This document shows, piece after piece, positions 1 to 64,000 of a DNA stretch of 64,000 nucleotides (the first letter of the stretch is position 1; the number at the start of each line of letters is the position of its first letter). The notes beneath the pieces are model-generated. The model was not told where the DNA came from, searched no databases, and saw only the letters and a program-made list of their open reading frames with translations. The DNA is taken from positions 124,001 to 188,000 of IMG/VR virus record IMGVR_UViG_3300050014_000823; one strand, given 5' to 3'. The translations under genes were made by a program, and so were the position numbers.

Positions 1-492
1 GTTAGCTGAACACCACATCCAGTCTTTAAAATCCTCATAATTTTCTGTTTGTGAACTGAAGTAATGAATCTTCGATGGTTGTTGTGCGTAGTTCTGTGTT
101 CCTACAAGAATTTCTTTGTTTTGTTGTTTTAGTAAATCAAAAAATTCCTGGGGAAAAAATTTGTCTATTGTTTTTCTCATGGAATTAGATGTACATATGG
201 TTTTCTCACCCATTATGAACGAAATTAGTATTGGTAACTTCCTTAATTTACCCTCTCGTGATAATGGCGCAGGCTTATACCAATAATTATCAAACACACT
301 GTTATTAGTCACTGTTGTATAACCTTCTTTGAGTAAATCCCATTCTTTTAAAATTGTCAATGGTGCTAAGAGACTGCCAGTTGAGACACCCACAATAGTA
401 TCGTAATCGCCATTAATTCTTGCAAGCGTACCACCACCGTAAGCACCCCATGAACCGCCACCCGAAATAACTGCAGCTTTTTTGTTATTCAT
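1..492 (-). CDS. Patatin-like phospholipase (partial; runs off the left edge)
   Basis: My translation from ATG at 492 gives MNNKKAAVISGGGSWGAYGGGT...IVGVSTGSLL. It has the GGGxxG oxyanion motif and the GxSxG nucleophile elbow, and stays open to base 1. Not in the supplied ORF track. Confidence 0.85.
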   Translation of the reverse strand, partial: MNNKKAAVISGGGSWGAYGGGTLARINGDYDTIVGVSTGSLLAPLTILKEWDLLKEGYTTVTNNSVFDNYWYKPAPLSREGKLRKLPILISFIMGEKTICTSNSMRKTIDKFFPQEFFDLLKQQNKEILVGTQNYAQQPSKIHYFSSQTENYEDFKDWMWCSAN

Positions 493-505
493 GAGTTTAG
501 TTTTT

Positions 506-514
506 TATAAATAC
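506..514 (-). promoter_or_regulatory. Putative phage late-promoter motif GTATTTATA
   Basis: Motif lies 14 nt upstream of the ATG at 492; the same motif recurs before about 20 genes on their sense strand. Confidence 0.6.
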
Positions 515-517
515 AAA

Positions 518-1078
518 TTATTGTTTGATTTTTTGCCAGATGCGCAAATGTCTTGTTTCATCCGCAAATATCTTTAAAAATCTATCATCCTTTTCACTTT
601 CAAATTTCCAACCACATACAATTACATATGCATCAAGTTTCATATTGTCTTCAACTTTTGTTTTTAACACTTTCTGAAGTTCTTCCCGGCAAAATGGCGC
701 ATAATAATAAATTATGTCATAATCATAGTAATTATTAAAATCCCGAATATCTACATTATAAAAATTAAGTGTTGAATATATTTGTTTTGCAATACCGTAC
801 AGGACTGGATTTAATTCAATACCTTCTGCAACAAGTCCCATTTGTTCTGCAACACCACACACATTACCAACACCACAACCAATATCTAAGAATTTTTTAC
901 CAATAAAATTTTCTTTTTTTATACGTTCACAAATTATACCAAGTGTATGAGTAATATACTCAATTGGTGTGGGACAATAATCACAACCAACGTCTTTAAG
1001 GCATGCATCAAAAGCATCAGACGAAATTCTTGTAAAATATTCGTTTATTTTATTCAATATGTAATCGTTCATATCCAT
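518..1078 (-). CDS. Class I SAM-dependent methyltransferase
   Basis: Motif I FLDIGCGVGN, acidic end of beta2 (GIELN), VDIRDF, and YYYAPF post-beta4 motif. Confidence 0.8.
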   Translation of the reverse strand: MDMNDYILNKINEYFTRISSDAFDACLKDVGCDYCPTPIEYITHTLGIICERIKKENFIGKKFLDIGCGVGNVCGVAEQMGLVAEGIELNPVLYGIAKQIYSTLNFYNVDIRDFNNYYDYDIIYYYAPFCREELQKVLKTKVEDNMKLDAYVIVCGWKFESEKDDRFLKIFADETRHLRIWQKIKQ

Positions 1079-1089
1079 TTTATTATATT

Positions 1090-1989
1090 TTATGCGGGTG
1101 GACTACCACCATAACTTGCTTGGTCGTATGGCGTACCACGACAGAAACTTCCATTTACTGGAGTAACACTTAATATCTGAATTTCTGCAATTGAACTTCC
1201 ACCAAAGGTAGGAATACTTGATGCAAGTGTACAAACCATCCAACAAGAAGCACCATTAATACTTGTAATACACCAAGTACCGCTGCAAGTTTTAGTAAGG
1301 TTTGAAAGTGAACACACGCAATATTGAAAAGCACCATTATATACTGATACCATTGAACTTGTTGCTTTACCCACATTATTACTTAAATACCATTGTAAAC
1401 AAACATTATAACACTCACTACTGATTGGATTTCCTTGAATACAAGCAAGTGCGCAACAACCACCAACACCAGTATCACATGTATATATGTTCTGAAAACA
1501 AACTGGCTTATATGAAGGTGCTGCCGTAGTAGTTGTGGTTGCTGCTATTTGACAAAGACAAATATATTTAACATCAGCACTACAAGCATTTGGTTGTAAA
1601 CTGACATTTTCGGCTCTTGCACCACCAGTATTTGCATAAACACATATTTGTGGATTAACACCTGACGGTGACAATGTTGGAAGTGTTAAAATAGTACTCC
1701 AATATCCACCACCACTTTGATATGCATTGGCAGCTGGACCACATGCAGTAGCACATACAATTCCACCTGCAGCAGGTATGTTAACTATTGTTGTTGGTGT
1801 AACTTGAAAATTATTATATCCATACCAACAACTTGTCATATTTATTGAACCGCCTTTACCTGCGGAAGCACCTAAAGCAAGTAATGATTTAGGTCCGCTT
1901 GTATTAATACACGATGCCAAAGAAATACTACTACAGCCACCTTGCGGTGCAGATAACATTCCCATAGTACCACTACCACACATTGACAT
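1090..1989 (-). CDS. Cys-rich tail-associated protein (BACON-like middle, short Thr linker, C-terminal Cys-rich module)
   Basis: Directly follows the tail fibre gene. About 24 Cys in 299 aa by my count. CVYANTGGAR resembles BACON domains; the C-terminus resembles modules in 39015..41867. Confidence 0.5.
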   Translation of the reverse strand: MSMCGSGTMGMLSAPQGGCSSISLASCINTSGPKSLLALGASAGKGGSINMTSCWYGYNNFQVTPTTIVNIPAAGGIVCATACGPAANAYQSGGGYWSTILTLPTLSPSGVNPQICVYANTGGARAENVSLQPNACSADVKYICLCQIAATTTTTAAPSYKPVCFQNIYTCDTGVGGCCALACIQGNPISSECYNVCLQWYLSNNVGKATSSMVSVYNGAFQYCVCSLSNLTKTCSGTWCITSINGASCWMVCTLASSIPTFGGSSIAEIQILSVTPVNGSFCRGTPYDQASYGGSPPA

Positions 1990-1991
1990 AA

Positions 1992-3335
1992 TTATTCCTT
2001 ATTTTTATAACAATCTAATTCCATACAAAGGCAATTGACCTTTTTATCTAACTCTTTAATTGCTTCTATAAGTACTGCAGTTATTTTATCATAGGTTATT
2101 CCTAATCTACCATCAGTAATTCCATGTAAAATATCCTTATCGTCTGGAACACCAATTGTTACTACCTCTGGGAGTACCATCTGAGTATCTTGTGCAACCA
2201 AACCAATACGATTTGTATGTGTTTCATCGTTACATTCTTCATAGTTAACACCACGTAATTGTAATACTGTTGACAATGCATTACATATTGGCGTGATGCA
2301 TGTTTTAGTTCTACAGTCTGATGTTGCAATATAGTCAATTGCACATACACATGCTAAACCACCATCAGCAATACCATTAGACATTCTATATGATGTAATT
2401 GCACCCGAAGAACCTCTATATGCCAAATATAACACACCACCTGCAAAACCACAACCTAATGTTACTTCATTACCTGAAACTATATTTACTGCATTGGCAC
2501 AACATGCACATGTTGCATAACCTGCTGCACCTGCACTATAACCACTTAAACAACTTGCAACTGCAACACTTTGTGTACTAATATTTGCACTTGTTATAAT
2601 ATCGTAAAAAGCATTCCAAGTAGTATCAATACCTTTTCTAATTCTAAGCCAAGGTGTTCCACCGCCATTTACTGCTGTTCCACCAAAAACTAATTGATAT
2701 GAAGCATCACCAGTACTTGCAGTATTGCCATCATAAGGTGTAATTGTCATTAAACCCGCATAATTACCACCAGTTCCAACACTACCAGAACTAACGAAAT
2801 TCATGTGCATTGAACGTCCATTACTATTTGGACTATAATCGTTTGCACTTCTTGTACTATTATCGCAAATGCACATAAATTGGGTATTTGCGGCAATTGC
2901 ACTTACACCCAAGAAACAAGCAGGAGTACAGCCACAAAGGGCACTTGAATTACTTGCAGTTGCAGTTGCACCCAAGAAGCAGTTTGGTGTACAAGCACAA
3001 AGAGCCAAAGCATTACCTGCAGTTGTCGCACAAGTTGCTGTGGCTGTTGCACCTAAGAAACAAGCAGGGGTACAACCACAAAGTCCTAAAGAGTTACTTG
3101 CTGTTGCAGTTGCCCCTAAGAAACAACTTGGAACACAACCACAAAGAGCCAAAGCATTGCCAGCAGTAGTTGCACAAACAGCAGTAGCACCAGTAGCAAG
3201 ATATTTATTTGCCAAACAACTACCGTTTTCAATAACCTTTACAGATGTTAAACATGATACTCCACATACAGTAGTTCCTGAAAGTAGTGTAGCAGATACA
3301 GTATTTATTTTAATCGAACTTAAAAAATCTAACAT
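1992..3335 (-). CDS. Tail fibre/spike with C-terminal intramolecular chaperone (peptidase S74)
   Basis: TSDCRTK autocleavage-like motif, IGLVAQD..LPEVV and YDKITAVLIEAIKEL coiled coil; N-terminal GATATA repeats. Confidence 0.8.
   Translation of the reverse strand: MLDFLSSIKINTVSATLLSGTTVCGVSCLTSVKVIENGSCLANKYLATGATAVCATTAGNALALCGCVPSCFLGATATASNSLGLCGCTPACFLGATATATCATTAGNALALCACTPNCFLGATATASNSSALCGCTPACFLGVSAIAANTQFMCICDNSTRSANDYSPNSNGRSMHMNFVSSGSVGTGGNYAGLMTITPYDGNTASTGDASYQLVFGGTAVNGGGTPWLRIRKGIDTTWNAFYDIITSANISTQSVAVASCLSGYSAGAAGYATCACCANAVNIVSGNEVTLGCGFAGGVLYLAYRGSSGAITSYRMSNGIADGGLACVCAIDYIATSDCRTKTCITPICNALSTVLQLRGVNYEECNDETHTNRIGLVAQDTQMVLPEVVTIGVPDDKDILHGITDGRLGITYDKITAVLIEAIKELDKKVNCLCMELDCYKNKE
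2895..3200 (-). repeat. Two copies of a ~48-aa (144 bp) two-part Cys-containing fibre repeat
   Basis: CATTAGNALALCxCxPxCFLGATATASNSxxLCGCTPACFLG occurs twice in the translation; boundaries approximate. Confidence 0.8.
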
Positions 3336-3349
3336 AGTATTCGTTTACC

Positions 3350-3358
3350 TATAAATAC
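3350..3358 (-). promoter_or_regulatory. Putative late-promoter motif GTATTTATA
   Basis: 15 nt upstream of the tail fibre ATG (3335). Confidence 0.6.
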
Positions 3359-3360
3359 CA

Positions 3361-3395
3361 AAAAAAATAAAGTAAGTCGCTCGGACTTACTTTAT
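3361..3395 (-). terminator. Rho-independent terminator
   Basis: 12-bp stem ATAAAGTAAGTC/GACTTACTTTAT followed by a T-run on the minus strand, after the 3428 stop. Confidence 0.8.
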
Positions 3396-3427
3396 TTAAT
3401 ACAATTAAAATAAATGAAAACAAAAAA

Positions 3428-4207
3428 CTACATCTGCCTTAGTTCGTTCATTAGCTGTATGACAAGATTTGTTTGATTTGCGGATTGCAAAGATACTGAT
3501 TCAAGTGCTTCTTCGGGATTATTAGTAACAGTTTCCCAATAGTGCTTACTGACTTCTGGAAGTGCAAGTAATTCAACAGATTTTTTAAATCCAAGATAGT
3601 CTGCTATTAACATCAAAGGAGTATAGTCACTACCATTGAGTTTCCACACGTTAACCGTGTCGATAACCTTAGATTCCCAAGGTTTGGCAGCCAAACATCT
3701 TTTCAAAATGAAAGGAAGTTGTTTATTCTCGAACTTATCTTTGTGTTTAATATATCGCTTGATTAATAAAGGAATATCATAACTGAGTATATTGTGTCCG
3801 CAGAAGGTCGGATAATATTGTGGATTTGATTTCGCACCCTCTGACGATAATTGGTGTAGGACATCCATGAAAGTTGCAAGTACCATAAATTCGTCTTCGT
3901 TTGCAATTTTCTTAAAGAATCTCTGTAACTTACCGTTCTCAGAATATAGACTTGCATAGGTAATTGCAACTATTCTTGAGAACTCCGGATAGAAAATTGC
4001 CCGGTCTTGATAAACCTTCTCAGCCAAGTCCATATCTCTTTTATCAGTATCAAACTTATTCTCTGATAGATATCCCCAACGCTCATATAGTGCGGGGTTC
4101 TTATCTTTAAGGTCATCAAGTGTGGGGTGTTCTAAAACGGCTTTAATGTTGAAAAACAGCATATCGTAGATGCTTGCTCTGTTAAAAACTTCTTCGAAAA
4201 GTTCCAT
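3428..4207 (-). CDS. PolB-type 3'-5' exonuclease-like protein, probably catalytically inactive
   Basis: EFSRIVAI, GHNILSYDIP and IDT..W match the family; ExoI reads FFNIKAV instead of FxDIETV. Confidence 0.65.
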   Translation of the reverse strand: MELFEEVFNRASIYDMLFFNIKAVLEHPTLDDLKDKNPALYERWGYLSENKFDTDKRDMDLAEKVYQDRAIFYPEFSRIVAITYASLYSENGKLQRFFKKIANEDEFMVLATFMDVLHQLSSEGAKSNPQYYPTFCGHNILSYDIPLLIKRYIKHKDKFENKQLPFILKRCLAAKPWESKVIDTVNVWKLNGSDYTPLMLIADYLGFKKSVELLALPEVSKHYWETVTNNPEEALESVSLQSANQTNLVIQLMNELRQM

Positions 4208-4235
4208 AGTTAATAATGAATTAGATATTTATATG

Positions 4236-4243
4236 CAAATATA
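4236..4243 (-). promoter_or_regulatory. Bacteroidota-type -7 promoter element TATATTTG
   Basis: Matches TAnnTTTG, with TTG about 20 nt upstream; precedes the exonuclease-like gene. Confidence 0.6.
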
Positions 4244-4245
4244 GT

Positions 4246-4254
4246 GTATTTATG
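4246..4254 (+). promoter_or_regulatory. Late-motif variant GTATTTATG
   Basis: On the + strand upstream of the + strand gene at 4273, showing the motif follows gene orientation. Confidence 0.5.
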
Positions 4255-4272
4255 TGAAAAAGCAAGGATATT

Positions 4273-4731
4273 ATGGAAATAAAAATGCATGAACACAACT
4301 TTCGTAGAATGTTTTTTGATATTCTCAGAGATACCAATACTGCAAAGTACAGTATGACTAAGTTTGCAGCTTTAGTTGGCTTCATATTATTGACTGCAAC
4401 AATCATTGTTGGTTTAGTTATAATGTGTCAAAAGGGAGAAATTGACCACGTATTCATTGTCGAATTAATCGGTTTTGTATTAACATTATTAGGTTTCAAA
4501 AATAGTTTTGGGTTTAAAGGTAATGGACAGACAATTACCACTAACGGTAATAATGATAATAACAGTGCAATTACCAATGAAGACACTAAAGGTAGAATGG
4601 GTGATGGTCAACATGACGAAGACACTAAAGGTAGAATGGGTGATGGTCAACATGACGAAGACAGTATGGTGTGTACAACTGTAAATCCTAAAGAACAAGC
4701 GGATTTTGTAAACGACACTCTTAAAGGTTAA
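4273..4731 (+). CDS. Small two-TM membrane protein (holin-like candidate)
   Basis: Two hydrophobic helices (FAALVGFILLTATIIVGLVIM; VFIVELIGFVLTLLGF) and a charged tail; within 2 kb of the GH25 gene. Confidence 0.45.
   Translation: MEIKMHEHNFRRMFFDILRDTNTAKYSMTKFAALVGFILLTATIIVGLVIMCQKGEIDHVFIVELIGFVLTLLGFKNSFGFKGNGQTITTNGNNDNNSAITNEDTKGRMGDGQHDEDTKGRMGDGQHDEDSMVCTTVNPKEQADFVNDTLKG
4579..4663 (+). repeat. Perfect 39-bp tandem duplication (EDTKGRMGDGQHD x2)
   Basis: gaagacactaaaggtagaatgggtgatggtcaacatgac at 4579-4617 and 4618-4656, plus a partial copy. Confidence 0.95.
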
Positions 4732-5062
4732 AGATAAAATGAACTGCTTTACGTAATGGACGTTTACTGCGAATTTCATCGTAGATGTCCTTTACGTCTT
4801 CAAGTGAATAACTTGTGAGTTGACTTTTAATGTGGATTTTTGAATGTCTGAGGATGTATCTGATATACTTCTTTTTTTCTTTTTCTTTCCTCGTTTTTTT
4901 CGCCTCTACTTCGGCAAGTAGGTCCTCACCGATTTCCATGAAATCATTAGCAGATTTGTTTTTGTTTCTTTTGGTGTTATCTTCCATGAAGATAGTAAAC
5001 GACTTAATATCTACACCCTCATCGTCAGAATCAATGGATAATATCTTCTTATCGACTTCCAT
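4721..5062 (-). CDS. Hypothetical protein
   Basis: ORF tiles tightly with neighbours; no recognisable motif. Confidence 0.6.
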   Translation of the reverse strand: MEVDKKILSIDSDDEGVDIKSFTIFMEDNTKRNKNKSANDFMEIGEDLLAEVEAKKTRKEKEKKKYIRYILRHSKIHIKSQLTSYSLEDVKDIYDEIRSKRPLRKAVHFIFNL

Positions 5063-5068
5063 AAGAAA

Positions 5069-5584
5069 TTATTCCGGCAAATCCTCTAATTTTGAGCCAT
5101 ACATGTCTCTATTGCTTGTATCACCACTGACAACTGGAACTTTTGGAGTTCTTTTCCTTCTCTCTTTCTTTGTTGCAGCCAAGCCATTAACAAAATTATC
5201 GTTGAGTTTTCTAAACGAATTTTCTTTCAGTTCATCCAACTCCTTGAAAAATTCTCTTGCTTTTGTTTCAAGACCGCTTTTCATATCTTCCATCTGTTGC
5301 TTGAATTCCAATTCCTTTTCGGCAATTCTCTGATTGGTGTTGATAATTATTTCAACAAAAAGCACCAAGTCGTCTGCAACAACATTCTGATTTTTCGGAG
5401 AGATTTTAAGCAACTTACCAAGGTCGTTCTCACTAAGTACTTCAATTGAAATTTCTTCGTTCTCATCGAACACCCAATTTTTAGGTATTGCAATCTCCAT
5501 TTCGTACCAACCCTCTTGTGGATTTCTGTAAAGCGACTTCATATAACCTGTAATAGGTGCTAATATTGATTCTATTTCTTTCAT
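5069..5584 (-). CDS. Hypothetical protein with C-terminal coiled coil
   Basis: 171-aa ORF in a co-oriented cluster. Confidence 0.65.
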   Translation of the reverse strand: MKEIESILAPITGYMKSLYRNPQEGWYEMEIAIPKNWVFDENEEISIEVLSENDLGKLLKISPKNQNVVADDLVLFVEIIINTNQRIAEKELEFKQQMEDMKSGLETKAREFFKELDELKENSFRKLNDNFVNGLAATKKERRKRTPKVPVVSGDTSNRDMYGSKLEDLPE

Positions 5585-5587
5585 CTG

Positions 5588-5782
5588 CTATATTAAATAT
5601 GATAAAAATACCGACAAAGATATCCATAGCATTATCTTCTCAAAAGAAGTGAGAACAAAATGCGTGTCTTTGTTTAATTTAAACCTTCCATACATTTTTA
5701 TGACTAAATCACCTACGATGTATGCCATAAAAATGCTGGAAGATATAAATAGAAACTGATATAATTCAGTTAGTACTGTCAT
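5588..5782 (-). CDS. Small two-TM membrane protein
   Basis: Two hydrophobic segments in 64 aa; operonic spacing. Confidence 0.55.
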   Translation of the reverse strand: MTVLTELYQFLFISSSIFMAYIVGDLVIKMYGRFKLNKDTHFVLTSFEKIMLWISLSVFLSYLI

Positions 5783-5785
5783 TTC

Positions 5786-6073
5786 TTATTCTCCGTGAGT
5801 TTGTCCCGGATGTACCTGTCCCTGTGGAGCGTTAACTACCGGACCTGTAGGTGCTGTAGTAGGAGCTGCTGCAGGTGCTGGTTCCTGGAAATACTGTTCA
5901 GCAAGACCAAGACTTGCATTAATTAATGCGATTTCATTGAGTTTTTGCTGCATATCACTGATTTTGAAAAGATAATTGCAGTTAGGGTCTTGTGCGAGAC
6001 GCACTAATTCGATTTCAGCGTAATACTTGTCGGTCCTCAGTTTATTTAAGAGGTCGAGTTTTAAATTTGCCAT
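5786..6073 (-). CDS. Hypothetical protein (start reassigned to MANLK at 6073)
   Basis: The upstream in-frame extension looks like intergenic AT-rich sequence; Pro/Ala-rich C-terminus. Confidence 0.55.
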   Translation of the reverse strand: MANLKLDLLNKLRTDKYYAEIELVRLAQDPNCNYLFKISDMQQKLNEIALINASLGLAEQYFQEPAPAAAPTTAPTGPVVNAPQGQVHPGQTHGE

Positions 6074-6148
6074 TTTTGATTCTGGTTTAAATAATATTAT
6101 TTTTATGCACGTAAAAGTACATAAAGTAAATACTATATGCAAGGATTT

Positions 6149-6571
6149 TTATACGATTTCCAAGATATTTTTCTCTTGATTTACAGAAGTATCGAAGATA
6201 TTATACAATTCTATCATGGTATTCATAACATTTTTGTTCTTGTTGGGTGTAATATCGAAAATGTTTCGCCAAAACTTTTCATAATAATCAAGTGTGATAT
6301 TCTGATTTTCTCTCTTAAAATATTGGTGGTAGAAAAAGTCGTAGAAATACGCTCTCAGTGGCTCATTAACACTAAAGTCAAGACCTTCCCTTTTAAATTC
6401 ATCGCAAACCTTATTAAAACACCACCTAAAATAATTATGTATGTCTGAATCTTGAGATAAAACTTCTGAGCCAAGATAATAAGCATAAATATAATTAAGC
6501 AGGTTGATAGTAAAGTCTTTGTAAATTTCAACCCTGTCTTTGATTATAATATATTTTTGTGTTGCTGACAT
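6149..6571 (-). CDS. Hypothetical protein
   Basis: 140-aa ORF abutting the lysozyme gene. Confidence 0.6.
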   Translation of the reverse strand: MSATQKYIIIKDRVEIYKDFTINLLNYIYAYYLGSEVLSQDSDIHNYFRWCFNKVCDEFKREGLDFSVNEPLRAYFYDFFYHQYFKRENQNITLDYYEKFWRNIFDITPNKNKNVMNTMIELYNIFDTSVNQEKNILEIV

Positions 6572-6572
6572 A

Positions 6573-7253
6573 TTAAAATGTATCGAAATAATCTTTATGC
6601 ATTATGTTTAAATCAATGTCACCAATATAGCCATTGACTTGCCCCTTCTCAGTAAACTGCCAGATTTTCCATTCGGTCCAACCATTTGGAACTACAGGTA
6701 AGCTACCTTCGGGATTATTCAAGTAAGCTGCAATCCATAGTGGATATGTGCCGAAAATCGGACTTGAATTAGTATCTAAGAAACTCTTATATGAATAAAT
6801 TAAAACATCAACATTATGTTCTTTCAGTTTTTCTATGAAAGTCTTGATAAACCTATTCATGTGGTCAACTTTGTTATCCCAGATAACCGTAGACGAATAT
6901 GCTTCAACGTCAAATGCTAACGGAAATTCAACTTTTGGCAGGTAGGCAATATGACCTAAGACATTCTGTGCTTCTTCATTGGCATCGTCTTCAGGAACAC
7001 CGACATTTCCTGGTCGTGCAAAGTGATAGTAGCCGACCTTAACACCGTTCTTCTGTGCTGAAAGAACTCTTGCCTTTAAATTATAAAGATTGTCTTCATG
7101 TCCGGTTGTACCTTCTGTGACTTTTACAAAAGCAAACTCAATTCCAGCAGCTTTGGCAAGACCCCAATTAATGTCTGTTTGGTATTTAGAACAGTCTAAA
7201 CCCAACACACAGTTTAAGTTCTGCAGTCTTTGTTGTGATATCGTTGCTACCAT
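6573..7253 (-). CDS. GH25 muramidase (probable endolysin); start reassigned to MVATI
   Basis: GLDCSKYQ, FAFVKVTEG, GYYHFA, FDVE, LWIAAY, IWQFT..G.V.G...IDLN; a late motif at 7266-7274 fixes the start. Confidence 0.9.
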   Translation of the reverse strand: MVATISQQRLQNLNCVLGLDCSKYQTDINWGLAKAAGIEFAFVKVTEGTTGHEDNLYNLKARVLSAQKNGVKVGYYHFARPGNVGVPEDDANEEAQNVLGHIAYLPKVEFPLAFDVEAYSSTVIWDNKVDHMNRFIKTFIEKLKEHNVDVLIYSYKSFLDTNSSPIFGTYPLWIAAYLNNPEGSLPVVPNGWTEWKIWQFTEKGQVNGYIGDIDLNIMHKDYFDTF

Positions 7254-7294
7254 AATACTTTTTCTAATAAATACTATCTTATTCGGATAACGCA

Positions 7295-7329
7295 ATAAAA
7301 AAAGGGACAGTGTATTAACATTGTCCCTT
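7295..7329 (-). terminator. Rho-independent terminator
   Basis: Stem AAGGGACA/TGTCCCTT with a T-run on the minus strand. Confidence 0.65.
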
Positions 7330-7352
7330 CTAATAAATTCTTCTAATATCTT

Positions 7353-7724
7353 CTAATAATATACTGACACTAAAGCATCATACTCGTCTCGTGTAATGCC
7401 AAGTTCTTTTCTGATTTGTCTGATTCTCCAATTGTTTAAAAATACTGCTGAGAATAAGTACAGCACTAATACTGCCAATAGTATTGAGTATGGAATAACG
7501 AATAAACCAACAATTTTGTTAGATAAATTCAGTATTGCTGCAATCATTCCAAGGAGAAATAATCCACCGAGAACACCCACAACTGTCTTTTTAACACCAA
7601 AATCTTTCATTTCGGTTTCCTTTGAGAAGTACTTGTATGCGAACCTAATCCAGCCATTTGGCAGATGATTGTCGTATGCCAAGTCGAATTGTTCTTTAGA
7701 TATTCTATCGGTTATGTTTGTCAT
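7353..7724 (-). CDS. Membrane protein (two TM)
   Basis: Two hydrophobic helices. Confidence 0.6.
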   Translation of the reverse strand: MTNITDRISKEQFDLAYDNHLPNGWIRFAYKYFSKETEMKDFGVKKTVVGVLGGLFLLGMIAAILNLSNKIVGLFVIPYSILLAVLVLYLFSAVFLNNWRIRQIRKELGITRDEYDALVSVYY

Positions 7725-10492
7725 TATAGTATTTTACTCTGTTTAACAAATGTAGCGGTATTATAGCCAACAAGATGTTTCATCTTGTTCATCTGCTCGT
7801 TAACCACTGGTTTAGCAACTTCTTTAGACTCGTTGATGCTCTTAGCTGGTGTTTTAAACACGAATACTTCAACACCGTTTGTATAGAATTTCTTACCTTC
7901 CATTGCTTTAACAACGTTTTCGTTCACACTAACCTTTTGAGTATATGTGTTACCGAGACCATCAAAACTCAAATCGCAAAGGAATTCAGCAGGTTTATCT
8001 GTTTTAAGTTCCCATACTTCGTTTAAGTTGAAGTCAATGATTTTTCTCTTGCCGAGATAATCACGATATTTAGCTGTTACCATACCTTCTTTAAGACCTT
8101 CACGTTCATTCCAACCAGATTGTTCTTTGTTGAATTGTACCTTGTCAGATGTAGTATCTTCCACTGGCTGTGGGTCTTTATTGTACATCGGTGCTTTAGC
8201 ACGGAAAGCAAGTTTATCTTGTCTCTGTTTGTAAAGTTTGTCACCCATGTCAGCCTTCATACGGTCTTCGAAACGTTTTCCAACTTCGTTATCATAAACA
8301 AAGTCGCCAAGTCCAAGACGATAAAGATTTACTTCATCCTGTTCTTCCTTGCTGAGATTACGCTTTGGAATTTCGTCACCTGCATCATTGGCACTGTCAC
8401 CAACGTTTTTAAGTGCTTCCCCGGATTTTGCATCAGTTGCTTTGATTTCACCCTTCTCAAGTTTTTCACCCAACTCATATGGATTCTTACCTACTTCAGT
8501 CTGTTGGTCTTTCCATTGAAGTTCTTTTTCAACGTCAATAACTTCTTTAGTTCCACTGTGTTGTAGGTCTTTCTTGAAATTTTTCTCATTGTCGTTACCT
8601 AAACGGTCTTTGAGTATTAATGCTGACGGTCTTCTATCTTCTGTCATTTTCTTTAATTTATCTTGGTGAATTGAAAATGCTTTCAACTCGTTATTTAGTT
8701 CTTCCAATAGGTTGAATGATTCACTCATGCTACCACCACCAGATGACCTTGCACCCATGTCCATATTGCCGCTTTGCGTACCAATTGGCTGTGGTTTATT
8801 TGCCATAGTGTCAGGACTGTCACCAATCATAGTCTGTGATTCTTCTTTGAGTTTAGGTTTAACCTTCTCTGGTAAACCTTTATGCTTAGTAGACGCAAAA
8901 TCTTCTGCATCTTTTGGCTTCATTGACTTTGCTGTATCAGCAACATCACCACCAACTTTATCGGGACTAAGTTCGCCTTTTTGTACGGCATGAACCATAC
9001 CCATGAATTTTTGCTGTTTCTTAGAAACGGCTTTTTCGTCTATGTTTTTATTCTCTTCCATTGAATTTAAGTTAGCTTTGTCAGGGTCACCTGTTTTTAT
9101 TGTATTCATTTCAGTACCAGCATCTTTATTGTTCCAATGTTTTACTGTATCGCTTGTGAATGCTGATGTGTCGTTAATGATTGTGTTATCTTCTTTACCC
9201 CTATTTTCTTTTATTTTACCTGAAATTCCATCTGTAGGTAAATTAGGATTTTCGGGATGAGGGAAATATGAATGTTCTTTTGTCATGTCATTGTTTAAAA
9301 TTTTAACGTCATCGTCTCTCATTTTATCAACGTCTTGACCAATATACAGAGAAGTATTGTTGTCAATACCTGCTTTTAATTTTTCACGTTTAGGTGATTG
9401 AGGTACTTCACTAACGCCCAATCCTTTATTACTGCTTGTATGATTCTTATTATAGTCATCACTCAATTTTTCTTGATAGGACAAATCAGCCTCATTAAGA
9501 CTGTTGAAGAAATCTTCGAAACCTTCTGTTTCGATAAGATAATTCTTATTTTCCTGTATAATTGTACCACCTTTTATCATTGGTGTTGTTTTTACTTTAG
9601 CCTTGCCTTTGGTTTTCATTAGGTCACCACTACCCCACATTGCAGGTCCAACATATGCACCTGATGATGCACTGCCTGTTGTTTCACTAAGAATCTTACC
9701 GTCTCTGTCAATTATGTCAGCATTTCCGTGGTCGGAGATAAACCAAATGTTTGGATAAAAATTGTTTGCTTCTTGCCAATCAACAACTGCTTTCATAGCA
9801 TCTTCCCATTCAACAAATTTGTTAATGTATTTTCCACCACAACTTACAGAATATATGTTGCCGTTTGAACTTATAACACAATCATCCTCTTCAGGTTGAG
9901 TTGGTTGTTGTTCTTCAGGTTCTTCGAATTCTACCTCATCTACCTTTTTAGCATAGCCTAAAGGTGCTGTATATTGACCAGAGCCACTGAATGCTCCACC
10001 ACCACCTGCACCACCAGTGCCTGTGGTTTCATCCACGCCAATCTCTTGAATTGGTTTTGGTTTTTTGGGTTCGAGATTTCTTGTTTGCATATCTTCTCCT
10101 GCATGTTTTAATTGATTTATACCACTTTTGTCCCTACGTTTTTTCTCTTTCGGAACTGCTTGTTTGTATTTCTGTAGATACTTTGGACTATTAAGAACAT
10201 AATCATTAAAAAGCATATTCATAATAGTTTCATTGTAATGATAACCATATTTTTCCTCACCGTTCTCAGACATTTCCTCATAAATGGCTGCAAGTTTAGG
10301 GTCACCGAAAACCAACGCTTCCATCTTAGCAAGACTGAAAATCTTTTTCTTTAAAGACTGTTCTGCTTCGCCCAACATGCCGTCAATCTCATTTAAATTA
10401 GCAACACCCTTTGTATCAAATGTTCTCTGATAACCCTTAGATAAGTCGTTAACGGGTTTACTTAATGTCGGTTTAATATTTGTTTCTGCCAT
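7724..10492 (-). CDS. Large probable head-internal/virion protein with a DUF3008-like segment
   Basis: 922 aa, highly charged, many [ILVM]-x-E motifs. AVSKKQQKFMG...FASTKHKGLPEKV resembles DUF3008. Confidence 0.55.
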   Translation of the reverse strand: MAETNIKPTLSKPVNDLSKGYQRTFDTKGVANLNEIDGMLGEAEQSLKKKIFSLAKMEALVFGDPKLAAIYEEMSENGEEKYGYHYNETIMNMLFNDYVLNSPKYLQKYKQAVPKEKKRRDKSGINQLKHAGEDMQTRNLEPKKPKPIQEIGVDETTGTGGAGGGGAFSGSGQYTAPLGYAKKVDEVEFEEPEEQQPTQPEEDDCVISSNGNIYSVSCGGKYINKFVEWEDAMKAVVDWQEANNFYPNIWFISDHGNADIIDRDGKILSETTGSASSGAYVGPAMWGSGDLMKTKGKAKVKTTPMIKGGTIIQENKNYLIETEGFEDFFNSLNEADLSYQEKLSDDYNKNHTSSNKGLGVSEVPQSPKREKLKAGIDNNTSLYIGQDVDKMRDDDVKILNNDMTKEHSYFPHPENPNLPTDGISGKIKENRGKEDNTIINDTSAFTSDTVKHWNNKDAGTEMNTIKTGDPDKANLNSMEENKNIDEKAVSKKQQKFMGMVHAVQKGELSPDKVGGDVADTAKSMKPKDAEDFASTKHKGLPEKVKPKLKEESQTMIGDSPDTMANKPQPIGTQSGNMDMGARSSGGGSMSESFNLLEELNNELKAFSIHQDKLKKMTEDRRPSALILKDRLGNDNEKNFKKDLQHSGTKEVIDVEKELQWKDQQTEVGKNPYELGEKLEKGEIKATDAKSGEALKNVGDSANDAGDEIPKRNLSKEEQDEVNLYRLGLGDFVYDNEVGKRFEDRMKADMGDKLYKQRQDKLAFRAKAPMYNKDPQPVEDTTSDKVQFNKEQSGWNEREGLKEGMVTAKYRDYLGKRKIIDFNLNEVWELKTDKPAEFLCDLSFDGLGNTYTQKVSVNENVVKAMEGKKFYTNGVEVFVFKTPAKSINESKEVAKPVVNEQMNKMKHLVGYNTATFVKQSKIL

Positions 10493-10493
10493 C

Positions 10494-10700
10494 TTATTTA
10501 ATGTCTGATTTCCAAAAATCTCTTTTCTGCCACAATACCTTATAAACGGCTTCCATTGAGTTCTTTATCGTCTGAATAAGTTCGTCTCTCGTAGCACTAT
10601 TATTGCTATGAAGAACTTTTTTCATTTCTTTATCGAGCATGTCACCAACGAATTTCTTAATCTCGTCATTAACAATTGCTTTAACCTCAGTCTTATCCAT
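10494..10700 (-). CDS. Hypothetical protein
   Basis: Preceded by a late motif (10720-10728); co-transcribed with the 922-aa gene. Confidence 0.65.
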   Translation of the reverse strand: MDKTEVKAIVNDEIKKFVGDMLDKEMKKVLHSNNSATRDELIQTIKNSMEAVYKVLWQKRDFWKSDIK

Positions 10701-10740
10701 TTTATAATTACCAGTTGTTTATAAATACTTGACTAATACA

Positions 10741-10771
10741 AAAAGAACGCACATTACAATAATGTGCGTTC
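10741..10771 (-). terminator. Rho-independent terminator
   Basis: Stem GAACGCACATTA/TAATGTGCGTTC with a T-run. Confidence 0.75.
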
Positions 10772-10810
10772 CATAGAAATATTAATGTGTCCTCCACTTC
10801 AGGGAGTATA

Positions 10811-11596
10811 TTATTTCAACAAATAATGCCCTGCAACAACACCACCAACACCAACAATAATTATCGTGCCGTTTTTCTTTACCCAAGTCCAGGTTTTTTG
10901 CCATCCCGTTGGCTGAACTATGTCCTTATTTATACCGGGAATTGCGTAACTATCGATATTGGCAATTTGAAAATATTTATTTGAATTTGAGACGCTGAAA
11001 GAAATTGGACTACCCTTTGTTTTATCGAACTGAAAACTAACAAATGTCGTATTTGGCAGATATAAGTCCTTGATGAACAACGATGGCTGTACGTTCTTAA
11101 ATGCAGGGATTACGCTACGAACTTCAAGATGATATTTAAGGTCGGGATTCTTAACTTCTGCAAATGTTATCTTTTTATTAACTGTATCAACATCAACAGT
11201 ACCACCATGTAACAATGAATCGATTTTTACGTTTGCGTTAATAAGTGCTGCGGCAATTACATCACTTTTCTTGTTAATTTCTTTCACTCTGTCAATCAAC
11301 TCTTTTTGTGTTTCGGTGAGTTGACCGTACATCTTTTGAAGATTTTTAATGGTTTCTTGTATTGTAAGTTTTTCTGCAGTCCATTCACCTTCTTTGTTTT
11401 TATAGATTTTCATCGTATCTAACAAAGCGTTTTTAAGGTTAACCTCAGTATTATACTTATTCTTTAGATTTTTAATACTCAGACGTTGAAAATATACCAC
11501 TGCGCCTAAACCTAATATAATTGCAGCAATTATCACTATAAGTAAGTGATTTTTTGTCAGCAACCAACTTTTGAATTGTACTAATTTTGCGTTCAT
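10811..11596 (-). CDS. Membrane-anchored coiled-coil protein (spanin-like candidate); start reassigned to MNAKL
   Basis: N-terminal TM, coiled coil and hydrophobic C-terminus; motif CTATTTATT at 11610-11618. Confidence 0.45.
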   Translation of the reverse strand: MNAKLVQFKSWLLTKNHLLIVIIAAIILGLGAVVYFQRLSIKNLKNKYNTEVNLKNALLDTMKIYKNKEGEWTAEKLTIQETIKNLQKMYGQLTETQKELIDRVKEINKKSDVIAAALINANVKIDSLLHGGTVDVDTVNKKITFAEVKNPDLKYHLEVRSVIPAFKNVQPSLFIKDLYLPNTTFVSFQFDKTKGSPISFSVSNSNKYFQIANIDSYAIPGINKDIVQPTGWQKTWTWVKKNGTIIIVGVGGVVAGHYLLK

Positions 11597-11668
11597 ATCA
11601 ACTATTTTCAATAAATAGTTTAATATCAACAAATAATACGATTTTTAATAAAATTTTATAATTCTAAC

Positions 11669-12247
11669 TTATTCTGCAGCCATTTTCATTTCTGGGGAAG
11701 CAGTATTTAATATGTTGTTTCTCCAATATTTGTAGAAAATATCGAAGTACGACTCAATTTTTTCGATAATCAAATCGTTGTCAGGATTGTCTGCGGTGAA
11801 ATCTGGGAGATAATTAAACTCGATTCCCGTAGTCTTTTCATCCGGAGTTACTTTATAAACAAATTGTATTACTCCGTCAATCGTACCACCCCAAAAGATT
11901 AAATTGTCATATACCTTCAAGTCAGTAAACTTGATGTCAACATTCATGTCATTGAAATAGTTACGAAACTTTTCTTCTTCCTGTGTTTGGTCGTAAACTG
12001 TTTCTTTATTATTGCTTGGAGTCGTGTTTTCCTGACCTACGGGAACATTATCTTGCGGAGTATTTGTTGGTACAGCATCCTCATTCAACTTAACGGGATT
12101 GCGTGTAATTTTAAGCATATCACGTACCGATAGTTCATGCTTCGTTGTTTCTTGATTTGCGTTAGGACTATATTTACCTTCACGTAATCTTTTCATTAAG
12201 ACACGCATTTGGTTTGGAGCAGATTTATCGTTGATGCTATTTTTCAT
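11669..12247 (-). CDS. Hypothetical late (virion-associated?) protein
   Basis: Late motif at 12260-12268; KLNE linker motif. Confidence 0.55.
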   Translation of the reverse strand: MKNSINDKSAPNQMRVLMKRLREGKYSPNANQETTKHELSVRDMLKITRNPVKLNEDAVPTNTPQDNVPVGQENTTPSNNKETVYDQTQEEEKFRNYFNDMNVDIKFTDLKVYDNLIFWGGTIDGVIQFVYKVTPDEKTTGIEFNYLPDFTADNPDNDLIIEKIESYFDIFYKYWRNNILNTASPEMKMAAE

Positions 12248-12268
12248 ACTATTTTTTACTATAAATAC

Positions 12269-12883
12269 TTAAACGAATTCATTGTGCAACATTTCGTTGA
12301 ATTTTTGTATGTCGAATAGCGGATTAATGTCACTACTGTCTTCTATGTAGTTACTTCTAAAGACTATACCTTTATATCTTACAATATCCCTGTTGAAGTG
12401 ATGAAAGTCTATTGCTACCTTTGGAATATTAAATTCTTCACACAATTTTCTGCAAAGCAATACAGTATTTTCAACCTGTTCATCGTTGATTTTCTCCCAA
12501 AATTTATAGCCAAGCCATTGCTTTTCTACAACATTCTCGGTTTCACAAATCTCATTTATCCAATTGATATACTTGTCATCGGGAGTGACAAAGAGTGTTC
12601 CCATGTTCTCAAGAACAACAGAAACAGACTTTTTATCTGCTTCTTTAATACCAAGAAAATCTGAATGAAACCGTGGGTCATAATGCTCATAAATTTCTCC
12701 TGTCCGGGAAACAGTATAAGTATTCCACTTCATAGTTTTATGATAGTCCTTATTCTGTAACCTCAATATATGGTTACTACCCTTTCTTAAACTTGTGGCT
12801 AAAACTATCTGAGTCTTAGCAATTTCCGTTTTATATCTTTGGTCTTCTGTGATTGCATATGTACTACTGTCGATGTGCATCAT
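12269..12883 (-). CDS. N-acetylmuramoyl-L-alanine amidase (Amidase_2) fold, Zn ligands apparently lost
   Basis: QIVL...YTVSRTGEIYEHYD...SVSVVLENMG...QVENTVLLCRKL..FNIP; the HHT position reads ATS. Confidence 0.6.
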   Translation of the reverse strand: MMHIDSSTYAITEDQRYKTEIAKTQIVLATSLRKGSNHILRLQNKDYHKTMKWNTYTVSRTGEIYEHYDPRFHSDFLGIKEADKKSVSVVLENMGTLFVTPDDKYINWINEICETENVVEKQWLGYKFWEKINDEQVENTVLLCRKLCEEFNIPKVAIDFHHFNRDIVRYKGIVFRSNYIEDSSDINPLFDIQKFNEMLHNEFV

Positions 12884-13328
12884 AATTCATGTATATAACC
12901 TCTACCCCGCCTTCGGCTAAAATTTGTAATGCCCGTTTAAAGCCTTCACCAAATTTGATGTTATTTAAGTCTGGTTCTTTATCACAAAATATTCTTTTAA
13001 TACCTGCTTGAACGATAAATCCTGCACACGTATCACAAGGAAACCAGTTGACATATAAATCGCAATTCAATGTGCTTTTTCCTTGTCGGGCTGCATTAAT
13101 GATTGCATTTGCTTCGCTGTGGATAAACCAATGGTACTTTTCGGGTCTTTCGTGTCTTTCATTTATATCATCGTCAACCCCACGTGGCATTCCATTAAAA
13201 CCAGTTGTAACAATTTCCCTGTCTTTAACAATAACACACCCAACTTTACTTGAACGGTCTTTGCTCCATTGTGCCACTTCCAAATCAGCAATTTTCATAA
13301 ACCTTAAATCCCATTTATTATTTTCCAT
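12864..13328 (-). CDS. dCMP deaminase
   Basis: TGFNGMPRG, HSEANAI (HxE) and PCDTC (PCxxC) Zn motifs. Confidence 0.92.
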   Translation of the reverse strand: MENNKWDLRFMKIADLEVAQWSKDRSSKVGCVIVKDREIVTTGFNGMPRGVDDDINERHERPEKYHWFIHSEANAIINAARQGKSTLNCDLYVNWFPCDTCAGFIVQAGIKRIFCDKEPDLNNIKFGEGFKRALQILAEGGVEVIYMNYDAHRQ

Positions 13329-13330
13329 AA

Positions 13331-14230
13331 TTATTTACAATAAAATTCATTTAACCAATTATTTTTACGTGCATTATAATATGCACCACCATATGTTTTA
13401 GCAAATTCAGTTTTTGTTCTACATTGTTGAGCAACATCAGCACACCGTTCTTTTGTCCAATAAATGGTATTATATGGTAATTTCTCCATATGTTTACAAA
13501 TTTTATCAACCCATCCATTTTTTACCGAAGTACTGTATGCACTACTTGATTTTGTTTTAAATTCTTTTTTTGTGTTATATTTCAACGCTTCTTTTTCACA
13601 CTTATCAAACGTCCAATAAATTTTACGTTTAAATTTTTCCATGTGAGAACAAATATCATCCAACCATCCATTCATTTGTGCTGAATTATATGCAGACCCA
13701 GAGTTAATTCTAAAATCGTTTCTTGTATTATATTTTAATGCTACCGTCCCACATTTTTCTTTAGTCCAAATTAAATTATTTCCACCAATAGTACCAGTTT
13801 TTGCCACATTAAGTAATATCCAATTATTGTTTTTATATTTTTCAAGAAAAATACCCTCTAATTTACTTGCTTCATTAATTTCAATATAATCTGTTAGTTG
13901 AATAAAATTGGGTATTAAACCCGTTTTGGAAATATGTTTAGTGACTGCATCATCCGGGTTATTTTTTCTCCAAATTAATCTTTTTTTAATATTACCTGTC
14001 AATCCAACATAAACATAATTATCTGAAAATTCGTGAGAATATATGCATCTATGACACTTATCGCCCAATTTAATCATATGTGAACATATTTCATCAATAA
14101 AACCATTTCTCCTTGCACTAATATATGCAGACGGAAAATCGAGTTTAAATTCACTTCTTGTTGTATATTTAAGTGCCACAGTCATACAATTTTCTTTATT
14201 CCAATAATTTCTTCCTTTTCTTTTTTTCAT
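13331..14230 (-). CDS. GIY-YIG homing-endonuclease-like protein with WTxExC helical repeats
   Basis: YVYVGLTGNIKKR core flanked by repeats of WTKEKC..ALKY.T..EF....SAY..A..NGW.D.IC.HM. Confidence 0.75.
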   Translation of the reverse strand: MKKRKGRNYWNKENCMTVALKYTTRSEFKLDFPSAYISARRNGFIDEICSHMIKLGDKCHRCIYSHEFSDNYVYVGLTGNIKKRLIWRKNNPDDAVTKHISKTGLIPNFIQLTDYIEINEASKLEGIFLEKYKNNNWILLNVAKTGTIGGNNLIWTKEKCGTVALKYNTRNDFRINSGSAYNSAQMNGWLDDICSHMEKFKRKIYWTFDKCEKEALKYNTKKEFKTKSSSAYSTSVKNGWVDKICKHMEKLPYNTIYWTKERCADVAQQCRTKTEFAKTYGGAYYNARKNNWLNEFYCK

Positions 14231-14287
14231 AGTATCTATTTTATGAATAAATACTATGTTTTTTGAATTATCCTACTTTTATGAAAA

Positions 14288-14512
14288 TTATCTTAGAATA
14301 AAAAGACGATTTTTAGTCAATTTTTTTGCCTTTTCAATCAGTTCATCCAAATTATCCATGTCATCGTCATTATGTGAAATGTCATCGACATCCATTTTTG
14401 CCAAAGCATTCACAATTTTAAGTGAATCCTTGAGAATCTGTGCTGTTTGCCTATCATCAGATTTTTTCTGACGAGCATATTCTTCCCAATTTTCTAATTC
14501 TTTGTCTGCCAT
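14288..14512 (-). CDS. Hypothetical protein
   Basis: 74-aa ORF abutting the upstream gene. Confidence 0.55.
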   Translation of the reverse strand: MADKELENWEEYARQKKSDDRQTAQILKDSLKIVNALAKMDVDDISHNDDDMDNLDELIEKAKKLTKNRLFILR

Positions 14513-15664
14513 TTATCTTATGTTTTCGAGTACTCTGTAAGCATCATCAAAATGCTCAATTATATTTTCCGCTTCGGGATATGTGCTTGCTATCATTCTA
14601 CGTTTACCAACGGTTGTAAAAATCCCCAAATTGTCCATATCCTTTAAAAAATCGTCAACAAACTTATTGGAGTTCTGTATGTTAGCCTTTTCACTGACAA
14701 TCTCTTTCAGTTGCTGACCTGGCATAACTTGCTCACCGGGAATAAGTTTACCGTCCTTATACACAAACGCAAGTAATGCTTTATACCTGTCTTTCTTCTG
14801 ATAGATTTTCTCGAATTTTTGCTGATTGATAACAAACAAATTGTACTCATACCATTCTCGGAAATATACACCGCCAATAATTATTACTTCTGCAAAGATA
14901 GCGATAATAATAAATAAAACAATGTTTTTTGAATCTTCACTGGCATTATCTGCAATTGTTGTGTTAAGACCAGATTTTAATTCTGTTACTCTCACAGTTA
15001 ATTGTGCATCGATTTTATTTACTTCTGCTTGGTTGTTTTCAATAATTCCAGCATTCTTATCGATGCTCGACTGATAATCCCTTCGTATTGAAACCCAACC
15101 CATTGGTGTTTGTGCAAGACTGTTACGTAAGTCGTTGTTGACAGTACGAAGTGCTTGATTGTCTACTTCATAGGTGTGTTTCTTTCTTTCATATTGAACT
15201 GCAAGACTGTCTTTCTGTAAGTCTACTTGAGTAGTAGCAATTGTATTTTGCTTGACGCTTGTACTTGCAAGGTTCTTTGAGCCAACGAGTGACAGGTAGA
15301 AACTCAGTAGTACAATTGCAACAGATACACCGAACCAAGCTGCAATAGGTCCAGTGATTTTTTTACTATTAGCAACATAATCACTACTGAAATTTCTGAA
15401 CAAATATCTTTTGATTATCTCGAAGATTGTCAAGAAAGTAACTGAAAATACAAGTGCTAATGCTGTGCCTAAAAAGCCAGTGACTAAGTTAATGTTAATT
15501 GCCTTAAGCAGTGCAGGGTAAAGTAGGAAGTACGAGAAGAAAATTGACCCCAAGTTTCCCACGAATGAGAAACCATAGAGCCACTTATCTAAGATTTTGT
15601 TATTGCCTTCAAAGTCTTTGACATTTATCTTGTTTCGTAGTTTGTCATAATCTTTTAAATCCAT
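14513..15664 (-). CDS. Multi-TM membrane protein with coiled coil
   Basis: Three N-terminal and one C-proximal hydrophobic helices around a coiled coil; late-like motif at 15679-15687. Confidence 0.65.
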   Translation of the reverse strand: MDLKDYDKLRNKINVKDFEGNNKILDKWLYGFSFVGNLGSIFFSYFLLYPALLKAININLVTGFLGTALALVFSVTFLTIFEIIKRYLFRNFSSDYVANSKKITGPIAAWFGVSVAIVLLSFYLSLVGSKNLASTSVKQNTIATTQVDLQKDSLAVQYERKKHTYEVDNQALRTVNNDLRNSLAQTPMGWVSIRRDYQSSIDKNAGIIENNQAEVNKIDAQLTVRVTELKSGLNTTIADNASEDSKNIVLFIIIAIFAEVIIIGGVYFREWYEYNLFVINQQKFEKIYQKKDRYKALLAFVYKDGKLIPGEQVMPGQQLKEIVSEKANIQNSNKFVDDFLKDMDNLGIFTTVGKRRMIASTYPEAENIIEHFDDAYRVLENIR

Positions 15665-15691
15665 AATTATACTTTACCCATAAATAGTCGT

Positions 15692-18600
15692 TTATTCCAA
15701 AACTAATGAGGAAATACCGTCTTCATCCACAGTCACATTAATAAGGTAATCTGGGTTGATTTCTTCCTTATGTTCGATGACTAAAGTTTTCTTCATGTGG
15801 TTTTTAATAACATGAAGTATCTCAATGAATTCTTCAACGCTTTCGTCACTTAATTTACCCATAACTTCGTCAAGTAAGAACATCATTGGTTTTGCCTTGA
15901 TGTTAATTTGATTCAGAGCGAACTTTAACACCACGCTTGAGAATGTTCTTTCCTTACCACTTGCTGAGATACAATCAATGACTGCGCCAGGTCTGCTGTT
16001 GTAGACTAATTTAGGTCTGAGGTCGTCTTCATCGAGCCATACCTTAAACTGTGCTACCGACAATATGTTTTCCAAGGTCAGATTAATCTTAGGCAGAATA
16101 TAATTAACAAGCATTTGCTTTGGAATACCGTCACGGTGCACGCACTTCTTATATAGTGCCATAACAGAGTCTTGATATTCCTGTATTTTAAACTCGACAA
16201 TCAGTAATTCGTTGTTTTTAATTCTGATTTGTCTGTCAGCAATTGCTGTTTTTTTCAGATACAAATCTTCTGTAAGTTCACGCTCATCGTTTTCAAGTAA
16301 ACGAATCTTATCCTTTGCAGCGACAATACCCTTTTCAATCTTCTGATTTTCTTCGATTTGTAATATGTTATTGTCGTAATTGTCAATTTTCTGTTGCAGG
16401 ATTGAAATTTTAAGTTCTTCGTTCTGAATCTTCACGGGAATCTGGTCGAGTTCTACTTGAAGTTCTTTACGCCTGTTGACATCATTCATTTCGTTGGTGA
16501 GCGTACCGATTTCTTTCAGCGTACTTTCCATTTCAAGAGCATCGTTTTCAATAATTGTCTTAACTCCAGTAATTTCCTTATTTTTAGCATCAATTACATC
16601 TTGATTATTTTTAATGTCAACACTAAGCCATTTTTTAATGTCATCGGCAAGAGGAAACATTAATGCCTCAACTGCTTTAATCTTTTCAGTGATATGGTCT
16701 TGATGCTCTGCAGTTAATAGCTGTCCACAAGTAGGACAGATTTTACTATCTTTGAGTTCTTGAATATCTTTCTTATATTGTGCACCTTGTTGTTTATGTC
16801 TTAAAACATAGCCATTAAATATCTCAATCTGATGCTCTGCAGCCATGATGGTTTGTTCATGACCCTTGATTACCATCCTATTAGTATACTCATTAGTTTT
16901 ATGTGCATCCTTTTTCCAAGTAAGTTGTTGTAACCTTTCAGCATCATATGTTTCCCGCAAAGCTGCGATACTTGTTTCAAGAATGCCTTTACGTTGATTG
17001 TGTTGCTTGATAGTCTCGTTATGTATACCAATAGTCTTCTTGACACTATCTACGCTTAAATTAGCTATTTCGGGGTCTATTTTAAACAATTTCTTCGTCA
17101 ATGTCTCGACATAGGTTCTACCTGTTTGAATTTTTCCTTGAACTTCAGGGATTTTAATTGTTTCGTAATCCAGTACTTCGGCATCAAGCAATCTAATATC
17201 TTCCAAGTATTGTTGATTTTGCGATGTGGTTGCTTCGACATTACATGTGACTCTATTTCTCTCATTTGCTTTTTTCTGATATACCTTCAAACCTTCGAGT
17301 TTCTTGTCGAAAATGTCTAAGCCAGTGTCGAAGAGTAGTGAGTCAATAAAAACTGCCATATCATTTGATAATATGCGGTTTAACGTATCAGAGGTAGTCA
17401 TGACAATACGCATAAAGTTATCATAAGTGCCTAAGATGATGTCTAAGTTCTTTTGGGTTTTTATTCTGCGGTCATCATCGAGTTTTTCCAATACTGTATT
17501 ATCATCCATTTCTTCATCAGGATTTGACAGCAAATAATAACTCAATGTGGTTGGAGCACCTTTAATCTCACCAGATTTGTTTTTTTCAATTGTGGTTTTT
17601 TTCTTGATACCATAATATTCACCATTGGCTTCGATTACAATATAACCCTCGCAAAAGGTCGCACCGTTTCTGTTGTTGACAAAACGTGAATCACCAAATT
17701 GTTTACGACTTTCTGTTTCCAATGACTTACCGAACAATATGTAGGTGATAAGTTTCATGATAGTTGTTTTCCCGGCAGTGTTTATACCTGTAATCTGAAA
17801 CAAACCATCCATGTCACGCCAATCAACGTCAATGTTAGCATATGATGCGAAATTCCTACCACCGAACTTAATCACGTTCCACTCAAGGTTGCTTACCTCA
17901 TCAAGGGTAATGCTTGCAGTAATCTCTTCATCCAATGCAATTATATCTGCAACAAGTTGTGGGTCAGTACCGATTTTTTCCAAGTATTCTTTGAATATTT
18001 CGTGCTGAACAGCCTCATCGCTGATGTTTTCAATGGTAACGTTTTCATTGACATCCATTTTATCGGCTTCAATGAATTCGTTTTTGTGCGAGATAATAAC
18101 GTTTTTATGTTGTGACTTTAAAAATTCAACTAATTTTCTCTCATTATCTTTTGTCCTTGACTGCGGAAGCGTACCCCAGACAAATCTGACTCTCATGTGC
18201 TTCGTAGGATTTGGTATGTCTAATTCCAAGTCATCAAAGTCAGTAAACGGAGTGATTTTGACGTTTTTAAATGAATAATTATTCTTAATTGGGAACTCTT
18301 CAGCACTCATAGAATCCAAATGCCACAACAGATATCCGTGGAAATTGTCGTCACCCTCACTTACGTCCTGTGCAATTAATGACCCGCAATATGCTTTGGT
18401 ATGTAATGCATCGAGATACTGCATCCTATGTATGTCACCAAACATAGATAGGTCGCCTTTGAACTCTGAAAGTTTGTAATATGACTTACTTTTCATTTCA
18501 AACCCAGTGGTTGACTTACAGCCACTTATCGGGTCATGGAATAGGTCAATTGCAATTTGACCATCAGTTCTTCCACTGAGAAATTCTTTACCTGCCTTGG

Positions 18601-19015
18601 TTTTCCAAGGATTGTTTTTCTGGTCACCATGATGCCAAACCGCCCAAACTACATTATCGTCTTGATATAACGTTGTTTTATCGTAGTATTCGACATTGGG
18701 ATTGTTCAATGTCTTGACGATTGCACGTATACTATCAACTCGCTTGAGATTTTTCTTCCTGCAGTCGTGATTACCTCTTGTTATCCTCACAGGAGCAATC
18801 ATTGCCAAAGTATTGAGTAAATCGTGTGCTAATATAAGTTGTTCACCCTGTAAGTCAAGGTAATCGTGAACCAAGTCACCGACAACAACAATTCTGTCGG
18901 GTTTTTCTTTTTCTAAAGATTTTATGAGATTTTTAAATACTTCTTCGTATTCGTCATTTCGTACTGGTACTTTTCTGATGTGGATATCTGCAAGGTGAGC
19001 AATCTTTTTTATCAT
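15692..19015 (-). CDS. sbcCD: SbcD(Mre11)-SbcC(Rad50) fusion recombination nuclease/ATPase
   Basis: Phosphoesterase motifs ADIH, GDLVH, GNHD, GDIH; Walker A GINTAGKTT; Zn hook CPTCG; signature SASGKE; Walker B FLLDE; H-loop IEH. Confidence 0.9.
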   Translation of the reverse strand: MIKKIAHLADIHIRKVPVRNDEYEEVFKNLIKSLEKEKPDRIVVVGDLVHDYLDLQGEQLILAHDLLNTLAMIAPVRITRGNHDCRKKNLKRVDSIRAIVKTLNNPNVEYYDKTTLYQDDNVVWAVWHHGDQKNNPWKTKAGKEFLSGRTDGQIAIDLFHDPISGCKSTTGFEMKSKSYYKLSEFKGDLSMFGDIHRMQYLDALHTKAYCGSLIAQDVSEGDDNFHGYLLWHLDSMSAEEFPIKNNYSFKNVKITPFTDFDDLELDIPNPTKHMRVRFVWGTLPQSRTKDNERKLVEFLKSQHKNVIISHKNEFIEADKMDVNENVTIENISDEAVQHEIFKEYLEKIGTDPQLVADIIALDEEITASITLDEVSNLEWNVIKFGGRNFASYANIDVDWRDMDGLFQITGINTAGKTTIMKLITYILFGKSLETESRKQFGDSRFVNNRNGATFCEGYIVIEANGEYYGIKKKTTIEKNKSGEIKGAPTTLSYYLLSNPDEEMDDNTVLEKLDDDRRIKTQKNLDIILGTYDNFMRIVMTTSDTLNRILSNDMAVFIDSLLFDTGLDIFDKKLEGLKVYQKKANERNRVTCNVEATTSQNQQYLEDIRLLDAEVLDYETIKIPEVQGKIQTGRTYVETLTKKLFKIDPEIANLSVDSVKKTIGIHNETIKQHNQRKGILETSIAALRETYDAERLQQLTWKKDAHKTNEYTNRMVIKGHEQTIMAAEHQIEIFNGYVLRHKQQGAQYKKDIQELKDSKICPTCGQLLTAEHQDHITEKIKAVEALMFPLADDIKKWLSVDIKNNQDVIDAKNKEITGVKTIIENDALEMESTLKEIGTLTNEMNDVNRRKELQVELDQIPVKIQNEELKISILQQKIDNYDNNILQIEENQKIEKGIVAAKDKIRLLENDERELTEDLYLKKTAIADRQIRIKNNELLIVEFKIQEYQDSVMALYKKCVHRDGIPKQMLVNYILPKINLTLENILSVAQFKVWLDEDDLRPKLVYNSRPGAVIDCISASGKERTFSSVVLKFALNQINIKAKPMMFLLDEVMGKLSDESVEEFIEILHVIKNHMKKTLVIEHKEEINPDYLINVTVDEDGISSLVLE

Positions 19016-19030
19016 TACTAAAAATTTTTA

Positions 19031-19038
19031 CAAATATA
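19031..19038 (-). promoter_or_regulatory. Bacteroidota-type -7 element TATATTTG
   Basis: TAnnTTTG 16 nt upstream of the sbcCD ATG, with TTG further upstream. Confidence 0.6.
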
Positions 19039-19067
19039 TCTAAATCACCCTTATAATGCAAGGGTTT

Positions 19068-19814
19068 TTATAAATTGTCAATAATCCACGAATTACTTGA
19101 CTTATCTCTTTTAATATGATATTTTTTTATCAGTCTATAAAATGTCCTTAAATTCATATTTATTTTTTTGGCTGCAATATTAATCGTACCGGATGAATTT
19201 AATGCCTTAAGCATCGATGAAACCTTTTGAAATTCTAAATTTAATTCACCGTTATCTACCTTTCTCAAAATTGTGCTTCCACCATAATTTTTATTAAAAA
19301 GTATACCTGTTCCATTGTCTAATCTACCGAAATAATTAATAAACACTTGCTCAATATGATATGCATCAATTTCAGTAACATTTTCAATCAACTTTACGGC
19401 AGAAAAATCATTGGTTGACTTTAATTCATTAATGCGCTCGATTAAATTAGTGTCCCTATTATTCATGTCTGAAATTCTACCGTTTTTACCCTTACCAAAA
19501 TATATTGGTTCATAGTATAAATAAAAATTACCAACTCTAATATCTACTTCTTTTCTCATATTATAATATACATAAACGTAATAATTATTGGTCGCACGAT
19601 TGTTGTTGATTGTGTCGATGATTGTAGCATCTTCGATTTTTATTTCATTAAAATAATTAATATCGGTGATTTTAATCTTATAATGTTCTAATATCGCTTC
19701 CTCAATCACATCATTTACGCTAACGTCTTGATTTTCATCTTTAGATAATGTTATTCTAATTTCTTCAAGTTTATTAAATAAACCATCAGATAACTCATAC
19801 ACAATTTTTTTCAT
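19068..19814 (-). CDS. LEM-3-like GIY-YIG endonuclease with N-terminal RHH-like and C-terminal HTH segments (start reassigned to MKKIV)
   Basis: YYVYVYY...IYFGKGK..R and E..FI..FGR...G.L.N; late motif at 19828-19836. Confidence 0.65.
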   Translation of the reverse strand: MKKIVYELSDGLFNKLEEIRITLSKDENQDVSVNDVIEEAILEHYKIKITDINYFNEIKIEDATIIDTINNNRATNNYYVYVYYNMRKEVDIRVGNFYLYYEPIYFGKGKNGRISDMNNRDTNLIERINELKSTNDFSAVKLIENVTEIDAYHIEQVFINYFGRLDNGTGILFNKNYGGSTILRKVDNGELNLEFQKVSSMLKALNSSGTINIAAKKINMNLRTFYRLIKKYHIKRDKSSNSWIIDNL

Positions 19815-19836
19815 AACTAAAATTTTATATAAATAC

Positions 19837-19857
19837 TGACAATTTTGAAATTTGTCA
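19837..19857. promoter_or_regulatory. Imperfect inverted repeat TGACAATTTT-G-AAATTTGTCA (operator candidate)
   Basis: In the divergent intergenic region upstream of hsp20; a second TGACA at about 19875. Confidence 0.4.
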
Positions 19858-19947
19858 TGTTTTAATGTAAATTTTGACATTAAATACTCAATGGTATGAT
19901 TTCTGATAAGTTATGTGAAAATAACTTTATTTAAAATTTTAAAAGCT

Positions 19948-20286
19948 ATGTTAGTAAGAAGAAGCACAACACCATCCATTTTGGATTTGATATTCGATGA
20001 CGATTTATTTAATCCATTCAAAGACACATCGATTCAATGCCCGATTCACGATGTTATCGAAAACGAAAAAGAATTTGTTGTTGAAGCAATGTTAGCCGGG
20101 GTTAAAAAGGAAGATGTTCTCGTTGATATCAACGCAAGGAGATTGTCAATTGAGGCAGTACGCAAGGAAGTTAAAGACCTGAAATACAACCGTAAAGAAT
20201 CCTATACAGGCAAATATAAAAGGTCTTTCATTTTACCGGATATTGCCGATGCAGAAAACATCACAGCCAACTTGGAAGACGGGGTA
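19948..20286 (+). pseudogene. Hsp20 small heat-shock protein, 5' part (interrupted)
   Basis: Alpha-crystallin motifs DVIENEKEFVVEAMLAGVKKEDV and FxRSFILP..AD.ENITANLEDGV; the frame leaves hsp20 after GGG GTA. Confidence 0.9.
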
Positions 20287-20386
20287 CATGAACAGTTCGG
20301 TTAAATCTACAAAAAATTACAAGAACCTATGAAAATCTATGAAAAAAATAAATTTAAGAAAAACCGATATTTTTATTTAATATATA

Positions 20387-20395
20387 CTATTTATA
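20387..20395 (+). promoter_or_regulatory. Phage late-type motif CTATTTATA inside the IS, upstream of tnpB
   Basis: Same motif as the structural genes, on the tnpB sense strand. Confidence 0.5.
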
Positions 20396-20427
20396 AAAGG
20401 GATTAAAAATTAACCCGTAAAACAAAA

Positions 20428-21720
20428 ATGATAAAAGCAGTTAAAATAAGACTTTATCCGAACAAAACTCAAAGTAGTTATATAAATCGTCTATGTGGTT
20501 CATATAGAAAGATTTATAATATGTGTTTGGAGAAGAAAATAACCGCTTATACAACAGATAAAACAACAGTAACATTTGGTGATTTAGGTAAATATTTTCA
20601 TCAAGACCTAACTAAAAATGAAGAATTTAATTATCTTAATGAACACAATACTAAAGTATTAAAGCAAAGTATTATTGATTTAATGGATGCCTATAAACGA
20701 TTCTTCATCAACAATACTGGTTTTCCAAAATATAAATCAAAACATGACAGTAAACAATCGGCAAGGTTTCCTTTAGAAGCAATATCAAAACTAAATAGTT
20801 ATTCAGATAATAAAATAACTTTAGGTAAAAACTTACAAAAGATTGGCTTTGAATGCAGTGACAGAGATAAAAATTATTTAACTAATCATAAAGATAAAAT
20901 TAAATCAGCAACTATAAGTAGAACCAAATCAGATAAATATTTTTTATCAATACTAATTGAAAATATAATTGAAAAACAAATACCAGAACCAACTAATGAT
21001 ATTTTAGGTATTGATATTGGTATAAAAGATTTTATGGTTTGTTCTGATGGTCAGGTATTTGATAACTTAAAGTTAAAAAGAAATAATGAAAAGACTTTAA
21101 CTAAATTACAAAGACAATTAAGTAAAAAAGTTATTGGGAGTCATAACAGGTATAAAATCAAATTAAAATTAGCAAAGAAACACGAAAAATTAAATAATAT
21201 AAAAATAAATTACATACATAACATTACAACTCAATTAGTTCGTGAGAACCAAACGATAGTTATTGAGAATTTAAATGTTAAAGGTATGTTAAAAAACCAT
21301 TGTTTGGCAAAATCAATTCAAGATTTAAGTATCAACGAGACATTCAGACAGTTAAAATATAAATCTGAATGGTATGGAAGAGATTTGATTATAATAGACA
21401 GATGGTTTCCTTCATCAAAATTATGTAATGTTTGCGGTTATAAGTATAAAGAATTATCATTAAAAGAAAGGTATTGGACTTGTCCAGACTGTGGAACACA
21501 ACATAATAGAGATTATAATGCCGCAACAAACATTAAAAATGAAGGTCAGAGAATTTTAAATAATAAAATAGGGACACGTTATCCCGAATTTACGCTTGAG
21601 GACAATCCAACTATGGATGACAGACTTAGCAATAAGGTACTAAAAAGTAGTGATTGGTTGAGACAAGAAGAAAAAAGTACAAATAGTGAACGAAGTGAAC
21701 TTCGTACTAATTTTTTGTAG
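20428..21720 (+). CDS. tnpB: RNA-guided endonuclease TnpB
   Basis: N-terminal AVKIRLYPN HTH; RuvC-I LGIDIG, RuvC-II IVIENL, Zn finger CNVCG/CPDCG, RuvC-III HNRDYNAA; the D/E/D triad is intact. Confidence 0.95.
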   Translation: MIKAVKIRLYPNKTQSSYINRLCGSYRKIYNMCLEKKITAYTTDKTTVTFGDLGKYFHQDLTKNEEFNYLNEHNTKVLKQSIIDLMDAYKRFFINNTGFPKYKSKHDSKQSARFPLEAISKLNSYSDNKITLGKNLQKIGFECSDRDKNYLTNHKDKIKSATISRTKSDKYFLSILIENIIEKQIPEPTNDILGIDIGIKDFMVCSDGQVFDNLKLKRNNEKTLTKLQRQLSKKVIGSHNRYKIKLKLAKKHEKLNNIKINYIHNITTQLVRENQTIVIENLNVKGMLKNHCLAKSIQDLSINETFRQLKYKSEWYGRDLIIIDRWFPSSKLCNVCGYKYKELSLKERYWTCPDCGTQHNRDYNAATNIKNEGQRILNNKIGTRYPEFTLEDNPTMDDRLSNKVLKSSDWLRQEEKSTNSERSELRTNFL

Positions 21721-21755
21721 ATTTTTTTGAACGGTATTAACAGTTACAATTCCAA
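21575..21755 (+). ncRNA. Predicted omegaRNA scaffold plus guide (boundaries approximate)
   Basis: TnpB omegaRNAs overlap the 3' end of the ORF and right end, with the guide taken from the flank. This call is positional only; the RNA was not folded. Confidence 0.4.
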
Positions 21756-21802
21756 AACTTGACAAAGCCAAAGAACTAAAGACAAAAATTGAGATTAAAT
21801 AA
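21737..21802 (+). pseudogene. Hsp20, 3' part (LTVTIPKLDKAKELKTKIEIK*)
   Basis: Completes the GVLTVTIPK...IEI C-terminal motif. Confidence 0.9.
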
Positions 21803-21813
21803 CGCATGTCTCA

Positions 21814-21851
21814 AAAACAAGATGAGGTCACAAATTGTGACCTCATTTTTT
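21814..21851. terminator. Bidirectional terminator
   Basis: Stem ATGAGGTCACAA/TTGTGACCTCAT with an A-run before and a T-run after, between convergent genes. Confidence 0.8.
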
Positions 21852-22500
21852 ATTCGAATATGTCTTCTGGCATTGACTTCTTTAACTTTGTTTTTATGTA
21901 GTTGATTTTGTTGCTCACAGTACTACTCGTAAGTTGGAATTCACTGCCAATTTCCTTATAGTCATACCCTTGAACATATTTCATATCAAGCAGGGCATAG
22001 TCATCGGGCGATATTTGTTTGGAAATATAGCTTAGTGCATTGCTATTCTCAAAGTTACATGAAGTTGAGTTTACAATTGAGCCAGTAACTGTGCCTGAGT
22101 TTGAAACTGAAACATTCCCATCACTCACAGTAAATGTATTGTTGAAATATCCACCCGAACCATAGTCACAGGAAGTCAGAGTAACATTTGTGTTTGCGGG
22201 TAATATGGTGGTACAGCAGACTGCAGTACAACGCCACTTATCTATCATGTAATTTTTACAGATTGTCAACACCCAAGATTTGAATTTAGCTTTGTGTTCG
22301 CTAAAGTCCTTGATGTTCATGAAGATTTTAATCAGCACTTCTGATACGTCATCGTCAATATCGTAATAGGTTTTGTATTTGCTTAAAATAAAATCTTTAA
22401 CAACTTTTCTATAACGTTTATACAGTATTTCTTGTGCCGTCTGATTTCCATCCAAAATATTTTGAATTAGAACTATATCGTCCTGCTCCTTGCTTATCAT
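21850..22500 (-). CDS. ECF-type sigma-70 factor with an unusual Ser/Thr/Cys-rich linker (start likely MISKE)
   Basis: Region 2 (DDDVSEVLIKIF...FKSWVLTICKNYMIDKWR) and region 4 HTH (GYDYKEIGSEFQLTSSTVSNKI). Confidence 0.8.
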   Translation of the reverse strand: MISKEQDDIVLIQNILDGNQTAQEILYKRYRKVVKDFILSKYKTYYDIDDDVSEVLIKIFMNIKDFSEHKAKFKSWVLTICKNYMIDKWRCTAVCCTTILPANTNVTLTSCDYGSGGYFNNTFTVSDGNVSVSNSGTVTGSIVNSTSCNFENSNALSYISKQISPDDYALLDMKYVQGYDYKEIGSEFQLTSSTVSNKINYIKTKLKKSMPEDIFE

Positions 22501-23497
22501 AAGGTTTTGCCAACTTATTAATAAAGTAATCATCCACAGTCAAACCCCTTGCGCTACGTAGGCTTTTCAGTACTTCGTCAATACCTCTTCTCTTACGAAG
22601 TTCATCCAAATCCTTCTCACAAGGAATTTTAACTATTTTGACCCTTTCCTCACAATCCACATAAATATTATGTAGGGTGTAATACAATTCAATAGCATTT
22701 TTATATGCGTCAGGGTCTAATAAAACCACAACATCTGGTTTTAATTCTTTCAGTTTTAAAAATAAAGTCGATGAAATTGTCTTTCCCAACATCGGTATGA
22801 TGTTAACGGGGAAACTGAACATTTCAAATGCGCCTTCAACAAGATATACAGTAGAATCCCAATTTACAAATCCCTCATTAAAGATAATCTTGTCTTTATC
22901 AGACTTTGGATTATCATAGGGTTTAATTTTCTTATTTCCAATATCATAATTTCTTGCAACGAAATAATTGACCTCACCGTTCTTATCGTATGACGGTACA
23001 ATTATTCTTTTTTCATATTTACCTGTAGTACAAAAACCAAGCCGATATTTTAAAATTATATCCCTTGATATCATTCTTTCATTAATCATGTAGTTATATG
23101 CCTCAAAATGTTCTTGATTTGTTGCATCCATTTGACTGAATAAAATCATTTCCTCTGGCAACTTTACAGCTACATATTCTTTTTCATCATCCTCATTATA
23201 TTCATAATCTGCATAAATGCTTGCATATGATTTATAAAGGTCATAATCTATCGAAGTTCCGAATGTCCGGATTAATCTGCCAAGCGAACCACTGAACTTT
23301 GGCTCATCACACTTCCAACACCTAAACATTCTCTTAGCAGTGTTGATTTCTAAGTTGAATTTTCCGTCAGGATAACTAAGACCCTCTCTTTCTTGGCAAT
23401 GCGGACAGTTAACCTGTACCTGTTCAGATACTTGCAAACCATTTACATCGCCAAAGACGTTCTGGATTATACTATGAAATTCCTGTCCCCGAATCAT
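22418..23497 (-). CDS. dnaG: DNA primase (Zn-binding domain plus TOPRIM)
   Basis: CPHC...CWKC Zn motif; RIIVPSYD..G.VNYFVAR; VYLVEG and LLDPDA TOPRIM motifs. Confidence 0.85.
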   Translation of the reverse strand: MIRGQEFHSIIQNVFGDVNGLQVSEQVQVNCPHCQEREGLSYPDGKFNLEINTAKRMFRCWKCDEPKFSGSLGRLIRTFGTSIDYDLYKSYASIYADYEYNEDDEKEYVAVKLPEEMILFSQMDATNQEHFEAYNYMINERMISRDIILKYRLGFCTTGKYEKRIIVPSYDKNGEVNYFVARNYDIGNKKIKPYDNPKSDKDKIIFNEGFVNWDSTVYLVEGAFEMFSFPVNIIPMLGKTISSTLFLKLKELKPDVVVLLDPDAYKNAIELYYTLHNIYVDCEERVKIVKIPCEKDLDELRKRRGIDEVLKSLRSARGLTVDDYFINKLAKPYDKQGAGRYSSNSKYFGWKSDGTRNTV

Positions 23498-23502
23498 AGG
23501 GA

Positions 23503-23510
23503 CAAATATA
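23503..23510 (-). promoter_or_regulatory. Bacteroidota-type -7 element TATATTTG
   Basis: Immediately upstream of the primase ATG. Confidence 0.55.
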
Positions 23511-23513
23511 AAT

Positions 23514-23545
23514 AAAAAAATGCTCCAATCAAAGGATTTGGAGCA
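23514..23545 (-). terminator. Rho-independent terminator
   Basis: Stem TGCTCCA/TGGAGCA with a T-run. Confidence 0.65.
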
Positions 23546-23566
23546 CTCATTTTAAAATATTCTCAA

Positions 23567-24115
23567 TTAGAATCTTTTTTCTTTCTGCAAGAACGGGAAA
23601 AACAGTATCATCCTGTTCATAAAAGCTGCAGGTGGAATAATAAGATTTGGGTTATGTGTCATCGGGTCAAATCCCATTTTAATGTAGTTTGACTGTATCT
23701 CGTGAAAGAGTGTCAACACGCCACCTTTAAGGTCACCGTCATTCTGTATACCTGCACCATTTTTAATTGCCTGATTCTCGTTGAATATCTTCTGATAGTC
23801 AATTTTAGCAACAGCCAATTCTGATTTAAGTACTTCGTTTTCGCTTGCAAGCAATGCAACCTGTTCTTGGAGCCAGATATCACCAGACTTTGGTTCTCCT
23901 TCTTCTACTTCGAGAAGGTCTTCTTTCTTAGGTGCAGTAATTTCCAAGTTTACGCCATCAAGTAAATCTTTTACGGTTTCTTTTGCTTTGATGTCACGTT
24001 TTTCTTCTGGAGTAAGCACTTTTTCCACAACTTTTGTTGCAGGTTTTTTAGCAGGTGCTGCCTTCTTTGTAGCTGTACCTTTTGCTAAGTTTAATAAGTT
24101 CGTATTCTTTGCCAT
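23567..24115 (-). CDS. Hypothetical coiled-coil protein (start reassigned to MAKNT)
   Basis: Late motif at 24139-24147 overlaps the ORF-track start; Lys/Ala-rich N-terminus. Confidence 0.6.
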   Translation of the reverse strand: MAKNTNLLNLAKGTATKKAAPAKKPATKVVEKVLTPEEKRDIKAKETVKDLLDGVNLEITAPKKEDLLEVEEGEPKSGDIWLQEQVALLASENEVLKSELAVAKIDYQKIFNENQAIKNGAGIQNDGDLKGGVLTLFHEIQSNYIKMGFDPMTHNPNLIIPPAAFMNRMILFFPFLQKEKRF

Positions 24116-24176
24116 ATTAATAAATTTTATATTTTTCATATAAATACTGTAAAATTTTATAAAAATCTATAAAAAC

Positions 24177-24207
24177 AAAAAAACTCGCACAATAATGCGA
24201 GTTTTTT
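24177..24207 (-). terminator. Rho-independent terminator
   Basis: Stem AAAAAACTCGCA/TGCGAGTTTTTT. Confidence 0.75.
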
Positions 24208-24224
24208 ATTAAACATGGAATTAT

Positions 24225-25688
24225 TTAAAGTACCAAATTAGAATTCAGATGTGCCATAAGACCTGCTTCGTCATTCCAGATGAAACCTTCACCTGCTTTA
24301 ATTGCGCCAACGAAACCTTTCTTGTGATGCCATTCTTCCGTACCTGTAAGACTTGAAAGATACCTTACGGTAACTCCAAGGTCTTCACTGACAGTACGTT
24401 TTCTGTCAAGAATTGCATAGTTCACATTACGTTTTCTGTGTATGTGACCTAAATGCCATTCGTGATAAACTGTTTCGCTCCACATTGGTTTTGATTCAAT
24501 GTCGGTTGCCATTAACATTGGTAATGAAACTTCCTTTTCTTCGCCACCGTGGGTCAGACCAAGCAATACTTTACCGAATTTATAATATTTTCTTGGAGAA
24601 GCACCATTATTAACGCTAACCTGTTGGTCTTGGTTGAACCATGCTTCCAAGTATGCGCCTAAGTAATAACTACGCTCAAAGTCATGGTTGCCGGGAATTA
24701 CAACTACGTCAACTGGAACACCTGTTTGTTTCAACAAATTAATTGCATCAACAAGAAGTCTGGTTCCAACGTTGAAAGTTTTCTGCCAACGTAAGTCCTC
24801 ATCCTGTGGTGTACCTTTAGTTGTTGTATTGAGAATTGTATCTGAGTTGAAGAAGTCGTTGCCGACAGGGAAGAGTATTCTTGAGAACTGATATCCGCTT
24901 GCTCTATGAATCAAAGTCTTAATTGTGTGTAAAAATCTCTCACGAGCGATTTTCACGTCATAATTCTCAAATGTTTCACCACCCCAAGCAAGTTTACCGA
25001 TGTGTAAGTCAAAGATTGAAACTTCGAAAAGATTGTTTTCGATGTATGTCTTTGTTGTAAGCGGTTTTATGCTTAGTACTGGTGGCACGTAATCCTGTAC
25101 CATTTCAATAAACGCCTCACCGATTGCCTGTTCTTTAACATATGCCTTATTTCTTATAAGACGTGCTTTAACCTGGAAATTCTGAAAGGTTGTTGGTACT
25201 TTGTTTACGATTGCTGTTACGTCCCATTTGTTGACGATGTGGCTTTCAACTTTCCACACATTGAGGTCAACTTTACAGATTTTAATGAGTTCGTCAAGAG
25301 TTTTAATGTGGTCGGGTGGATAGTTTGCACCCCAAGTCCAGTCGATTACTGCTTCTTCCTTTTCTTCATCAGCACTAAAGGTTGTTTTTTCACCGTCCTG
25401 AATTTTAGGAATGTCTACGGGTTTTTCAGTTGCTTCTATGTCTGATTTTATTGGAGATACACCTAATTCTTGTTTTTCATAAGCGGTGTATGCGTCATTG
25501 AACCTTGAGAAAAGTTCATCAGAGATTGCTTCATTTTCATATAAGTCAATAACAACTGCTTTTACGTTTTTGACGTAAGTATTGGCACGTCCGAAATTTT
25601 CGCACGCTGCTCTGACTGATATTTTGTGTTGGATTGCATAATTAATGATTTCTACTGCTTTGTCTATTCGTTCACTTTTTATTGCCAT
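24225..25688 (-). CDS. Calcineurin-like metallophosphoesterase with N-terminal HTH
   Basis: DLHIGK, GNDFFN, PGNHD, THG and GHIH motifs; TAnnTTTG element at 25727-25734. Confidence 0.8.
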   Translation of the reverse strand: MAIKSERIDKAVEIINYAIQHKISVRAACENFGRANTYVKNVKAVVIDLYENEAISDELFSRFNDAYTAYEKQELGVSPIKSDIEATEKPVDIPKIQDGEKTTFSADEEKEEAVIDWTWGANYPPDHIKTLDELIKICKVDLNVWKVESHIVNKWDVTAIVNKVPTTFQNFQVKARLIRNKAYVKEQAIGEAFIEMVQDYVPPVLSIKPLTTKTYIENNLFEVSIFDLHIGKLAWGGETFENYDVKIARERFLHTIKTLIHRASGYQFSRILFPVGNDFFNSDTILNTTTKGTPQDEDLRWQKTFNVGTRLLVDAINLLKQTGVPVDVVVIPGNHDFERSYYLGAYLEAWFNQDQQVSVNNGASPRKYYKFGKVLLGLTHGGEEKEVSLPMLMATDIESKPMWSETVYHEWHLGHIHRKRNVNYAILDRKRTVSEDLGVTVRYLSSLTGTEEWHHKKGFVGAIKAGEGFIWNDEAGLMAHLNSNLVL

Positions 25689-25761
25689 AATTAATGATTT
25701 AGATAAAATTATAAGATATTTTCGGTCAAAAATAATTTAAATATATCGGAAACACAAGGTT

Positions 25762-26070
25762 TTATATAAATACATTGCCATTTTTTTTAAGAAAGTTCAG
25801 TGTTTCTTCTATTTTCATACATTCTTTTCGGAATGAAACCTCTTCAGTTATAGATAGTTCGAACCACTCACCTTCTTTATGAAAGTGAGAATAACGTCTT
25901 TGTAAAGCATGCTCAATTTTAATTGCATGCTCAGTTAAGTATGTGTCAATGAGTTTTAATGGAGACGAGTTTCCCGTCTGCAGTTGTTGAATTCTTTTTG
26001 TGGGGTGCTTTGAAATCCCAATCTTATAATACCCGTTTTCTAATGATTGTATTAAATAAATGTATCGCAT
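25762..26070 (-). CDS. GIY-YIG (T5orf172-like) nuclease
   Basis: YIYLIQS...YYKIGISK.P.KR..QLQTGN...EH.LQ...EGEWF. Confidence 0.85.
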   Translation of the reverse strand: MRYIYLIQSLENGYYKIGISKHPTKRIQQLQTGNSSPLKLIDTYLTEHAIKIEHALQRRYSHFHKEGEWFELSITEEVSFRKECMKIEETLNFLKKNGNVFI

Positions 26071-26681
26071 TACTTAAGAATACCCAAAGTTTTCAGTCCG
26101 GCAACACCTACACAATAGCTGTCTGACATATCGAAACACATGTCTTTCAGAGTGTTGTTCCTGGTGTAAAACCATTCAATTTGGGGTTCTAATTTAGCAA
26201 CTTTTTCCCAGATATACAACTTTTTATCTTTTAAATATTTTTCCGGGAAGCTAAGTGTCTCAACTCTTTCACCCTTTTTCATGCTAACTCGCACTAACTC
26301 AGGACAAAACAATTTACGAGACTCGTATACACTTATTTTTGCTGGCATTATATCAAACACCTTATATAATATGTATCTTGCAATGGCATTAAAACCAAGT
26401 AATAAAGCAGTGGTGTTGATATTCTTAGGTGTATTCGAAAGCGGTGCTTCGATAAAAACACTAACAATCTCACCGTTCAGTTCATCTTCGATTCTCTGTT
26501 TATATGCAATACAATATTCTTTAAAGACTTCTGCTTTAATAATATCTCTATCCTCAACAACAGTATCTTTATCGGACTTTAAAGCAAGGTGCTTGAGTTC
26601 GATTAGCTTACCCTTTTCGTCCCAAAGAGAACACCCTACATTAGTTGTTGAAACATCTAATGACCATATGTATTTTTCCAT
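26070..26681 (-). CDS. RuvC-like Holliday junction resolvase
   Basis: WSLDVSTTNVG, VFIEAP and DMSDSY acidic motifs. Confidence 0.75.
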   Translation of the reverse strand: MEKYIWSLDVSTTNVGCSLWDEKGKLIELKHLALKSDKDTVVEDRDIIKAEVFKEYCIAYKQRIEDELNGEIVSVFIEAPLSNTPKNINTTALLLGFNAIARYILYKVFDIMPAKISVYESRKLFCPELVRVSMKKGERVETLSFPEKYLKDKKLYIWEKVAKLEPQIEWFYTRNNTLKDMCFDMSDSYCVGVAGLKTLGILK

Positions 26682-26682
26682 A

Positions 26683-26880
26683 TTAGTTTCTTTCCTTTAA
26701 GTCGTCAATCATTTTTTGTAGACTCTTAGAGTCGTTGATATACAACTTAATAAGGTCTTCGATGACACCACCGATTTTCATGCTTTTACCTTTGCAGAGA
26801 ATTTTAAATCTGTTGTGAAGTTCTCCATCGATTATGACAGATTTTGGCTTAGTTTCTTCGTCAATGTACAATTTGCCCAT
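26683..26880 (-). CDS. Small ribbon-helix-helix-like DNA-binding protein
   Basis: KSVIIDGELHNRFKILC...KIGGVIEDLI pattern (beta strand then two helices). Confidence 0.55.
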   Translation of the reverse strand: MGKLYIDEETKPKSVIIDGELHNRFKILCKGKSMKIGGVIEDLIKLYINDSKSLQKMIDDLKERN

Positions 26881-26964
26881 ATATATTATAAATTTAAATT
26901 CGATAATTTATAATAAATACTAAGAAACTATAAAAAAATATAAAAATTTATGATTATTTTGAAA

Positions 26965-27696
26965 TTAAAAATCAATTGCGAATAAAACCGTCCTTGAAAT
27001 TTGACCATTTTTCTCAATCGGGTCGTTGAATTTACCGATAGCTACAAGGTTTCCGTTATCATCATAGATACCAATTTCAGTCATGAAAACTGACTGACCG
27101 CCCCAAGTATTATTGTTTGACGAATTAAATTCACCAAGTGGTAATAATATCGAAAGATTTGTTGTATAGACATCTGCATGTATTTCCGCACCGACATTTC
27201 CTAAGAAGAATGTTTCGTCACCAAAACACAATTCACTGTCTGCAGCTTGTAAATTTGACGGATAGTTTAATCCGTTAATGTTTGTATTCAGACTATATGT
27301 TGGTAGAACACTATAATTGTTTAATGCCACCTTAAATACCTGACCAGTTAATTGCTGTGGTGTTAATGGTGTTCCTGCAGTATGACCACTAATTTGACCA
27401 CTTACGTCAACAATTTTCCACTTAGCAGGGTCTGGTGTAAGATTTGTAGTTGTTAAACCAGTTTGAACCAATGCATAAAGATAATTGGCTGTATAGCCAG
27501 TGCCTGCACTAACACCTGTGTTTAAAAATTTAAAATCGTTTATCTCAGGAAATATTATACGAACTTCTTCAATGTCGAGTACTTCGGTACTCACTTTTAC
27601 TGGATGAATATAATTACAATGCACTGCAGGACTATAACCGCCTGCAACAACTGTTGGTTTTAAAAGATATGTGACAAAAATCGTATAATCAGTCAT
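26965..27696 (-). CDS. Tail/baseplate structural protein
   Basis: C-terminal TEIGIYDDNGNLVAIGKF..PIEK resembles tail-fibre attachment domains; late motif at 27710-27718. Confidence 0.6.
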   Translation of the reverse strand: MTDYTIFVTYLLKPTVVAGGYSPAVHCNYIHPVKVSTEVLDIEEVRIIFPEINDFKFLNTGVSAGTGYTANYLYALVQTGLTTTNLTPDPAKWKIVDVSGQISGHTAGTPLTPQQLTGQVFKVALNNYSVLPTYSLNTNINGLNYPSNLQAADSELCFGDETFFLGNVGAEIHADVYTTNLSILLPLGEFNSSNNNTWGGQSVFMTEIGIYDDNGNLVAIGKFNDPIEKNGQISRTVLFAIDF

Positions 27697-27721
27697 ACTG
27701 TGTTTTTACTATAAATACTCA

Positions 27722-29701
27722 TTATTCGAAAATTGCAGAGGCACAATTCTTACATATTGTCTGATATGCTAATTCAATTTTATTCTGATGTTCTTCACTT
27801 CCCCAAAAATCCCGTAATTCCTGTGTCTTAAAACTACCAAACTTAAATTCGAACTTATAATCGTTACAACAAAGAAATGCATCGCCTGCAGCATTAATAT
27901 GTATCCAGCCAATTGGTCTTCCACCAACTTCCCGACCATTACCACAACCAATTACCTTTCTGTTTAAATCGCCCTTCATCATGTATGCCTCAATTGCCCA
28001 TTTATTTGACATGACATTATCCAATAGACCTGCTCTGTCAATTAATGAAGGTACACTGAAAATCTGTAAGCCAGGAAATAGTTGCCTTGCAAGTCTTTCT
28101 TGTGTTGCTAATTCTCCGTTTATTAGGTCTAAGTCAATATCTTGAGGAAAATCCGGACCTTTAGTTAGCCAACCACCGTCTGCAACAAACGATTGTTTAT
28201 TAACACCATTTACTTGTATTGAGAATGATTTATCCTGTACTTTTTCTGGCAACATTTCCATTGCATGCCTGATATTTGCAATAAGTTTATCGAATAATTC
28301 TATGTCGAAACCTGTTCTTTTATTCCATGTCACTGCATCGAATGCGGGAATGTTAAGACAGATACCATTTACTACATGTTTATATTTTCTTATCAAATCA
28401 ATCTTCTCAGGCGTTAATGCTACTCCATTTGACAATATCATTGAGCACATGCCATATTTATCACAGATTTCCAAGAATTCTTTATAGTGAGGATAAAGCA
28501 GAATTTCGTTATAGTGAGCACTATAAAACCCGCCAAAGTTCTTAGCTACAAGTCCATCTGGTTTATTTCTTTCGTCAACCATATTCTTAATAATCTTCTC
28601 AAGCAATTCTGGACTCATTATTTCACGTCCTTCCAAAGGATTTCCAATATATTTCACCGGACAATACCAGCACTTTGAATTACAGAAACCAAAGGGGTCT
28701 AACTGCATTTGGGTTATTTTGAATTTATCAAGTATTGTATTTTTCTTCATGGTAAAAGTATTCCCAGAAATCAGACAAGATTTTTTTGCTGTTTTACAAA
28801 CTTCTTGCCAGTAAAAATATGATGCATATTTTGGAGATACTGAAAGGTCTTTTCCATATGGATATTCGTTCATGAAATTTGACTTGAAAAACTTATCGCT
28901 TTTAGTATCATCGGTTACGCCTGCATTATGAAGTATCGTATACTTTTCAACGTCATCATAGCCGTTTGTTACCCAACCAAAGTCCATTCTCTTATCAACA
29001 AGAGTTTCATGACCAAAATACCAGCCATTCCATAAAAAACTCCACATACCTGCGGTCCATTTCTGTATGGCATAGTCATATTCGTTCTTTTTAATGTGCA
29101 GATGTTCTATACTACAAAAATATTCATATAGTTTTGCACTGTCCTTTTCAACCTTATCCCAGAACTCAAAATTTGTGCCTTTCACAATATATTGAGCACC
29201 ACCCGAATTACTGTTCATGAGTTTAGGAATCAACTTGTCGATACCAACAATTTCACACATTTTTTCATATATGTGATTTCCTTTACATTGAATATAGTCG
29301 TAGTTTATGTAGAATCTCGTATCACTAATATACCAAGTGTCATTGTTCATCATTTCTTCGAAGTTCGGCTTTTTAGTAAACACAATATCAGCATCATGCA
29401 AGAATAGTACATCACCATGAATTTCAGGATGTGCCTGCATATGTTGCTTCATCATGTTAAAATAAATTGAGGGAATATAGACTTTATTCTCTCTTGTATC
29501 GTTGTAAAAGAAAAACCTCACAGGATACGTATTGACGAGTTTTTTAAATTCTTCAGGGATTACGTCATTCTCAATTGCACAGAGAATGTCCATTTGATTA
29601 GGGTCAACGCCTTTCTCTATAAAATTGTTAATTAGTACTTCGATTTGCCAAGCATAATATTTAATGGCTGGCTGTGCACAAATATATCTTAGTTGTTTCA
29701 T
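27722..29701 (-). CDS. Fusion of a GT-A glycosyltransferase (HPAT/SERGT-like) and a radical SAM/SPASM domain (start likely MKQLR)
   Basis: N-terminal YYAWQ, HDADIVF (DxD) and LHNAG; C-terminal CNSKCWYC (CxxxCxxC) and a SPASM-like C...CCNDY...CKNC; TATCTTTG element at 29706-29713. Confidence 0.75.
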   Translation of the reverse strand: MKQLRYICAQPAIKYYAWQIEVLINNFIEKGVDPNQMDILCAIENDVIPEEFKKLVNTYPVRFFFYNDTRENKVYIPSIYFNMMKQHMQAHPEIHGDVLFLHDADIVFTKKPNFEEMMNNDTWYISDTRFYINYDYIQCKGNHIYEKMCEIVGIDKLIPKLMNSNSGGAQYIVKGTNFEFWDKVEKDSAKLYEYFCSIEHLHIKKNEYDYAIQKWTAGMWSFLWNGWYFGHETLVDKRMDFGWVTNGYDDVEKYTILHNAGVTDDTKSDKFFKSNFMNEYPYGKDLSVSPKYASYFYWQEVCKTAKKSCLISGNTFTMKKNTILDKFKITQMQLDPFGFCNSKCWYCPVKYIGNPLEGREIMSPELLEKIIKNMVDERNKPDGLVAKNFGGFYSAHYNEILLYPHYKEFLEICDKYGMCSMILSNGVALTPEKIDLIRKYKHVVNGICLNIPAFDAVTWNKRTGFDIELFDKLIANIRHAMEMLPEKVQDKSFSIQVNGVNKQSFVADGGWLTKGPDFPQDIDLDLINGELATQERLARQLFPGLQIFSVPSLIDRAGLLDNVMSNKWAIEAYMMKGDLNRKVIGCGNGREVGGRPIGWIHINAAGDAFLCCNDYKFEFKFGSFKTQELRDFWGSEEHQNKIELAYQTICKNCASAIFE

Positions 29702-29722
29702 ATTACAAAGATACAATTATTT

Positions 29723-32263
29723 TTAATATACGCAACCACATACAACAACATACGAAGAACTGCTATCATATGAAAAACATTGTGTACACCAACTGGTTCC
29801 AGTTCCACCTATATTAATATATGTATTAATACCTGTATGTCCTTGAGGACCACTTTGATACAAAAGAATGTTATCGTACTTCACATAATAACAACCTGTT
29901 GCAGGATTTACTGTGCAAGATTTTGAACTTGCAATTGGTGGAACACCTAATGTATAAACAACACTATCGTTAGAACACATTAAGCACATTGCACCACCAA
30001 CACAATAACCTAAAACATCTGTACACGTATTAATGGTCAAGGATGGTGGTAGTGTTGTAGTGGTTGTTGTCGTAGTTGTGGTAGTAGGTGGTGTTTCTGG
30101 AACACAATTAGTAACACAATCACCATAGCACTCAGTTACACCAACACTCCAACCGTCATTGGTATGTAATACGAATTCACTATATGAACCCGCATCACCA
30201 CCGACCCAGTTTGTCCAACCAATTACATCACCATGATTAACAGGCTGTAATAATCCACCCGTATGACATGTAAATTGGTCTGAACATATTGTACATATTA
30301 TGTTTGTATTACAAGTAAATTGGATACAAGAATATGCAAGTCCCGGATTTGTTGTTGATAGGTTTGCGGTGAACTGTAAGCCAAGTGAATTTCCCGGTGC
30401 TAATACTGGTGACAAGTTAATATATCCAAATTGATTGTTTGCACTACCGCCTTGACATTGAACACATAAATATGTTGGTGTTAATGGTGGTGCAGTAGTT
30501 GTACTTGTAGTTGTTGTCGTAGTAGTTGTACTTGTTGTTGTACTCGTTGTTGTACTTGTAGTGGTCGGCAACGTAGTTGTACTTGTCGTAGTTGTACTTG
30601 TCGTAGTCGGCAACGTAGTTGTACTTGTCGTAGTTGTACTTGTCGTAGTCGGTGCAGCCGGTGTAGTAATTGAGAATCTATTACTTGATGAAACAGTATC
30701 AGTACCATTCCAAGTAGCATATGCCATGTAATTATACAAAGTACTTGGGGCTAATCCATTAATTGCCGTACTGAAATGATTAACACCTGCAGGAAGTGTA
30801 GTTCCCACAACCAATTTACTCCAAACACTATCTACGGCTTTCTTATAGTACATACCGTGTTCAGTAACAAGTTCTGGTGAGGTTATTTGAGCACCACCTG
30901 TACCTGCAATACTACCTGGAAATCCTTCGATTGTCAACAATGAAAATCCTGCTTCTCCAACATAACCACCACCACCTAAAGTTGCGATGTAGTCTGGATA
31001 AGTCCAACTTCTGTTTGATTTGTATGACAAAGCAAAAAGTAATTCTTGGTCTTCGATAACAAATATTTTTAAATCGGTGAAACACTTACCAACAGGATTG
31101 CCATATGGGTCGGCTAAGACATAATATTCTAAGTTTAGAGATTTTGTCAAACCTGTTAAAAGTAATGGTGCACCAGTTGCTTTTAATTTCAATCCAAGCG
31201 TTTTTCCTGATGACTTATGCCACATAATTGTTGGAATATTCAACTCAGGAGTCTTTAAATAAAATCCTTCTCCATATACATTAGCGGGTGAAGGGTTGGT
31301 ATAGTGAATTATACCTAATTTCTTATAAAGTGGTGCTTGATTTTGTATATACGAAACAAATCCACCAAATATTTTACTGTTGTATTTTGTGAAAGTTCTA
31401 TTATTACCTGTGAGTCCTGCAATATTATCGGTAAAAACAATTGACATGTTCCAAAATGGAAAAGCTGCAGTATCACACTGACTATTTGTTAAAAATGACA
31501 ATACACTTTCCTCAACATATTGAGTAGAATATTGATTTAAGATTGTGTCTCCGGTTAAATTCAATACGTTTGCATAAATCATTGCACCTGCTAAACCAGT
31601 TGGAGTATAACCACTGAAGTTCGGTAATTCTCTGTCAACAACAACAGTTAAATTGTTATTTGCTAATGTACCTGTCTTACTTACAACTTGATACATCAAA
31701 TACGGTGTAGGTCTTGCTATATTTATTAAGTACGGTGTTGTGTCGCCATTTAAGGTCCACTTAACCAATACAAAGTCACCAATTGCTGGTTCTTGACCAC
31801 TTGCACCATAAGTCGGAGATTTGCGTAACTGCAAACTGTTTCCACCTGTAACGGTGTTCATATAAACCATTGCATCGGGTTGTTTACAGTGATTGCTGTC
31901 ATTTAAAAATGTTGTAGCACCACTATTAAAAAATCCTACGGGTTCTATTGGGTTTGTTACCAAATATGCAGAAGTTGGTACGCTTGGAATCACATTGTAC
32001 GGATTTCCACTAATATTTCTTGGAATAAATGACAATAAACTTGGGTTAGCATCTGCAGCTCTTAATATTCTGGCATAGTATGGACTTGCTGTTGGGTCAC
32101 TTGGATTATCAAGTAATACTTGACTGTTGAAAACATAATCCATTTCGCTGTCACCGATAGCAAAAGATTTAAAATTCAAATTACCCGTAGATAGTAATTC
32201 TCTACCACATGAAGTCAATTTAATGTTCAATACCACAGGGTCTTTTTTCTCAATGAATGCCAT
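29723..32263 (-). CDS. Tail/baseplate structural protein with FN3-like domain, Thr stalks and Cys-rich modules
   Basis: N-terminal FAIGDSEMDY; GLAPSTLYNYMAYA FN3-like segment; long Thr tract; late motif at 32280-32288. Confidence 0.65.
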   Translation of the reverse strand: MAFIEKKDPVVLNIKLTSCGRELLSTGNLNFKSFAIGDSEMDYVFNSQVLLDNPSDPTASPYYARILRAADANPSLLSFIPRNISGNPYNVIPSVPTSAYLVTNPIEPVGFFNSGATTFLNDSNHCKQPDAMVYMNTVTGGNSLQLRKSPTYGASGQEPAIGDFVLVKWTLNGDTTPYLINIARPTPYLMYQVVSKTGTLANNNLTVVVDRELPNFSGYTPTGLAGAMIYANVLNLTGDTILNQYSTQYVEESVLSFLTNSQCDTAAFPFWNMSIVFTDNIAGLTGNNRTFTKYNSKIFGGFVSYIQNQAPLYKKLGIIHYTNPSPANVYGEGFYLKTPELNIPTIMWHKSSGKTLGLKLKATGAPLLLTGLTKSLNLEYYVLADPYGNPVGKCFTDLKIFVIEDQELLFALSYKSNRSWTYPDYIATLGGGGYVGEAGFSLLTIEGFPGSIAGTGGAQITSPELVTEHGMYYKKAVDSVWSKLVVGTTLPAGVNHFSTAINGLAPSTLYNYMAYATWNGTDTVSSSNRFSITTPAAPTTTSTTTTSTTTLPTTTSTTTTSTTTLPTTTSTTTSTTTSTTTTTTTTSTTTAPPLTPTYLCVQCQGGSANNQFGYINLSPVLAPGNSLGLQFTANLSTTNPGLAYSCIQFTCNTNIICTICSDQFTCHTGGLLQPVNHGDVIGWTNWVGGDAGSYSEFVLHTNDGWSVGVTECYGDCVTNCVPETPPTTTTTTTTTTTLPPSLTINTCTDVLGYCVGGAMCLMCSNDSVVYTLGVPPIASSKSCTVNPATGCYYVKYDNILLYQSGPQGHTGINTYINIGGTGTSWCTQCFSYDSSSSYVVVCGCVY
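30564..30652 (-). repeat. Perfect 42-bp tandem duplication inside the Thr stalk
   Basis: gtcggcaacgtagttgtacttgtcgtagttgtacttgtcgta at 30564-30605 and 30606-30647. Confidence 0.9.
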
Positions 32264-32296
32264 TTTATATGAATTTAATTATAAATACTAATATTT

Positions 32297-35200
32297 TTAA
32301 ATACTACAATCTAAAGTTGGCGTAAAATCTGTACCACTACCTTGAAGTCTATTATTGCACTTAATTGTTACTCCACCAATGTTTGCGACTACTGAAATTA
32401 TTTCTACCCAGAATCCACCATCAGACGAATCACTGAAACCAGTGCTCCAAGACCAATTTCCTCTAAATCTAATCTTAGCAATATCTGTTGCAGCTACTGT
32501 TACTGTTGTTGTTCCCGTTGCTTCTGCATAGCCTCCACTCTGTGGTGGATTTACATCACATGATACAGCATCTATCATACCAAAATTAACACCATCTGTA
32601 CTCATTTCGAATTGTGCTTGTGATTGATTATAACCACCAGAATATTCGTTACCACAAGTAGCAGAAACAAAATATTTAAATGTTATTGTAAATGTTTGAG
32701 TAGTTGCATTATCGGCAGCCATTATACCTGACTGTTGTATGTTATTAACTGAACCAAAATAAACTTGTGGTGTTGCAGGTGTAATAAATGACACTTCATT
32801 ACCATAAGAAGTTCCAACGGCACTTGTCGCATATGCTCTAACATAGTATGTTGTATTTGGTGCTAAACCAGTCATACTACTAACAAATGCACCTGTTCCA
32901 CTACCATCTACAGTATGTGAACCAGCAATTGTCGGACCACTTGATACACCCCAAGCAATACCACGTGCAGTCACAGGTTGAGTACCTGCATCAGTGACAT
33001 TACCACCGCCAGTTGCTGTTGTTTGTGCGATTGATGTTATTGTATTCGTTGTAACGGTTGGTGCTACTGGTGTTATCTGTGCTGTCGCTAATGTCAGAAC
33101 ATTTCCATAGTATTCAACACCACCAATAACCATATATGAACGATATTCATATGTTGTATTGGCAACTAAACCATTAATAATATAACTATAAGTACTGCCA
33201 ATTATTGGACCTGCAACTAATGGTGTGGTTGACCATGCGCCAGATATTCTGAATTGCATACCATACCAATTGGCTGAATTACCACCAATTACATTAATAC
33301 CACCTGTTGAAATTGTTGTTTGTGTTGAAGTACCTGCAAGTGTTTCAAGACTTGGAACAATCGGAACTGCAAGTGTTGTTGCTTGCAATGTTGCACCCGA
33401 TGCCGAATATATTCCAGATTGTATATATGCAAAATAATAATATAATGTATTTGGAGTTAATGGCGATGGCGATGCCGACATAGTATAACTATTCGTAATA
33501 GGTGCACCCAATTCAAATACTTTTTGCCAAGGACCTGTTGGTGATGTACTGTATTTCACGCCATATTCGGTAATCGTATTAAGACCAGTACTTATACTGA
33601 TATTATTACCACCAAAATTATTAATGCTTCCGATTCCCGGACTACCTGCTGTTGTTTCAACAAATAGTGTTGGGTCAACTGGTGGCGGTGGAGCATTGAT
33701 TTCTTGATTTATTAAGAATGTACTGCCATCATCACCCAAATAATGTACCATTGGCATACCTCTCATGTCCATAGTCGTTGAATTACCCGAATATAAATTT
33801 ACACCCCTTCTGTACATGAATTTTTGCTTGGTGAAGACCGTATTTCTTACAAGTAATCCACCCTGTTTCAATATTATTGTTGCTGATAGTAATTCGTCAA
33901 CAAATCTCTGAAAAAACGCATTATATTTACTTAAGAACGGATAAAGATTTTCAAAAGTATAACCATTAGAATGTAACGGGTCGTTATAAGGCAACTGACC
34001 TCTGATAAGATACTGAATATAAACATTTAAAAGTGTTGGATACCAACCACCTTTGAAGTCCGAAATAGTCTTACGAGTTTTTGCGTTTATAAGTCTTCTC
34101 TGAATTAATTCAATAAATTCCAAGAAAGAAAGTTTACTTATGTCGCCAACACCAAAACTATCGTGAACAATTGGCGTGAAATATGCACTGCCACCAACAA
34201 GATAATATACGCTAATAACCGAACCATAGTTGATACCTCTTGGTAAAAAGATTTCAAATAGATTCATAGGATTAATGTCATAGTCCATTCCTGGCTCTAA
34301 AGCGATACCATCGACAAGTACTTTAACATCTGAGGCACTATTTGCCTTGTAGTTCATTTTATAAACATACTTGTTAGCTGAAACGTTGAAATATATTTTA
34401 CTTGTGTTAAAACTATCAACCCTCTGTACTTCACTACGTGCATTAATGTCGTTACTACCACTAACTTCCAAATATGCAACAACAACACTTTGGTTTTGTA
34501 TTGATGCAAGATATGCAATTACTTCGGGGTTCTGAATAATAATATTATTTAGACCACCAACAGAATTAGCGGGGTCAACAATATAATCGGCAACAAATTG
34601 TGGTGTACCCTTTGTCATTGCAATACCATTCATCGTCACCTGTACATCACCACGTGGATAACCCGGTAATGGAATATATGTGCCAAGTTGTGTCAATGTT
34701 GGTTTAATTCTCGCAACAATATATTGAACGGTAATACCTGTAACTGGGTGTGTGCCACCAGAATAAACAAACGTTGCTTGTATTACGTCTCTTTGATTTC
34801 CTTGATTTATTGCACTTCCTCTAACTAAATAAATTTTATTAGTAATCTTACTATATGTATAATCATATGCGGGTACAGGCACATCAAATGGCGGTGTTGG
34901 TGCGTCATGTATTCCAGTCTCATCGTAATATTTATTTGGTGTTAATAAAATACCGTTATAACGAACCTCTAAATATCCCCCAACCTTATTTGCATTAAAC
35001 GGTAAAGTAAATTCGGTTTGTCCGCTTAATGCTGTTCCAGTTACTGGTAACGATATGTTCACGTAAGAGAATGGCAATGTATATCCACTTGAATTGGCTG
35101 CAAAGTCTTTCTCAATGTAAGTATAAACATCATATTCAATACCACGTGCAGTATCAAGTGCAACGTCAACTTCTTTGGTATTTAAAACTAATTTGCTGTC

Positions 35201-36907
35201 GGCTTGATTGTATTGTGGTGTACTATAATGAATTCTTGTTGTTGCACCTGTTTGTATCCATGACTTTTTATTGTCAACGGTTCGCATAAGATTAAATCCG
35301 GCTTGACGAAAATTATCCATGTATGCTTGACCACTATCAGTATCACCGCTAATCTGAAAATAAAATGCAGGTGATTCTAATGGTGCTACAGGATATCCAC
35401 TATTGTCATATGGTAGAGAATTATTCGGAAAATCTGCCTGTGTTAGTGGTACTGTATTCGGATTAATCTTACCTTGTACAGTATAAACGTATTCAGTTAT
35501 ATTAATAAAGGGTTCTGGAATACCAATAAGTAAGAATATTGATTTAATTGCTTGTCTTGTACCTTTAGACTTCCAAAGATAATTGGTGTTTATTAGAATC
35601 CTTCTCCAAAGTTCTATGTTTACTTCGGCAGGCATTAAGTCTGTGCCTAAAACTCTTTCGGTGCTGTCAATGCTTAAAAAATTATCAACAAGTTCGCCTT
35701 CGTTGACCAACGTGAAATAATCCCAACCAAATGTTCTTGCTAAGTTGCTCACTAATTGGTCGGGTATATTATTTAATTTATCGTATGTGACTGTGTTTAT
35801 ATTAACCAAAGAGTCAATAAATTTTCTTAATTGGTCAAATTCCCAACCATAAACTCTCAAAAGTTTAGTCATCTTACCGTCTTCAGTAAGGTCATAAGTC
35901 TTAATTGAGGCGGGTGTTAAGAATCTTGCAATTAAGTCGGTCTTAACTGCATCGTACTTAGCACCAATTGCCAACATAGATGTTAAAAACTTCTGATATG
36001 GAGTAGTACTAATATCTATATTATATCCGTCTGTTGTGGTCCACAACATTGAAGTTGTACTATATACAACACTACCGTCATCAAGTAGTGATGGTTCATT
36101 TATTGTAAACTGAAAACCGCTTGTAAATTGTCTTTGTGAAACAATATATTGCTCATAACTTGTCAGTAATGCTCTGAATTCCTCAAAAACAAAATTATTT
36201 GGCTTGATATGAAAGTCAAGTTTATTGGTCATACCAGTATTGAACAGGAATGGGTTGCCTTGAGTTTTCACCCAAACATATGGTATGCCCGATGTATCGC
36301 CAGTAAAACCAATTAGTGGATATGCATTATTCGGGTCATATTTTGACCAAATTACATATTTCTCATAAGATAAGTTTAAGTTTCTGATTACCATGTCATT
36401 TGGTTGACTTAAATTACCCATATTAAAGACTAATCCGAATGTATTTGCAATACATGCTGAAGGAATCTGGATTAATGACTCGTCAGTAATAACATTGTAG
36501 TTAAAATTAAGAATAGTTGGATTACCACCAAGAATTATATTTGAATTACAATAAAGACTTCCCGGATATTTTAAAATAATTTCCTGTATTGTAACTCTGA
36601 AGAATTCATATGTGCTACCAAATCTAACAAACGTATTAAGGTTGGATTTATCAAGATTTAGCACTGCGTTTACTTGATATTGATGCAATACTGCAGATTG
36701 TACGTCAGTAACACCAAGAGTTTCCAGTGTAACAGGACGCACAAAAGAATCTAAGGTGTTTGTGTAGTCAATTGGTATTCTACCACTAAAGTTAGAGGTA
36801 ACAGAAAACGTACCAAACTGGAAAATGGTTTCTGATGCCGTGTTATTAAAATTTGTACCGTTTAAATTTTGGTCAAGACCTGTACCTACTACTTTTACTT
36901 TTGCCAC
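32297..36907 (-). CDS. Large baseplate/tail protein with C-terminal FN3-like repeats
   Basis: LWKSKGTRQAI (baseplate wedge-like), three FN3-like units (TxYYVRAYA..VGTSYG); GTG start; late motif at 36924-36932. Confidence 0.65.
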   Translation of the reverse strand: MAKVKVVGTGLDQNLNGTNFNNTASETIFQFGTFSVTSNFSGRIPIDYTNTLDSFVRPVTLETLGVTDVQSAVLHQYQVNAVLNLDKSNLNTFVRFGSTYEFFRVTIQEIILKYPGSLYCNSNIILGGNPTILNFNYNVITDESLIQIPSACIANTFGLVFNMGNLSQPNDMVIRNLNLSYEKYVIWSKYDPNNAYPLIGFTGDTSGIPYVWVKTQGNPFLFNTGMTNKLDFHIKPNNFVFEEFRALLTSYEQYIVSQRQFTSGFQFTINEPSLLDDGSVVYSTTSMLWTTTDGYNIDISTTPYQKFLTSMLAIGAKYDAVKTDLIARFLTPASIKTYDLTEDGKMTKLLRVYGWEFDQLRKFIDSLVNINTVTYDKLNNIPDQLVSNLARTFGWDYFTLVNEGELVDNFLSIDSTERVLGTDLMPAEVNIELWRRILINTNYLWKSKGTRQAIKSIFLLIGIPEPFINITEYVYTVQGKINPNTVPLTQADFPNNSLPYDNSGYPVAPLESPAFYFQISGDTDSGQAYMDNFRQAGFNLMRTVDNKKSWIQTGATTRIHYSTPQYNQADSKLVLNTKEVDVALDTARGIEYDVYTYIEKDFAANSSGYTLPFSYVNISLPVTGTALSGQTEFTLPFNANKVGGYLEVRYNGILLTPNKYYDETGIHDAPTPPFDVPVPAYDYTYSKITNKIYLVRGSAINQGNQRDVIQATFVYSGGTHPVTGITVQYIVARIKPTLTQLGTYIPLPGYPRGDVQVTMNGIAMTKGTPQFVADYIVDPANSVGGLNNIIIQNPEVIAYLASIQNQSVVVAYLEVSGSNDINARSEVQRVDSFNTSKIYFNVSANKYVYKMNYKANSASDVKVLVDGIALEPGMDYDINPMNLFEIFLPRGINYGSVISVYYLVGGSAYFTPIVHDSFGVGDISKLSFLEFIELIQRRLINAKTRKTISDFKGGWYPTLLNVYIQYLIRGQLPYNDPLHSNGYTFENLYPFLSKYNAFFQRFVDELLSATIILKQGGLLVRNTVFTKQKFMYRRGVNLYSGNSTTMDMRGMPMVHYLGDDGSTFLINQEINAPPPPVDPTLFVETTAGSPGIGSINNFGGNNISISTGLNTITEYGVKYSTSPTGPWQKVFELGAPITNSYTMSASPSPLTPNTLYYYFAYIQSGIYSASGATLQATTLAVPIVPSLETLAGTSTQTTISTGGINVIGGNSANWYGMQFRISGAWSTTPLVAGPIIGSTYSYIINGLVANTTYEYRSYMVIGGVEYYGNVLTLATAQITPVAPTVTTNTITSIAQTTATGGGNVTDAGTQPVTARGIAWGVSSGPTIAGSHTVDGSGTGAFVSSMTGLAPNTTYYVRAYATSAVGTSYGNEVSFITPATPQVYFGSVNNIQQSGIMAADNATTQTFTITFKYFVSATCGNEYSGGYNQSQAQFEMSTDGVNFGMIDAVSCDVNPPQSGGYAEATGTTTVTVAATDIAKIRFRGNWSWSTGFSDSSDGGFWVEIISVVANIGGVTIKCNNRLQGSGTDFTPTLDCSI

Positions 36908-36938
36908 AATCTTTACATTTTACTATAAATACGATAAT

Positions 36939-36971
36939 AAAAAAAATCCCAATTGTTTACATCGGGATTTT
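36939..36971 (-). terminator. Rho-independent terminator
   Basis: Stem AAAATCCC/GGGATTTT with a T-run. Confidence 0.65.
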
Positions 36972-36997
36972 CTCGTTAATTTCTGTTGTTTGTACTA

Positions 36998-37897
36998 TTA
37001 TATGTCTGCAATTACATCTTTAAAGTTTTGTGTCTCATCGATATTTGTCCTTTTTTGCTTTACTTCATATAGTGGAACATCGGTTACTGAGTCTTTAATT
37101 TCAAATAAATTAAACTGGTCTGTGATGACATTATTTTGGTCATAGTATGTTAAAATACCTTTCTGAACGTCTTTAACTTGATTTCCCGCAAGAATATTAG
37201 CAAGTGTATCAATGGTGTTCTGAACTAAGTCGATTTCAATAGCAAGCGGTGAAAAAAATGTGTTTGACATTAAAATTGTTTGTCCGGGATTACCAATGAA
37301 CGGAAATACGTTTGGTTTCACATCGGAAGAACTGCTTGGAGTCAATTGTAAAAAAAGTAGTGTGCCTGCATCGTCAAAACGATATCTGATTGCCTTTTGA
37401 GTTGTATTTCCTACGTTTTCACTTATCAGAACTGCTTTATTTGATGTTGCAACATATCTTACCACATTTCTTAACTTAGTACCGTCTGTATTAATATATT
37501 CGATTCTATACCCCTGCAATGCGTTATTTGCCTGTAATGTTGCTGGAATAGTGTTGATATCAATCACAATTCCTTTGACGCTTGGAAGCGATGATAATAC
37601 GCTACAGTCGATAATAACAGTACTATAAGTTTTAGGTTTGATGTAAATCGTGTAAATTCCCAACTGGTTAAATATTGTTGCAGGCAGTTTAAGATTATAC
37701 AAACCCTCTAAAAGGTTTTCATTACCCACAATTTGTTCGGTATCCGGAAGATAGTTATAAGAAAGAATTTCTTGTGGAACTAATGGGTAAATTATATCGT
37801 TCTGAATTTCTCTGCTTGGCGTATAATTATAATACATGCTGATATCGTTTAAATCAACATCAGAAGGTCTAACCACACCATAAACACCTATCGCCAT
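36998..37897 (-). CDS. Probable structural protein of the tail module
   Basis: Beta-rich 299-aa ORF in the baseplate cluster. Confidence 0.55.
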   Translation of the reverse strand: MAIGVYGVVRPSDVDLNDISMYYNYTPSREIQNDIIYPLVPQEILSYNYLPDTEQIVGNENLLEGLYNLKLPATIFNQLGIYTIYIKPKTYSTVIIDCSVLSSLPSVKGIVIDINTIPATLQANNALQGYRIEYINTDGTKLRNVVRYVATSNKAVLISENVGNTTQKAIRYRFDDAGTLLFLQLTPSSSSDVKPNVFPFIGNPGQTILMSNTFFSPLAIEIDLVQNTIDTLANILAGNQVKDVQKGILTYYDQNNVITDQFNLFEIKDSVTDVPLYEVKQKRTNIDETQNFKDVIADI

Positions 37898-37898
37898 C

Positions 37899-38555
37899 TT
37901 AAACTTTTATTAATTCTTCTTTACTTATCGAACATTTTGTTCTCTTAACAACATTATCTCTCCAAGGTATAAATACAAGATTATTTAAACTTGCAATTAT
38001 TTCTGGTTTAATGTCATTTTTAAATCCCTCAAAAATTGAATATTTATGGTCCAAACAATATGCACCGTCAATTCCAGAAACACCCCTTTTCTCATAATTT
38101 TCCAATAAACTAATTGGTTGTTTATTGGTTAATTTAACAACCAATAATCTATATTTTTTATATTCGGGTAAGTTTTTTAAATATGTGTTATATTCAATAC
38201 CTGTGCGTTTAACTAAACCTACAGAAACTCCTTCACTAACAGTTCTCCTATAATTAACGGTAGTTAAATATTTATCTAAATATGAAGCATTTATATTCAA
38301 CACTTTACTGATTTCCTTAGCACTTTTATATTCAAACAAATATAATTTACGTATTTCATCCCTTTGTTTTTCGCTTAATATAATTTTAATACCATTACTT
38401 TTCCCTTTTCTTAATACATGTTCTCTTTTTAAAATCCTGTTTATCGGAGTGAGACTTGTGTTAAGTAGTTCTCCAATTTTTTTCGTACTTAATCCATCAA
38501 TCAAATAATAATTTTTGATTTTATTAACTTCAATATCAGAAAATTCTATCCTCAT
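37899..38555 (-). CDS. HNH-like free-standing endonuclease with N-terminal HTH repeats
   Basis: LDHKYSI...NNL.FIPW.DN..K (HNH-like); two HTH-like segments; inserted between tail genes. Confidence 0.65.
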   Translation of the reverse strand: MRIEFSDIEVNKIKNYYLIDGLSTKKIGELLNTSLTPINRILKREHVLRKGKSNGIKIILSEKQRDEIRKLYLFEYKSAKEISKVLNINASYLDKYLTTVNYRRTVSEGVSVGLVKRTGIEYNTYLKNLPEYKKYRLLVVKLTNKQPISLLENYEKRGVSGIDGAYCLDHKYSIFEGFKNDIKPEIIASLNNLVFIPWRDNVVKRTKCSISKEELIKV

Positions 38556-38995
38556 GTGTTATTAACTATATTAAAGAAATTACCGCCAGCATATGTCGTC
38601 AAATCAACCAAACTTTGAATATATTCAAGTCTGTAGTTTTGGTCAAAAGCCGACAATTCTTGTCTTACTATAAATACATCATCATAAATTTTTGGGTTAC
38701 TGATAATGTTTTCTTTATTCGGGTCTTTATAAATCGGTGCAGTAATGAAGTCTGGACTGCTATATCCTTGTCCAATAAAGCTAAACGTAGTCCCACTTGT
38801 TTCACCTGTGAGAATGTCTGTATATTTTATGCCACCAAGATAATACACTACTTTTGAACCTGCTGTTGAGACAAAATAATCTACACCATCAAATGTCGGA
38901 CTACCGTTACCAACATATTGCAATAGAAAATTACTTGTGATTGTATATTTTCGCAATTCTGTTAATCGACTACTTGATGAACCTGTTACTACCAT
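38552..38995 (-). CDS. Probable structural protein
   Basis: Late motif at 39007-39015; tail-cluster context. Confidence 0.55.
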   Translation of the reverse strand: MVVTGSSSSRLTELRKYTITSNFLLQYVGNGSPTFDGVDYFVSTAGSKVVYYLGGIKYTDILTGETSGTTFSFIGQGYSSPDFITAPIYKDPNKENIISNPKIYDDVFIVRQELSAFDQNYRLEYIQSLVDLTTYAGGNFFNIVNNT

Positions 38996-39014
38996 TTTAA
39001 TTTTATTATAAATA

Positions 39015-41867
39015 CTATACTGGTGCTATATCACCTGCATATACATCATTAGGACTACCTATGACATAATTACCAACAATATTTGACACACCCACCAAGT
39101 ATGCATCGGCAGATGCTGCAGACTCTGGACAAATACTTGCAGCTCGTGTTGTAAGATATAAATTATCTCCTGCATTAACTATAAACGGACCCCAAATTCC
39201 ACCAATATATCCACTGAAACTACTTGCAATACTACAGCTACATTTGGTTACACCATTACATACGATACAAACACCTGCAGTGCCTTTAAACGCATTTTTA
39301 CCAAGACTATATGCAACACATAAATTAAATGAATCTCCTGCACACATAGATGGACACAATTGACCCTCACACGTAGAATTAAATATATCCAAATATATCT
39401 GACAAACATATGATGCAGTGGTTGTGGTTGTTGTAGTAGTTGGCAACGTAGTTGTCGTTGTAGTTGTTGTCGTAGGTGGAGGACCGCCTGCATAGCTACA
39501 GCAACAATATGGATTACATCTTGCAAAATTGCCAGAAATTGGTGTAACACCAATACATACTGCTGACATACTACCACCATGACAAGAAATATTTCCCACT
39601 TCAGTATAATTAAACATACGAACATCGTCACCAGGAAGAACTTGGAATGAAATTGAAGGCATTAAACAAACCTGTGCTTCGGTTATGCAACAACATAGCA
39701 TTGGATTACCATTACACATTACACAGAAACGTGAGAACGAACCCGGTGCTTGGTCATAATTAACACATAAATCACCAGTTATGCATGCACAATAACATTC
39801 ACCTGCGCTCATTGGATATGATGAAGCCAAGCAAAAATCTCTTGCACTATAAATACCACCATCATTGCCTGGAGCAACATATGTCATACATAAATCAATA
39901 TATTTTACCGCAGGTGGTGGAAGTGTTGTGGTAGTCGTGGTAGTTGTTGTTGTTGTGGTTGTCGTAGGTGGAGTTCCCCCTGCATAACTACAGCAACAAT
40001 AAGGCGTTCCTAATTGATAATTGCCAACAATCGGAGCAACTGAACGAATACATATGCCTGACATTGTACCACCCGGACATGTAATGTTTGCTACTTCCGT
40101 ATAATTACACATGTACACCGTATCACCTTGATGAACAATAATTGTGGTACTTGGTATAGCACAAACTTCTGTTTGGTCTATGCAACAAGTTAAACAACAT
40201 GACCCATTATGACCTATACCCGCACGTGAGTATGAACCCGGTGCTTGGTTATAATTAACACATAAATCAGCCATTAAACAAACAGAATAACTATCGCCCG
40301 GAGCCATTGGACTCGATGTTGCTAAACAAAATTCTCTTGTACTATAAACACTACCGTCATTACCGGGAGCAGCATATGTTTGAAATAAAGTAACATAATT
40401 CGGTGGTGGTGCAGTAGTCGTTGTGGTAGTTGTTGTCGTTGTAGTAGTCGTTGTAGTACTTGTTGTGGTTGTCGCCTCTGTTGTAAACACCGATTGACCA
40501 TCATATGCAGTTCCTGCATTATTGGTTGCATATACACCTACATAATAGGTTGTAGCTGGAATTAAACCAGTCATTAAACTTGCAAAGCCGACACCAACAG
40601 TATTATTGCCATCAGTTGTTTTAAAATTCGCAGTTGTTGGGTTTGGACTTGTACTCCAAACAATACCACTTACAGTTATTGGTGCGCCACCGTCACTAAG
40701 TATGACTCCACCGCCTTGTGCTGTTGTTTGAGTTACACTACCTGCGCCACCAGTTGCTACTGTTGGTAAATCTGCTGCTGTTTTGAACAATACTTCATTA
40801 CCATAAGCGATACCCACAGCATTAATTGCATATGCTCGTACATAATATGAAGTAATCTTAGTCAATCCTGTGATTGAAGACGTAAATGTTCCAATACCTG
40901 TTCCATCGACAACAACATTGTCCAGAATTGTCGGAGTACTACTTGTGCTCCAAACTATTCCTTTCTCAGTTACAGGATTACCACCTTCTGAAGTCACATT
41001 ACCACCACCTGTTGCAGTTGTTTGTGCAATTGCAGTAATACTGCTTGTGGTTACAGTTGCAAGTCCCCAAGTACTGAATGACAATTCACTACCGTACATA
41101 ATATCTGTATTATTAACTGCATATGCTCGAACAAAATATGTTGTTGATGTAGTTAAACCCGTCAAATAACTATTAAAATTACCAATTCCAAACCCATTCG
41201 TTGTTGTATTGCCTGCAATGGTAGGTCCAGAGAATAATCCCCAAGCAACACCACGTCTGATTATCGGACTACCGCCATCAGCAGTTATTTCACCACCAGT
41301 GGTTGCACCACTTGACGTAATATTTGTTATTGGTTTTGTAGAAATTGTAGAAATTGCTAATGTCGTGAAATTTACTTCCTCACCATAAACAAGTCCAGCA
41401 CTATTAATAGCATATGCACGTGCATAATATGTAGTAAGATTTGTTAAACCGCTTATTGGCACTGTAAAAGTACCTAATCCACCTGCAACAATTATTTTTG
41501 TACTTGCTGTTGTCGGATTTGGACTTGTACTATATACAAGACCTCTTTGTGTAACAGCATGTCCACCGTCTGCAAGAACCGCACCACCGCCAATTGCAGA
41601 GTTTTTAGTAATTGTTGAAAATGTGTTTGTTGATACTGTTAAAGTAGTTAAAGGCGGTGCTATATAAGCACTAAAGAAACCAATATCTTCGGCATCCTGT
41701 GTCAAACTAAATTTGACATAGTATGTTTTGCTCAAATCGGGAACAAGCGTCATTGTGGTTGCCGTACAGCCAGTAATGAGAATACCCGTTTCCGGGTCTC
41801 TGTACGAACACGGAGCAGTTGTTCCGGTTGTCATTATCCGATATATTGTTTTCTTTATGAGTTCCAT
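39015..41867 (-). CDS. Tail-associated adhesin-like protein: four FN3-like repeats, then three Thr-stalk plus Cys-rich modules
   Basis: Repeats of TxYYxRAYA.N..G..YG.E..F.T; TTTT tracts; duplicated APGNDG...NYTEV...PYCCCSYAGG modules. Confidence 0.7.
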   Translation of the reverse strand: MELIKKTIYRIMTTGTTAPCSYRDPETGILITGCTATTMTLVPDLSKTYYVKFSLTQDAEDIGFFSAYIAPPLTTLTVSTNTFSTITKNSAIGGGAVLADGGHAVTQRGLVYSTSPNPTTASTKIIVAGGLGTFTVPISGLTNLTTYYARAYAINSAGLVYGEEVNFTTLAISTISTKPITNITSSGATTGGEITADGGSPIIRRGVAWGLFSGPTIAGNTTTNGFGIGNFNSYLTGLTTSTTYFVRAYAVNNTDIMYGSELSFSTWGLATVTTSSITAIAQTTATGGGNVTSEGGNPVTEKGIVWSTSSTPTILDNVVVDGTGIGTFTSSITGLTKITSYYVRAYAINAVGIAYGNEVLFKTAADLPTVATGGAGSVTQTTAQGGGVILSDGGAPITVSGIVWSTSPNPTTANFKTTDGNNTVGVGFASLMTGLIPATTYYVGVYATNNAGTAYDGQSVFTTEATTTTSTTTTTTTTTTTTTTTAPPPNYVTLFQTYAAPGNDGSVYSTREFCLATSSPMAPGDSYSVCLMADLCVNYNQAPGSYSRAGIGHNGSCCLTCCIDQTEVCAIPSTTIIVHQGDTVYMCNYTEVANITCPGGTMSGICIRSVAPIVGNYQLGTPYCCCSYAGGTPPTTTTTTTTTTTTTTLPPPAVKYIDLCMTYVAPGNDGGIYSARDFCLASSYPMSAGECYCACITGDLCVNYDQAPGSFSRFCVMCNGNPMLCCCITEAQVCLMPSISFQVLPGDDVRMFNYTEVGNISCHGGSMSAVCIGVTPISGNFARCNPYCCCSYAGGPPPTTTTTTTTTLPTTTTTTTTASYVCQIYLDIFNSTCEGQLCPSMCAGDSFNLCVAYSLGKNAFKGTAGVCIVCNGVTKCSCSIASSFSGYIGGIWGPFIVNAGDNLYLTTRAASICPESAASADAYLVGVSNIVGNYVIGSPNDVYAGDIAPV

Positions 41868-43714
41868 TATACAACAGACTTTCTCAGATATACTTTAATG
41901 TCCTTTTCGGGATATTTTATTTCAAACATACCGTCTTCGGTAGAATAAATAGTGTTGTTGATTATTTTAATCTCACCAGTTGTGGTATTCAAGATTTCCT
42001 GAGAAACAACGTTGTTCGAATACTGACCACCAACTCTATTATAAACCTTAATACTGATGACGTTTATAACACCATTTGCAGAGAGTATTTGTTTCTGAAG
42101 TCTACCAAGGAAAATATTTTCGTCCATTTCGTAGTTGTTCACATCAAAATAATCTCTGACAATTGTAATAATGCTATTGGCTATCTGATTATCTGCAATG
42201 TTTTCCACATATACGTCAATATCGAATGCCAAGTTGTAAATTTTACCGTCTTTAATCTCCACATAGTCATTTACCATGCGGAATTCGGTTAGGTATTCCG
42301 CAATATTATCTTTTAACAGAGTATTGCTTGTATTTGACAACTTACCGTCCACACCAATGCCGAGCATCGAAATAACTACCTTATTATTGTATTTAAAAGC
42401 ATTTGCCCTAAAAGGTGAACCAAACTTACCTGGCATTTTATAGAGTTGTAATAAATAATCTGTAAGCGTGACATCCCTTGTTTGACTTGCAAAATTAAAC
42501 TTGATTAACTGTCTTATTTGCTCAATGCTCAAACCATCATTACCGCCAATGGCAGGTATTGGATTATTAGTTTTTAAACTTCTCTGTACACTCTGATTAA
42601 AGTCAGAACGTGAACCTGCAACTCTCAGAGAATATCCACCGAGTTGTGTAAGGGTTGCTGCACCGAGATTTGAATTAATACCGCCACCAACTCTATATCT
42701 CACAAATAATGTATAGTTTGGTTTAAGTTTTTCACCCAAAGCGGTGTTATTTAAGAAGTTATCGAGAAAATACTTATTACTTACACCAACTTTAATAAAG
42801 CCGTTTTTAAATGCGTCAGCATCTGCATCGCCACTACCGAAGGTCAGTTTACAATAACCGTTTGGGGTATATTCTTTAATGAATTTCTTCGTTATGTCAA
42901 TCCAACGAGCAGCTTTAATACCCGTATTCTGTGTGTTAACCGAACTGCTGAAGTTCTCAACAAAAACTCTTTGCTGTGCAAGCCACTCCACTTCATAAAA
43001 TCTATTTTCACTTGTATATAAATCTGAAAGCGGTGGATTGTTAGTATAATTTGTACCTTCGAGCAAAATAACGTTTTCTATTTCAATTACATCTGGGTCT
43101 GGAAGTGTTATACTAAAAAATGATGTAACGTCTTGTGGATTAATTATTCTTTTATATATGCTTGTTGAACCATTGATAACTACTTCTCTTTTGGTAACAT
43201 TATAGCTTACGATAATACCATTTGAGTTTAAGTTTGGTATAATTGAACGATTAGGGTCACCAAGATTGCTCATAGGTGAATTCCAGTCAATTGTGTCTTG
43301 TGTTTCAAATATTTTACCACCACCAAGTACCTGTGCGCCAGGAGCAAGCGTAGGATAATAACTGGCATCGGGTCTATCACCAAGTACAGGAACAGTTACA
43401 GAAAAGTCTACTACTGTTACAGAAGGTCGTCTGCCGGGAATATTAAATCCCATATTTTTTGCAATATTTAATATTGATGACCTCAATTGTGCATACTCCA
43501 ATTGTGTTTCTTGAAATGCTCTGTCAGTATTAACGCTCAAGTTATTACCAACACCCGCATTTAAGTCGATTAACATAGCACCAACGGAACTATCGGTAAA
43601 ATCAGATAAAACTTCTGGATATGCTTGACGAATAAACGAAATCAAATCTGTTTTGATTTCCCCAAATGTTCGTGAGCCATATTGAATTATGTTTGTTGAA
43701 TTGTCAGTAGCCAT
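41867..43714 (-). CDS. Baseplate wedge subunit (T4 gp6/P2 gpJ-like)
   Basis: RTFGEIK.DL..FI...YP....DF.DSS.G.MLIDL.A; AQLRSSILNIAK.MG; AIGGNDG.SIEQIR...RDVT..DY. Confidence 0.85.
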   Translation of the reverse strand: MATDNSTNIIQYGSRTFGEIKTDLISFIRQAYPEVLSDFTDSSVGAMLIDLNAGVGNNLSVNTDRAFQETQLEYAQLRSSILNIAKNMGFNIPGRRPSVTVVDFSVTVPVLGDRPDASYYPTLAPGAQVLGGGKIFETQDTIDWNSPMSNLGDPNRSIIPNLNSNGIIVSYNVTKREVVINGSTSIYKRIINPQDVTSFFSITLPDPDVIEIENVILLEGTNYTNNPPLSDLYTSENRFYEVEWLAQQRVFVENFSSSVNTQNTGIKAARWIDITKKFIKEYTPNGYCKLTFGSGDADADAFKNGFIKVGVSNKYFLDNFLNNTALGEKLKPNYTLFVRYRVGGGINSNLGAATLTQLGGYSLRVAGSRSDFNQSVQRSLKTNNPIPAIGGNDGLSIEQIRQLIKFNFASQTRDVTLTDYLLQLYKMPGKFGSPFRANAFKYNNKVVISMLGIGVDGKLSNTSNTLLKDNIAEYLTEFRMVNDYVEIKDGKIYNLAFDIDVYVENIADNQIANSIITIVRDYFDVNNYEMDENIFLGRLQKQILSANGVINVISIKVYNRVGGQYSNNVVSQEILNTTTGEIKIINNTIYSTEDGMFEIKYPEKDIKVYLRKSVV

Positions 43715-44406
43715 TATATTATGTTTTTTAAAATTCGATTAATATTATTTATTTCGCTGTATTTTATTCTCAACAATAAGATATTTTTACTGTTGGCATA
43801 TAAATTTTTTGCTTCGTCATTACTTTGTCTTATGTTAAGTTTAGCACTACCGCCCCAATATTCGATTGGTTTAAAGTGTTGTTCTCCGTCATACTCAATA
43901 AGTATGTTTACCGTTGGTAAATAGAAATCGAATGATAGTTTATTTTTACCACAATCAGCAAATCTTTTTTCTTTAACATATTCAATCATATGCATATCCA
44001 AATATTTTTTTATTAATAATTCGCCTTTAGATAATTTACATATTGAGCAACCTTTACCGTTTAAATGACCGTTTGGTGTCTGATTGAATATGCCGTGTTC
44101 TGGACAAATTATATTAATTTTATTATGTGCATTAACGTATTCAACTAAAGAATACCCATATCTATTGTTGTGTATTAAGTTTGCTTTATCAATAAATTCA
44201 TTTAATGTTATATAATTACCAGCACATTTGGGACATCCATGATTACGTAAATGATGTTTTGGTATTTGTTCGAAAACTCCATGTTCTGCACACACTATTT
44301 TAATTCTCGAAACATTATTAACATAGTCCACTAACGAATAATCGTATTTCTCGTCATGAATTTTCTTAGCCTTTTCAATAAATTCTTCAGTGGTATATTT
44401 TTTCAT
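43714..44406 (-). CDS. Free-standing endonuclease (DUF723-like Zn repeats plus Vsr/DUF559-like nuclease), copy 1
   Basis: Two FI.KA..IH..YDYS.V.Y...I.C..HG.F.Q.P..HL..GC..C repeats; FDFYLP..N.LIEYDG.QH. Confidence 0.75.
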   Translation of the reverse strand: MKKYTTEEFIEKAKKIHDEKYDYSLVDYVNNVSRIKIVCAEHGVFEQIPKHHLRNHGCPKCAGNYITLNEFIDKANLIHNNRYGYSLVEYVNAHNKINIICPEHGIFNQTPNGHLNGKGCSICKLSKGELLIKKYLDMHMIEYVKEKRFADCGKNKLSFDFYLPTVNILIEYDGEQHFKPIEYWGGSAKLNIRQSNDEAKNLYANSKNILLLRIKYSEINNINRILKNII

Positions 44407-44409
44407 ATT

Positions 44410-44808
44410 TTAAAAGTTTAAATCTAATTGACCTGATTCGCTGAAGCTATCTTCGGTATAAGTGAATAATATTGTTACGTTAAGTTGATTTTCAGATATT
44501 GGTTGACCATTATCATCGAGATTCCAATTAAAATTTATTTTATTGATTTTTAAGTTTGGAATGTACTTCGACACAGTAGTTTTGATTTCTTGCTCAACAT
44601 CTGTAGCGTTTAAAGTATCGTTAGGTTCGAAAATGTATTTCAGTAAGTTTGTACCGTATTCCGGCTCATAATACCTTTCTCCTTTCTGAGTGAGCAACAG
44701 CAAAAGCAAGTCAGAACTAAACGCTTCCTTAGTTACTTGTGTCAGTAAGAAATACGTGTTTTTACTTAAATCGTCATTCAAAGGAAATTTGATATTGTAC
44801 GTAATCAT
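44410..44808 (-). CDS. Baseplate gp25-like protein
   Basis: LLLLLTQKGER...PEYGTNL..YIFEP...EIK..V.KYIP; upstream of the wedge gene; late motifs at 44822-44840. Confidence 0.85.
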   Translation of the reverse strand: MITYNIKFPLNDDLSKNTYFLLTQVTKEAFSSDLLLLLLTQKGERYYEPEYGTNLLKYIFEPNDTLNATDVEQEIKTTVSKYIPNLKINKINFNWNLDDNGQPISENQLNVTILFTYTEDSFSESGQLDLNF

Positions 44809-44838
44809 ATAAAGTATTTTCCATAAATACTTATAAAT

Positions 44839-44869
44839 AAAAAAATCCCGACATCGATTGCCGGGATTT
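44839..44869 (-). terminator. Rho-independent terminator
   Basis: Stem AAATCCCG/CGGGATTT with a T-run. Confidence 0.7.
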
Positions 44870-44892
44870 GTCTAAACTTGTCCGAATTGTTA

Positions 44893-45375
44893 TTATACTT
44901 CTGCGGTTTTTTTACCACGCTTGCCTTTCTTCTGTGCTTTTTCTTCGTCTTCCTGCTGTTTCTTCTTGTCATAGAGACTTTTTATCGACTCGTGTAATAC
45001 GATGATAGGTTTGTCGCCATACTTAGCAAGAACGCCTGTATGAGTGTTGAAATTTGGTTTTTCGAGTGTCAGAACATCAGCATCGCTGATACCAACACCT
45101 GCAAGGCACTCATCAATTGCAATTACCTGCATGTCTTCTGGTAATTCAGAGAAAATCGATTCGTTGATAACCACAACAAAATTAATACCACCACCACCAT
45201 CTGTATTGGTAAGTGCTTCAATGAGGTCATTTGCTTTAAAAAGTTTGCAGGGGTCATTCTTCTGTTTGTCGTTACAAAGAACCTCAATTTCCACCCACTG
45301 TGGAATGCTGGTCTTCTCACGAACTTCTTCAAAAAGTAATTTTACTTCATCGGATGCTTTTGAAAGTTTTGCCAT
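44893..45375 (-). CDS. Hypothetical protein (weak resemblance to phage putative metallopeptidase fold)
   Basis: FVVVINE..F..L.....AIDECL resembles the family pattern but lacks the HE motif. Confidence 0.4.
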   Translation of the reverse strand: MAKLSKASDEVKLLFEEVREKTSIPQWVEIEVLCNDKQKNDPCKLFKANDLIEALTNTDGGGGINFVVVINESIFSELPEDMQVIAIDECLAGVGISDADVLTLEKPNFNTHTGVLAKYGDKPIIVLHESIKSLYDKKKQQEDEEKAQKKGKRGKKTAEV

Positions 45376-45389
45376 TTCGTAATTTGTTT

Positions 45390-45818
45390 TTAATTGTTAA
45401 TAATAGAACTATATTTATTTTTAATCAGTTCAACTTCAGCCAATAACTCTGCGAAATTTGGATTGTTCTTGTCAAATGTTTCATCAAGAGTTTTAAGAAA
45501 ATCACGCATGTCATATACACTTAGTCTTACTGTTTCTTCGATGTCACGTAACATCGCCAATTGTTGCAAAGCTAAGTCTTTTTCTTTAATTACTTGCATT
45601 TTGTCAAAATCTTCCTTAATTGTTGCAGCTTCTGCCTCTGTGACGGTTTTAATCTCTTTATTTGCAGTTGCTTTTTCATATGCACTGCTAAGAGCACCCG
45701 AAAATAACGGATTGTCTGCAAGTTTGTTGACTTCAATGATTTTTTTTGCTGCGTCAGAATTAAATTCTCCTGTATCGACAGACTTTTTTAAGTTTTCTAA
45801 AAACGGTGATAGTGCCAT
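45390..45818 (-). CDS. Hypothetical helical protein
   Basis: 142-aa ORF in a co-oriented cluster. Confidence 0.6.
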   Translation of the reverse strand: MALSPFLENLKKSVDTGEFNSDAAKKIIEVNKLADNPLFSGALSSAYEKATANKEIKTVTEAEAATIKEDFDKMQVIKEKDLALQQLAMLRDIEETVRLSVYDMRDFLKTLDETFDKNNPNFAELLAEVELIKNKYSSIINN

Positions 45819-45829
45819 GTTATTTGATT

Positions 45830-46786
45830 TTAGTGTATACCCATGTTTTCCATTTCGATTCCTTCGAATATCAGAACATCGTGAGTATTGTTATGAATTA
45901 TTCTTTTGAAATATTTAGTAACGCCAAAGCCGTGTAACTGACCATATTCGTCTTTAACATAAACTTCTTTAATGTCAATAATTTCTTTGAAAATGTCTGA
46001 ATCCTCAGATATTTCGAGTGTTTTGAACTTAAGCGGAATTAAGAATTCGAGTTGACGATGCTCAAAGCCGATTTTTTTAACGTGAAGGAATTCTGCAAGT
46101 TGTTCGATTTTATTAACTGCGTCTTTATTCTCACGTTCAACTTTAAGTGGAAATTCCCAAGACTTAACAACTGCAACCTCAAACTCAATCTTTTCTTCCT
46201 GTGCCTTCTCCATTGCCTCATATAATTTTCCCATTCCAGCCACAATTGGCTTATTGTTGAAGATGTACAGTAATTCCAAGTCATCGTCTTTGGTACGTCT
46301 TTCTTCGTATTCCTTGAGAAATACTTCTTCCATTGTCTTCCCGGCATTTTTATGTTTCTCATCGTAAAATCCATAATGCTCATGTGTTCTACCTTGAGTA
46401 TCTTTCATGCCATATGAAGTGCCGTACTTGTCTGCAGCAACCGCCATTTGATGTGGTGTTGCAGTACGCATGAATTTATCGGCTTTCTTGAGAATTTCGT
46501 AATAATCTTTCACGTACTTTTCGTCTGTTTGTCCTTGATAGAATTTTTCAAGAGTTTGATTTCTATGAAGTTTACGAGTTTCTTTTTTATCTCTCTCACC
46601 CAAATCATTTGGGTCGGCTTTCAGAATTTCCTGTTCGGTGTTATATAATGCAATAGTAATTGCAATTATCATGGTGTGGACCTTGATATAACACCAGAAA
46701 TATATTTTCTTGAAGAAGTCTATCATTTTTGCATGTCGGCTATTATCTGAGACACACTGTCCGGTAATTTTCTTTTCATTGTCCAT
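45830..46786 (-). CDS. Hypothetical protein
   Basis: 318-aa ORF with an N-terminal hydrophobic stretch. Confidence 0.6.
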   Translation of the reverse strand: MDNEKKITGQCVSDNSRHAKMIDFFKKIYFWCYIKVHTMIIAITIALYNTEQEILKADPNDLGERDKKETRKLHRNQTLEKFYQGQTDEKYVKDYYEILKKADKFMRTATPHQMAVAADKYGTSYGMKDTQGRTHEHYGFYDEKHKNAGKTMEEVFLKEYEERRTKDDDLELLYIFNNKPIVAGMGKLYEAMEKAQEEKIEFEVAVVKSWEFPLKVERENKDAVNKIEQLAEFLHVKKIGFEHRQLEFLIPLKFKTLEISEDSDIFKEIIDIKEVYVKDEYGQLHGFGVTKYFKRIIHNNTHDVLIFEGIEMENMGIH

Positions 46787-47385
46787 TGTGAACCAAATGT
46801 TCCGGGAGTTTCATACTTTTTCGCATTGCGTTCTTCGACAACCTCCAACGGTATTCTGTTAACAATTACATCCAAGTCGTCTTTGAAACTCTCGTATGAG
46901 ATAATTCCAAGCGCATGCATTCTTGACAATCTCTGCTCTGGAGTGGTCTTGGCAATGTATTCGTCCATTCTTTTGGTAAGACTGACAACACCTGCAGAAA
47001 CAACTTCGAAGGTTTTGATTTTCTTGTAAAGTTCTCTTTCGAAAACAAATACGTATGCCTTAGATATGTTATAAATAACCTTATCAAATGCTCGTACATA
47101 CCATTTTACTGGCAGTGGCTTAAGTTCACCACGTTTATAGTCAACAGCATTATAGAAAAATTTTCTATACTTATCACTGTCGAGAATCTTCATGATTTCC
47201 TTATACCTTCTTGCTCTTGCATCGTTCCATACAGAAGCAGTTGTAATGTTATTTACCGCAAGGTATTGCATGAATACCGGATGACAATCGTTTACATAAC
47301 GACCTGCGAGACTTCTACTTAAATTAGTAAGCCATCTAAAGAGTATGAATCTCTTTTTTTCTTTGTTTTTAGTTGGTATTTTCAT
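46723..47385 (-). CDS. Hypothetical protein
   Basis: 220-aa ORF overlapping the downstream gene by 64 bp. Confidence 0.55.
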   Translation of the reverse strand: MKIPTKNKEKKRFILFRWLTNLSRSLAGRYVNDCHPVFMQYLAVNNITTASVWNDARARRYKEIMKILDSDKYRKFFYNAVDYKRGELKPLPVKWYVRAFDKVIYNISKAYVFVFERELYKKIKTFEVVSAGVVSLTKRMDEYIAKTTPEQRLSRMHALGIISYESFKDDLDVIVNRIPLEVVEERNAKKYETPGTFGSQWTMKRKLPDSVSQIIADMQK

Positions 47386-47396
47386 TGTTTTTAGTT

Positions 47397-48779
47397 TTAA
47401 ACTACTGCCAAAGATTTCATAACTGCAGCTTTGTAAAATTCCGCACGTTTTTTAGTAACTTCGGCAAGATTATATTCTTCTTTAAAGTCCTCATATAGCT
47501 GTTCCCCAAGTTGTTTACGAAGGTCTGCATCTAATATCAGTCTCTTTAAATACTTCTGCCAATACTTTCTGGCATTTTTTTCTGCAGGAATCAACACACA
47601 ATTTTCCATGTGTCTACCATCCACATCGTATGGTGGAATATCTGAACAGACAATTGGAAGTTTCCTTGTCCAACATTCAACCTGTTTCAAATTTGACTTC
47701 ATCCTGTTAAATGGATTGTCGGCAAGTGGTGCGATTACTATATCGGTTTCATCCAATACCTGTGCGTATGTATTGGCTTTCTGTGTCCATCTACGAGCAA
47801 AGTTACCTTCATTATCATACTTCACATTTCTTTCGAAGTTGCCGAGCCATTCGAGATAATCTTTGTCTTGAATATTTCTGTGATTATCGGTCAAAATCTT
47901 TTCGTAAACAAGATATACGCTTTCTTCTGACTTAATATCACGTTGTTCCTGATTGAAAACTTTACCCCTGTACTTTTCTTTTAATGCTTCAGGTAAACCA
48001 GGAATTAAATCAACATTACCACGACTTTTGTTAATTATTTTAACATTACCAATGGTCCAAAGTCCTAATTTCTGCAATTCAGTACCAAATTCCTGGTTGA
48101 ATGTAATATCAGTTGTATTACCTTCTGTGTCCCAACCTGCAATAATGACTTTGAATTTATCATGGAGCATTGGGTCACCATTAAGTACATTGAATACTCC
48201 ATCGAGTTGTTCAACGTCACCCATGTGAGAAGAACCTGCCATGTAAGTAATTCTTACACGACCATCTGGGTCGGGTTTCCAGTTGTTCTGAAACTGCTTC
48301 ATCCAAGTAGGGTCAATACTGTTATAGAACACCATGACATTATCCTTACCTGTCACTTTACGAATTTCGTCCGCAAATATGTCCGTAGTTGTAGTAACAT
48401 AGTCAGCAATCTTTAAGTTTTCCAGAATTGGAATATGCATTTTCTTTTCCTGTGCAAGACCATAGAACGGGTGATTCTTATGTAGTTGCCAGTAGTCGTC
48501 AATGTCCACAATCAATATTACACCTGACTTACGCAATTCAGTTGCAAGTAACTGCATCTGTTTTGGGTCGGGAAGAAATTGACGGTGATAATGTATAATG
48601 TGAAATGTTTTGAGATAATCAATTGTCTTAGGGTCATTAAAGTCTAATTCGGGGTTGATTTCAACATAAAAATCTTCTGAATGATTCCTATCGAGTTCCG
48701 TTGCCGGGGTTAATGTTCTGAAGTAGTTTACACCTGCTCCATCTAAGTTGTAGAATAAAATTCTAATTTTTCCGTCCAT
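47397..48779 (-). CDS. GT-B (GT4-like) glycosyltransferase (start reassigned to MDGKI)
   Basis: DGAGVNYFR, DIDDYW, ADYVTTTT..FADE, DIVIAPL..N.FN..KSNLK..E, IVCSDIPPY. Confidence 0.8.
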   Translation of the reverse strand: MDGKIRILFYNLDGAGVNYFRTLTPATELDRNHSEDFYVEINPELDFNDPKTIDYLKTFHIIHYHRQFLPDPKQMQLLATELRKSGVILIVDIDDYWQLHKNHPFYGLAQEKKMHIPILENLKIADYVTTTTDIFADEIRKVTGKDNVMVFYNSIDPTWMKQFQNNWKPDPDGRVRITYMAGSSHMGDVEQLDGVFNVLNGDPMLHDKFKVIIAGWDTEGNTTDITFNQEFGTELQKLGLWTIGNVKIINKSRGNVDLIPGLPEALKEKYRGKVFNQEQRDIKSEESVYLVYEKILTDNHRNIQDKDYLEWLGNFERNVKYDNEGNFARRWTQKANTYAQVLDETDIVIAPLADNPFNRMKSNLKQVECWTRKLPIVCSDIPPYDVDGRHMENCVLIPAEKNARKYWQKYLKRLILDADLRKQLGEQLYEDFKEEYNLAEVTKKRAEFYKAAVMKSLAVV

Positions 48780-48866
48780 CTTGTGTTTATAAAATATTAT
48801 AAAATTATGCAATTAATTATAAATACGTAAAAATAGCGGAAAATCTGCCAAGTGGCAAGACATTTT

Positions 48867-48894
48867 AAAAAAAAAGCCAACAAATCGTTGGCTT
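48867..48894 (-). terminator. Rho-independent terminator
   Basis: Stem AAGCCAAC/GTTGGCTT with a T-run. Confidence 0.75.
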
Positions 48895-48916
48895 AATATC
48901 GTTAAATTAGATTAGG

Positions 48917-49285
48917 TTACTCATTACCAGGAACTTCGGTGTCGTGTAATTTCTTCCCAATCTTTTTTCTTGGAGTAGTGTCAACCCTCATATCAATATT
49001 TTTGGGTTCTTCCACAGGTGCTGTTGTAACAACTGGTTTACCTGCATTCATACTATTGTTCAACTCGTTAGTGCTTACTTCGATGACGCTAATGAGTTTC
49101 TTCACTCTTAATTTATGTACTGAGAGTGGTAATGAATGTATTTGTAAGAAAATAGTTTCACCGGGTTTAACCTGAATACTTTTTCTCTGCATAGAATCAA
49201 CATAGTCAATCGACAGTGTTGTGTTGAATTTCAAATCACGCTTTCCTGCGGTATTTGTTAAGTTTGTTATTTTGTAGTTTGCCAT
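48917..49285 (-). CDS. Hypothetical protein
   Basis: 122-aa ORF. Confidence 0.6.
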   Translation of the reverse strand: MANYKITNLTNTAGKRDLKFNTTLSIDYVDSMQRKSIQVKPGETIFLQIHSLPLSVHKLRVKKLISVIEVSTNELNNSMNAGKPVVTTAPVEEPKNIDMRVDTTPRKKIGKKLHDTEVPGNE

Positions 49286-49293
49286 TGTAGTAG

Positions 49294-50133
49294 TTATTTA
49301 AGTCCTTGTATTAATGTATCGCCATATTTAATGCCATCATATCCCATATGCTGTGCTTTTTCGGCAATTGCTTTATTTTTTAAGTTAATTGGTGGAACTT
49401 TATATTGTTCACCTAATTTTTCAAAGTTTACGTGCGGAAACCATGCTTTAGCAAGTACTTCTGCAGGTATTTGGCTGTCCTTATACTCGATGCCTAAGTC
49501 ATTGGTATCAAGTAAGTTTTCAAAATCAATCTGATATTTAATAAATCCTTCAACAGGTGTTAATGTAAAGAAATTTCCAATGACGGACCTTTCTTTAATT
49601 GGTTCTCTACGATACGCAATTATCGACTGGTCATTTTTGCTTGGATTTTCTGATTCAACGCCTGCATTATTTTCTTCAAGTGCTGAAAGAAATTCATTGT
49701 AGCTTACACCTGAGTTTGTTTGATTATTTGCATTAAGAACATCCTGTCCGACCACTTCTTCCATTTTCTGCACTTCGGTATAGTCATAAACGTCCTGTAT
49801 TTTATTTAAAAGTCTGCAGGCATCTTTAAATTCTAAGTCGATTTTAATTGCTGTCAACGGTAAGTTATCTGTTGTGGCAAAAACATACCGATGATGCCCG
49901 TCACAGATGGTATTTTCTTTATCAAGCCAAATTGGATTCATATCATTTGGCTTTGCTTTTTCAACATCATCAGAAAAAGTAAATCCTTGTGACACATTTA
50001 AATTTTTTAACTCTTCTGGACTAATTTGAATGTATTCATAATCAACACCCTCCTCATCGAGTTGTTTCACGACAGCATCAACAGGTGCGCTAATCTGTGG
50101 CAAATAGTACGGCTTGTGTTTCATTCTTATCAT
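49294..50133 (-). CDS. ParB/sulfiredoxin-like N-terminal domain protein
   Basis: PIWLDKENTICDGHHRYV motif. Confidence 0.6.
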   Translation of the reverse strand: MIRMKHKPYYLPQISAPVDAVVKQLDEEGVDYEYIQISPEELKNLNVSQGFTFSDDVEKAKPNDMNPIWLDKENTICDGHHRYVFATTDNLPLTAIKIDLEFKDACRLLNKIQDVYDYTEVQKMEEVVGQDVLNANNQTNSGVSYNEFLSALEENNAGVESENPSKNDQSIIAYRREPIKERSVIGNFFTLTPVEGFIKYQIDFENLLDTNDLGIEYKDSQIPAEVLAKAWFPHVNFEKLGEQYKVPPINLKNKAIAEKAQHMGYDGIKYGDTLIQGLK

Positions 50134-50873
50134 ATTACTGACAAATTTTTTAATTCACATTCTAATGCTTCTTTAACAGTGCCTAATACAGAATAAGGTA
50201 TTTTAATTAATTTATAGCCATTGTTAATAGCATAATTAATTTTAATTTTGTCACGTTTTTTTGTATCCAATAAAGCATTGTCACCACCAAAAAAATCAAC
50301 AGATTTATAATGTTGAATTCCATCGAACTCTATGAATATTTTATGTTTGGGTAGATAAAAATCATAATATAAATTCGAAACAGATTTTAAATTATTAAAT
50401 GTTACTTCACGCTCAAAGTTAATGTTGTGTTTCAACAAAATATTTGCTATTTGTTCTTCATTATGTGAAGCACGACATTTTCTACATCCATATCCATGTA
50501 AATGTGCATGGGGCGTTTGTTCAAATTTACCATGCTTATTACAAATAATCGTTATTTTGTTTTCATATCCACCATATTTTACTAACGAATAATCAAATCT
50601 ATTGCCGTGCATTTCTTTTGCTTTTTCAATAAAAGTTTCATTGGTGAACCTATTTTCTTTTGAGATTTTTTCGTATTGACATTTCTTACACCCATATCCC
50701 GTTAAATGGTCATTCGGTGTTTGCAAAAATTCTCCATGTTTAGTACAAATAATAATAACTTTATTTTTGTTGCCAACATACTCAACTTTCGAATAATCAT
50801 ATTTATCACCATGTTTATTTAGTGATTTTAATATGAATTCTCCTGTGTTTGATTTTTTTGTTGACCTAATCAT
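50130..50873 (-). CDS. Free-standing endonuclease (DUF723-like repeats plus Vsr-like domain), copy 2
   Basis: Same repeat and YDFYLPKHKIFIEFDG.QH core as copy 1; late motif at 50887-50895. Confidence 0.75.
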   Translation of the reverse strand: MIRSTKKSNTGEFILKSLNKHGDKYDYSKVEYVGNKNKVIIICTKHGEFLQTPNDHLTGYGCKKCQYEKISKENRFTNETFIEKAKEMHGNRFDYSLVKYGGYENKITIICNKHGKFEQTPHAHLHGYGCRKCRASHNEEQIANILLKHNINFEREVTFNNLKSVSNLYYDFYLPKHKIFIEFDGIQHYKSVDFFGGDNALLDTKKRDKIKINYAINNGYKLIKIPYSVLGTVKEALECELKNLSVI

Positions 50874-50896
50874 AGAATTATTTTACTATAAATACA

Positions 50897-51475
50897 TCAG
50901 ATTATAATTTTTTTTAGTTCGTCTTGAATAATGCATAATGCATTCTGACTTCGACTTGTTTCTGTCAAAGCAATAGTACCTTCAGTTGCACGATAAATAT
51001 TAAATTCAACACCCGATGGTAGTTTACTTCTGATTTCTTCGTATGCTTCAATATCAACATCACGGTCCTCATAGACGTTTATTACCTTCAAGTCTGGTAG
51101 TTGCTGTACATAACGCATAACCTTAACACCTTTGTTGCCTTCTGCACGTTTCATGTCAAATTTATCGACTTTGATTTTATTTGCATCAAGTACTGCTTCA
51201 ACTTCTGAACGTAGTTTTTCCATTCTCGATGTTAAAACAATAACATAAGTTCCGGGAGTTACAATCTCTTTTTTGAGTTGTTTTAACACACTTGGAAATG
51301 GTTTGATGTCAAAAACCTCTAAGTCCAGGCTTTCTGGTCTACCCCACCATCCACTAAATGGATATTCTTTATCCATTTTCTCCGACCATTCTTTTTTACC
51401 TGTTTCTGGCATAGGAGAATTCATAAGTGTCCCGTCAAAATCAAATACTGCTAATCTCTTAATCATAACAAACAA
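50897..51475 (-). CDS. HAD phosphatase of the RNA-repair type (Swiss-army-knife HAD-like)
   Basis: AVFDFDGTLMNSP.P (motif I), W.GWW..P.SL, VLTSR (motif II), VYEDR (motif IV). Confidence 0.75.
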   Translation of the reverse strand: MFVMIKRLAVFDFDGTLMNSPMPETGKKEWSEKMDKEYPFSGWWGRPESLDLEVFDIKPFPSVLKQLKKEIVTPGTYVIVLTSRMEKLRSEVEAVLDANKIKVDKFDMKRAEGNKGVKVMRYVQQLPDLKVINVYEDRDVDIEAYEEIRSKLPSGVEFNIYRATEGTIALTETSRSQNALCIIQDELKKIII

Positions 51476-51960
51476 TTATATTTTATTTCATTAATATTGC
51501 TTATCTCTGAGCAATACGGTGCAAATATATCTTTTTTTATTAAATAAATGTTCATTTCCTTAGTAATATTTCCTTCTTGTTGAACGCTAAAGGTTTCATA
51601 TCGAGTTTCAGGATGCTCAACAATACAATCGTGAATTCTTTGCTTCTCAATTATGTATGCTGTTTCTCCGTCTGCAATAAGCCAATAATCTGCTTTGGTA
51701 ATCAATAAACCCGACCACCTGCCATTACAGCCAACCTCAATACAAATATTGCCCGTAATATAAGACATTTCATCATACTTACATTCAAGAGTCTTTGAGG
51801 ATTTACTGAAATCTCCGTTGAAAAGAATTATGTCGTAGAAACTATAATCTTCTCTTTTCATGTTTTTGTATGCGAGAGGTAATACCTTACTATTGATATC
51901 TTCTAAGACGAATTTTTCAAAATCAAATCCTTTTGCAGATGCTTCTTTCCAACTTGGCAT
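51463..51960 (-). CDS. PD-(D/E)XK nuclease-like protein
   Basis: YDII...TLECKYD...TGNICIE...SGL..TKADYW pattern. Confidence 0.6.
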   Translation of the reverse strand: MPSWKEASAKGFDFEKFVLEDINSKVLPLAYKNMKREDYSFYDIILFNGDFSKSSKTLECKYDEMSYITGNICIEVGCNGRWSGLLITKADYWLIADGETAYIIEKQRIHDCIVEHPETRYETFSVQQEGNITKEMNIYLIKKDIFAPYCSEISNINEIKYNCLL

Positions 51961-51961
51961 A

Positions 51962-54900
51962 TTATTCTACTTCGGTTACTTTTCCTGTTAATATCAATGG
52001 TTCACTCAAATTTACCCACATGCTTAATTGATTTGACATCATTGGTTTACCACCCTGTGCACGATTTACGGCAATAGTTATATGTGGCTTCTTATTCTTT
52101 GTGAGATATTTATCCACCACCACACCAACTGCCATAACCATATCATCCATAGAAAATTCTGTGGCTTCCATAACAATAGTCATGCCCAAGAATTTCAAAT
52201 ACTCTGGAGCAATCGGACCTAAGTTCATTGTCATGTGATGTGCAATAGTTTCCCAACCTTCGGGAATCATATTACCAAGTCTCTTAAGCAATGCTGTACG
52301 GGATTTGTCATCAAGCACCACGGCAGTATATTTCACATTTTTATTCATGTCTTCGTCAAGTACTTCGTTATCAACTAATTTGTGATATAAATCGTGTTTT
52401 AATTTTTCATCATGGCTGAAATCCTCATAATTATTCTGTAAGAATTCCAATACGGATTTATCTGATGCACTTTCATATCCACCTTGATTCCACTCATAAT
52501 ATTTATCCGTAAAGAAATTAATATCAACCTGTTGTCCATTTACGTTCCAAGTAGGCTTCTCTTGACCTGTTTCAGGATAACTATATTCGTTAAGTGTAAT
52601 TGGTTCGCCTTTAACATTCTCATAATACTCCGGATAAAAATTATATTGAGGATTACGTCTTTTTGCAGCTCTTAAGAAGTCATTAACAATTTTTATGTTG
52701 TCATAATCATATTCATCTGCAGCAAAATCATAACTACTGTCAGCCAAACCGAAATCATTTGTGCTTCCAATTCTGTTTACAAGCATCCATTCAGTCAAAT
52801 AATTATACATGGCTTCTGTATCACCCTCAATAAATCCCAATGCTCTACCAATATTACCATGATTAAAATAACCGTCCTTTTGTGCAAGAAATAAATTGCC
52901 CTCTTGGTCAATTATTCCTCTGACTCCCGGACCGATATTCCGTAATGATTTAGGATTTTCATATATTGGTGACTTTTTACCATTTCTATCTCTTACCATA
53001 GCAACTGGTTCTTCTTCCTGTGCCTGTACTGCACCCCTTGCAATCACGTCTTGTTCTGCACTCTGATTTGGCATGTTAAACATCCTTTCAGCAGCTTTAT
53101 CGGCAATACTTTCATCTACACTACCGTCAAGCATAAGTTTATCGCCATCATTGCCTTTATGACCTTTCCAAGTATAAACCAATTCAGTACCGTTAAGCAT
53201 TCTGTTCTTCTCGAATGGTTTAATGTACTTCTGTCCTTCTCCGGGTTTAACATACGCAATTGTAATATGTGGATGATAATCGGGGAATGCACTTGTATGT
53301 GGTAATGCTTTCATTATCTCATTTAATTTTGTAAGTTCTGGAGATTCAACATCGAACTTAACAACATCAAACTTAGGATTACCAGTGAAAAACGATATGC
53401 CCTTAATTCCTATCTTAATTGGTTCTATCGGCATATTTTTTTCAAACAAACTAAAGCAATCTTCTGAAGTTACTTCATCGTGAAAACCATATAATATTGT
53501 AGTATGTGGTTCTGTTTCAATTCCATATCCTGGCTCGTCATAAACATCATCAGGAGAAATTATTGACGTAATTTTTGTCCAAATCGGAACGTCAAGAAAC
53601 AACATCAGACATCCATATTCTATTTTGTCCGTGGGTTTTACTTCTTCCTTAATCATTTCGCCATTTTGTTTCGCCAAAGCTAATAAATCTTCACGATTAT
53701 TCCTAACCTTATCTGCATAAACCTTTAGCAATAATGATTTTTGCATGTCGCCAATTGCCTTACCCTGTAAACCAAGTTGTGACAAATCATTACCATTAAC
53801 AGCTAATTCGTTGACAGTTTTAGGATATTTGCCCTGTTGAAATTCTTCTGAGGCTTTTTGAAGTCCCATTGGAATTATCTGACTCTGTAATGCCTGTGGA
53901 CTTAGCAGATACATATTATGTGCAATTGACCTATCGAGAACATCATGTGTTATGTCGGGTAATGTAAACGCTAATTCAAGTGCTTTAATTTCCTTATATG
54001 TTGGGATATCACCTTTGAGATTATTCTTGTAAAATTCCGAAGGACTCTGAACAGTACCAACTGCCAACAGATAAATAAATTCACCCATTGTTTTAACATC
54101 GGCAATTCTATCGCTAATCTGCTTTGGCTGTCCACCGAAAATCTGTTCATATAAGCCAGTATTCACAAGTAAATCCGCACCCATTTTCACATTACCCTTC
54201 TTGATTATCTTATCGAATTCCGTTAAAATTCTCTCTGGTGCAATTTCTTTAACCCTCTGGGCATTTTCTTTTATCATCTGCATAGTCTGTGGCTCAATTG
54301 TAAACCCGAAACGTGATGCAAATTGTACTGCACGCAACATTCTCAATGGGTCATCACTGAATGCCTGTGGATTAACAATACGAATAATTTTGTTTTTAAG
54401 GTCTTCTTGACCACCAAATGGGTCAACTATATTACCCTCTGAATCTTTTGCAATAGCATTAATTGTAAAATCCCTGCGTTCCAAGTCTTTTTCAATCGGT
54501 AGTGCATGGTCAGACTTAACATCAAAACCTTGATGACCACCTTCACCCGTAGCTGTTTCAGTACGTGGAATAGCAATGTCAATATCATCGGTAGCACCCT
54601 TTGGCTTGAATTTCAACACACCAAATGATTTACCAACAGCATCTACACGACCATATTTGCCAAGAAGTTGTTCAAGTTCTTCAAACGGCACACCAGTAAT
54701 AAGCACATCCAAATCTTTGGATTGTTTACCAAGAAATTCATCCCGGACCGCACCACCAACACTATAAATTTTACCACCAAGTTGCTCAACCTCTTGTTTG
54801 AAAGGCAAGTCTTGTAATGACATTATTTCCGCTTCGTTCATGACTGATTCTTCAAGTGCATTATCTCCATAAAAACGTATTGATTCCGCTATGAATTCCA

Positions 54901-57900
54901 TAGTCGGATTTTTTTCTTTTGCCAAAGATAAGAATTTTTCGTAATATGGCAACGCTTCTTCTCTTTTTGGTACAGTTTCCCAATAACTTGAATGAAAGTT
55001 TCTTTTTTCTTCTGGATATAACGGTGCATTTGACTCTCCAACTAAGATGATATTATCTCTTTTATATCGTTGAACAGTCAAAAAATTAGTTGGTGGGGTT
55101 TTATCCCAATGTTCCTCATTTTCAATGACTCCCAAGCTATTGAGGGTATAGAGTAATTCGAAGTGTATAACAACACTTTTTTGTTCAGTGTATAAGTTTC
55201 CTTCTTTGTCAACAACACCCCGGACATCACCCCAAATATTTTTCCAAGATTTCGGATTTTTTATTATTACCAACCCATTTTCGGGATTATTGTAAACGAT
55301 ATCTTCGGAATCCTGCTCCCTGTTGAACCTATCGTTGAATTCTGCATCAGGATTCGGAACATTAAACATTTTTTCCGCAGCAACATCCGCTACACCTTCG
55401 TCAACACTTACTGGTTCTCCTTCAATAAAAGTATAATATTCTTCATAAAACTCATATTGTGGATTTCGTCTTTTTGTGGCTTTCAATATATCAATTGCAT
55501 TGTCATAGTTATGCGCATTTGAATTAATATATCTTGAAGAAATGTCCCCCAAACCGAAATTATTTGTTAAGTCAACCCTATTAAGTAATTGATATTTATC
55601 TAATTCTGAATATATTCTTGCATCAATCGTGAATAATCCCAATGCTTTTGCTATATTACCGTGGGTAAATGAATAATCTGCTTGTGCAACATATAGATTT
55701 CCATCTGTATCTGCGATTGCCCGTACATCCCTTTGAAATCTTTCTAAGGATTTGGGATTTTTATAAATTTGACTAACTCTTCCAATGGTATCTACTACTT
55801 CTCCAACAGGTTCATTCGTATTTTTTTCTATCTCACCCTGTGCTTGAACGTCTTGTTCTGCATGTGGGTCGGGAATATTAAATGCTTTCTCAGCATATTT
55901 ATCAGCCACACCTTCCATTTGATATTTCTTACCACCCGTAGGTTTGAAATTCTTCTTAAATGCAGTGTACATCAGACTTGAAATTCTTTCAGATTCTCCT
56001 TCTTCACTGATACTCTCTGTTCTTTTTCTGAAAAGCAATTCAACTTTATTTGCAATGTCATGGGCGTTATCGTATGTATAACCATAATGCTTGATAAGAT
56101 AGCTTTCAACCCTTTCATGAAGTAAAATCCCTTCAAAGTCGTTTGGCTTTGTCAAATGTACGTCATCAACCCAAAGTTCGTCTGCTGGAATGTGCTTAGC
56201 ATATTTTTGCTGTGATTTTGGTAAGTCATAGTCAACCCAATGATTGCCACCTTCAACCCACTCAATAAAACCACTGTCACGCACTTCGTCACCATTAACT
56301 GCATAAACGGGATTGACATCAATACCGTCATTGTATGTACGGATTAATTTCTTATCCAATTCATGTGTAGTATTGTCTTTCTCAATCTGTGGTTCACTTA
56401 CAGGAAATTCTTCTTCGTGTATTGTGTTTTTCATTTTATCGAGATACTGCTCATAGTCTGTATCTTGAAATATTTCAGAAGTTTCTTCGTCTGGCTCATC
56501 GTATGCTTCTAAACCATTAATCTCATAGAAAGCATTCATTCTCTTTTTAAAATCATCAGTAATATCGACTTTGCCAATATAATGACCTTGTACTGCCCTT
56601 CTGAATCTAACTTCTTTTAAATAAGTAAAATCACCTATTTCCCAATGAGAAATGTCCGCATCGGGTTTTTCGTTTATTTCATAAACATAAAAAACTCCCG
56701 GATTTTTACCGTGTTGCATAAACATCGAATACAGTCCCATTAAAGCACCACCAACACTTTTACTTGCAGCAATTTCTGGTGTTTCACTAACCCAAAACGT
56801 ATCATACTTATATATTGGATTACCGTCATCGTCAATTGCTTCGTAATAACCTTCGGGTTCAAATTCAATCGTTTCACCCATATATTTTTCAACAGCACGA
56901 TAATATTTTTCACCACCACTTGTTACCACTTCATTTATTGCAGTATTGGGAAGTCTGTACATCAACTGCATAGTCTGGAAGTCCTTATTCCTGCCTTTGT
57001 TCATGATAAATCCCAATGATTTATACCATGCAGTTAGTTTAGACTTACTTGCGCCCCACATACTATCGGGAGTTAATGTAACAATTAATTTATTTCTGTC
57101 GGCATAGTCAAAGATAAGTTTCATTGCATCATTGGCATATCCTTTACCTCTGAATTCTTTGTTGATAAAAATTTTATCTATTGCGATGTAATGATTCTGA
57201 CCTTGAACGCCTCTGTCCATGATACCTACCTCACCAACGACTTGACCATCATCAGTTATCTTAAGCGAATCATATCCGCTTAAATTGTTTGGTAGATTAA
57301 GATTCACAGACTCTTTAATACTACCAAATGTCAAGTTGCCAATATCTCCTTGATTACAGGCAGTGCTTGTACCGTCACCATTACCACCAAGTCTGCACTT
57401 TTTCTTAACATCAACAGTTTTACTGCCAGATTGAAACGACTGAACTCTTTCTGTTATTTGAAATTCGTCTTGGGTTGCATCACCGACAACATGGTTATAT
57501 TCTAAGTCTTCGTTTACTTCACTGTTTGCGTTTAAATCGTTGCTTATTGAGGGTGAAGTGTCCATATTATTGTATGTTGGAAAATTATCTTGACCAAAAC
57601 TATTGTCTGTCGAATATAATGCTGAACCGTCTTCGTCAACTTGAACAGGTTCTGGCATATTATTAGATTTAAAAAAATAATTACCAAAACCTACATCAAA
57701 AAATCCCAAATTACCATTTGGTTTATATCCTAAGTTATTTGGATTTGTATAATCTGTACTTTCTAAGCCGTATTTTTTTACTTCTTCGCCAATTTTAAGT
57801 ATTTTATCAAAAAATTCTCTGTCTTGTGGATTTCTTGCAAAGTATTTTTGAACCTTATCTTCATCCACATTGTCATCGCCAAAACGATTGTGTATGAAAT

Positions 57901-60028
57901 GGTCAAGAACATCGCCATAGTTTGCACCCATTATTTTTTCAAACGCAAATTTCATTCTTTCAACTCTTGCAATAAAATCAGCCTTATCTGTTCTTAACTT
58001 CTCTAAGATTATCACATAAAGGTCATATCTCGTTTCGCCCGACAATGTATTAGACTTAATTGAGTAGACCTTATATGGTTGAGCAATGTATTCTAATGGT
58101 TTACCAATAAGTTCAAGATTTTCATTTGCTTCGCTTTGGTCCTTAGTAACCTTTAATACTAAATTGTTTCCTATATCATATGCATAGCCAAATACACCAT
58201 CACCAAGAGGTTTTGGCTGACCATATCCAAACTTCTGTGCTACACTATTCGCCACTTTATTAGCGACTTCTCTCGGAAATCCTGTAGGTTCTTCATTCAG
58301 TACTTCTTCACCTTCGGGTAAAGAAATTCGGTTTTCTGGTGGTAAATCCGGTACAACTACACCCATGCATCCACCTATGTCATAGTATGTTAAAATACCG
58401 TTCTTATATCCCAAATTACTGAGAGTCATATAATCGTCTGACTTAATCATCAGTGCAAGTAATTCTCTTTTAATGTCATAGAGTCCCAACATAAAACGAT
58501 ATGCCTTTTCTCTATCGCCTGCAGCAATATTAGCATCGGGATTTGCCGTTAAAATTAGTTTAGCTAATTCTGGAAAATCGTTAAATGTTTTTCCAAAAAA
58601 TTCCGTATCTTCTTTCTTAGGTTTACCTTTGATTAAAATTCTCAATAACCTACCGTATAAGTCTTCACCGAGCGAATTAATTATTTCAGTGTATCTTTCA
58701 AATTCCTGATGTGGTTTATCAACAATATTGTCTTCGATAAGCGCATAAACTGCTTTGTTTTGTTCGGTGTCAGTTACCTTATACACATTGTAAACCATTG
58801 CAAGTGTTTTAGGCTTACCCCTGCTAATTTTTAAACCAGCATCGACCTCACATGCATCAGTAGTAATTTTTAAAACCCTGTTGTTATTAACCTCATAAGC
58901 ATATCCATATCCACCACCACCAAGATATTTAATAGCACCAAGATTTAACTTCTGTGCAACCGCATTAGCAAGAGTATCAGAATATTCTCTTGGTAATTGC
59001 ATTGCTGCAACTTTTGGACTACTCTCATTTATTTCTACAGTTTCTTCCTCAAGTGGTTCTCTATCATAGAATTTACCTCTGATAAGATAGTCTTGAAGTT
59101 CCAATAAGTTACTATAAAATTTCTTTTTCTCAGGTACGTGTTCAAGTACTTCTTTAAGGTTGTTTACTACATCATGAAATTCATCGACAATATATGGAGC
59201 ACTTGGAAGTTTTGATGTTGGATATTTGTCTCTGTTGAGTACAAATGAAATAAAATCTTCATTAATTACGCCAGGTCCGTCACCTACACCGTAAGGCATA
59301 AGTCCCCACATAGCTTGTCGGGTATCAACGGCATCTTGTGGTGGTAAATCACCAAGCATATCGTCATTACCATCGGCAAAGTTATAAAGTTCATACATTT
59401 GATACTTTTGGTTTTTGCCACTATAATGAGTATCTACAACTTCATCATTTAACCCATAGTCGGTTAAAACTATTGCAGGTTTACCGTTACGCAGTACTTC
59501 TCCAAAGGTACTTGGTCTACCCATATCGCCTGAGTTTTGAGCATAGCTTGCAACAAAATCGGCTAATGAAAATGCAAATTCGTTTTTATTCCAAAAAAAT
59601 TCTTCAAGTTCGGGTGATTGTGGAAATATTTTCTTATGCCCCTTACTTAATTCTTCGGCATTCTTAAGAAACTCTTTTAAATCATTCAAACTTGGAATAC
59701 CTGTTACTTGTTTAATACGTGCTTCATTGACTTTCTTAGCCTTTTCTGCTATCAACCAAGTATCGTCATCCATAGAATCAATAACCTTTGCAAGTATATG
59801 ATGATTGCTTTCAAAATATCCTGCACCTGTCTCTGCTTCGTTTTGACCAACACCTTTGGGGTTTTTCGCAAGTTTTAATACCTTTTCACCATCAATGTCA
59901 TAAACGATTCGACCACTACCACTACCAATTCTCGGTAAGTATTGATTTGCGTACTTTATTTTTCCATTAAATGATTTAATTTTAAGGAATTCTGGTAAGA
60001 AATTCGTTTTGAATTCAGCGTATGTCAT
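51962..60028 (-). CDS. 2688-aa multi-enzyme polyprotein: 3 kinase-like domains, GNAT, ART-like, HExxE domain, 3 copies of an unknown domain, CCA-adding enzyme, 2 2H phosphoesterases
   Basis: Kinase GxGxxG/VLK/DxG x3; GNAT FRGKGYA; CCA motifs GGAVRD..DLD, RRDFTINA, DPLRMLR; 2H motif pairs HTT/HIT and HMT/HIT; late motif at 60049-60057. Confidence 0.85.
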   Translation of the reverse strand: MTYAEFKTNFLPEFLKIKSFNGKIKYANQYLPRIGSGSGRIVYDIDGEKVLKLAKNPKGVGQNEAETGAGYFESNHHILAKVIDSMDDDTWLIAEKAKKVNEARIKQVTGIPSLNDLKEFLKNAEELSKGHKKIFPQSPELEEFFWNKNEFAFSLADFVASYAQNSGDMGRPSTFGEVLRNGKPAIVLTDYGLNDEVVDTHYSGKNQKYQMYELYNFADGNDDMLGDLPPQDAVDTRQAMWGLMPYGVGDGPGVINEDFISFVLNRDKYPTSKLPSAPYIVDEFHDVVNNLKEVLEHVPEKKKFYSNLLELQDYLIRGKFYDREPLEEETVEINESSPKVAAMQLPREYSDTLANAVAQKLNLGAIKYLGGGGYGYAYEVNNNRVLKITTDACEVDAGLKISRGKPKTLAMVYNVYKVTDTEQNKAVYALIEDNIVDKPHQEFERYTEIINSLGEDLYGRLLRILIKGKPKKEDTEFFGKTFNDFPELAKLILTANPDANIAAGDREKAYRFMLGLYDIKRELLALMIKSDDYMTLSNLGYKNGILTYYDIGGCMGVVVPDLPPENRISLPEGEEVLNEEPTGFPREVANKVANSVAQKFGYGQPKPLGDGVFGYAYDIGNNLVLKVTKDQSEANENLELIGKPLEYIAQPYKVYSIKSNTLSGETRYDLYVIILEKLRTDKADFIARVERMKFAFEKIMGANYGDVLDHFIHNRFGDDNVDEDKVQKYFARNPQDREFFDKILKIGEEVKKYGLESTDYTNPNNLGYKPNGNLGFFDVGFGNYFFKSNNMPEPVQVDEDGSALYSTDNSFGQDNFPTYNNMDTSPSISNDLNANSEVNEDLEYNHVVGDATQDEFQITERVQSFQSGSKTVDVKKKCRLGGNGDGTSTACNQGDIGNLTFGSIKESVNLNLPNNLSGYDSLKITDDGQVVGEVGIMDRGVQGQNHYIAIDKIFINKEFRGKGYANDAMKLIFDYADRNKLIVTLTPDSMWGASKSKLTAWYKSLGFIMNKGRNKDFQTMQLMYRLPNTAINEVVTSGGEKYYRAVEKYMGETIEFEPEGYYEAIDDDGNPIYKYDTFWVSETPEIAASKSVGGALMGLYSMFMQHGKNPGVFYVYEINEKPDADISHWEIGDFTYLKEVRFRRAVQGHYIGKVDITDDFKKRMNAFYEINGLEAYDEPDEETSEIFQDTDYEQYLDKMKNTIHEEEFPVSEPQIEKDNTTHELDKKLIRTYNDGIDVNPVYAVNGDEVRDSGFIEWVEGGNHWVDYDLPKSQQKYAKHIPADELWVDDVHLTKPNDFEGILLHERVESYLIKHYGYTYDNAHDIANKVELLFRKRTESISEEGESERISSLMYTAFKKNFKPTGGKKYQMEGVADKYAEKAFNIPDPHAEQDVQAQGEIEKNTNEPVGEVVDTIGRVSQIYKNPKSLERFQRDVRAIADTDGNLYVAQADYSFTHGNIAKALGLFTIDARIYSELDKYQLLNRVDLTNNFGLGDISSRYINSNAHNYDNAIDILKATKRRNPQYEFYEEYYTFIEGEPVSVDEGVADVAAEKMFNVPNPDAEFNDRFNREQDSEDIVYNNPENGLVIIKNPKSWKNIWGDVRGVVDKEGNLYTEQKSVVIHFELLYTLNSLGVIENEEHWDKTPPTNFLTVQRYKRDNIILVGESNAPLYPEEKRNFHSSYWETVPKREEALPYYEKFLSLAKEKNPTMEFIAESIRFYGDNALEESVMNEAEIMSLQDLPFKQEVEQLGGKIYSVGGAVRDEFLGKQSKDLDVLITGVPFEELEQLLGKYGRVDAVGKSFGVLKFKPKGATDDIDIAIPRTETATGEGGHQGFDVKSDHALPIEKDLERRDFTINAIAKDSEGNIVDPFGGQEDLKNKIIRIVNPQAFSDDPLRMLRAVQFASRFGFTIEPQTMQMIKENAQRVKEIAPERILTEFDKIIKKGNVKMGADLLVNTGLYEQIFGGQPKQISDRIADVKTMGEFIYLLAVGTVQSPSEFYKNNLKGDIPTYKEIKALELAFTLPDITHDVLDRSIAHNMYLLSPQALQSQIIPMGLQKASEEFQQGKYPKTVNELAVNGNDLSQLGLQGKAIGDMQKSLLLKVYADKVRNNREDLLALAKQNGEMIKEEVKPTDKIEYGCLMLFLDVPIWTKITSIISPDDVYDEPGYGIETEPHTTILYGFHDEVTSEDCFSLFEKNMPIEPIKIGIKGISFFTGNPKFDVVKFDVESPELTKLNEIMKALPHTSAFPDYHPHITIAYVKPGEGQKYIKPFEKNRMLNGTELVYTWKGHKGNDGDKLMLDGSVDESIADKAAERMFNMPNQSAEQDVIARGAVQAQEEEPVAMVRDRNGKKSPIYENPKSLRNIGPGVRGIIDQEGNLFLAQKDGYFNHGNIGRALGFIEGDTEAMYNYLTEWMLVNRIGSTNDFGLADSSYDFAADEYDYDNIKIVNDFLRAAKRRNPQYNFYPEYYENVKGEPITLNEYSYPETGQEKPTWNVNGQQVDINFFTDKYYEWNQGGYESASDKSVLEFLQNNYEDFSHDEKLKHDLYHKLVDNEVLDEDMNKNVKYTAVVLDDKSRTALLKRLGNMIPEGWETIAHHMTMNLGPIAPEYLKFLGMTIVMEATEFSMDDMVMAVGVVVDKYLTKNKKPHITIAVNRAQGGKPMMSNQLSMWVNLSEPLILTGKVTEVE

Positions 60029-60069
60029 GCCAACATTATTAAGTTATTAATAAATACAAACTTGATTAT

Positions 60070-60097
60070 AAAAAGAAAGGACATCTTACTGTCCTTT
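60070..60097 (-). terminator. Rho-independent terminator
   Basis: Stem AAAGGACA/TGTCCTTT overlapping the 60086 stop. Confidence 0.65.
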
Positions 60098-60898
60098 ATT
60101 TTTGTTTTTGTTTTGTAATTCTCGTATGGTTTCGTAAACCACCGATTTTATCATTTCCTTATTCTCTGTAAGCACTTCTTTGATTCTTTCAACAGCATAC
60201 ATTTCAAGTATGGTTGACTTAATGGCTTCCTCCACAATCGGACCGAAGTTTTCCATGAGATAGTTATTCACTGTTCTCTTTACACTCTCAGTTAAATAAC
60301 CCTCATTAATCATTGGCATACCATTGTTTCCGAATGACACTGCAGGTGGATTTAATAGACTTCCATCAGGATTAACGGGTTGTCCCTTGGCATTGTATAG
60401 CTGATTTGCAGCCATTGCTCTATTGTTATTAAAACCTTCGATAGATTCAGCAAGAGTTCCATTATTACCTGCCACACCAACACTTCTGAATTTTCTTTGA
60501 AAATCACTGAAGATTGCATCGTCTCTTTCTGGTCCCATTCCCATATCGGCTTCATTAATTCTTCCCGGCTGAACATACTGTGGGGGTTGATTGTGTTGCG
60601 GTGCTGCAGGAGCAACATAATTTGTAGAATTTTTTAATTCCTTAATTTTATTTATCGCTTCAGGTGTTACGACACCACTTTTAACTGCGCCACTAATAAT
60701 GTCTGCCCTTTCATTCATTGTCTTTATATTGTTCACAACAGGAGTATTCTGACCTGTATGAAGTGATGTAAGCAAGCTATTTAGGAATACATCTTTTGCA
60801 GGTATTGTAGTACCTTGCATTGTTTCACCAAGAATGCCTTTTTCCTTTTTGCGGGTATCTATCTCAGTTCTGAGTTTATTTAAATCGGGTTTTGCCAT
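60086..60898 (-). CDS. Hypothetical late protein
   Basis: Late motif at 60933-60941; RINE and MINE motifs; helical C-terminus. Confidence 0.6.
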   Translation of the reverse strand: MAKPDLNKLRTEIDTRKKEKGILGETMQGTTIPAKDVFLNSLLTSLHTGQNTPVVNNIKTMNERADIISGAVKSGVVTPEAINKIKELKNSTNYVAPAAPQHNQPPQYVQPGRINEADMGMGPERDDAIFSDFQRKFRSVGVAGNNGTLAESIEGFNNNRAMAANQLYNAKGQPVNPDGSLLNPPAVSFGNNGMPMINEGYLTESVKRTVNNYLMENFGPIVEEAIKSTILEMYAVERIKEVLTENKEMIKSVVYETIRELQNKNKNKGQ

Positions 60899-60945
60899 TA
60901 TCTTAAAATTATAAAATTTTATTATTTTTTATAATAAATACGTGG

Positions 60946-61836
60946 TTATTTGAAAAAAGTCGGTTTATTTAGATTTTCTTGTGCAATATTTGTTCTATTT
61001 AATTCATTCACTGCATCACTTTCGGCATTTTTAAAAAATCCGACATCGGTTTGCTTCTGACTTGGCTGAACTAATTTCACGTATAAGTCTTTAAGATTTC
61101 CAACAACTGAATTAGGGTCAATGCTTTGTAACTGATTCTCTGTTTTCAATACCATATCGCCATTCTCTGTACTAACCACCCAATATTTTGCTCTTGAACC
61201 ACCTGCTCTCATCTGATTTACCATACCCCACAGATGTTTAACTTCATCGGCAGTAATATCTCTTTGTTTTTTAGCAACATTTGAGAAATTTCTGAACTTA
61301 TTCTTTTGTCCTGCAAATGCAGATGGTTGTGGTTCGGGAAGTTTTTGTGCAGTAGTATTACCCACAACATTTGTTTGTGGTTCACCGCTATCTATTTGTA
61401 CTGCAGCCACAATGCCCGTCATTTGGGAATCATTGGGGTTATATCCTTCGGGAAATTTATCTTTGTTTGTACTGAAAATTTCACCTGTCGGTAAAAAGGA
61501 TGTAATTTTATCTACTCTGAATAATCTCCATCCGGGTTTAGCCTTTCCCTTTTGATTATAATATACTTTCCTACTGTCGGTGTTACCTGCTTCCTGCCAT
61601 GCACGAAGTAACATATATCCACCTTCCGCTTGTGCTTTCTGTGATTTACTATGACCCAATACCATTGGCATTATTGTTCGATAACCTTTCATAATGGTGT
61701 CATCACCAGCATAATATATGTGAACATACTTATGCTTATTAATAGCATCGGCAATAGTACCCTCTCCAACACCTTCATTTAAAAGTTGCCTGAAGTGAGT
61801 CAGGGTTTCCAAGAATATTTTAGCCTCACTTAACAT
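60946..61836 (-). CDS. WYL-like domain protein
   Basis: VHIYY.G......R.I.P..LG......LLRAWQ......GWRLFRVDKI pattern. Confidence 0.65.
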   Translation of the reverse strand: MLSEAKIFLETLTHFRQLLNEGVGEGTIADAINKHKYVHIYYAGDDTIMKGYRTIMPMVLGHSKSQKAQAEGGYMLLRAWQEAGNTDSRKVYYNQKGKAKPGWRLFRVDKITSFLPTGEIFSTNKDKFPEGYNPNDSQMTGIVAAVQIDSGEPQTNVVGNTTAQKLPEPQPSAFAGQKNKFRNFSNVAKKQRDITADEVKHLWGMVNQMRAGGSRAKYWVVSTENGDMVLKTENQLQSIDPNSVVGNLKDLYVKLVQPSQKQTDVGFFKNAESDAVNELNRTNIAQENLNKPTFFK

Positions 61837-61837
61837 C

Positions 61838-62077
61838 TTATGCTGTTCCTGCGTTGTACTCTCTGTTACGGTTGAATTTGTTTTTAGCTATTAAAGTTTT
61901 TCTTACTTTAATGTCAGTTGCACCGCCAACCTCACCATTTACTTCGCCCTTACCTTGCTCGTCACCAGTTGACAAAGCATCTGGGTTTCCTGCATTATAT
62001 GGGTCGTTGTTATCATAGTCGTTTTTAGCAACTAAGTTTTTTCTGAATGGTACGCTGATATCTTCTAATCTGCTCAT
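61838..62077 (-). CDS. Small hypothetical protein
   Basis: Late motif at 62108-62116. Confidence 0.6.
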   Translation of the reverse strand: MSRLEDISVPFRKNLVAKNDYDNNDPYNAGNPDALSTGDEQGKGEVNGEVGGATDIKVRKTLIAKNKFNRNREYNAGTA

Positions 62078-62118
62078 TTTATTTTGTTTTATATCTCAAT
62101 TATTTACTATAAATACAA

Positions 62119-62904
62119 TTAATCGTACTTTTTAAACGATAATGTTATGTATTCAATCAAATTTGGTACAATGTCCAGGTAATGCATTTCATCCACATCA
62201 TACCAACCATAGTTTGTGTTTTCGGCATTATCTAACTCAATTTCAGTTGGGTCGCCCTCATATCGACAAGCAAAAACTGTTTCAATGCTCTCAGGATTCC
62301 TTTGTATTGTGAAGGTCCTGACAAACTTATTAATTTCCAACCCAATTTCTTCAAGTATCTCTCTCTCAATAGCACGCTGTGGAGTTTCACCCTTCTCAAT
62401 AGCACCACCAACCAATGCCCATTTCTCCGGCATCCAAGGTGCTTCTTTGCCTCTTTTCAACAGTAAAATCTTATTGTCGTTATTTACAATAACTGCAACG
62501 GCATTTTTTTGTTTTTCTTCTTTCTTCTCTTTCTTTTCTTCATTCAGTGTTGGCATGGGACTATTCGGCATTAATTCTGAATTAGGATTTGATGTCATAT
62601 CCTGCTTGGTTTCTTTTGACCTTGCCACACCTGCTCTATCTTGTGCTAATGAAGTTTCAATAAACTGTCTCATTGCTTCCCCACCAGCAAGGGCATATTG
62701 TGTTTTATCATCAGTCTGTGGATTAAAATAATCAAAGAAGTTTTTAAGTCTTTTCATTGCTTGATATGTTAAATTACCGTTCTTAAGAATGAAATTAGCA
62801 CGTTTAAGACCATTTTCATTCGAAGTGGATGCTTTAGCCACCGCAATACCATTAAGTACATTTGAGGGTATCCTATATGTCTTATCTTTGAGATATTGGT
62901 TCAT
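62119..62904 (-). CDS. NUDIX hydrolase fused to an N-terminal helical domain
   Basis: Nudix box GGAIEKGETPQRAIEREILEEIGL; TLNEE linker. Confidence 0.85.
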   Translation of the reverse strand: MNQYLKDKTYRIPSNVLNGIAVAKASTSNENGLKRANFILKNGNLTYQAMKRLKNFFDYFNPQTDDKTQYALAGGEAMRQFIETSLAQDRAGVARSKETKQDMTSNPNSELMPNSPMPTLNEEKKEKKEEKQKNAVAVIVNNDNKILLLKRGKEAPWMPEKWALVGGAIEKGETPQRAIEREILEEIGLEINKFVRTFTIQRNPESIETVFACRYEGDPTEIELDNAENTNYGWYDVDEMHYLDIVPNLIEYITLSFKKYD

Positions 62905-63601
62905 ATGCTTCTAAGATTTTGTTTATTCTGTTGATTTGGTCAAACTTTATTCTCAATAGAAAGTAGTTGTTTGATTCTGCAAAAGTATTTTTTATTTCAT
63001 CGTTAATTTTCTGGATTCTAAACTTATCAAGTCCACCGAAATGGTTATTAGCTATAAAGTGTTGTGCACCATCAAACTCTATTAATACGTTGTTCTCTGG
63101 AAGAAAAAAATCGAATGCAAGTTTATTTATATTTTTACAGTCATTAAATTTTTTCTCTCTTTCAAAAGCAATTGAATTATTTATTAAATATTTTGCAATC
63201 TCTCTTTCTCCGATAGATTCTGTACAACTGGGACAACCACATCCTTTTAAATGAGTATTTGGTTTTTGATTAAATTTTCCATGAATCGGACATAATATTT
63301 CTACATAAATATGTGCTGTTATATAGTTAACATTAGAATAATCATATCTATCTCCGTGAATTTCTTTTGCTTTAGTAATAAAATAATCAGTATTTTTTCT
63401 TAATTTCATTTTACCACACAATGGACAACCACAACCCTCTAAATGAGTATTTACTCGCTGTATGAATTCGCCATGTGTGGGACATGATATGATAATATTA
63501 TCGTGTGTATGTTTAAAATCAACCAAATCATACTCATAATAATTATTGTGCACAGCATTTGCTTTAGCAATAAACGCATCTATAGTTAATATCCTTGCCA
63601 T
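62882..63601 (-). CDS. Free-standing endonuclease (DUF723-like repeats plus Vsr-like domain), copy 3
   Basis: Same repeats and FDFFLPENNVLIEFDGAQH core; overlaps both neighbours. Confidence 0.75.
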   Translation of the reverse strand: MARILTIDAFIAKANAVHNNYYEYDLVDFKHTHDNIIISCPTHGEFIQRVNTHLEGCGCPLCGKMKLRKNTDYFITKAKEIHGDRYDYSNVNYITAHIYVEILCPIHGKFNQKPNTHLKGCGCPSCTESIGEREIAKYLINNSIAFEREKKFNDCKNINKLAFDFFLPENNVLIEFDGAQHFIANNHFGGLDKFRIQKINDEIKNTFAESNNYFLLRIKFDQINRINKILEAYEPISQR

Positions 63602-64000
63602 TACTTTGCTTCGAGTAGATTTTTCAGTTTATCTTTAGATTCTTTATCAAGTTTGTCAATCAGGTCAGCAATTTTTTCAAGTTTCTTGTCGCCAATTTCT
63701 TTATCCTTGCTTTTACTTGCCATTTCATCTTCACTACGTTTCTCGATAACCCTATCTTCAACAACCGTAGCCTCATCAAGATTTTCAGGTTCTTTAAATG
63801 CATCTTCAAAGTGTTTTTCAACTACCTTAACAATTTTTCTTGCCCATTGGTCATCGAATTTCTGACATTCCTCAGTATGTTGACCCTCAGATGATTTTCT
63901 ATAATCTGGCTTTAATTTATTTGGATTTCTGTAGTAATGACCTAAAATATCAATAAATCTTTCGTGCATAAGTTGTGACAGGTCACGGAGTAATGCTTTT
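63601..64000 (-). CDS. Hypothetical protein (5' end probably outside the window)
   Basis: The frame stays open from the ATG at 63969 to the window edge (KALLRDLSQL-MHERF). Confidence 0.55.
   Translation of the reverse strand, partial: KALLRDLSQLMHERFIDILGHYYRNPNKLKPDYRKSSEGQHTEECQKFDDQWARKIVKVVEKHFEDAFKEPENLDEATVVEDRVIEKRSEDEMASKSKDKEIGDKKLEKIADLIDKLDKESKDKLKNLLEAK

What the first reader, a model, noticed from the sequence alone, without database searches (positions are those of the whole stretch)
50897..54830. tRNA/RNA 3'-end healing set: 2H phosphodiesterase, HAD phosphatase and CCA-adding enzyme
SEEN: a class II CCA/poly(A) nucleotidyltransferase (GGAVRD, DLD, RRDFTINA, DPLRMLR; about 53650-54830). 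A C-terminal 2H domain (AHHMT...PHIT; about 51962-52330) resembles tRNA-ligase-type cyclic phosphodiesterases. An RNA-repair-type HAD (DFDGT) lies two genes downstream. KNOWN: 2H enzymes open 2',3'-cyclic phosphates, HAD phosphatases remove 3'-phosphates (as in T4 Pnkp), and CCA enzymes rebuild tRNA ends. INFERENCE: together they form a route to restore tRNAs clipped near the acceptor end by host abortive-infection nucleases. No RNA ligase is seen in this window, which favours 3'-end re-tailing over anticodon re-ligation.
Basis: partly seen in the sequence, partly recalled or inferred. Interest (0 to 1): 0.8.

Follow-up and report, generated by a model that had tools for sequence, protein, structure and literature searches.

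The report
Giant phage protein with tRNA-end repair module
The CCA-adding enzyme and the 2H phosphodiesterase are real, but they are domains of one 2,688-residue multi-enzyme protein of an uncultivated jumbo phage, and comparison with relatives shows that CCA enzyme, 2H phosphodiesterase and the neighbouring HAD phosphatase recur together as a unit that most likely mends clipped tRNA 3' ends.

Summary
A full-length class II CCA-adding module (aa 1735-2140), a compact C-terminal 2H domain (aa 2562-2688) and an HAD gene two genes downstream are all present. That ORF also holds three protein-kinase-like modules, a GNAT, a second LigT/Acb1-like 2H domain, three copies of an unknown ~180-aa repeat and two unknown domains.

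More than 130 metagenomic homologues (1,500-3,200 aa, contigs up to 357 kb) share a core of kinase modules, CCA and 2H. Of 113 members with CCA, 96 have a 2H domain, and none has 2H without CCA. The C-terminal 2H is CNPase/tRNA-ligase-CPD-like (Z 13.4). The HAD is Swiss-Army-Knife type. It lies downstream in four related loci and is fused as CCA-2H-HAD or 2H-CCA-HAD in others.

These fusions support a tRNA 3'-end heal-and-retail unit. No biochemistry was done. The "no ligase" argument fails at genome scale, because two Rnl2-type ligases lie elsewhere. The architecture resembles polyvalent phage proteins and appears undescribed in the literature I could read.

The parts
51962..60028 (-). Giant ORF of 2,688 aa, a multi-enzyme polyvalent-type protein.
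   Evidence: ORF listing. More than 130 homologues of 1,500-3,200 aa. Domain maps.
59039..60028 (-). Kinase-like module K1 (aa 1-330). It has a G-rich loop GSGSGR, a VLK lysine and a D-Y-G motif.
   Evidence: Alignments A1 and A3. PDB profile hit to the SteC effector kinase, E 0.004. phrog_4301. Present in 114 of 120 family members.
58304..59011 (-). Kinase-like module K2 (aa 340-575). It keeps invariant K387, E394, D532, N538 and D550-x-G552.
   Evidence: Invariant columns in A3. Model pLDDT about 90. Foldseek matches to APH(2''), p38 and MTR kinase at probability about 1.0.
57629..58276 (-). Kinase-like module K3 (aa 585-800).
   Evidence: Same evidence as K2. Present in 82 of 120 members.
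57329..57451 (-). Conserved two-cysteine linear motif (aa about 860-900; K-C-R-L-G-G ... A-C-N-Q-G-D). Function unknown; lies in a poorly modelled stretch (pLDDT about 35-55).
   Evidence: Invariant K875, C878, G882, T887 and S888, and nearly invariant C891 and N892-D895, in A3. Present in 118 of 120 members. Blocks 860-899: 36, 53, 45, 56.
56999..57295 (-). GNAT acetyltransferase domain (aa 912-1010).
   Evidence: Pfam Acetyltransf_1 at 24.4 bits, above the 20.7 cut-off. Present in 36 of 120 members.
56429..56926 (-). Unknown domain X1 (aa 1035-1200).
   Evidence: Conserved in 25 of 120 members. No Pfam or PDB hit. Not ART-PolyVal by hhalign, probability 0.3%.
55925..56416 (-). Unknown domain X2 (aa 1205-1368) with an invariant H-E-x-x-E ... 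A-H ... N ... E ... R pattern. A metal site or zincin-like peptidase is speculation only.
   Evidence: Alignment A8. No PDB or Pfam hit. Present in 31 of 120 members.
54839..55921 (-). Two tandem copies of a repeat of about 180 aa (REP1 aa 1370-1545, REP2 aa 1546-1730). Fold has no match.
   Evidence: Alignment A2. Family HMM.
53609..54826 (-). Class II CCA-adding-type nucleotidyltransferase (aa 1735-2140) with head, neck, body and tail regions.
   Evidence: All catalytic motifs are at least 95% conserved in 110 members. Motif D reads D-D-P-L-R in 109 of 110.
53123..53596 (-). 2H phosphoesterase #1 (aa 2145-2302), LigT/Usb1/Acb1-like. Motifs H2175-T-T and H2254-I-T.
   Evidence: Pfam 2_5_RNA_ligase2 32.5 bits and Acb1 27.2 bits. 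Z about 12 to Usb1, LigT, drCPDase and Acb1. Motifs invariant in 38 sequences. Present in 47 of 120 members.
52559..53116 (-). Third copy of the repeat (REP3, aa 2305-2490).
   Evidence: Model pLDDT about 90 but no PDB match with Z of 4 or more.
52346..52558 (-). Small helical subdomain (aa 2491-2561) that precedes the C-terminal 2H domain.
   Evidence: Only weak structural matches, Z 4-5.6.
51965..52345 (-). Compact C-terminal 2H cyclic phosphodiesterase (aa 2562-2688), CNPase/tRNA-ligase-CPD-like. Motifs H2598-M-T and H2649-I-T.
   Evidence: Pfam PF08302 at 23.2 bits against a cut-off of 23. CNPase Z 13.4. Invariant motifs. 1,933 related cluster representatives, with CCA, AAA_33 kinase or HAD as partners. 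Present in 88 of 120 members.
51463..51960 (-). 165-aa ORF between the giant gene and the HAD gene, with invariant D43 ... E59-C-K61. It may be a PD-(D/E)xK-type nuclease. Function unknown.
   Evidence: phrog_13596, function unknown. Orthologues in L007 and L008. Its ATG lies one base after the giant gene's TAA.
50897..51466 (-). HAD phosphatase of the Swiss-Army-Knife RNA-repair family (189 aa from the ATG). Motifs DFDGT, LTSR and E-D-R-D-x-D.
   Evidence: ATGA overlap with the upstream stop. Syntenic orthologues and fusions.
50130..50873 (-). HNH/homing endonuclease, probably a selfish insertion within the same transcription unit.
   Evidence: phrog_559, E 6e-59. A paralogue lies at 62882-63601.
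60076..60097 (-). Terminator-like hairpin just upstream of the giant gene.
   Evidence: sequence.
48874..48894 (-). Terminator-like hairpin (9-bp stem followed by T7) that would close a six-gene unit: giant, 165 aa, HAD, HNH, 279 aa, 122 aa.

Best explanation
The region is the 3' third of a 2,688-aa multi-enzyme protein of an uncultivated 299-kb jumbo phage, plus two small downstream genes.

The protein has the build of the phage 'polyvalent' proteins. From the N-terminus it carries three C-lobe-poor kinase-like modules, a conserved two-cysteine motif, a GNAT, two unknown domains and repeat modules. These are followed by an RNA module: CCA-adding enzyme, LigT/Acb1-like 2H, repeat, and a compact CNPase/Trl1-CPD-like 2H. 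A Swiss-Army-Knife-type HAD phosphatase gene is translationally coupled two genes downstream.

Proposed mechanism, with each step marked:

1. A metal-independent RNase removes or damages the tRNA 3' tail and leaves a 2',3'-cyclic phosphate. Candidate sources are HEPN-type toxins and Cas13 collateral activity. (Inferred.)
2. The compact 2H domain opens the cyclic phosphate to a monoester, a 2'-phosphate by analogy with CNPase and the Trl1 CPD. (Fold and motifs shown; chemistry inferred.)
3. The HAD phosphatase removes the monoester. (Family and motifs shown; substrate inferred.)
4. The CCA module rebuilds the CCA tail. (Family, full length and conserved motifs shown; specificity inferred.)

The route needs no ligase. 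The kinase and GNAT parts probably modify host proteins. Whether the protein is packaged and injected, or cleaved into pieces, is unknown.
For: Domain identities.

Coupling of CCA and 2H:
- 96 of 113 family members with CCA have a 2H domain.
- 13 of the 17 exceptions end 0-5 residues past the CCA match (12 within 0-1), so they look truncated.
- None has 2H without CCA.
- In the shortest members the compact 2H follows CCA directly.

The compact 2H outside the family:
- A profile of the domain finds 1,933 cluster representatives.
- Multi-domain members mostly pair it with CCA, in both orders.
- In the 24 scanned by Pfam (19 with partners my HMMs did not identify, plus four 2H-CCA proteins and one GNAT fusion), matches include AAA_33 kinase (4), HAD_SAK_1 (3), HAD_PNKP (1) and PolyA_pol (4).
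- The Atlas fold search gives the same partner families.

Coupling of the HAD:
- An orthologue lies downstream of the giant gene in L007, L008, L009 and L012.
- It is fused as K1-...-CCA-2H-HAD in P0120 and P0130, as 2H-CCA-HAD in P0164 and P0205, as 2H-REP-CCA-HAD in P0145 and as 2H-HAD in P0151.

Gene organisation: stop and start codons overlap or abut.

Purifying selection: all CCA motifs, both 2H motif pairs and the HAD motifs are conserved.

Known threats: Cas12a3 cuts CCA tails (PMC12851939). Cas13, a metal-independent RNase, clips tRNA 3' tails (bioRxiv 10.64898/2026.08.25.746378). toxSAS enzymes pyrophosphorylate the CCA end (PMC11245113).

Known chemistry: the Trl1 CPD gives 3'-OH/2'-PO4 ends (PMC6379707 abstract). 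DxDxT phosphatases heal RNA 3' ends (PMC3592404 abstract).

Polyvalent character: homologues carry the Pfam ART-PolyVal domain. PMC5512222 describes kinase, GNAT and 2H domains in phage polyvalent proteins. One relative has an ArdC-N gene next to the giant gene.
Against: - Nothing here is biochemical. Substrate, end chemistry and nucleotide specificity are all inferred.
- Motif D reads D-D-x-x-R rather than the canonical E-D-x-x-R. The effect on CTP/ATP selection is unknown.
- The HAD_SAK_1 score of this protein is below Pfam's cut-off (22.2 against 25.6), and tRNA_lig_CPD is only at the cut-off.
- The authors of PMC5512222 argued that 2H domains of polyvalent proteins are not repair enzymes, because they never associate with ligases.
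- The genome does encode Rnl2-type ligases and a P-loop kinase, so the healing enzymes could also serve ligation.
- No peptidase domain, portal/MuF fusion or proteomic evidence shows that the protein is packaged or processed.
- The host almost certainly has its own CCA enzyme.
Confidence: 0.6

Rival explanations
1. The 2H domains are anti-signalling phosphodiesterases in the manner of Acb1 or viral 2'-5' phosphodiesterases. They would destroy cyclic or 2'-5'-linked nucleotide messengers of host immunity. They sit beside the CCA enzyme only because polyvalent proteins collect unrelated counter-defence activities.
For: - 2H #1 passes the Acb1 Pfam cut-off (27.2 bits here; 36.6 bits, nearly full length, in homologue P0042).
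- The top Foldseek hits are a poxvirus cGAMP phosphodiesterase and phage Acb1-type enzymes.
- PMC5512222 proposed this role for 2H domains of polyvalent proteins.
Against: - 2H never occurs without CCA in the family.
- The compact C-terminal 2H is fused to CCA in both orders, and to P-loop kinases and HAD phosphatases, which are end-healing partners rather than signalling partners.
- Its best structural match is CNPase, not Acb1.
- This rival remains open for 2H #1, which is present in only 47 of 120 members.
Confidence: 0.2
2. The 2H and HAD enzymes heal broken ends for the phage's Rnl2-type RNA ligases, as in anticodon-loop repair of the T4 type. The CCA enzyme is an independent housekeeping activity that matures phage tRNA or tops up CCA turnover.
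For: - The genome has two PF09414 RNA ligases and an AAA_33 kinase.
- The only phage tRNA (anticodon CUA) lacks an encoded CCA.
- PMC7824862 places 2H and Swiss-Army-Knife HAD enzymes in ligase-based repair in jumbo phages.
Against: - The ligases lie 75-100 kb away and are not linked to the module. No ligase domain appeared among the partners found: my HMM set had no ligase model, and Pfam was run on only 24 of the 62 multi-domain proteins.
- CCA itself is the commonest partner of the compact 2H domain, and 2H-CCA-HAD proteins exist without a neighbouring ligase.
Confidence: 0.15
3. The nucleotidyltransferase is an offensive or regulatory RNA-tailing enzyme that adds poly(A), CCACCA or another tail. 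It would mark host RNAs for decay as part of host takeover, alongside the kinase and GNAT modules.
For: - Class II CCA enzymes and poly(A) polymerases are close relatives; PcnB models score 117 bits.
- Motif D is non-canonical.
- The rest of the protein looks like host-modifying enzymes.
Against: - CCA models score higher than PcnB (166 against 117 bits), and the match covers the whole tRNA-binding body and tail.
- The strict association with end-healing 2H and HAD domains is hard to explain for a tailing enzyme.
Confidence: 0.07

Closest known systems
Phage polyvalent proteins (Iyer, Burroughs, Anand, de Souza, Aravind 2017; PMC5512222)
   Same: - One very large polypeptide joins unrelated enzymatic domains.
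- It includes kinase domains of reduced size, a GNAT and 2H phosphoesterases.
- Family members carry the Pfam ART-PolyVal domain.
- The gene lies next to virion (baseplate) genes.
- One relative has an ArdC-N gene beside it.
   Different: - A class II CCA-adding enzyme is not among the domains that paper describes; its Pol-beta nucleotidyltransferases belong to firmicute conjugative elements.
- No zincin peptidase, MuF or portal domain was detected here.
- The kinase modules do not hit the Pfam Kinase-PolyVal model.
- Packaging or injection has not been shown.
Jumbo-phage RNA repair toolkit (Iyer et al. 2021, PMC7824862; T4 Pnkp/Rnl pathway)
   Same: It uses the same component families: 2H phosphoesterase, stand-alone Swiss-Army-Knife HAD phosphatase, CCA-adding enzyme and Rnl2-type ligases elsewhere in the genome.
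   Different: - CCA and 2H are fused here, and in relatives HAD is fused too, forming a ligase-independent unit.
- The unit is embedded in a giant kinase-bearing protein.
- The accessible text of that paper describes no such fusion.
E. coli multifunctional CCA addition/repair enzyme (class II CCA enzyme with an HD domain)
   Same: It is one polypeptide combining CCA addition with 2',3'-cyclic phosphodiesterase and phosphatase activities that clean tRNA 3' ends. (The HD activities are from my own knowledge; the family name is from NCBIfam PRK10885.)
   Different: - The phage uses 2H and HAD domains instead of an HD domain, which is a non-homologous replacement.
- The head and neck match PRK10885 only over positions 2-202.
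Fungal/plant tRNA ligase Trl1 healing domains and vertebrate CNPase
   Same: The C-terminal domain has the 2H fold with two H-x-T motifs. It matches the CNPase catalytic domain best (Z 13.4) and reaches the cut-off of Pfam tRNA_lig_CPD.
   Different: - It is about 125 aa instead of about 210-250, with only 51 residues between the two motifs.
- It is not joined to a ligase or a P-loop kinase here.
Acb1 anti-CBASS phosphodiesterase
   Same: 2H #1 passes the Pfam Acb1 cut-off and superposes on Acb1 structures (Z 11.5-11.9).
   Different: It scores higher with the general 2'-5' RNA ligase/LigT model, and it is always fused downstream or upstream of a CCA enzyme in this family.

Membership tests
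Class II CCA-adding enzyme / poly(A) polymerase superfamily (PF01743 + PF12627) | Motif A (GGxVRD and the DxD carboxylates) and motif B (RRD). | tested here: met
   GGAVRD, KDLD and RRDFTINA are present and at least 95% conserved in 110 homologues. Pfam scores are 83 and 60.7 bits, above the cut-offs.
Class II CCA-adding enzyme / poly(A) polymerase superfamily (PF01743 + PF12627) | Motif D nucleotide template E-D-x-x-R. | tested here: inconclusive
   It reads D-D-P-L-R in 109 of 110 family members. The D and R positions are kept and the E is replaced by D. The consequence is unknown.
Class II CCA-adding enzyme / poly(A) polymerase superfamily (PF01743 + PF12627) | Full head-neck-body-tail length, and a better match to CCA than to PcnB. 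| tested here: met
   PRK13299 positions 11-393 of 396 at 166 bits, against PcnB TIGR01942 at 117 bits. Both are below their equivalog cut-offs, so it is not an orthologue of either.
Class II CCA-adding enzyme / poly(A) polymerase superfamily (PF01743 + PF12627) | Adds exactly C-C-A to tRNA. | not testable with these tools
   This needs an enzyme assay.
2H phosphoesterase superfamily | Two H-x-T/S motifs on a pseudo-symmetric alpha/beta fold. | tested here: met
   Both domains qualify: H2175-T-T with H2254-I-T, and H2598-M-T with H2649-I-T. The motifs are invariant in the family. Fold matches reach Z 12-13.
tRNA-ligase CPD / CNPase branch of 2H (PF08302) | Sequence match above the Pfam cut-off, and closest fold. 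| tested here: inconclusive
   23.2 bits against a cut-off of 23 for this protein. Among related compact 2H proteins, 10 of 24 hit PF08302. The best structural match is CNPase, Z 13.4. The domain is about half the usual size.
Acb1 anti-CBASS (PF23474) | Sequence match above the Pfam cut-off, and better than other 2H families. | tested here: inconclusive
   2H #1 scores 27.2 bits against a cut-off of 27, but 2_5_RNA_ligase2 scores 32.5 bits. Structural Z values are equal within 1 unit for Usb1, LigT and Acb1.
HAD_SAK_1 (Swiss-Army-Knife RNA repair HAD, PF10307) | DxDxT nucleophile motif plus motifs II-IV. | tested here: met
   DFDGT, LTSR, conserved lysines and E-D-R-D-x-D are invariant in four orthologues.
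HAD_SAK_1 (Swiss-Army-Knife RNA repair HAD, PF10307) | Pfam score above the cut-off. | tested here: inconclusive
   22.2 bits against a cut-off of 25.6 for this protein. It is the only family hit for all four orthologues, best E 3.5e-7.
Polyvalent proteins (PMC5512222) | Many domains with disparate biochemical activities in one polypeptide of a phage or conjugative element. | tested here: met
   Kinase-like x3, GNAT, CCA nucleotidyltransferase and 2H x2. ART-PolyVal occurs in homologues.
Polyvalent proteins (PMC5512222) | Zincin-like metallopeptidase for processing (present in about 36% of such proteins). | tested here: not met
   No peptidase family was found. X2 has H-E-x-x-E rather than H-E-x-x-H and has no matches.
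Polyvalent proteins (PMC5512222) | Packaged in the virion and delivered with the DNA. | not testable with these tools
   The only evidence is context: baseplate genes begin 5-8 genes downstream.
Protein-kinase-like fold | G-rich loop, VAIK-type lysine, alpha-C glutamate, catalytic D...N and DFG-type aspartate. | tested here: met
   K2 carries G372-G375, K387, E394, D532, N538 and D550-x-G552, invariant or nearly so. K3 is similar, but its catalytic aspartate is less than 90% conserved. K1 lacks the asparagine. Fold matches to APH(2'') and MAP kinases.
T4-type tRNA repair (Pnkp + Rnl1/Rnl2) | RNA ligase linked to the healing enzymes. | tested here: not met
   There is no ligase in the window or among the fusion partners found (no ligase model in my HMMs; Pfam on 24 of 62). 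Ligases occur 75-100 kb away. RtcB is absent. The Rnl1 search had no working control.

The most novel reading that the evidence does not exclude
The giant protein is a virion-delivered polyvalent effector that counters immunity aimed at tRNA 3' tails. Such immunity includes Cas13 and other HEPN RNases, Cas12a3, toxSAS pyrophosphorylation and MenT-type extension. Under this reading the CCA-2H-HAD unit restores chargeable tRNA within minutes of infection. One of the 2H domains also removes cyclic-phosphate-bearing fragments or nucleotide messengers. The three kinase modules phosphorylate host translation or defence proteins. This would be a first dedicated, ligase-independent 'tRNA tail repair' counter-defence, and it would be widespread in uncultivated jumbo phages.
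Probability: 0.15. Interest if true: 0.85.

Novelty: new variant of a known kind. Interest (0 to 1): 0.62.

Why it matters
Defences that disable tRNA by cutting or blocking the universal CCA tail have only just been recognised: Cas12a3, Cas13 tail clipping and toxSAS. No phage answer to them is established. This protein family offers a concrete and abundant candidate. It is a fused cyclic-phosphodiesterase, phosphatase and CCA-adding unit that could rebuild tails without a ligase. The idea can be tested with three recombinant domains and defined tRNA substrates.

The finding also extends the polyvalent-protein concept to a large clade of uncultivated jumbo phages. It adds a CCA enzyme, a compact 125-aa 2H domain family (about 1,900 cluster representatives), an unassigned 180-aa repeat and two unknown conserved domains to the list of parts worth characterising.

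Tried and rejected
- **Stop-codon recoding.** The genome's only tRNA is an amber suppressor, so I checked for recoding. Code 11 gives dense coding and TAG is just a rare stop, so the ORF boundaries stand.
- **Self-BLAST of the giant protein.** It returned only the identity hit. The repeats were found by motif search and alignment instead.
- **X1 as a divergent ART-PolyVal domain.** This was a lead from the protein atlas at scores of 0.7-0.8. Profile-profile comparison rejected it at probability 0.3%.
- **X2 as a zincin peptidase.** There is no HExxH motif and no PDB or Pfam match. It remains unassigned.
- **Repeat module.** No Pfam hit, no PDB fold with Z of 4 or more, and only weak atlas leads.
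- **Complex prediction.** A job with the CCA module, the C-terminal 2H, the phage tRNA and HAD was counted but not folded because it contained RNA. It gives no evidence either way.
- **Bacteroidota-type promoter motif TAnnTTTG as a host hint.** 117 matches against 98 +/- 9 expected, and not placed upstream of genes, so it is not informative.
- **Sigma-70 promoter scan.** Matches were no more frequent than chance.
- **Rnl1 (PF09511) search.** No hit, but the control genomes did not respond either, so this is not evidence of absence.
- **Deposited phages.** Megablast of the region found nothing. By tblastn, only the CCA part and a K1-like segment of about 200 aa in Xanthomonas phages XacN1 and Xoo-sp13 have relatives.
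- **The 2016 Burroughs and Aravind RNA-repair survey.** It defined the Swiss-Army-Knife HAD family but could not be read. Prior description of CCA-2H-HAD fusions there cannot be excluded.

Full report
**What is there**

The window is bases 124001-188000 of a 299-kb viral record that is estimated 91% complete. It has 35% GC and nearly all its genes lie on the minus strand. Standard code 11 gives dense coding and TAG is only a rare stop, so the ORF boundaries are sound.

Pfam finds the CCA/poly(A) polymerase head (aa 1754-1883) and the RNA-binding domain (aa 1908-1964). The module aligns over its whole length with the Bacillus-type CCA enzyme model (positions 11-393 of 396). It scores higher against CCA models than against PcnB. 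Its best solved relative is 1MIV. All catalytic motifs are at least 95% conserved in 110 homologues. The exception in form is motif D, which reads D-D-P-L-R rather than E-D-x-x-R.

H-H-M-T and H-x-T are invariant in 31 sequences. It reaches the cut-off of Pfam's tRNA-ligase CPD family. A confident model (mean pLDDT 89) superposes on the CNPase catalytic domain at Z 13.4 over 125 of its 127 residues.

The HAD ORF has all four HAD motifs. With its three syntenic orthologues it hits only the Swiss-Army-Knife RNA-repair HAD family.

A second 2H domain (aa 2145-2302) follows the CCA module directly. It sits between the LigT and Acb1 families by sequence and by structure.

The N-terminal 900 residues are three tandem protein-kinase-like modules. 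The evidence is a G-rich loop, a lysine, a glutamate, D...N and D-x-G motifs, Foldseek matches to APH(2'') and MAP kinases, and a weak profile hit to the minimal effector kinase SteC.

Between the kinase modules and the CCA module lie:
- a strongly conserved two-cysteine motif;
- a GNAT domain;
- two conserved domains of unknown fold, X1 and X2;
- two copies of a repeat of about 180 aa, with a third copy between the two 2H domains. The repeat has no structural match.

**The family**

More than 130 proteins of 1,500-3,200 aa from metagenomes share this build, on contigs of up to 357 kb. With HMMs made from my alignments, counts among the 120 best members are as follows.

| Module | Members (of 120) |
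|---|---|
| K1 | 114 |
| Two-cysteine motif | 118 |
| CCA | 113 |
| Compact C-terminal 2H | 88 |
| LigT-like 2H | 47 |
| Repeat | 49 |
| GNAT | 36 |
| X2 | 31 |
| X1 | 25 |

Ninety-six of the 113 members with CCA have a 2H domain. In 13 of the other 17 the protein ends 0-5 residues past the CCA match (12 of them within 0-1), so they look truncated. None has 2H without CCA. In the shortest complete members the compact 2H follows CCA directly. Several homologues carry Pfam's ART-PolyVal domain.

No deposited phage has this architecture. The phage's DNA polymerase B is only about 22% identical to the nearest deposited one.

**Are 2H, HAD and CCA a functional unit?**

A profile of the compact 2H domain, searched against 1.84 billion cluster representatives, finds 1,933 relatives. 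Among the best 141, 79 are stand-alone proteins shorter than 190 aa. Most of the multi-domain ones pair the domain with a CCA module, in both orders.

In the 24 scanned by Pfam (19 with partners my HMMs did not identify, plus four 2H-CCA proteins and one GNAT fusion), the families matched are tRNA_lig_CPD (10), PolyA_pol (4), AAA_33 kinase (4), HAD_SAK_1 (3), HAD_PNKP (1) and Zeta-type kinase (2). The Atlas fold search gives the same partner families independently.

The HAD gene lies downstream of the giant gene in four related loci. The same HAD is fused in six proteins.

| Proteins | Architecture |
|---|---|
| P0120, P0130 | K1-...-CCA-2H-HAD |
| P0164, P0205 (about 700 aa) | 2H-CCA-HAD |
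| P0145 | 2H-repeat-CCA-HAD |
| P0151 | 2H-HAD |

P0164 lies on a phage-like contig near a cREC gene and an AAA_33 kinase gene.

In the window, the giant gene's TAA is followed by one base and then the ATG of the 165-aa gene. That gene's TGA overlaps the HAD ATG. Terminator-like hairpins bracket a six-gene unit.

These repeated, differently ordered fusions are the strongest evidence available without experiments that the three activities act on one substrate.

**Mechanism**

Shown: the domain families, the conserved catalytic residues, the folds and the associations.

Inferred: the substrate is the tRNA 3' end, the 2H opens a 2',3'-cyclic phosphate, the HAD removes the resulting monoester, and the CCA module rebuilds the tail.

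Precedents:
- The Trl1 CPD gives 3'-OH/2'-PO4 ends (PMC6379707).
- DxDxT phosphatases heal RNA 3' ends (PMC3592404).
- From my own knowledge, the E. coli CCA enzyme carries an HD domain with cyclic phosphodiesterase and phosphatase activity. The phage solution would be a non-homologous analogue of that.

Threats of the right kind are now known:
- Cas12a3 cuts CCA tails (PMC12851939).
- toxSAS enzymes pyrophosphorylate the CCA end (PMC11245113).
- MenT toxins extend acceptor ends (PMC11541572).

**Limits and rivals**

Two PF09414 RNA ligases (one with the PHA02142 OB domain), an ATP-dependent DNA ligase and a small AAA_33 kinase lie at genome positions 73-101 kb. RtcB is absent. The healing enzymes could therefore also serve ligation. 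However, no ligase domain turned up among the partners found: my HMM set held no ligase model, and Pfam was run on 24 of the 62 multi-domain proteins.

The polyvalent-protein paper argued that 2H domains in such proteins degrade signalling nucleotides or act as RNases. This stays a live option for 2H #1. It is unlikely for the compact C-terminal 2H.

Whether the giant protein is packaged, injected or cleaved is unknown. The only pointers are baseplate genes a few genes downstream and an ArdC-N gene beside the giant gene in one relative.

**Novelty**

The components and the idea of phage RNA repair are established (PMC7824862; PMC5512222). In the text I could read, I did not find three things:
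- a CCA enzyme inside a polyvalent-type protein;
- the kinase x3-CCA-2H core;
- the CCA-2H-HAD fusions as a ligase-independent unit.

The 2016 survey that defined the Swiss-Army-Knife HAD family was not available. I therefore rate this a new variant of a known kind, of moderate to high interest because it is timely and directly testable.

Noticed in passing
Genome G000:C1:1380-1453 (locus L010:180-253), outside the window: The whole 299-kb genome has a single tRNA. Its anticodon is CUA (an amber suppressor, which ARAGORN labels 'Pyl'). Its gene does not encode the CCA tail: the discriminator A is followed by C-A-A-A. There is no sign of general TAG recoding.
   Followed up: partly
window 57329-57451 (aa about 860-900 of the giant protein): A two-cysteine linear motif (K-C-R-L-G-G ... 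T-S-x-A-C-N-Q-G-D) is the most conserved feature of the family, present in 118 of 120 members. It lies in a poorly modelled stretch (pLDDT about 35-55). It may be a metal or disulphide loop, or a targeting or processing signal.
   Followed up: partly
window 54839-55921 and 52559-53116; also genome plus-strand ORFs starting at 27999 (450 aa) and 13380 (318 aa): A domain of about 180 aa with no Pfam, PDB or confident Atlas match occurs three times in the giant protein, up to five times in relatives, and in two other ORFs of this genome. Each copy starts with a conserved A-D-x-x-A-E-x-x-F-N-x-P helix.
   Followed up: partly
window 55925-56416 (X2) and 56429-56926 (X1): These are two conserved domains of unknown function. 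X2 has an invariant H-E-x-x-E ... A-H ... N ... E ... R pattern that suggests a metal site.
   Followed up: partly
window 51463-51960: A 165-aa ORF is translationally coupled between the giant gene and the HAD gene. It has invariant D43 ... E59-C-K61, which resembles a PD-(D/E)xK nuclease motif. It is conserved in two of the five relatives' loci examined (L007, L008); the HMM found no copy in L009, L012 or L013, and L009 has a LAGLIDADG gene at that position.
   Followed up: partly
window 50130-50873 and 62882-63601: Two paralogous HNH/homing endonuclease genes (phrog_559, E about 1e-60) flank the region. One is inserted directly after the HAD gene.
   Followed up: no
window 20428-21720 (plus strand): This is one of the few large genes on the plus strand. 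It is a 430-aa transposase (phrog_506, E 3e-114) lying in the AT-richest 2-kb bin of the window (GC 0.29), so it is probably an inserted mobile element.
   Followed up: no
window 62119-62904 and the three ORFs between it and the giant gene (60086-60898, 60946-61836, and one of about 79 aa): A NUDIX hydrolase and three small genes of unknown function keep the same order upstream of the giant gene in all five related loci examined. DNA polymerase B and an SNF2 helicase lie further upstream.
   Followed up: partly
Genome 71.6-101.9 kb (loci L002-L005), outside the window: This early-type region holds two PF09414 RNA ligases, an ATP-dependent DNA ligase, an R2K ATP-grasp protein, a NADAR domain protein, a 129-aa AAA_33 kinase and NUMOD3 homing endonucleases.
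   Followed up: partly
Locus L008:13110-14708: In one relative, a 532-aa protein with a weak ArdC-N hit is inserted right after the giant gene. ArdC-N is a hallmark domain of polyvalent proteins.
   Followed up: no
window 15692-19015 and 24225-25688: A 1,107-aa SbcC-like protein with an N-terminal metallophosphoesterase region (aa 2-130; phrog_35725, phrog_1649) and a separate SbcD/Mre11-like exonuclease are present. Together they form a DNA-end processing pair.
   Followed up: no

What the first reader, a model, noticed from the sequence alone, without database searches (positions are those of the whole stretch)
51962..60028. 2688-aa multi-enzyme polyprotein with protease-site-like junctions: candidate virion-packaged anti-host payload
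SEEN: one uninterrupted ORF strings together about 14 separable domains. In order: kinase-like 1, helical domain, kinase-like 2 and 3, GNAT, ART-like, HExxE domain, unknown repeat x2, CCA-adding enzyme, 2H #1, unknown repeat #3, small domain, 2H #2. Nearly every junction has a hydrophobic-x-Glu motif (VINE, EINE, VLNE, QVDE, SIKE, AINE, TIHE, YQME, SVDE, VMNE, MIKE, SVDE, TLNE, VLDE). The gene has the putative late-promoter motif. KNOWN: T4 prohead protease gp21 cleaves after Glu in (I/L)-x-E, and large phages inject head-packaged enzymes such as T4 Alt. INFERENCE: a precursor is packaged into the capsid, cut into individual enzymes at maturation and injected to modify host proteins, destroy signalling nucleotides and repair tRNA. 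I am not aware of this combination being described as one protein, but I cannot check the literature here.
Basis: partly seen in the sequence, partly recalled or inferred. Interest (0 to 1): 0.93.

Follow-up and report, generated by a model that had tools for sequence, protein, structure and literature searches.

The report
Cleavable multi-enzyme polyprotein of jumbo phage
An uncultured 300-kb phage encodes a 2,688-residue protein of at least 16 independent modules (three kinase-like domains, an acetyltransferase, a tRNA CCA-adding enzyme, two 2H phosphoesterases, several unknown folds), and every joint carries a conserved cut-after-glutamate motif, so it is probably chopped into separate enzymes, most likely in the phage head before injection.

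Summary
The ORF is real: minus strand 51962-60028, 2688 aa, identical in two assemblies. It belongs to a family of more than 130 giant proteins found only on jumbo-phage contigs.

"ART-like" is not supported.

In this sequence alone the hydrophobic-x-Glu motif is not enriched (71 sites against 63±6.5 shuffled; linkers p=0.38). Comparison with relatives shows it is real:
- Modules are shuffled among relatives (104 architectures in 120 proteins).
- 74-80% of module ends finish exactly in [ILVMF]-x-E, against 2.9% at random positions. This holds when the neighbouring module differs or is unknown.
- The junctions fall in low-confidence AlphaFold linkers.
- Genes split exactly at these junctions.
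- Stand-alone copies of modules carry short N-terminal leaders ending in Glu. Some match the T4 capsid-targeting sequence.

This is a "polyvalent protein" (Iyer et al. 2017), here with explicit T4-gp21-type cleavage sites and a CCA-adding core. Packaging, cleavage and injection remain inferred, because no protease or head gene lies in the accessible DNA.

Verdict: new variant of a known kind. Reader partly supported.

Novelty: the reader's belief that the idea is undescribed is wrong in general. Polyvalent proteins with 2-15 disparate domains, predicted to be packaged, processed and injected, were described in 2017 (PMC5512222). A CCA-adding enzyme is not mentioned there.

The parts
51962..60028 (-). 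Whole ORF: 2688-aa polyvalent polyprotein. The stop codon is at 51962-51964.
59990..60028 (-). Residues 1-13: an N-terminal leader-like peptide (M-T-Y-A-E-F...L-P-E). It shares T-Y-x-E-F with the T4 IPII/IPIII capsid-targeting sequence. L-P-E at 11-13 is kept as hydrophobic-x-E in 51% of relatives.
   Evidence: In the model it is a helix packed on the kinase-like domain, so a leader role is only a hypothesis.
59420..60028 (-). Residues 1-203: kinase-like domain 1. It has a Gly-rich loop, Lys52, Glu66, Asp168 and Asp190-Tyr-Gly, all nearly invariant.
   Evidence: Stand-alone homologues occur in Xanthomonas jumbo phages.
59258..59419 (-). Residues 204-257: a strongly conserved segment that is predicted to be disordered. 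It ends in V-I-N-E (junction 1). Some relatives start their protein here.
59024..59257 (-). Residues 258-335: a small helical module ending in E-I-N-E (junction 2).
58292..59023 (-). Residues 336-579: kinase-like domain 2. It ends in S-L-P-E (572, 100% conserved), then a 7-residue spacer, then V-L-N-E (579, junction 3).
57632..58291 (-). Residues 580-799: kinase-like domain 3, a paralogue of domain 2. It ends in Q-V-D-E; Glu799 is invariant (junction 4).
57509..57631 (-).
57311..57508 (-). Residues 841-906: a small module with two nearly invariant Cys (878, 891). It is present in 118 of 120 relatives, sometimes twice, and ends in S-I-K-E (junction 6). The constant N-terminal region ends here.
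56930..57310 (-). Residues 907-1033: GNAT acetyltransferase ending in A-I-N-E (junction 7).
56414..56929 (-). It also occurs as a stand-alone protein with an N-terminal leader.
55913..56413 (-). Residues 1206-1372: the H-E-x-x-E module. Its topology is one helix, three strands and two long helices. It ends in Y-Q-M-E (junction 9; relatives have F-x-N-E or L-N-E here).
55397..55912 (-). Residues 1373-1544: repeat module, copy 1. It starts G-V-A-D-K-Y-A-E and ends S-V-D-E (junction 10). The alpha/beta model is confident but has no PDB match.
54833..55396 (-). Residues 1545-1732: repeat module, copy 2, ending in V-M-N-E (junction 11).
53645..54832 (-). Residues 1733-2128: class II CCA-adding enzyme (tRNA nucleotidyltransferase) with the motifs G-G-A-V-R-D and D-L-D. 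It ends in M-I-K-E (junction 12) and is present in 113 of 120 relatives.
53111..53644 (-). Residues 2129-2306: 2H phosphoesterase 1, with two H-x-T motifs. It ends in S-V-D-E (junction 13).
52586..53110 (-). Residues 2307-2481: repeat module, copy 3, ending in T-L-N-E (junction 14).
52352..52585 (-). Residues 2482-2559: a small conserved module of unknown function (in 73 of 120 relatives), ending in V-L-D-E (junction 15).
51965..52351 (-). Residues 2560-2688: 2H phosphoesterase 2 (PF08302, 23.5 bits; motifs H-M-T and H-I-T). In many relatives it is a separate gene that starts exactly at this boundary.
60049..60056 (-). Promoter-like octamer T-A-T-T-T-A-T-T. It is a 7-of-8 variant of the motif G-TATTTATA-GTAAA that precedes about 10 other genes in the window.
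60076..60097 (-). Terminator-like hairpin plus T-run, between the upstream gene and this ORF.
50897..51475 (-). Downstream HAD phosphatase gene with the D-F-D-G-T motif and a weak HAD_SAK_1 match. The same domain is fused to the C-terminus of relative P0120.

Best explanation
The ORF encodes a polyvalent polyprotein of an uncultured jumbo myovirus of about 300 kb.

Architecture:
- A constant N-terminal region (residues 1-906) holds three minimal kinase-like domains plus small conserved modules.
- A variable cassette region follows, built around a CCA-adding enzyme. In this member it holds GNAT, an unknown module, an H-E-x-x-E module, three copies of a novel repeat module, two 2H phosphoesterases and a small module.
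- Each module is an autonomous unit.
- Each junction carries a conserved [I/L/V/M]-x-Glu site in a flexible linker.

Proposed mechanism:
1. The precursor is made from its own promoter-like signal.
2. It is taken into the prohead, possibly through its T4-CTS-like N-terminus or the constant region.
3. A Glu-specific prohead protease of T4 gp21 type cuts it after each junction Glu into about 16 separate proteins.
4. These proteins are ejected with the DNA.
5. In the host, the kinases and GNAT modify host proteins. The CCA-adding enzyme, the 2H domains and the neighbouring HAD phosphatase heal tRNA 3' ends, or possibly degrade cyclic nucleotide signals.

What is shown and what is inferred:
- Shown: the ORF, the module identities, modularity, conservation and placement of the junction motif, gene splits at the junctions, and leaders on stand-alone modules.
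- Inferred: cleavage, the identity of the protease, packaging, injection and the targets.
For: 1. Family and modularity. There are 136 relatives of 1480-3198 aa on contigs up to 357 kb and 97 IMG/VR loci. Among 185,579 species genomes the only hit is one mis-binned 363-kb contig. The 120 listed relatives show 104 architectures.

2. Junction motif.
- BLAST homology breakpoints pile up at the junctions.
- Module ends finish exactly in [ILVMF]-x-E in 80% of 569 unique instances, and in 74% when the downstream sequence differs. The rate at random positions is 2.9%. P3 is hydrophobic in 0.89, P1 is Glu in 0.82, and P2 is Asn in 0.40.
- Known modules that follow unknown modules are still preceded by the motif: 71% exactly, 92% within 3 residues.
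- In the N-terminal alignment, junction sites are conserved at 0.87 against 0.45 for internal sites of the same pattern (p=0.02), and Glu799 is invariant.
- Codons at the 15 junctions differ, so the constraint acts on the protein.

3. Accessibility. Regions with pLDDT below 50 are 204-253, 329-336, 572-582 and 799-866, plus 1366-1377 in the second model. Six of the seven junctions inside the two models lie in or within four residues of these regions; the seventh, 906, is the last residue of model 1 and cannot be judged.

4. Autonomy. Relatives split the gene at junctions, and solo 2H genes start exactly at the module start. The repeat module and module 1034-1205 also exist as stand-alone proteins.

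5. Targeting and cleavage signature.
- T4 IPII/IPIII begin M-K-T-Y-Q-E-F-I-A-E|A. The family begins M-T-Y-x-E-F.
- Solo kinase-like proteins of Xanthomonas jumbo phages begin ...T-F-S-Q-F-L-T-E|A.
- Solo repeat proteins carry leaders of 5-26 aa that end in Glu directly before G-V-A-D-K-Y-A-E.
- In locus L090, 6 of 18 small genes examined, one of the two solo ART-PolyVal genes among them, have leaders matching the T4 CTS pattern. The background rate is 0.002.

6. Literature. T4 gp21 cleaves after L/I-x-E, and the CTS loads diverse proteins into heads (PMC9026906). Giant-phage proteases cleave after A-x-E (PMC10052503). Polyvalent proteins are predicted to be packaged and processed (PMC5512222). 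Relatives carry PF18760 ART-PolyVal above the Pfam threshold.
Against: - No prohead protease, capsid, portal or scaffold gene is in the window or within ±10 kb of the gene in 80 loci. The remaining ~235 kb of the contig could not be read.
- The gene sits between replication genes (DNA polymerase B and NUDIX in relatives) and baseplate genes. It is not in a head module and is not fused to MuF or portal.
- In many relatives the CCA/2H half is a separate gene lacking the constant N-terminal region. Those enzymes can therefore work without being co-packaged.
- The N-terminal 'leader' is modelled as a helix packed on the kinase-like domain (pLDDT 95), and its L-P-E is kept in only 51% of relatives.
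- Several internal hydrophobic-x-E sites are as conserved as the junctions (95, 102, 293, 676).
- The motif is not enriched in this sequence alone.
- No proteomic data exist for any member.
Confidence: 0.55

Rival explanations
1. The protein is a cytoplasmic multi-enzyme precursor. It is made during infection and is not packaged. A Glu-specific protease other than the prohead protease (phage or host) cuts it at the junctions. The fusion serves only for co-expression and fixed stoichiometry of takeover and RNA-repair enzymes.
For: - The CCA/2H half is a separate gene in many relatives.
- Phage CCA-adding enzymes are usually ordinary non-virion genes.
- The gene lies next to replication and nucleotide-metabolism genes.
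- No head gene is nearby.
Against: - The motif matches the prohead-protease specificity of T4 (PMC9026906).
- Stand-alone modules carry T4-CTS-like leaders that end in Glu.
- No other protease candidate is present in the constant region.
Confidence: 0.22
2. There is no cleavage. The protein acts full length as a 'Swiss-army-knife' enzyme. The hydrophobic-x-Glu motif is then a structural end-cap of modules, or a signature left by cassette exchange, like the boundary motifs of polymorphic toxins.
For: - Module shuffling is extreme: 104 architectures in 120 proteins.
- Some packaged polyvalent proteins, such as N4 vRNAP, stay unprocessed (PMC5512222).
- Conserved internal sites of the same pattern exist.
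Against: - Nine nucleotides with varying codons are too short and too variable to guide recombination.
- The motif lies in disordered linkers, not inside folds.
- Unrelated folds all end in it.
- Solo proteins keep a Glu exactly before the mature module start, after a dispensable leader.
Confidence: 0.15
3. The protein processes itself through its own H-E-x-x-E module (1206-1372), acting as a zincin-like metallopeptidase. This is the route proposed for polyvalent proteins in general.
For: - The module has the zincin topology of helix, three strands and two helices, with H-E-x-x-E in the first long helix.
- There are weak BFVD matches to small phage proteins, one of them named SprT-like (probability 0.6-0.77).
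- Iyer et al. report MPTase as the commonest polyvalent domain.
Against: - The module is present in only 31 of 120 relatives, while the junction motif is universal.
- The second metal-binding His of H-E-x-x-H is Glu.
- There is no PDB match and no Pfam match.
- Zincins are not known for P1-Glu specificity (my own knowledge).
Confidence: 0.05
4. The long ORF is an assembly artefact that fuses separate genes.
For: Some relatives do have the region as several genes.
Against: - The 8,064-nt coding sequence is identical on two contigs from two samples.
- More than 100 independent assemblies carry uninterrupted ORFs of 1500-3200 aa with the same junctions.
Confidence: 0.01

Closest known systems
Polyvalent proteins of phages and conjugative elements (Iyer, Burroughs, Anand, de Souza, Aravind 2017, PMC5512222)
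   Same: - Many enzymatic domains of unrelated chemistry sit in one phage polypeptide.
- The same domain types occur: kinase lacking the C-lobe (noted there for Bacteroidetes phages), GNAT and 2H.
- Relatives carry Pfam ART-PolyVal.
- Architectures are highly variable.
- Packaging, processing and injection are predicted.
   Different: - This protein has 16 or more modules, at or above their reported maximum of 15.
- The core is a CCA-adding enzyme, which that paper does not mention.
- There is no H-E-x-x-H MPTase, MuF or portal fusion.
- Processing sites are explicit, conserved hydrophobic-x-Glu motifs at every junction. This points to a prohead-type protease rather than the zincin peptidase they favour.
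- There is a constant N-terminal region and a variable C-terminal region.
T4 internal head proteins IPI-III and Alt: capsid-targeting sequence plus gp21 cleavage at L/I-x-E (PMC9026906)
   Same: - The cleavage-site pattern is the same.
- The N-terminus shares T-Y-x-E-F with the CTS.
- Stand-alone modules in related phages have CTS-like leaders ending in hydrophobic-x-E.
- The cargo is host-takeover enzymes.
   Different: - T4 loads separate small proteins, each with its own leader. Here up to 16 cargoes are strung on one chain with internal sites.
- No gp21 homologue has been found yet.
- The phage is only distantly related to T4: no T4 head homologue was detected in the window.
Ejection and inner-body proteins of phiKZ, 201phi2-1 and SPN3US, cleaved by gp175/gp245 (PMC10052503, PMC5694885)
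   Same: - These are jumbo phages.
- Many head-packaged proteins are ejected.
- Cleavage occurs after Glu at a three-residue motif.
- Propeptides are cut at several sites.
   Different: - Their motif is A/S/G-x-E, not hydrophobic-x-E.
- Cleavage there removes propeptides and does not separate functional enzymes.
- There is no sequence relationship.
Polyproteins of RNA viruses cut by 3C-like proteases after Gln or Glu
   Same: One translation product carries several enzymes, separated at short conserved sites with Glu at P1.
   Different: - Those polyproteins carry their own protease and encode replication proteins.
- Here no protease domain is recognisable in the chain, and the cargo is effectors.
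- The likeness is an analogy only.
Phage RNA-repair sets: CCA-adding enzyme, 2H phosphoesterase and 'Swiss-army-knife' HAD phosphatase (PMC7824862)
   Same: The CCA-adding enzyme, two 2H domains and a neighbouring (in relatives, fused) HAD_SAK_1 phosphatase form a plausible pathway for healing tRNA 3' ends.
   Different: - No RNA ligase or polynucleotide kinase was seen in the locus.
- The enzymes are fused to kinases and GNAT.
- Described jumbo-phage CCA enzymes are stand-alone proteins.

Membership tests
Polyvalent proteins (Iyer et al. 2017) | Two or more domains with unrelated biochemical activities in one polypeptide | tested here: met
   Kinase-like fold; GNAT, CCA-adding enzyme and 2H; second 2H
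Polyvalent proteins (Iyer et al. 2017) | Encoded by a phage, plasmid or conjugative element | tested here: met
   The window holds baseplate, tail-fibre, endolysin, SbcCD-like and primase genes. It comes from a 299-kb IMG/VR contig. The family is absent from cellular genomes except one mis-binned contig.
Polyvalent proteins (Iyer et al. 2017) | Shares the family's characteristic domains (ART-PolyVal, kinase without C-lobe, GNAT, 2H) | tested here: met
   This protein has GNAT, 2H and minimal kinase-like domains. PF18760 ART-PolyVal scores above the gathering cut-off in relatives P0076, P0113, P0114, P0120 and P0091, but not in this protein.
Polyvalent proteins (Iyer et al. 2017) | Zincin-like H-E-x-x-H metallopeptidase as the processing domain (found in about 36% of members) | tested here: inconclusive
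   Module 1206-1372 has H-E-x-x-E and a zincin-like topology. It has only weak BFVD matches, no PDB hit and no Pfam hit.
Polyvalent proteins (Iyer et al. 2017) | Located near late or virion genes, or fused to MuF or portal | tested here: inconclusive
   Baseplate genes lie about 8-10 kb downstream, while NUDIX and DNA polymerase lie upstream. There is no MuF, portal or head gene.
Polyvalent proteins (Iyer et al. 2017) | Delivered into the host together with the DNA | not testable with these tools
   This needs virion proteomics or an infection assay.
T4-type head internal proteins (CTS plus gp21 processing) | Cleavage sites L/I-x-E in accessible regions | tested here: met
   Fourteen of 15 junctions fit. 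They are conserved in relatives and lie in linkers with low pLDDT.
T4-type head internal proteins (CTS plus gp21 processing) | N-terminal capsid-targeting sequence with aromatic residues at positions 4 and 7, followed by a cleavage site | tested here: inconclusive
   T-Y-x-E-F is shared with T4 IPII/III. But the following L-P-E is kept in only 51% of relatives, and the peptide is modelled as part of the domain. Clear CTS-like leaders occur on stand-alone modules elsewhere.
T4-type head internal proteins (CTS plus gp21 processing) | An S77 (gp21-like) prohead protease in the same genome | not testable with these tools
   None is in the 64-kb window or in ±10 kb of 80 loci.
Class II CCA-adding enzyme (tRNA nucleotidyltransferase) | PolyA_pol head domain with catalytic carboxylates, plus the RNA-binding neck | tested here: met
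   PF01743 at 83 bits and PF12627 at 60.7 bits; phrog_2244 at E 1.8e-67; motifs G-G-A-V-R-D and D-L-D are visible.
2H phosphoesterase superfamily | Two H-x-T/S motifs in a 2H fold | tested here: met
   Module 2129-2306: PF13563 at 28.2 bits (cut-off 27), motifs H-T-T and H-I-T. Module 2560-2688: PF08302 at 23.5 bits (cut-off 23), motifs H-M-T and H-I-T.
Acb1 anti-CBASS phosphodiesterase | Match to PF23474 above the gathering score | tested here: not met
   The match scores 21.7 bits against a cut-off of 27. Some relatives list PF23474.
ADP-ribosyltransferase (for module 1034-1205) | Recognisable ART profile or relationship to ART-PolyVal | tested here: not met
   No Pfam hit at E≤5. hhalign against the family's own ART-PolyVal modules gives probability 0.3%.
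Protein-kinase-like fold | Kinase/APH fold with a Gly-rich loop, a beta-3 Lys, and catalytic and D-x-G Asp residues | tested here: met
   Foldseek matches APH(2''), p38 and IRAK4 at E 3.5e-5 to 1e-3. A PDB profile search hits a minimal effector kinase at E 0.003. The motif residues are nearly invariant. Domains 2 and 3 are paralogues (hhalign 100%), and domain 1 is remote (E 4e-5).

The most novel reading that the evidence does not exclude
These jumbo phages may have turned the T4-style 'targeting peptide plus Glu-specific prohead protease' system into a general cargo train. Any enzyme module bracketed by hydrophobic-x-Glu could be spliced into one precursor, carried into the capsid by a constant N-terminal region, cut loose at maturation, and injected. 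That would be a polyprotein strategy for pre-made effectors in a dsDNA phage. Over 100 cargo combinations are already visible. The cargo would include an injected tRNA CCA-repair kit and at least one enzyme-sized fold (the threefold repeat module) with no known structural relative.
Probability: 0.4. Interest if true: 0.8.

Novelty: new variant of a known kind. Interest (0 to 1): 0.62.

Why it matters
- **Testable cut sites.** If the junction motifs are real cleavage sites, this family gives the polyvalent-protein hypothesis its first explicit processing sites, about 15 in one chain. That hypothesis has rested on domain architecture alone.
- **A different processing enzyme.** The sites point to the head-maturation protease rather than an internal zincin peptidase.
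- **A catalogue of candidate injected effectors.** The family would be a ready-parsed list of modules that phages may inject. It includes three divergent minimal kinases, a CCA-adding enzyme whose pre-loading would pre-empt tRNA-targeting defences, and several confident but unmatched folds.
- **A possible engineering tool.** The leader plus cleavage-site grammar could be reused to load foreign proteins into phage capsids, as was done with the T4 CTS.

Tried and rejected
It was not significant: 71 sites against 63±6.5 in shuffles, linkers p=0.38, stricter motif p=0.13. I replaced it with comparative tests.
2. **Search for the protease and head genes.** phmmer with T4 gp16-gp23 found nothing in the window or in any ORF of the 80 loci. 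PHROGs on about 40 window ORFs found none. The annotated region of the nearest cultured relative, Flavobacterium phage immuto, was uninformative.
3. **Leaders on split CCA genes.** I thought split-off CCA genes had acquired their own targeting leader. Their N-termini instead align to the start of the CCA module, so I dropped the idea.
4. **CTS-like leaders on other window genes.** There was one strict match (51463-51960), against 0.24 expected. This is not convincing.
5. **ART identity of module 1034-1205.** It has no Pfam hit, hhalign probability is 0.3%, and its stand-alone homologues are unannotated.
6. **Structure search for the H-E-x-x-E and repeat modules.** There was no PDB hit at E<0.8 and nothing from a PDB profile search. 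BFVD gave only weak hits.
7. **Alignments with full-length homologues.** They were too large or misplaced the fragments. I rebuilt them from DNA sub-ranges.
8. **XacN1 virion proteome.** The paper and its one supplementary file held as text do not report ORF170 among the virion proteins.
9. **An error of my own.** I first cut module 3 at residue 589 instead of 579. This was corrected from then on. It affects only 5 instances.


Full report
**1. The object**

The window has a single uninterrupted ORF on the minus strand, 51962..60028, of 2688 codons. It is not an assembly accident. The same 8,064 nt occur on two IMG/VR contigs from two samples, one of 299,144 bp, which is the source of the window. 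A word-indexed search of about 5.8 billion proteins found 136 relatives of 1480-3198 aa, on contigs up to 357 kb. A pattern scan of IMG/VR confirmed 97 encoding loci. Among 185,579 species genomes the only hit is a 362,763-bp contig filed as a Paceibacterota MAG; it is the same contig as an IMG/VR phage contig.

The window is clearly phage DNA. It holds baseplate wedge, tail fibre, endolysin, SbcCD-like nuclease, primase, sigma factor, dCMP deaminase and several HNH endonucleases. It has no close relative among 50,697 deposited phage genomes. The baseplate protein is about 27% identical to those of Flavobacterium phage immuto, a Microcystis phage and an uncultured 484-kb phage.

**2. Domain content**

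Pfam and PHROGs find three things directly:
- a GNAT at 925-1007;
- a complete class II CCA-adding enzyme at 1754-1964, with a weak tail domain to about 2118;
- a 2H phosphoesterase at 2172-2265.

The last 129 residues reach the cut-off of PF08302, another 2H family. Both 2H modules show the two H-x-T motifs.

I predicted residues 1-906 with a 42-sequence alignment built from related loci (pLDDT 78). The model shows three domains with the same strand-and-helix order and a helical module between the first and second. Foldseek matches aminoglycoside 2''-phosphotransferases and eukaryotic protein kinases (E 3.5e-5, probability 1.0). A profile search of PDB sequences hits a minimal effector kinase (E 0.003). 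The Gly-rich loop, the Lys, the helix-C Glu and the two Asp residues are nearly invariant. Domains 2 and 3 are paralogues, and domain 1 is a remote relative.

Residues 1206-1544 were predicted from a 40-row alignment (pLDDT 83).
- The H-E-x-x-E module has a helix, three strands and two long helices. This is the zincin topology described in PMC5512222. It has no PDB match and only weak matches to small phage proteins, one named SprT-like.
- The repeat module is a confident alpha/beta fold (pLDDT mostly above 90) with no structural relative at E<0.8.

It is unrelated at profile level to the real ART-PolyVal modules that relatives carry (hhalign 0.3%). Its fold was not tested.

- residues 204-257, which are nearly invariant in places yet predicted disordered;
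- residues 800-840;
- residues 841-906, which carry two invariant Cys.

**3. The junction motif**

In this protein alone the motif is unremarkable. There are 71 [ILVMF]-x-E sites against 63±6.5 in shuffles, and no enrichment in linkers with low pLDDT (p=0.38). Comparison with relatives changes the picture.

- **Breakpoints.** BLAST homology breakpoints of 119 relatives pile up at the proposed junctions, plus one more at about 840.
- **Module ends.** I cut the protein after each junction Glu and searched each piece against the relatives. The predicted module ends finish exactly in [ILVMF]-x-E in 80% of 569 unique instances. The figure is 74% of the 396 instances whose next eight residues are unrelated to ours, and 2.9% at random positions. 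P3 is hydrophobic in 89%, P1 is Glu in 82%, and P2 is Asn in 40%.
- **Unknown neighbours.** In 80 independent loci, modules that follow a module absent from our protein are still preceded by the motif: 71% exactly, 92% within three residues. Modules I never defined therefore also end this way.
- **Junction versus internal sites.** In the N-terminal alignment, junction sites keep the motif in 87% of sequences against 45% for internal sites of the same pattern (p=0.02). Glu799 is invariant.
- **Codons.** The codons differ between junctions. The constraint is on the protein, not on a DNA recombination site.
- **Linkers.** Six of the seven junctions inside the two models lie in or within four residues of segments with pLDDT below 50. 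The seventh, 906, is the last residue of model 1 and cannot be judged.
- **Possible extra sites.** Conserved sites at 213, 572 (S-L-P-E, 100%) and 860 may be additional cleavage sites.

**4. Modularity**

The 120 listed relatives show 104 different module orders. Modules 1-6 and the CCA enzyme are nearly constant, and the rest are variable. About 21% of residues belong to modules not present here.

In many relatives the gene is split, and the splits respect the junctions. Solo 2H genes begin exactly at the start of the last module. The commonest split lies just before the CCA module, often with an extra ORF inserted between the halves, whose identity was not tested. The HAD phosphatase gene downstream of our ORF is fused to the polyprotein in relative P0120.

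**5. Evidence bearing on packaging**

T4 gp21 cuts after L/I-x-E. T4 loads its internal proteins through a 10-residue N-terminal capsid-targeting sequence (CTS), in which residues 4 and 7 matter for targeting and residues 8 and 10 for cleavage (PMC9026906).

- I fetched the T4 record; IPII and IPIII begin M-K-T-Y-Q-E-F-I-A-E|A. The polyprotein family begins M-T-Y-[D/A/E/N]-E-F.
- The only cultured homologues of the N-terminal region are stand-alone proteins of 206-215 aa in Xanthomonas jumbo phages Xoo-sp13 and XacN1. They begin ...T-F-S-Q-F-L-T-E|A.
- Stand-alone copies of the repeat module carry leaders of 5-26 residues that end in Glu directly before the G-V-A-D-K-Y-A-E start. That start is the same one seen after the junctions in the polyprotein. 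One leader type (M-K-N-L-K-T-F-E-D-F-K-Q-L-E|G) resembles the polyprotein N-terminus.
- In the contig that encodes one of these solo copies, a run of small genes includes two solo ART-PolyVal genes. Six of the 18 genes examined, one ART-PolyVal gene among them, have leaders fitting the T4 CTS pattern. The background rate is 0.002 per N-terminus.
- A stand-alone copy of module 1034-1205 has a second leader type, shared with other solo repeat proteins.

So unrelated modules of this family, when encoded alone, carry removable-looking leaders of the T4 kind. This is the strongest indirect argument that the modules are head cargo.

**6. Evidence against, and gaps**

- No protease, capsid, scaffold or portal gene lies in the window or near the gene in 80 loci. 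I could not read the rest of the contig.
- The gene lies between replication genes and baseplate genes, not in a head module.
- Split relatives show that the CCA/2H half can exist without the constant region.
- The N-terminal peptide is modelled as part of the kinase-like domain.
- The upstream 'late promoter' is a 7-of-8 variant of a motif (G-TATTTATA-GTAAA). In its perfect form the motif occurs 22 times on the strand matching the genes and 4 times on the other, 13-38 nt before about 10 start codons. One of those genes is an HNH endonuclease, and the timing of the motif is unknown.
- A terminator-like hairpin separates the ORF from the gene upstream.

**7. Comparison with what is known**

The object fits the 'polyvalent proteins' of Iyer et al. 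2017: 2-15 disparate domains, a third of them in phages, predicted to be packaged, processed and injected. Their listed domain types include kinases lacking the C-terminal lobe in Bacteroidetes phages, GNAT and 2H.

It differs from that description in five ways:
- It is built around a CCA-adding enzyme, which that paper does not mention. Only the 2021 jumbo-phage review contains both 'polyvalent protein' and 'tRNA nucleotidyltransferase', and it treats them separately.
- It has a constant N-terminal region and a variable C-terminal region.
- It has 16 or more modules.
- It lacks an H-E-x-x-H peptidase, MuF or portal fusion.
- It has explicit hydrophobic-x-Glu sites at every junction, which implicate a T4-type head protease.

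Giant-phage proteases also cut after Glu, but at A-x-E, and they remove propeptides rather than separate enzymes (PMC10052503).

**8. Verdict**

I rate the finding a new variant of a known kind. It rests on a well-supported new detail (conserved junction cleavage motifs) and an unproven mechanism (packaging and injection).

Noticed in passing
window 20428-21720 (+), within the low-GC stretch 20001-22000: This is the only large plus-strand gene in the window. It is a 430-aa transposase (phrog_506, E 3e-114) in a region of 28.6% GC with reversed GC and AT skew. It looks like an insertion element inside the phage genome.
   Followed up: no
window 43714-44406, 50130-50873, 62882-63601 (all -); also 37899-38555: Three paralogous HNH endonuclease genes (phrog_559, E about 1e-60) and a fourth HNH-like gene are scattered through the window.
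   Followed up: no
related loci, e.g. L042:13345-14166, L032:13470-14411, L028:12527-13132: In related phages an extra ORF sits exactly where the polyprotein gene is split, before the CCA module. The upstream half ends a few residues past the junction motif. This pattern is typical of gene splitting by a free-standing homing endonuclease, but I did not test what the inserted ORFs are.
   Followed up: partly
window, e.g. 3350-3357, 12260-12267, 27710-27717, 32280-32287, 36924-36931, 48818-48825, 50887-50894, 62108-62115: The motif G-TATTTATA-GTAAA (read on the coding strand) lies 13-38 nt upstream of about 10 start codons. The octamer occurs 22 times in the gene orientation and 4 times in the other. 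It is a candidate phage promoter, and a phage sigma factor is encoded at 21850-22533.
   Followed up: partly
window 59258-59419 and 57311-57631 (protein residues 204-257 and 800-906): These segments have many nearly invariant residues (for example G-N-D-D, W241, P245, two Cys at 878 and 891), yet AlphaFold predicts disorder. They may fold only on a partner, such as a scaffold or capsid interior. Module 841-906 occurs twice in some relatives.
   Followed up: partly
L090:4119-15155 (ENA ERZ27250602 k141_1076969) and L091: A different phage contig carries a run of small genes, two of them solo ART-PolyVal genes and one a solo repeat-module gene. Six of them have N-terminal leaders that match the T4 capsid-targeting pattern and end in hydrophobic-x-E. 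The arrangement resembles the variable internal-protein locus of T4-like phages.
   Followed up: partly
L088:5995-6615 (Xanthomonas phage Xoo-sp13 gene 166) and L089:1414-2061 (XacN1 ORF170): Cultured Xanthomonas jumbo phages encode a stand-alone homologue of kinase-like domain 1, annotated as hypothetical. Its N-terminus resembles the T4 targeting sequence and ends in L-T-E or L-S-E followed by Ala. It is a candidate packaged kinase that could be tested in a cultured system.
   Followed up: partly
L087 (JBAZIW010000001.1, 362,763 bp): A contig deposited as a Candidatus Paceibacterota MAG has the same length and coordinates as a jumbo-phage contig in IMG/VR (L029). Relative P0120 is likewise named as a Dehalococcoidia MAG protein. 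Both are probably binning errors.
   Followed up: no
window 51463-51960 (-): This is the 165-aa gene immediately downstream of the polyprotein, conserved in that position in relatives. It is the only other window ORF whose N-terminus fits the strict CTS-like pattern (...F-E-K-F-V-L-E|D at residues 14-20). With 0.24 matches expected by chance, this may be coincidence.
   Followed up: partly
BFVD entry A0A1P8DIV4_1: This is the only significant structural match of the H-E-x-x-E plus repeat model (E 1.5e-3, probability 1.0, 235 aligned columns, 21% identity). It is an unnamed 1019-residue piece of a viral protein, possibly another polyvalent protein from a catalogued virus.
   Followed up: no

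What the first reader, a model, noticed from the sequence alone, without database searches (positions are those of the whole stretch)
53140..53630. Acb1-like 2H phosphoesterase embedded in the polyprotein (anti-CBASS candidate)
SEEN: EPHTTILYG...PDYHPHITIAYV, with two HxT motifs each followed by xxY. KNOWN: T4 Acb1 (gp57B) is a 2H enzyme with an H-S-T-x-x-Y / DYxPHITxxY pattern that degrades cyclic oligonucleotide signals. INFERENCE: this domain could destroy CBASS or type III CRISPR second messengers right after injection, a role distinct from the second 2H domain.
Basis: partly seen in the sequence, partly recalled or inferred. Interest (0 to 1): 0.68.

Follow-up and report, generated by a model that had tools for sequence, protein, structure and literature searches.

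The report
Acb1-related phosphoesterase domain in giant phage protein
A jumbo phage carries, inside a 2,688-residue multi-enzyme protein, an intact 2H phosphoesterase domain from a phage-only family that is a distant cousin of the T4 anti-CBASS enzyme Acb1; it may destroy bacterial alarm nucleotides, but that is untested and RNA-end repair is a serious alternative.

Summary
Both HxTxxY motifs lie on the minus strand, inside one 2,688-codon ORF of a 299-kb phage. HTTILY is at 53489-53506 and FPDYHPHITIAY at 53252-53287.

The domain folds as a confident 2H phosphoesterase (pLDDT 91).
- Its only PHROG hit is the T4 Acb1 family.
- It sits at the Pfam Acb1 threshold (27.1 bits against 27).
- It shares the Acb1 active-site signature.

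It is not a canonical Acb1.
- On a tree it belongs to a separate, virus-only family of mostly stand-alone proteins of 165-190 aa.
- One member, Maribacter phage Colly_1 gp180, is already catalogued as "2H PDE 11".
- The Acb1 C-terminal lid residues are not found.

Degradation of cyclic-oligonucleotide signals is my leading reading (about 0.45). RNA 3'-end healing is the main rival (about 0.3). Nothing bears on proteolytic processing or injection.

The parts
51962..60028 (-). Giant ORF, 2,688 aa. Module order: kinase-like repeats (my reading of glycine-loop motifs only), GNAT, unknown modules, repeats R1 and R2, CCA-adding enzyme, 2H-1, repeat R3, unknown module, 2H-2.
   Evidence: ORF list and translation. 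Pfam on the whole protein: GNAT 925-1007, PolyA_pol head 1754-1883, RNA-binding 1908-1964, tRNA_NucTran2_2 2054-2118, 2H 2172-2265. Internal repeats: R1 vs R3 47% identity, E 5e-48; K2 vs K3 32%.
53123..53626 (-). 2H-1: the Acb1-related 2H phosphoesterase domain (residues about 2135-2302). This is the finding.
53489..53506 (-). Catalytic motif 1, HTTILY (H2175, T2177, Y2180).
   Evidence: Translation. H and T are invariant in 28 of 28 family members; the Y position is aromatic in 28 of 28. Aligns to Acb1 H44/T46/Y49.
53252..53287 (-). Catalytic motif 2 with the Acb1-type flank, FPDYHPHITIAY (F2248, Y2251, H2254, T2256, Y2259).
   Evidence: Translation. Y117, H120, T122 and Y125 are invariant; position 114 is aromatic in 27 of 28. 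Aligns to Acb1 (F/Y)PDYxPHITLSY, where T4 F107 is a base-stacking residue.
53387..53389 (-). Invariant Phe (F2214; F80 of the domain). It aligns with the Acb1 base-stacking position W74.
   Evidence: 28 of 28 F. Profile alignments place it on the FBB1 F / T4 W74 column. The role of W74 is from PMC9117128.
53663..54811 (-). Class II CCA-adding tRNA nucleotidyltransferase domain, directly N-terminal of 2H-1.
   Evidence: Pfam PolyA_pol 3e-23 and PolyA_pol_RNAbd 1e-16. NCBIfam CCA tRNA nucleotidyltransferase NF009814, 166 bits over profile positions 14-393 of 396; only the head/neck of the HD-containing multifunctional Cca model is matched.
51965..52336 (-). 2H-2: a compact CNPase/Trl1-CPD-like 2',3'-cyclic phosphodiesterase domain at the C-terminus.
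50897..51475 (-). Neighbouring gene for a HAD phosphatase of the polynucleotide-kinase/phosphatase or 'Swiss Army Knife RNA repair' type. The match is weak.
   Evidence: PHROG 415 polynucleotide kinase, E 1e-6. Pfam HAD_SAK_1 22.2 bits, below the cut-off of 25.6. NCBIfam HAD-IIIC 21 bits.

Best explanation
Residues about 2135-2302 of the giant protein form an active, metal-independent 2H phosphoesterase. It belongs to a virus-restricted family (the 'PDE-11 family', mostly stand-alone proteins of 165-190 aa) that is the nearest detectable relative of T4 Acb1 but is a separate clade. I propose that it works like Acb1. The two HxT motifs act as acid and base. The substrate's own 2'-OH attacks a 3'-5' phosphodiester of a host cyclic oligonucleotide alarm signal (CBASS, or possibly type III CRISPR). 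The ring opens through a 2',3'-cyclic phosphate intermediate, and the effector is never switched on. Conserved aromatic residues (F2214 for Acb1 W74, F2248 for F107, possibly Y2138 for Y12) would stack on the bases. The domain was captured once from a stand-alone phage gene into the site behind the CCA-adding enzyme, and it has since been kept or lost as an optional cassette. Shown here: the fold, the intact catalytic tetrad, the family relationships, the cassette behaviour, and the difference from the second 2H domain. Inferred: the substrate and the anti-defence role.
Confidence: 0.45

Rival explanations
1. RNA (tRNA) 3'-end healing. 2H-1 opens 2',3'-cyclic phosphate ends left by host defence ribonucleases. 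A HAD phosphatase removes the phosphate, and the fused CCA-adding enzyme rebuilds the tRNA 3' end. In this view 2H-1 stands in for the HD domain of the E. coli multifunctional Cca.
For: Wherever 2H-1 occurs in the giant proteins it sits directly behind the CCA domain, in 5 of 5 loci covering three diverged lineages. The CCA domain lacks an HD domain. One family subclade is fused to, or overlapped by, an RNase T-like DEDD exonuclease. As established knowledge, RNase T is an enzyme of tRNA 3'-end turnover. HAD_SAK 'RNA repair' phosphatases lie adjacent in L027, 14 genes away in Molly, and (a weak, below-cut-off match) two genes away in this genome. Tpt1 is nearby in L025. The phage has two Rnl2-type RNA ligases and only one tRNA. 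PF13563 scores higher than the Acb1 model (32.4 against 27.1 bits). The jumbo-phage survey PMC7824862 assigns 2H and CCA enzymes to RNA repair.
Against: A CNPase/Trl1-CPD-type 2H-2 is already the constant partner of the CCA enzyme, so 2H-1 would be redundant. 2H-1 is gained or lost without affecting the CCA/2H-2 pair; L009 and L019 are sisters at 100/100 and differ in carrying it. The embedded copies form one clade, so the CCA adjacency is essentially one evolutionary event. ThpR and LigT_PEase models are not met. Colly_1 has the family member without a CCA enzyme or any recognised RNA ligase.
Confidence: 0.3
2. It processes another small phosphodiester. Candidates are ADP-ribose 1''-2'' cyclic phosphate (Appr>p, the Tpt1 by-product), free 2',3'-cNMPs, or a messenger not yet described.
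Against: This genome has no Tpt1. The neighbourhood links are loose, several genes away in accessory regions. No sequence feature specific to plant or yeast CPDases was found.
Confidence: 0.12
3. It is a non-catalytic or merely structural module of the giant protein.
For: None specific. Many modules of the protein have no recognisable function.
Against: Both HxT motifs and about ten further residues are invariant across 28 family members, and both motifs are intact in all five embedded copies.
Confidence: 0.03

Closest known systems
Maribacter phage Colly_1 gp180 (YP_010357429.1), listed as '2H PDE 11' in Doherty et al. 2025, bioRxiv 10.1101/2025.08.21.671373
   Same: Same family. tblastn gives 43.6% identity over 76% of the domain, E 3e-23. 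It is the best BFVD structural match (E 5e-12, TM 0.73-0.79). It has the same borderline Pfam pair, PF13563 plus PF23474 (shown for its near-identical Molly homologue).
   Different: It is a stand-alone 161-aa protein in a 124-kb phage that has no CCA enzyme or RNA ligase. Here the domain is embedded in a 2,688-aa protein. Its assay result is not available as text.
T4 / Erwinia phage FBB1 Acb1 (Pfam PF23474, PHROG 755; PDB 7T26, 7T27)
   Different: It lies in a separate clade across a very long branch. Only the stretch from motif 1 to motif 2 (76 columns) aligns with confidence. The C-terminal lid (W147) and E141 were not found. The domain is larger, about 168 residues against 152. It is embedded rather than free.
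Burkholderia phage BCSR5 2H PDE-9 (PDB 9Q2G, 9Q2Y)
   Different: About 15-17% identity in the structural alignment. PDE-9 is in structural group 3 with T4 Acb1, and the family representative PDE-11 is not listed there.
LigT/ThpR RNA 2',3'-cyclic phosphodiesterases (PF02834, TIGR02258; PDB 1IUH, 1VDX, 5LDI)
   Same: Same fold with equal Z (12.3-12.7). The catch-all PF13563 model is met at 32.4 bits. The family profile hits P. horikoshii LigT at E 5.6e-4.
   Different: TIGR02258 scores 24.4 bits against a cut-off of 65.7, and LigT_PEase 13.9 against 23.3. Motif 2 ends in Y rather than the R seen in HITLGR, and motif 1 has Y rather than F. The family is virus-only.
E. coli multifunctional CCA-adding/repair enzyme (NTase + HD domain)
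   Same: A CCA-adding nucleotidyltransferase carrying a C-terminal phosphoesterase domain. The NTase head matches NF008137 at 159 bits.
   Different: The appended domain is 2H, not HD. This is an analogy of architecture, not homology, and the appended domain is optional among relatives.

Membership tests
2H phosphoesterase superfamily | Two HxT/S motifs on a pseudo-twofold alpha+beta fold | tested here: met
   [not shown]
Acb1 (Pfam PF23474 / PHROG 755) | Score at or above the curated Pfam gathering threshold (27 bits) | tested here: inconclusive
   27.1 bits for the excised domain. 21.7 bits within the whole protein. 26.4 bits, or 27.4 with its neighbours in the frame, in the six-frame search. 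This sits exactly on the line. T4 Acb1 itself scores 202.7 bits.
Acb1 (Pfam PF23474 / PHROG 755) | Best or only match among phage protein families is the Acb1 family | tested here: met
   phrog_755 is the sole hit, E 5.3e-9 and 36.8 bits. T4 57B scores 228.5 bits on it.
Acb1 (Pfam PF23474 / PHROG 755) | Catalytic tetrad H44/T46/H113/T115 with the HxTxxY and (F/Y)xDYxPH context | tested here: met
   HTTILY and FPDYHPHITIAY align to Acb1 HSTICY and FDDYTPHITLSY. Residue roles are from PMC9117128.
Acb1 (Pfam PF23474 / PHROG 755) | Base-stacking aromatics Y12, W74, F107, W147 and the adenine contact E141 | tested here: inconclusive
   W74 aligns to invariant F2214, and F107 to F2248 (aromatic in 27 of 28). 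Y12 aligns to Y2138 only in a low-confidence global hhalign. W147 and E141 have no conserved counterpart.
Acb1 (Pfam PF23474 / PHROG 755) | Short C-terminal lid that closes over the ligand | tested here: not met
   The C-terminal region does not align to Acb1. The family tail has no conserved Trp. Here the C-terminus runs on into repeat R3. An N-terminal lid like that of PDE-9 is possible but not shown.
Acb1 (Pfam PF23474 / PHROG 755) | Falls within the Acb1 clade on a tree | tested here: not met
   Acb1 sequences form a 100/100 clade. It is separated from the 38-member family holding this domain by branches of 3.8 and 3.0 substitutions per site.
Acb1 (Pfam PF23474 / PHROG 755) | Cleaves 3'3'-cGAMP or cyclic trinucleotides and protects phage from CBASS | not testable with these tools
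   This needs biochemistry. The family member PDE-11 was assayed by Doherty et al., but the result is in figures only.
LigT/ThpR RNA 2',3'-cyclic phosphodiesterase | Meets the TIGR02258 or PF02834 thresholds | tested here: not met
   TIGR02258: 24.4 bits against 65.7. PF02834: 13.9 bits against 23.3. Only the superfamily-level PF13563 is met, at 32.4 bits against 27.
CNPase / Trl1-CPD type cyclic phosphodiesterase | Fold distinctly closest to CNPase, or a tRNA_lig_CPD match | tested here: not met
   [not shown]

The most novel reading that the evidence does not exclude
The giant protein is a delivered or co-expressed 'toolbox' of host-takeover and counter-defence enzymes. In it, an Acb1-type signal-degrading phosphodiesterase has been welded to a tRNA 3'-end repair unit (CCA-adding enzyme plus CNPase-like CPDase). 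One polypeptide would then both silence cyclic-oligonucleotide alarm signalling and repair the tRNA damage done by effectors that have already fired. The 2H-1 cassette is swapped in and out between related jumbo phages according to host defences.
Probability: 0.15. Interest if true: 0.75.

Novelty: new variant of a known kind. Interest (0 to 1): 0.45.

Why it matters
If 2H-1 cleaves cyclic oligonucleotides, it would extend Acb1-type immune evasion to a large phage-only sister family found in marine and freshwater jumbo phages and megaphages. It would also show that such an anti-signalling module can be built into a multi-enzyme giant protein next to tRNA repair enzymes. If it instead heals RNA ends, it marks where Acb1-like enzymes branched off from RNA-repair 2H enzymes. 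It would then warn against reading 'Acb1' Pfam hits near threshold as anti-CBASS genes. Either way, two different 2H clades in one protein, one constant and one optional, give a clean natural experiment on 2H substrate specialisation.

Tried and rejected
- **PDE-11 activity.** I looked in Doherty et al. and in later literature. Only figure legends are held, and no text gives its group or substrates.
- **Near-identical phage records.** Megablast of the gene against 50,697 phage records found nothing.
- **Other modules of the giant protein.** PHROGs on ten segments gave only an unknown-function family for the N-terminus, GNAT hits, and an unknown-function family for the C-terminus. PDB sequence searches of the kinase-like, R-repeat and middle segments gave nothing. 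The Atlas gave no lead for repeat R3 (best score 0.78). My reading of the N-terminal repeats as kinase-like therefore rests only on glycine-loop/VLK-type motifs seen by eye.
- **Stand-alone copies elsewhere.** The two complete related genomes have a single copy, inside the giant protein. The other three records searched are 25-39% complete, so absence there means nothing.
- **Steps not run.** No reads tools were used. No code other than table 11 was needed.
- **Processing or virion packaging.** I found nothing that bears on either.

Full report
**1. What is there**

The window is bases 124001-188000 of a 299,144-bp IMG/VR virus record. It is a jumbo phage with about 35% G+C and an estimated completeness of 91%. 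The finding lies on the minus strand inside a single ORF, 51962..60028, of 2,688 codons with no stop under table 11.

The quoted peptides are real.
- HTTILY is at 53489-53506(-) and FPDYHPHITIAY at 53252-53287(-).
- Pfam on the whole protein finds a GNAT (925-1007), a class II CCA-adding nucleotidyltransferase (1754-2118) and, directly after it, a 2H phosphoesterase (2172-2265).
- A second HxT/HxT pair closes the protein.

**2. Is it a 2H enzyme, and is it Acb1-like?**

I excised residues 2135-2310 (P0002). The sequence evidence is as follows.
- It meets PF13563 (2'-5' RNA ligase superfamily, 32.4 bits) and sits exactly on the Acb1 PF23474 threshold (27.1 against 27). LigT_PEase is not met.
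- Among 38,880 PHROG families, its only hit is phrog_755 (E 5e-9). T4 57B/Acb1 scores 228 bits on that family, so it is the Acb1 family despite its 'RNA ligase' label.
- The Acb1 Pfam model is specific. It rings in none of 14 cellular control genomes, whereas PF13563 rings in 11.
- By sequence, the best solved relatives are Acb1-type enzymes. These are Burkholderia phage PDE-9 (9Q2G/9Q2Y) and FBB1 Acb1 (7T26). With a family profile, Pyrococcus LigT falls in between.
- hhalign of the family against an Acb1 alignment gives 95% probability and E 2.5e-8, but only over the 76 columns from motif 1 to motif 2.
- ThpR (TIGR02258) is far below its cut-off, at 24 bits against 65.7.

Acb1 has HxTxxY twice and (F/Y)xDYxPH before the second His, and this domain has the same. 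Archaeal LigT has F and R at the +5 positions. Two of the four base-stacking aromatics described for Acb1 (W74 and F107; PMC9117128) align to an invariant Phe (F2214) and a conserved aromatic (F2248). Y12 may correspond to Y2138, but only in a low-confidence global alignment. The lid Trp W147 and E141 have no counterpart.

**3. Structure**

**4. The family**

- Homologues are mostly stand-alone proteins of 165-190 aa from large phage contigs and megaphages.
- The nearest Atlas clusters are 100% viral, with mixed PF13563/PF23474 labels.
- On a tree, the embedded copies form one clade (97/91) nested among the stand-alone proteins. Canonical Acb1 forms its own 100/100 clade across a very long branch.
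- The domain is therefore an Acb1 relative, not an Acb1.
- Colly_1 gp180 (YP_010357429.1), 43.6% identical, is '2H PDE 11' in Doherty et al.. It was purified and run on a panel of 18 messengers (the TLC legend I could read lists 14 of them), but the outcome is only in figures not held. It is not listed in structural group 3 with T4 Acb1. In that study five of seven groups cleaved immune messengers and two cleaved nothing.

**5. Context in the giant protein**

Thirteen distinct related loci carry the CCA module in proteins of very different length and module order.
- 2H-1 is present in five, always directly behind the CCA domain.
- On a CCA tree, carriers and non-carriers are interspersed. At least 2-3 gains or losses are needed, and L009 (with it) is sister to L019 (without it) at 100/100.
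- The C-terminal 2H-2 accompanies the CCA enzyme in 12 of 13 loci, either fused or as a separate ORF of 127-137 aa downstream of the CCA gene.

2H-2 is thus the conserved RNA-healing partner of the CCA enzyme, and 2H-1 is an optional extra from a different 2H clade.

**6. Evidence for the RNA-repair rival**

- One family subclade is fused to, or overlapped by, an RNase T-like exonuclease.
- HAD 'Swiss Army Knife RNA repair' phosphatases lie adjacent in L027 and 14 genes away in Molly. In this genome a weak, below-cut-off match lies two genes away.
- Tpt1, NUDIX and NAD-salvage genes lie nearby in L025 and L026.
- This phage has two Rnl2-type ligases and only one tRNA.
- The jumbo-phage survey reads 2H and CCA enzymes as RNA repair.

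Against this rival:
- 2H-2 would make 2H-1 redundant.
- The CCA adjacency is essentially one evolutionary event.
- Colly_1 keeps a family member although it has no CCA enzyme, Rnl1, Rnl2 or RtcB. T4 served as positive control for Rnl1.

**7. Verdict**

Shown:
- a real, intact 2H phosphoesterase domain;
- a member of a phage-only family that is Acb1's nearest detectable relative, but distinct from it;
- an optional cassette in a multi-enzyme protein;
- different in kind from the second 2H domain.

Inferred: the substrate.
- Acb1-like opening of cyclic-oligonucleotide signals, about 0.45.
- RNA 3'-end healing, about 0.3.
- Another small phosphodiester such as Appr>p, or an unknown messenger, about 0.12.
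- A non-catalytic or structural module, about 0.03.
- The remaining tenth or so is left for roles I have not thought of.

'Polyprotein' in the sense of proteolytic processing, and action 'right after injection', are untested. The same modules occur as separate ORFs in relatives, so this is a domain fusion.

Novelty is modest. Phage 2H diversity, multi-domain 2H proteins and this very family are already catalogued. The new element is the placement behind a CCA enzyme, together with a CNPase-like 2H domain.

Noticed in passing
[not shown]
   Followed up: yes
window 51962-60028 (-), residues 1372-1545, 1541-1715 and 2306-2480; also 331-580 vs 581-870: The giant protein contains three copies of an unknown module of about 175 aa (R1 vs R3: 47% identity, E 5e-48). 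Each begins with a conserved (G/S)(V/I)AD-x-x-AE-(K/R)-x-FN-x-P motif after an acidic linker. There are also at least two paralogous N-terminal modules with a glycine-rich loop (GxGxxG ... VLK) that look kinase-like by eye. No family, PDB or Atlas match was found for either.
   Followed up: partly
L008-L021 (related IMG/VR contigs): Related jumbo phages shuffle the same modules (kinase-like, GNAT, R repeats, CCA, 2H-1, 2H-2) into proteins from 422 to 2,693 aa. Some modules split off as separate ORFs. This is a striking case of modular giant-protein evolution.
   Followed up: partly
window 56909-57418 (-): The GNAT module matches phrog_10691 (E 1.5e-16). That is an unknown-function family whose profile is 3,925 positions long, so other phages have giant proteins carrying the same acetyltransferase module.
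   Followed up: no
G000:C1:1380-1453 (outside the window): The only tRNA that ARAGORN finds in the 299-kb genome has a CTA anticodon, so it would read TAG (reported as tRNA-Pyl). It could be a suppressor tRNA. The giant ORF itself needs no recoding.
   Followed up: no
window 62882-63601 (-) and 50130-50873 (-): Two paralogous HNH homing-endonuclease genes (phrog_559, E 3e-62 and 6e-59) bracket the region that holds the giant gene.
   Followed up: no
window 62119-62904 (-) and 50897-51475 (-); G000:C1 73105-73581 and 94819-95316: There is a NUDIX hydrolase upstream and a weak HAD_SAK/polynucleotide-kinase-phosphatase-like gene downstream of the giant gene. Two Rnl2-type RNA ligases lie elsewhere in the genome. 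No RtcB, Rnl1 or Tpt1 was detected.
   Followed up: partly
L002:9950-11266 (LR745206.1) and the contig carrying P0028: In one megaphage, a member of the same 2H family is fused to an RNase T/DEDD exonuclease (438 aa). In the sister lineage, an RNase T-like gene overlaps the end of the 2H gene. The pairing is recurrent.
   Followed up: partly
L003:10514-13567 (LR756508.1): The family B DNA polymerase next to the stand-alone 2H gene carries weak Hint/intein-like matches in its middle (residues about 598-673).
   Followed up: no
L030:6001-6663: One stand-alone homologue (P0015, 220 aa) lies among large genes next to a weak Phage_base_V (baseplate) match. At least one family member may therefore sit in a structural module.
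   Followed up: no
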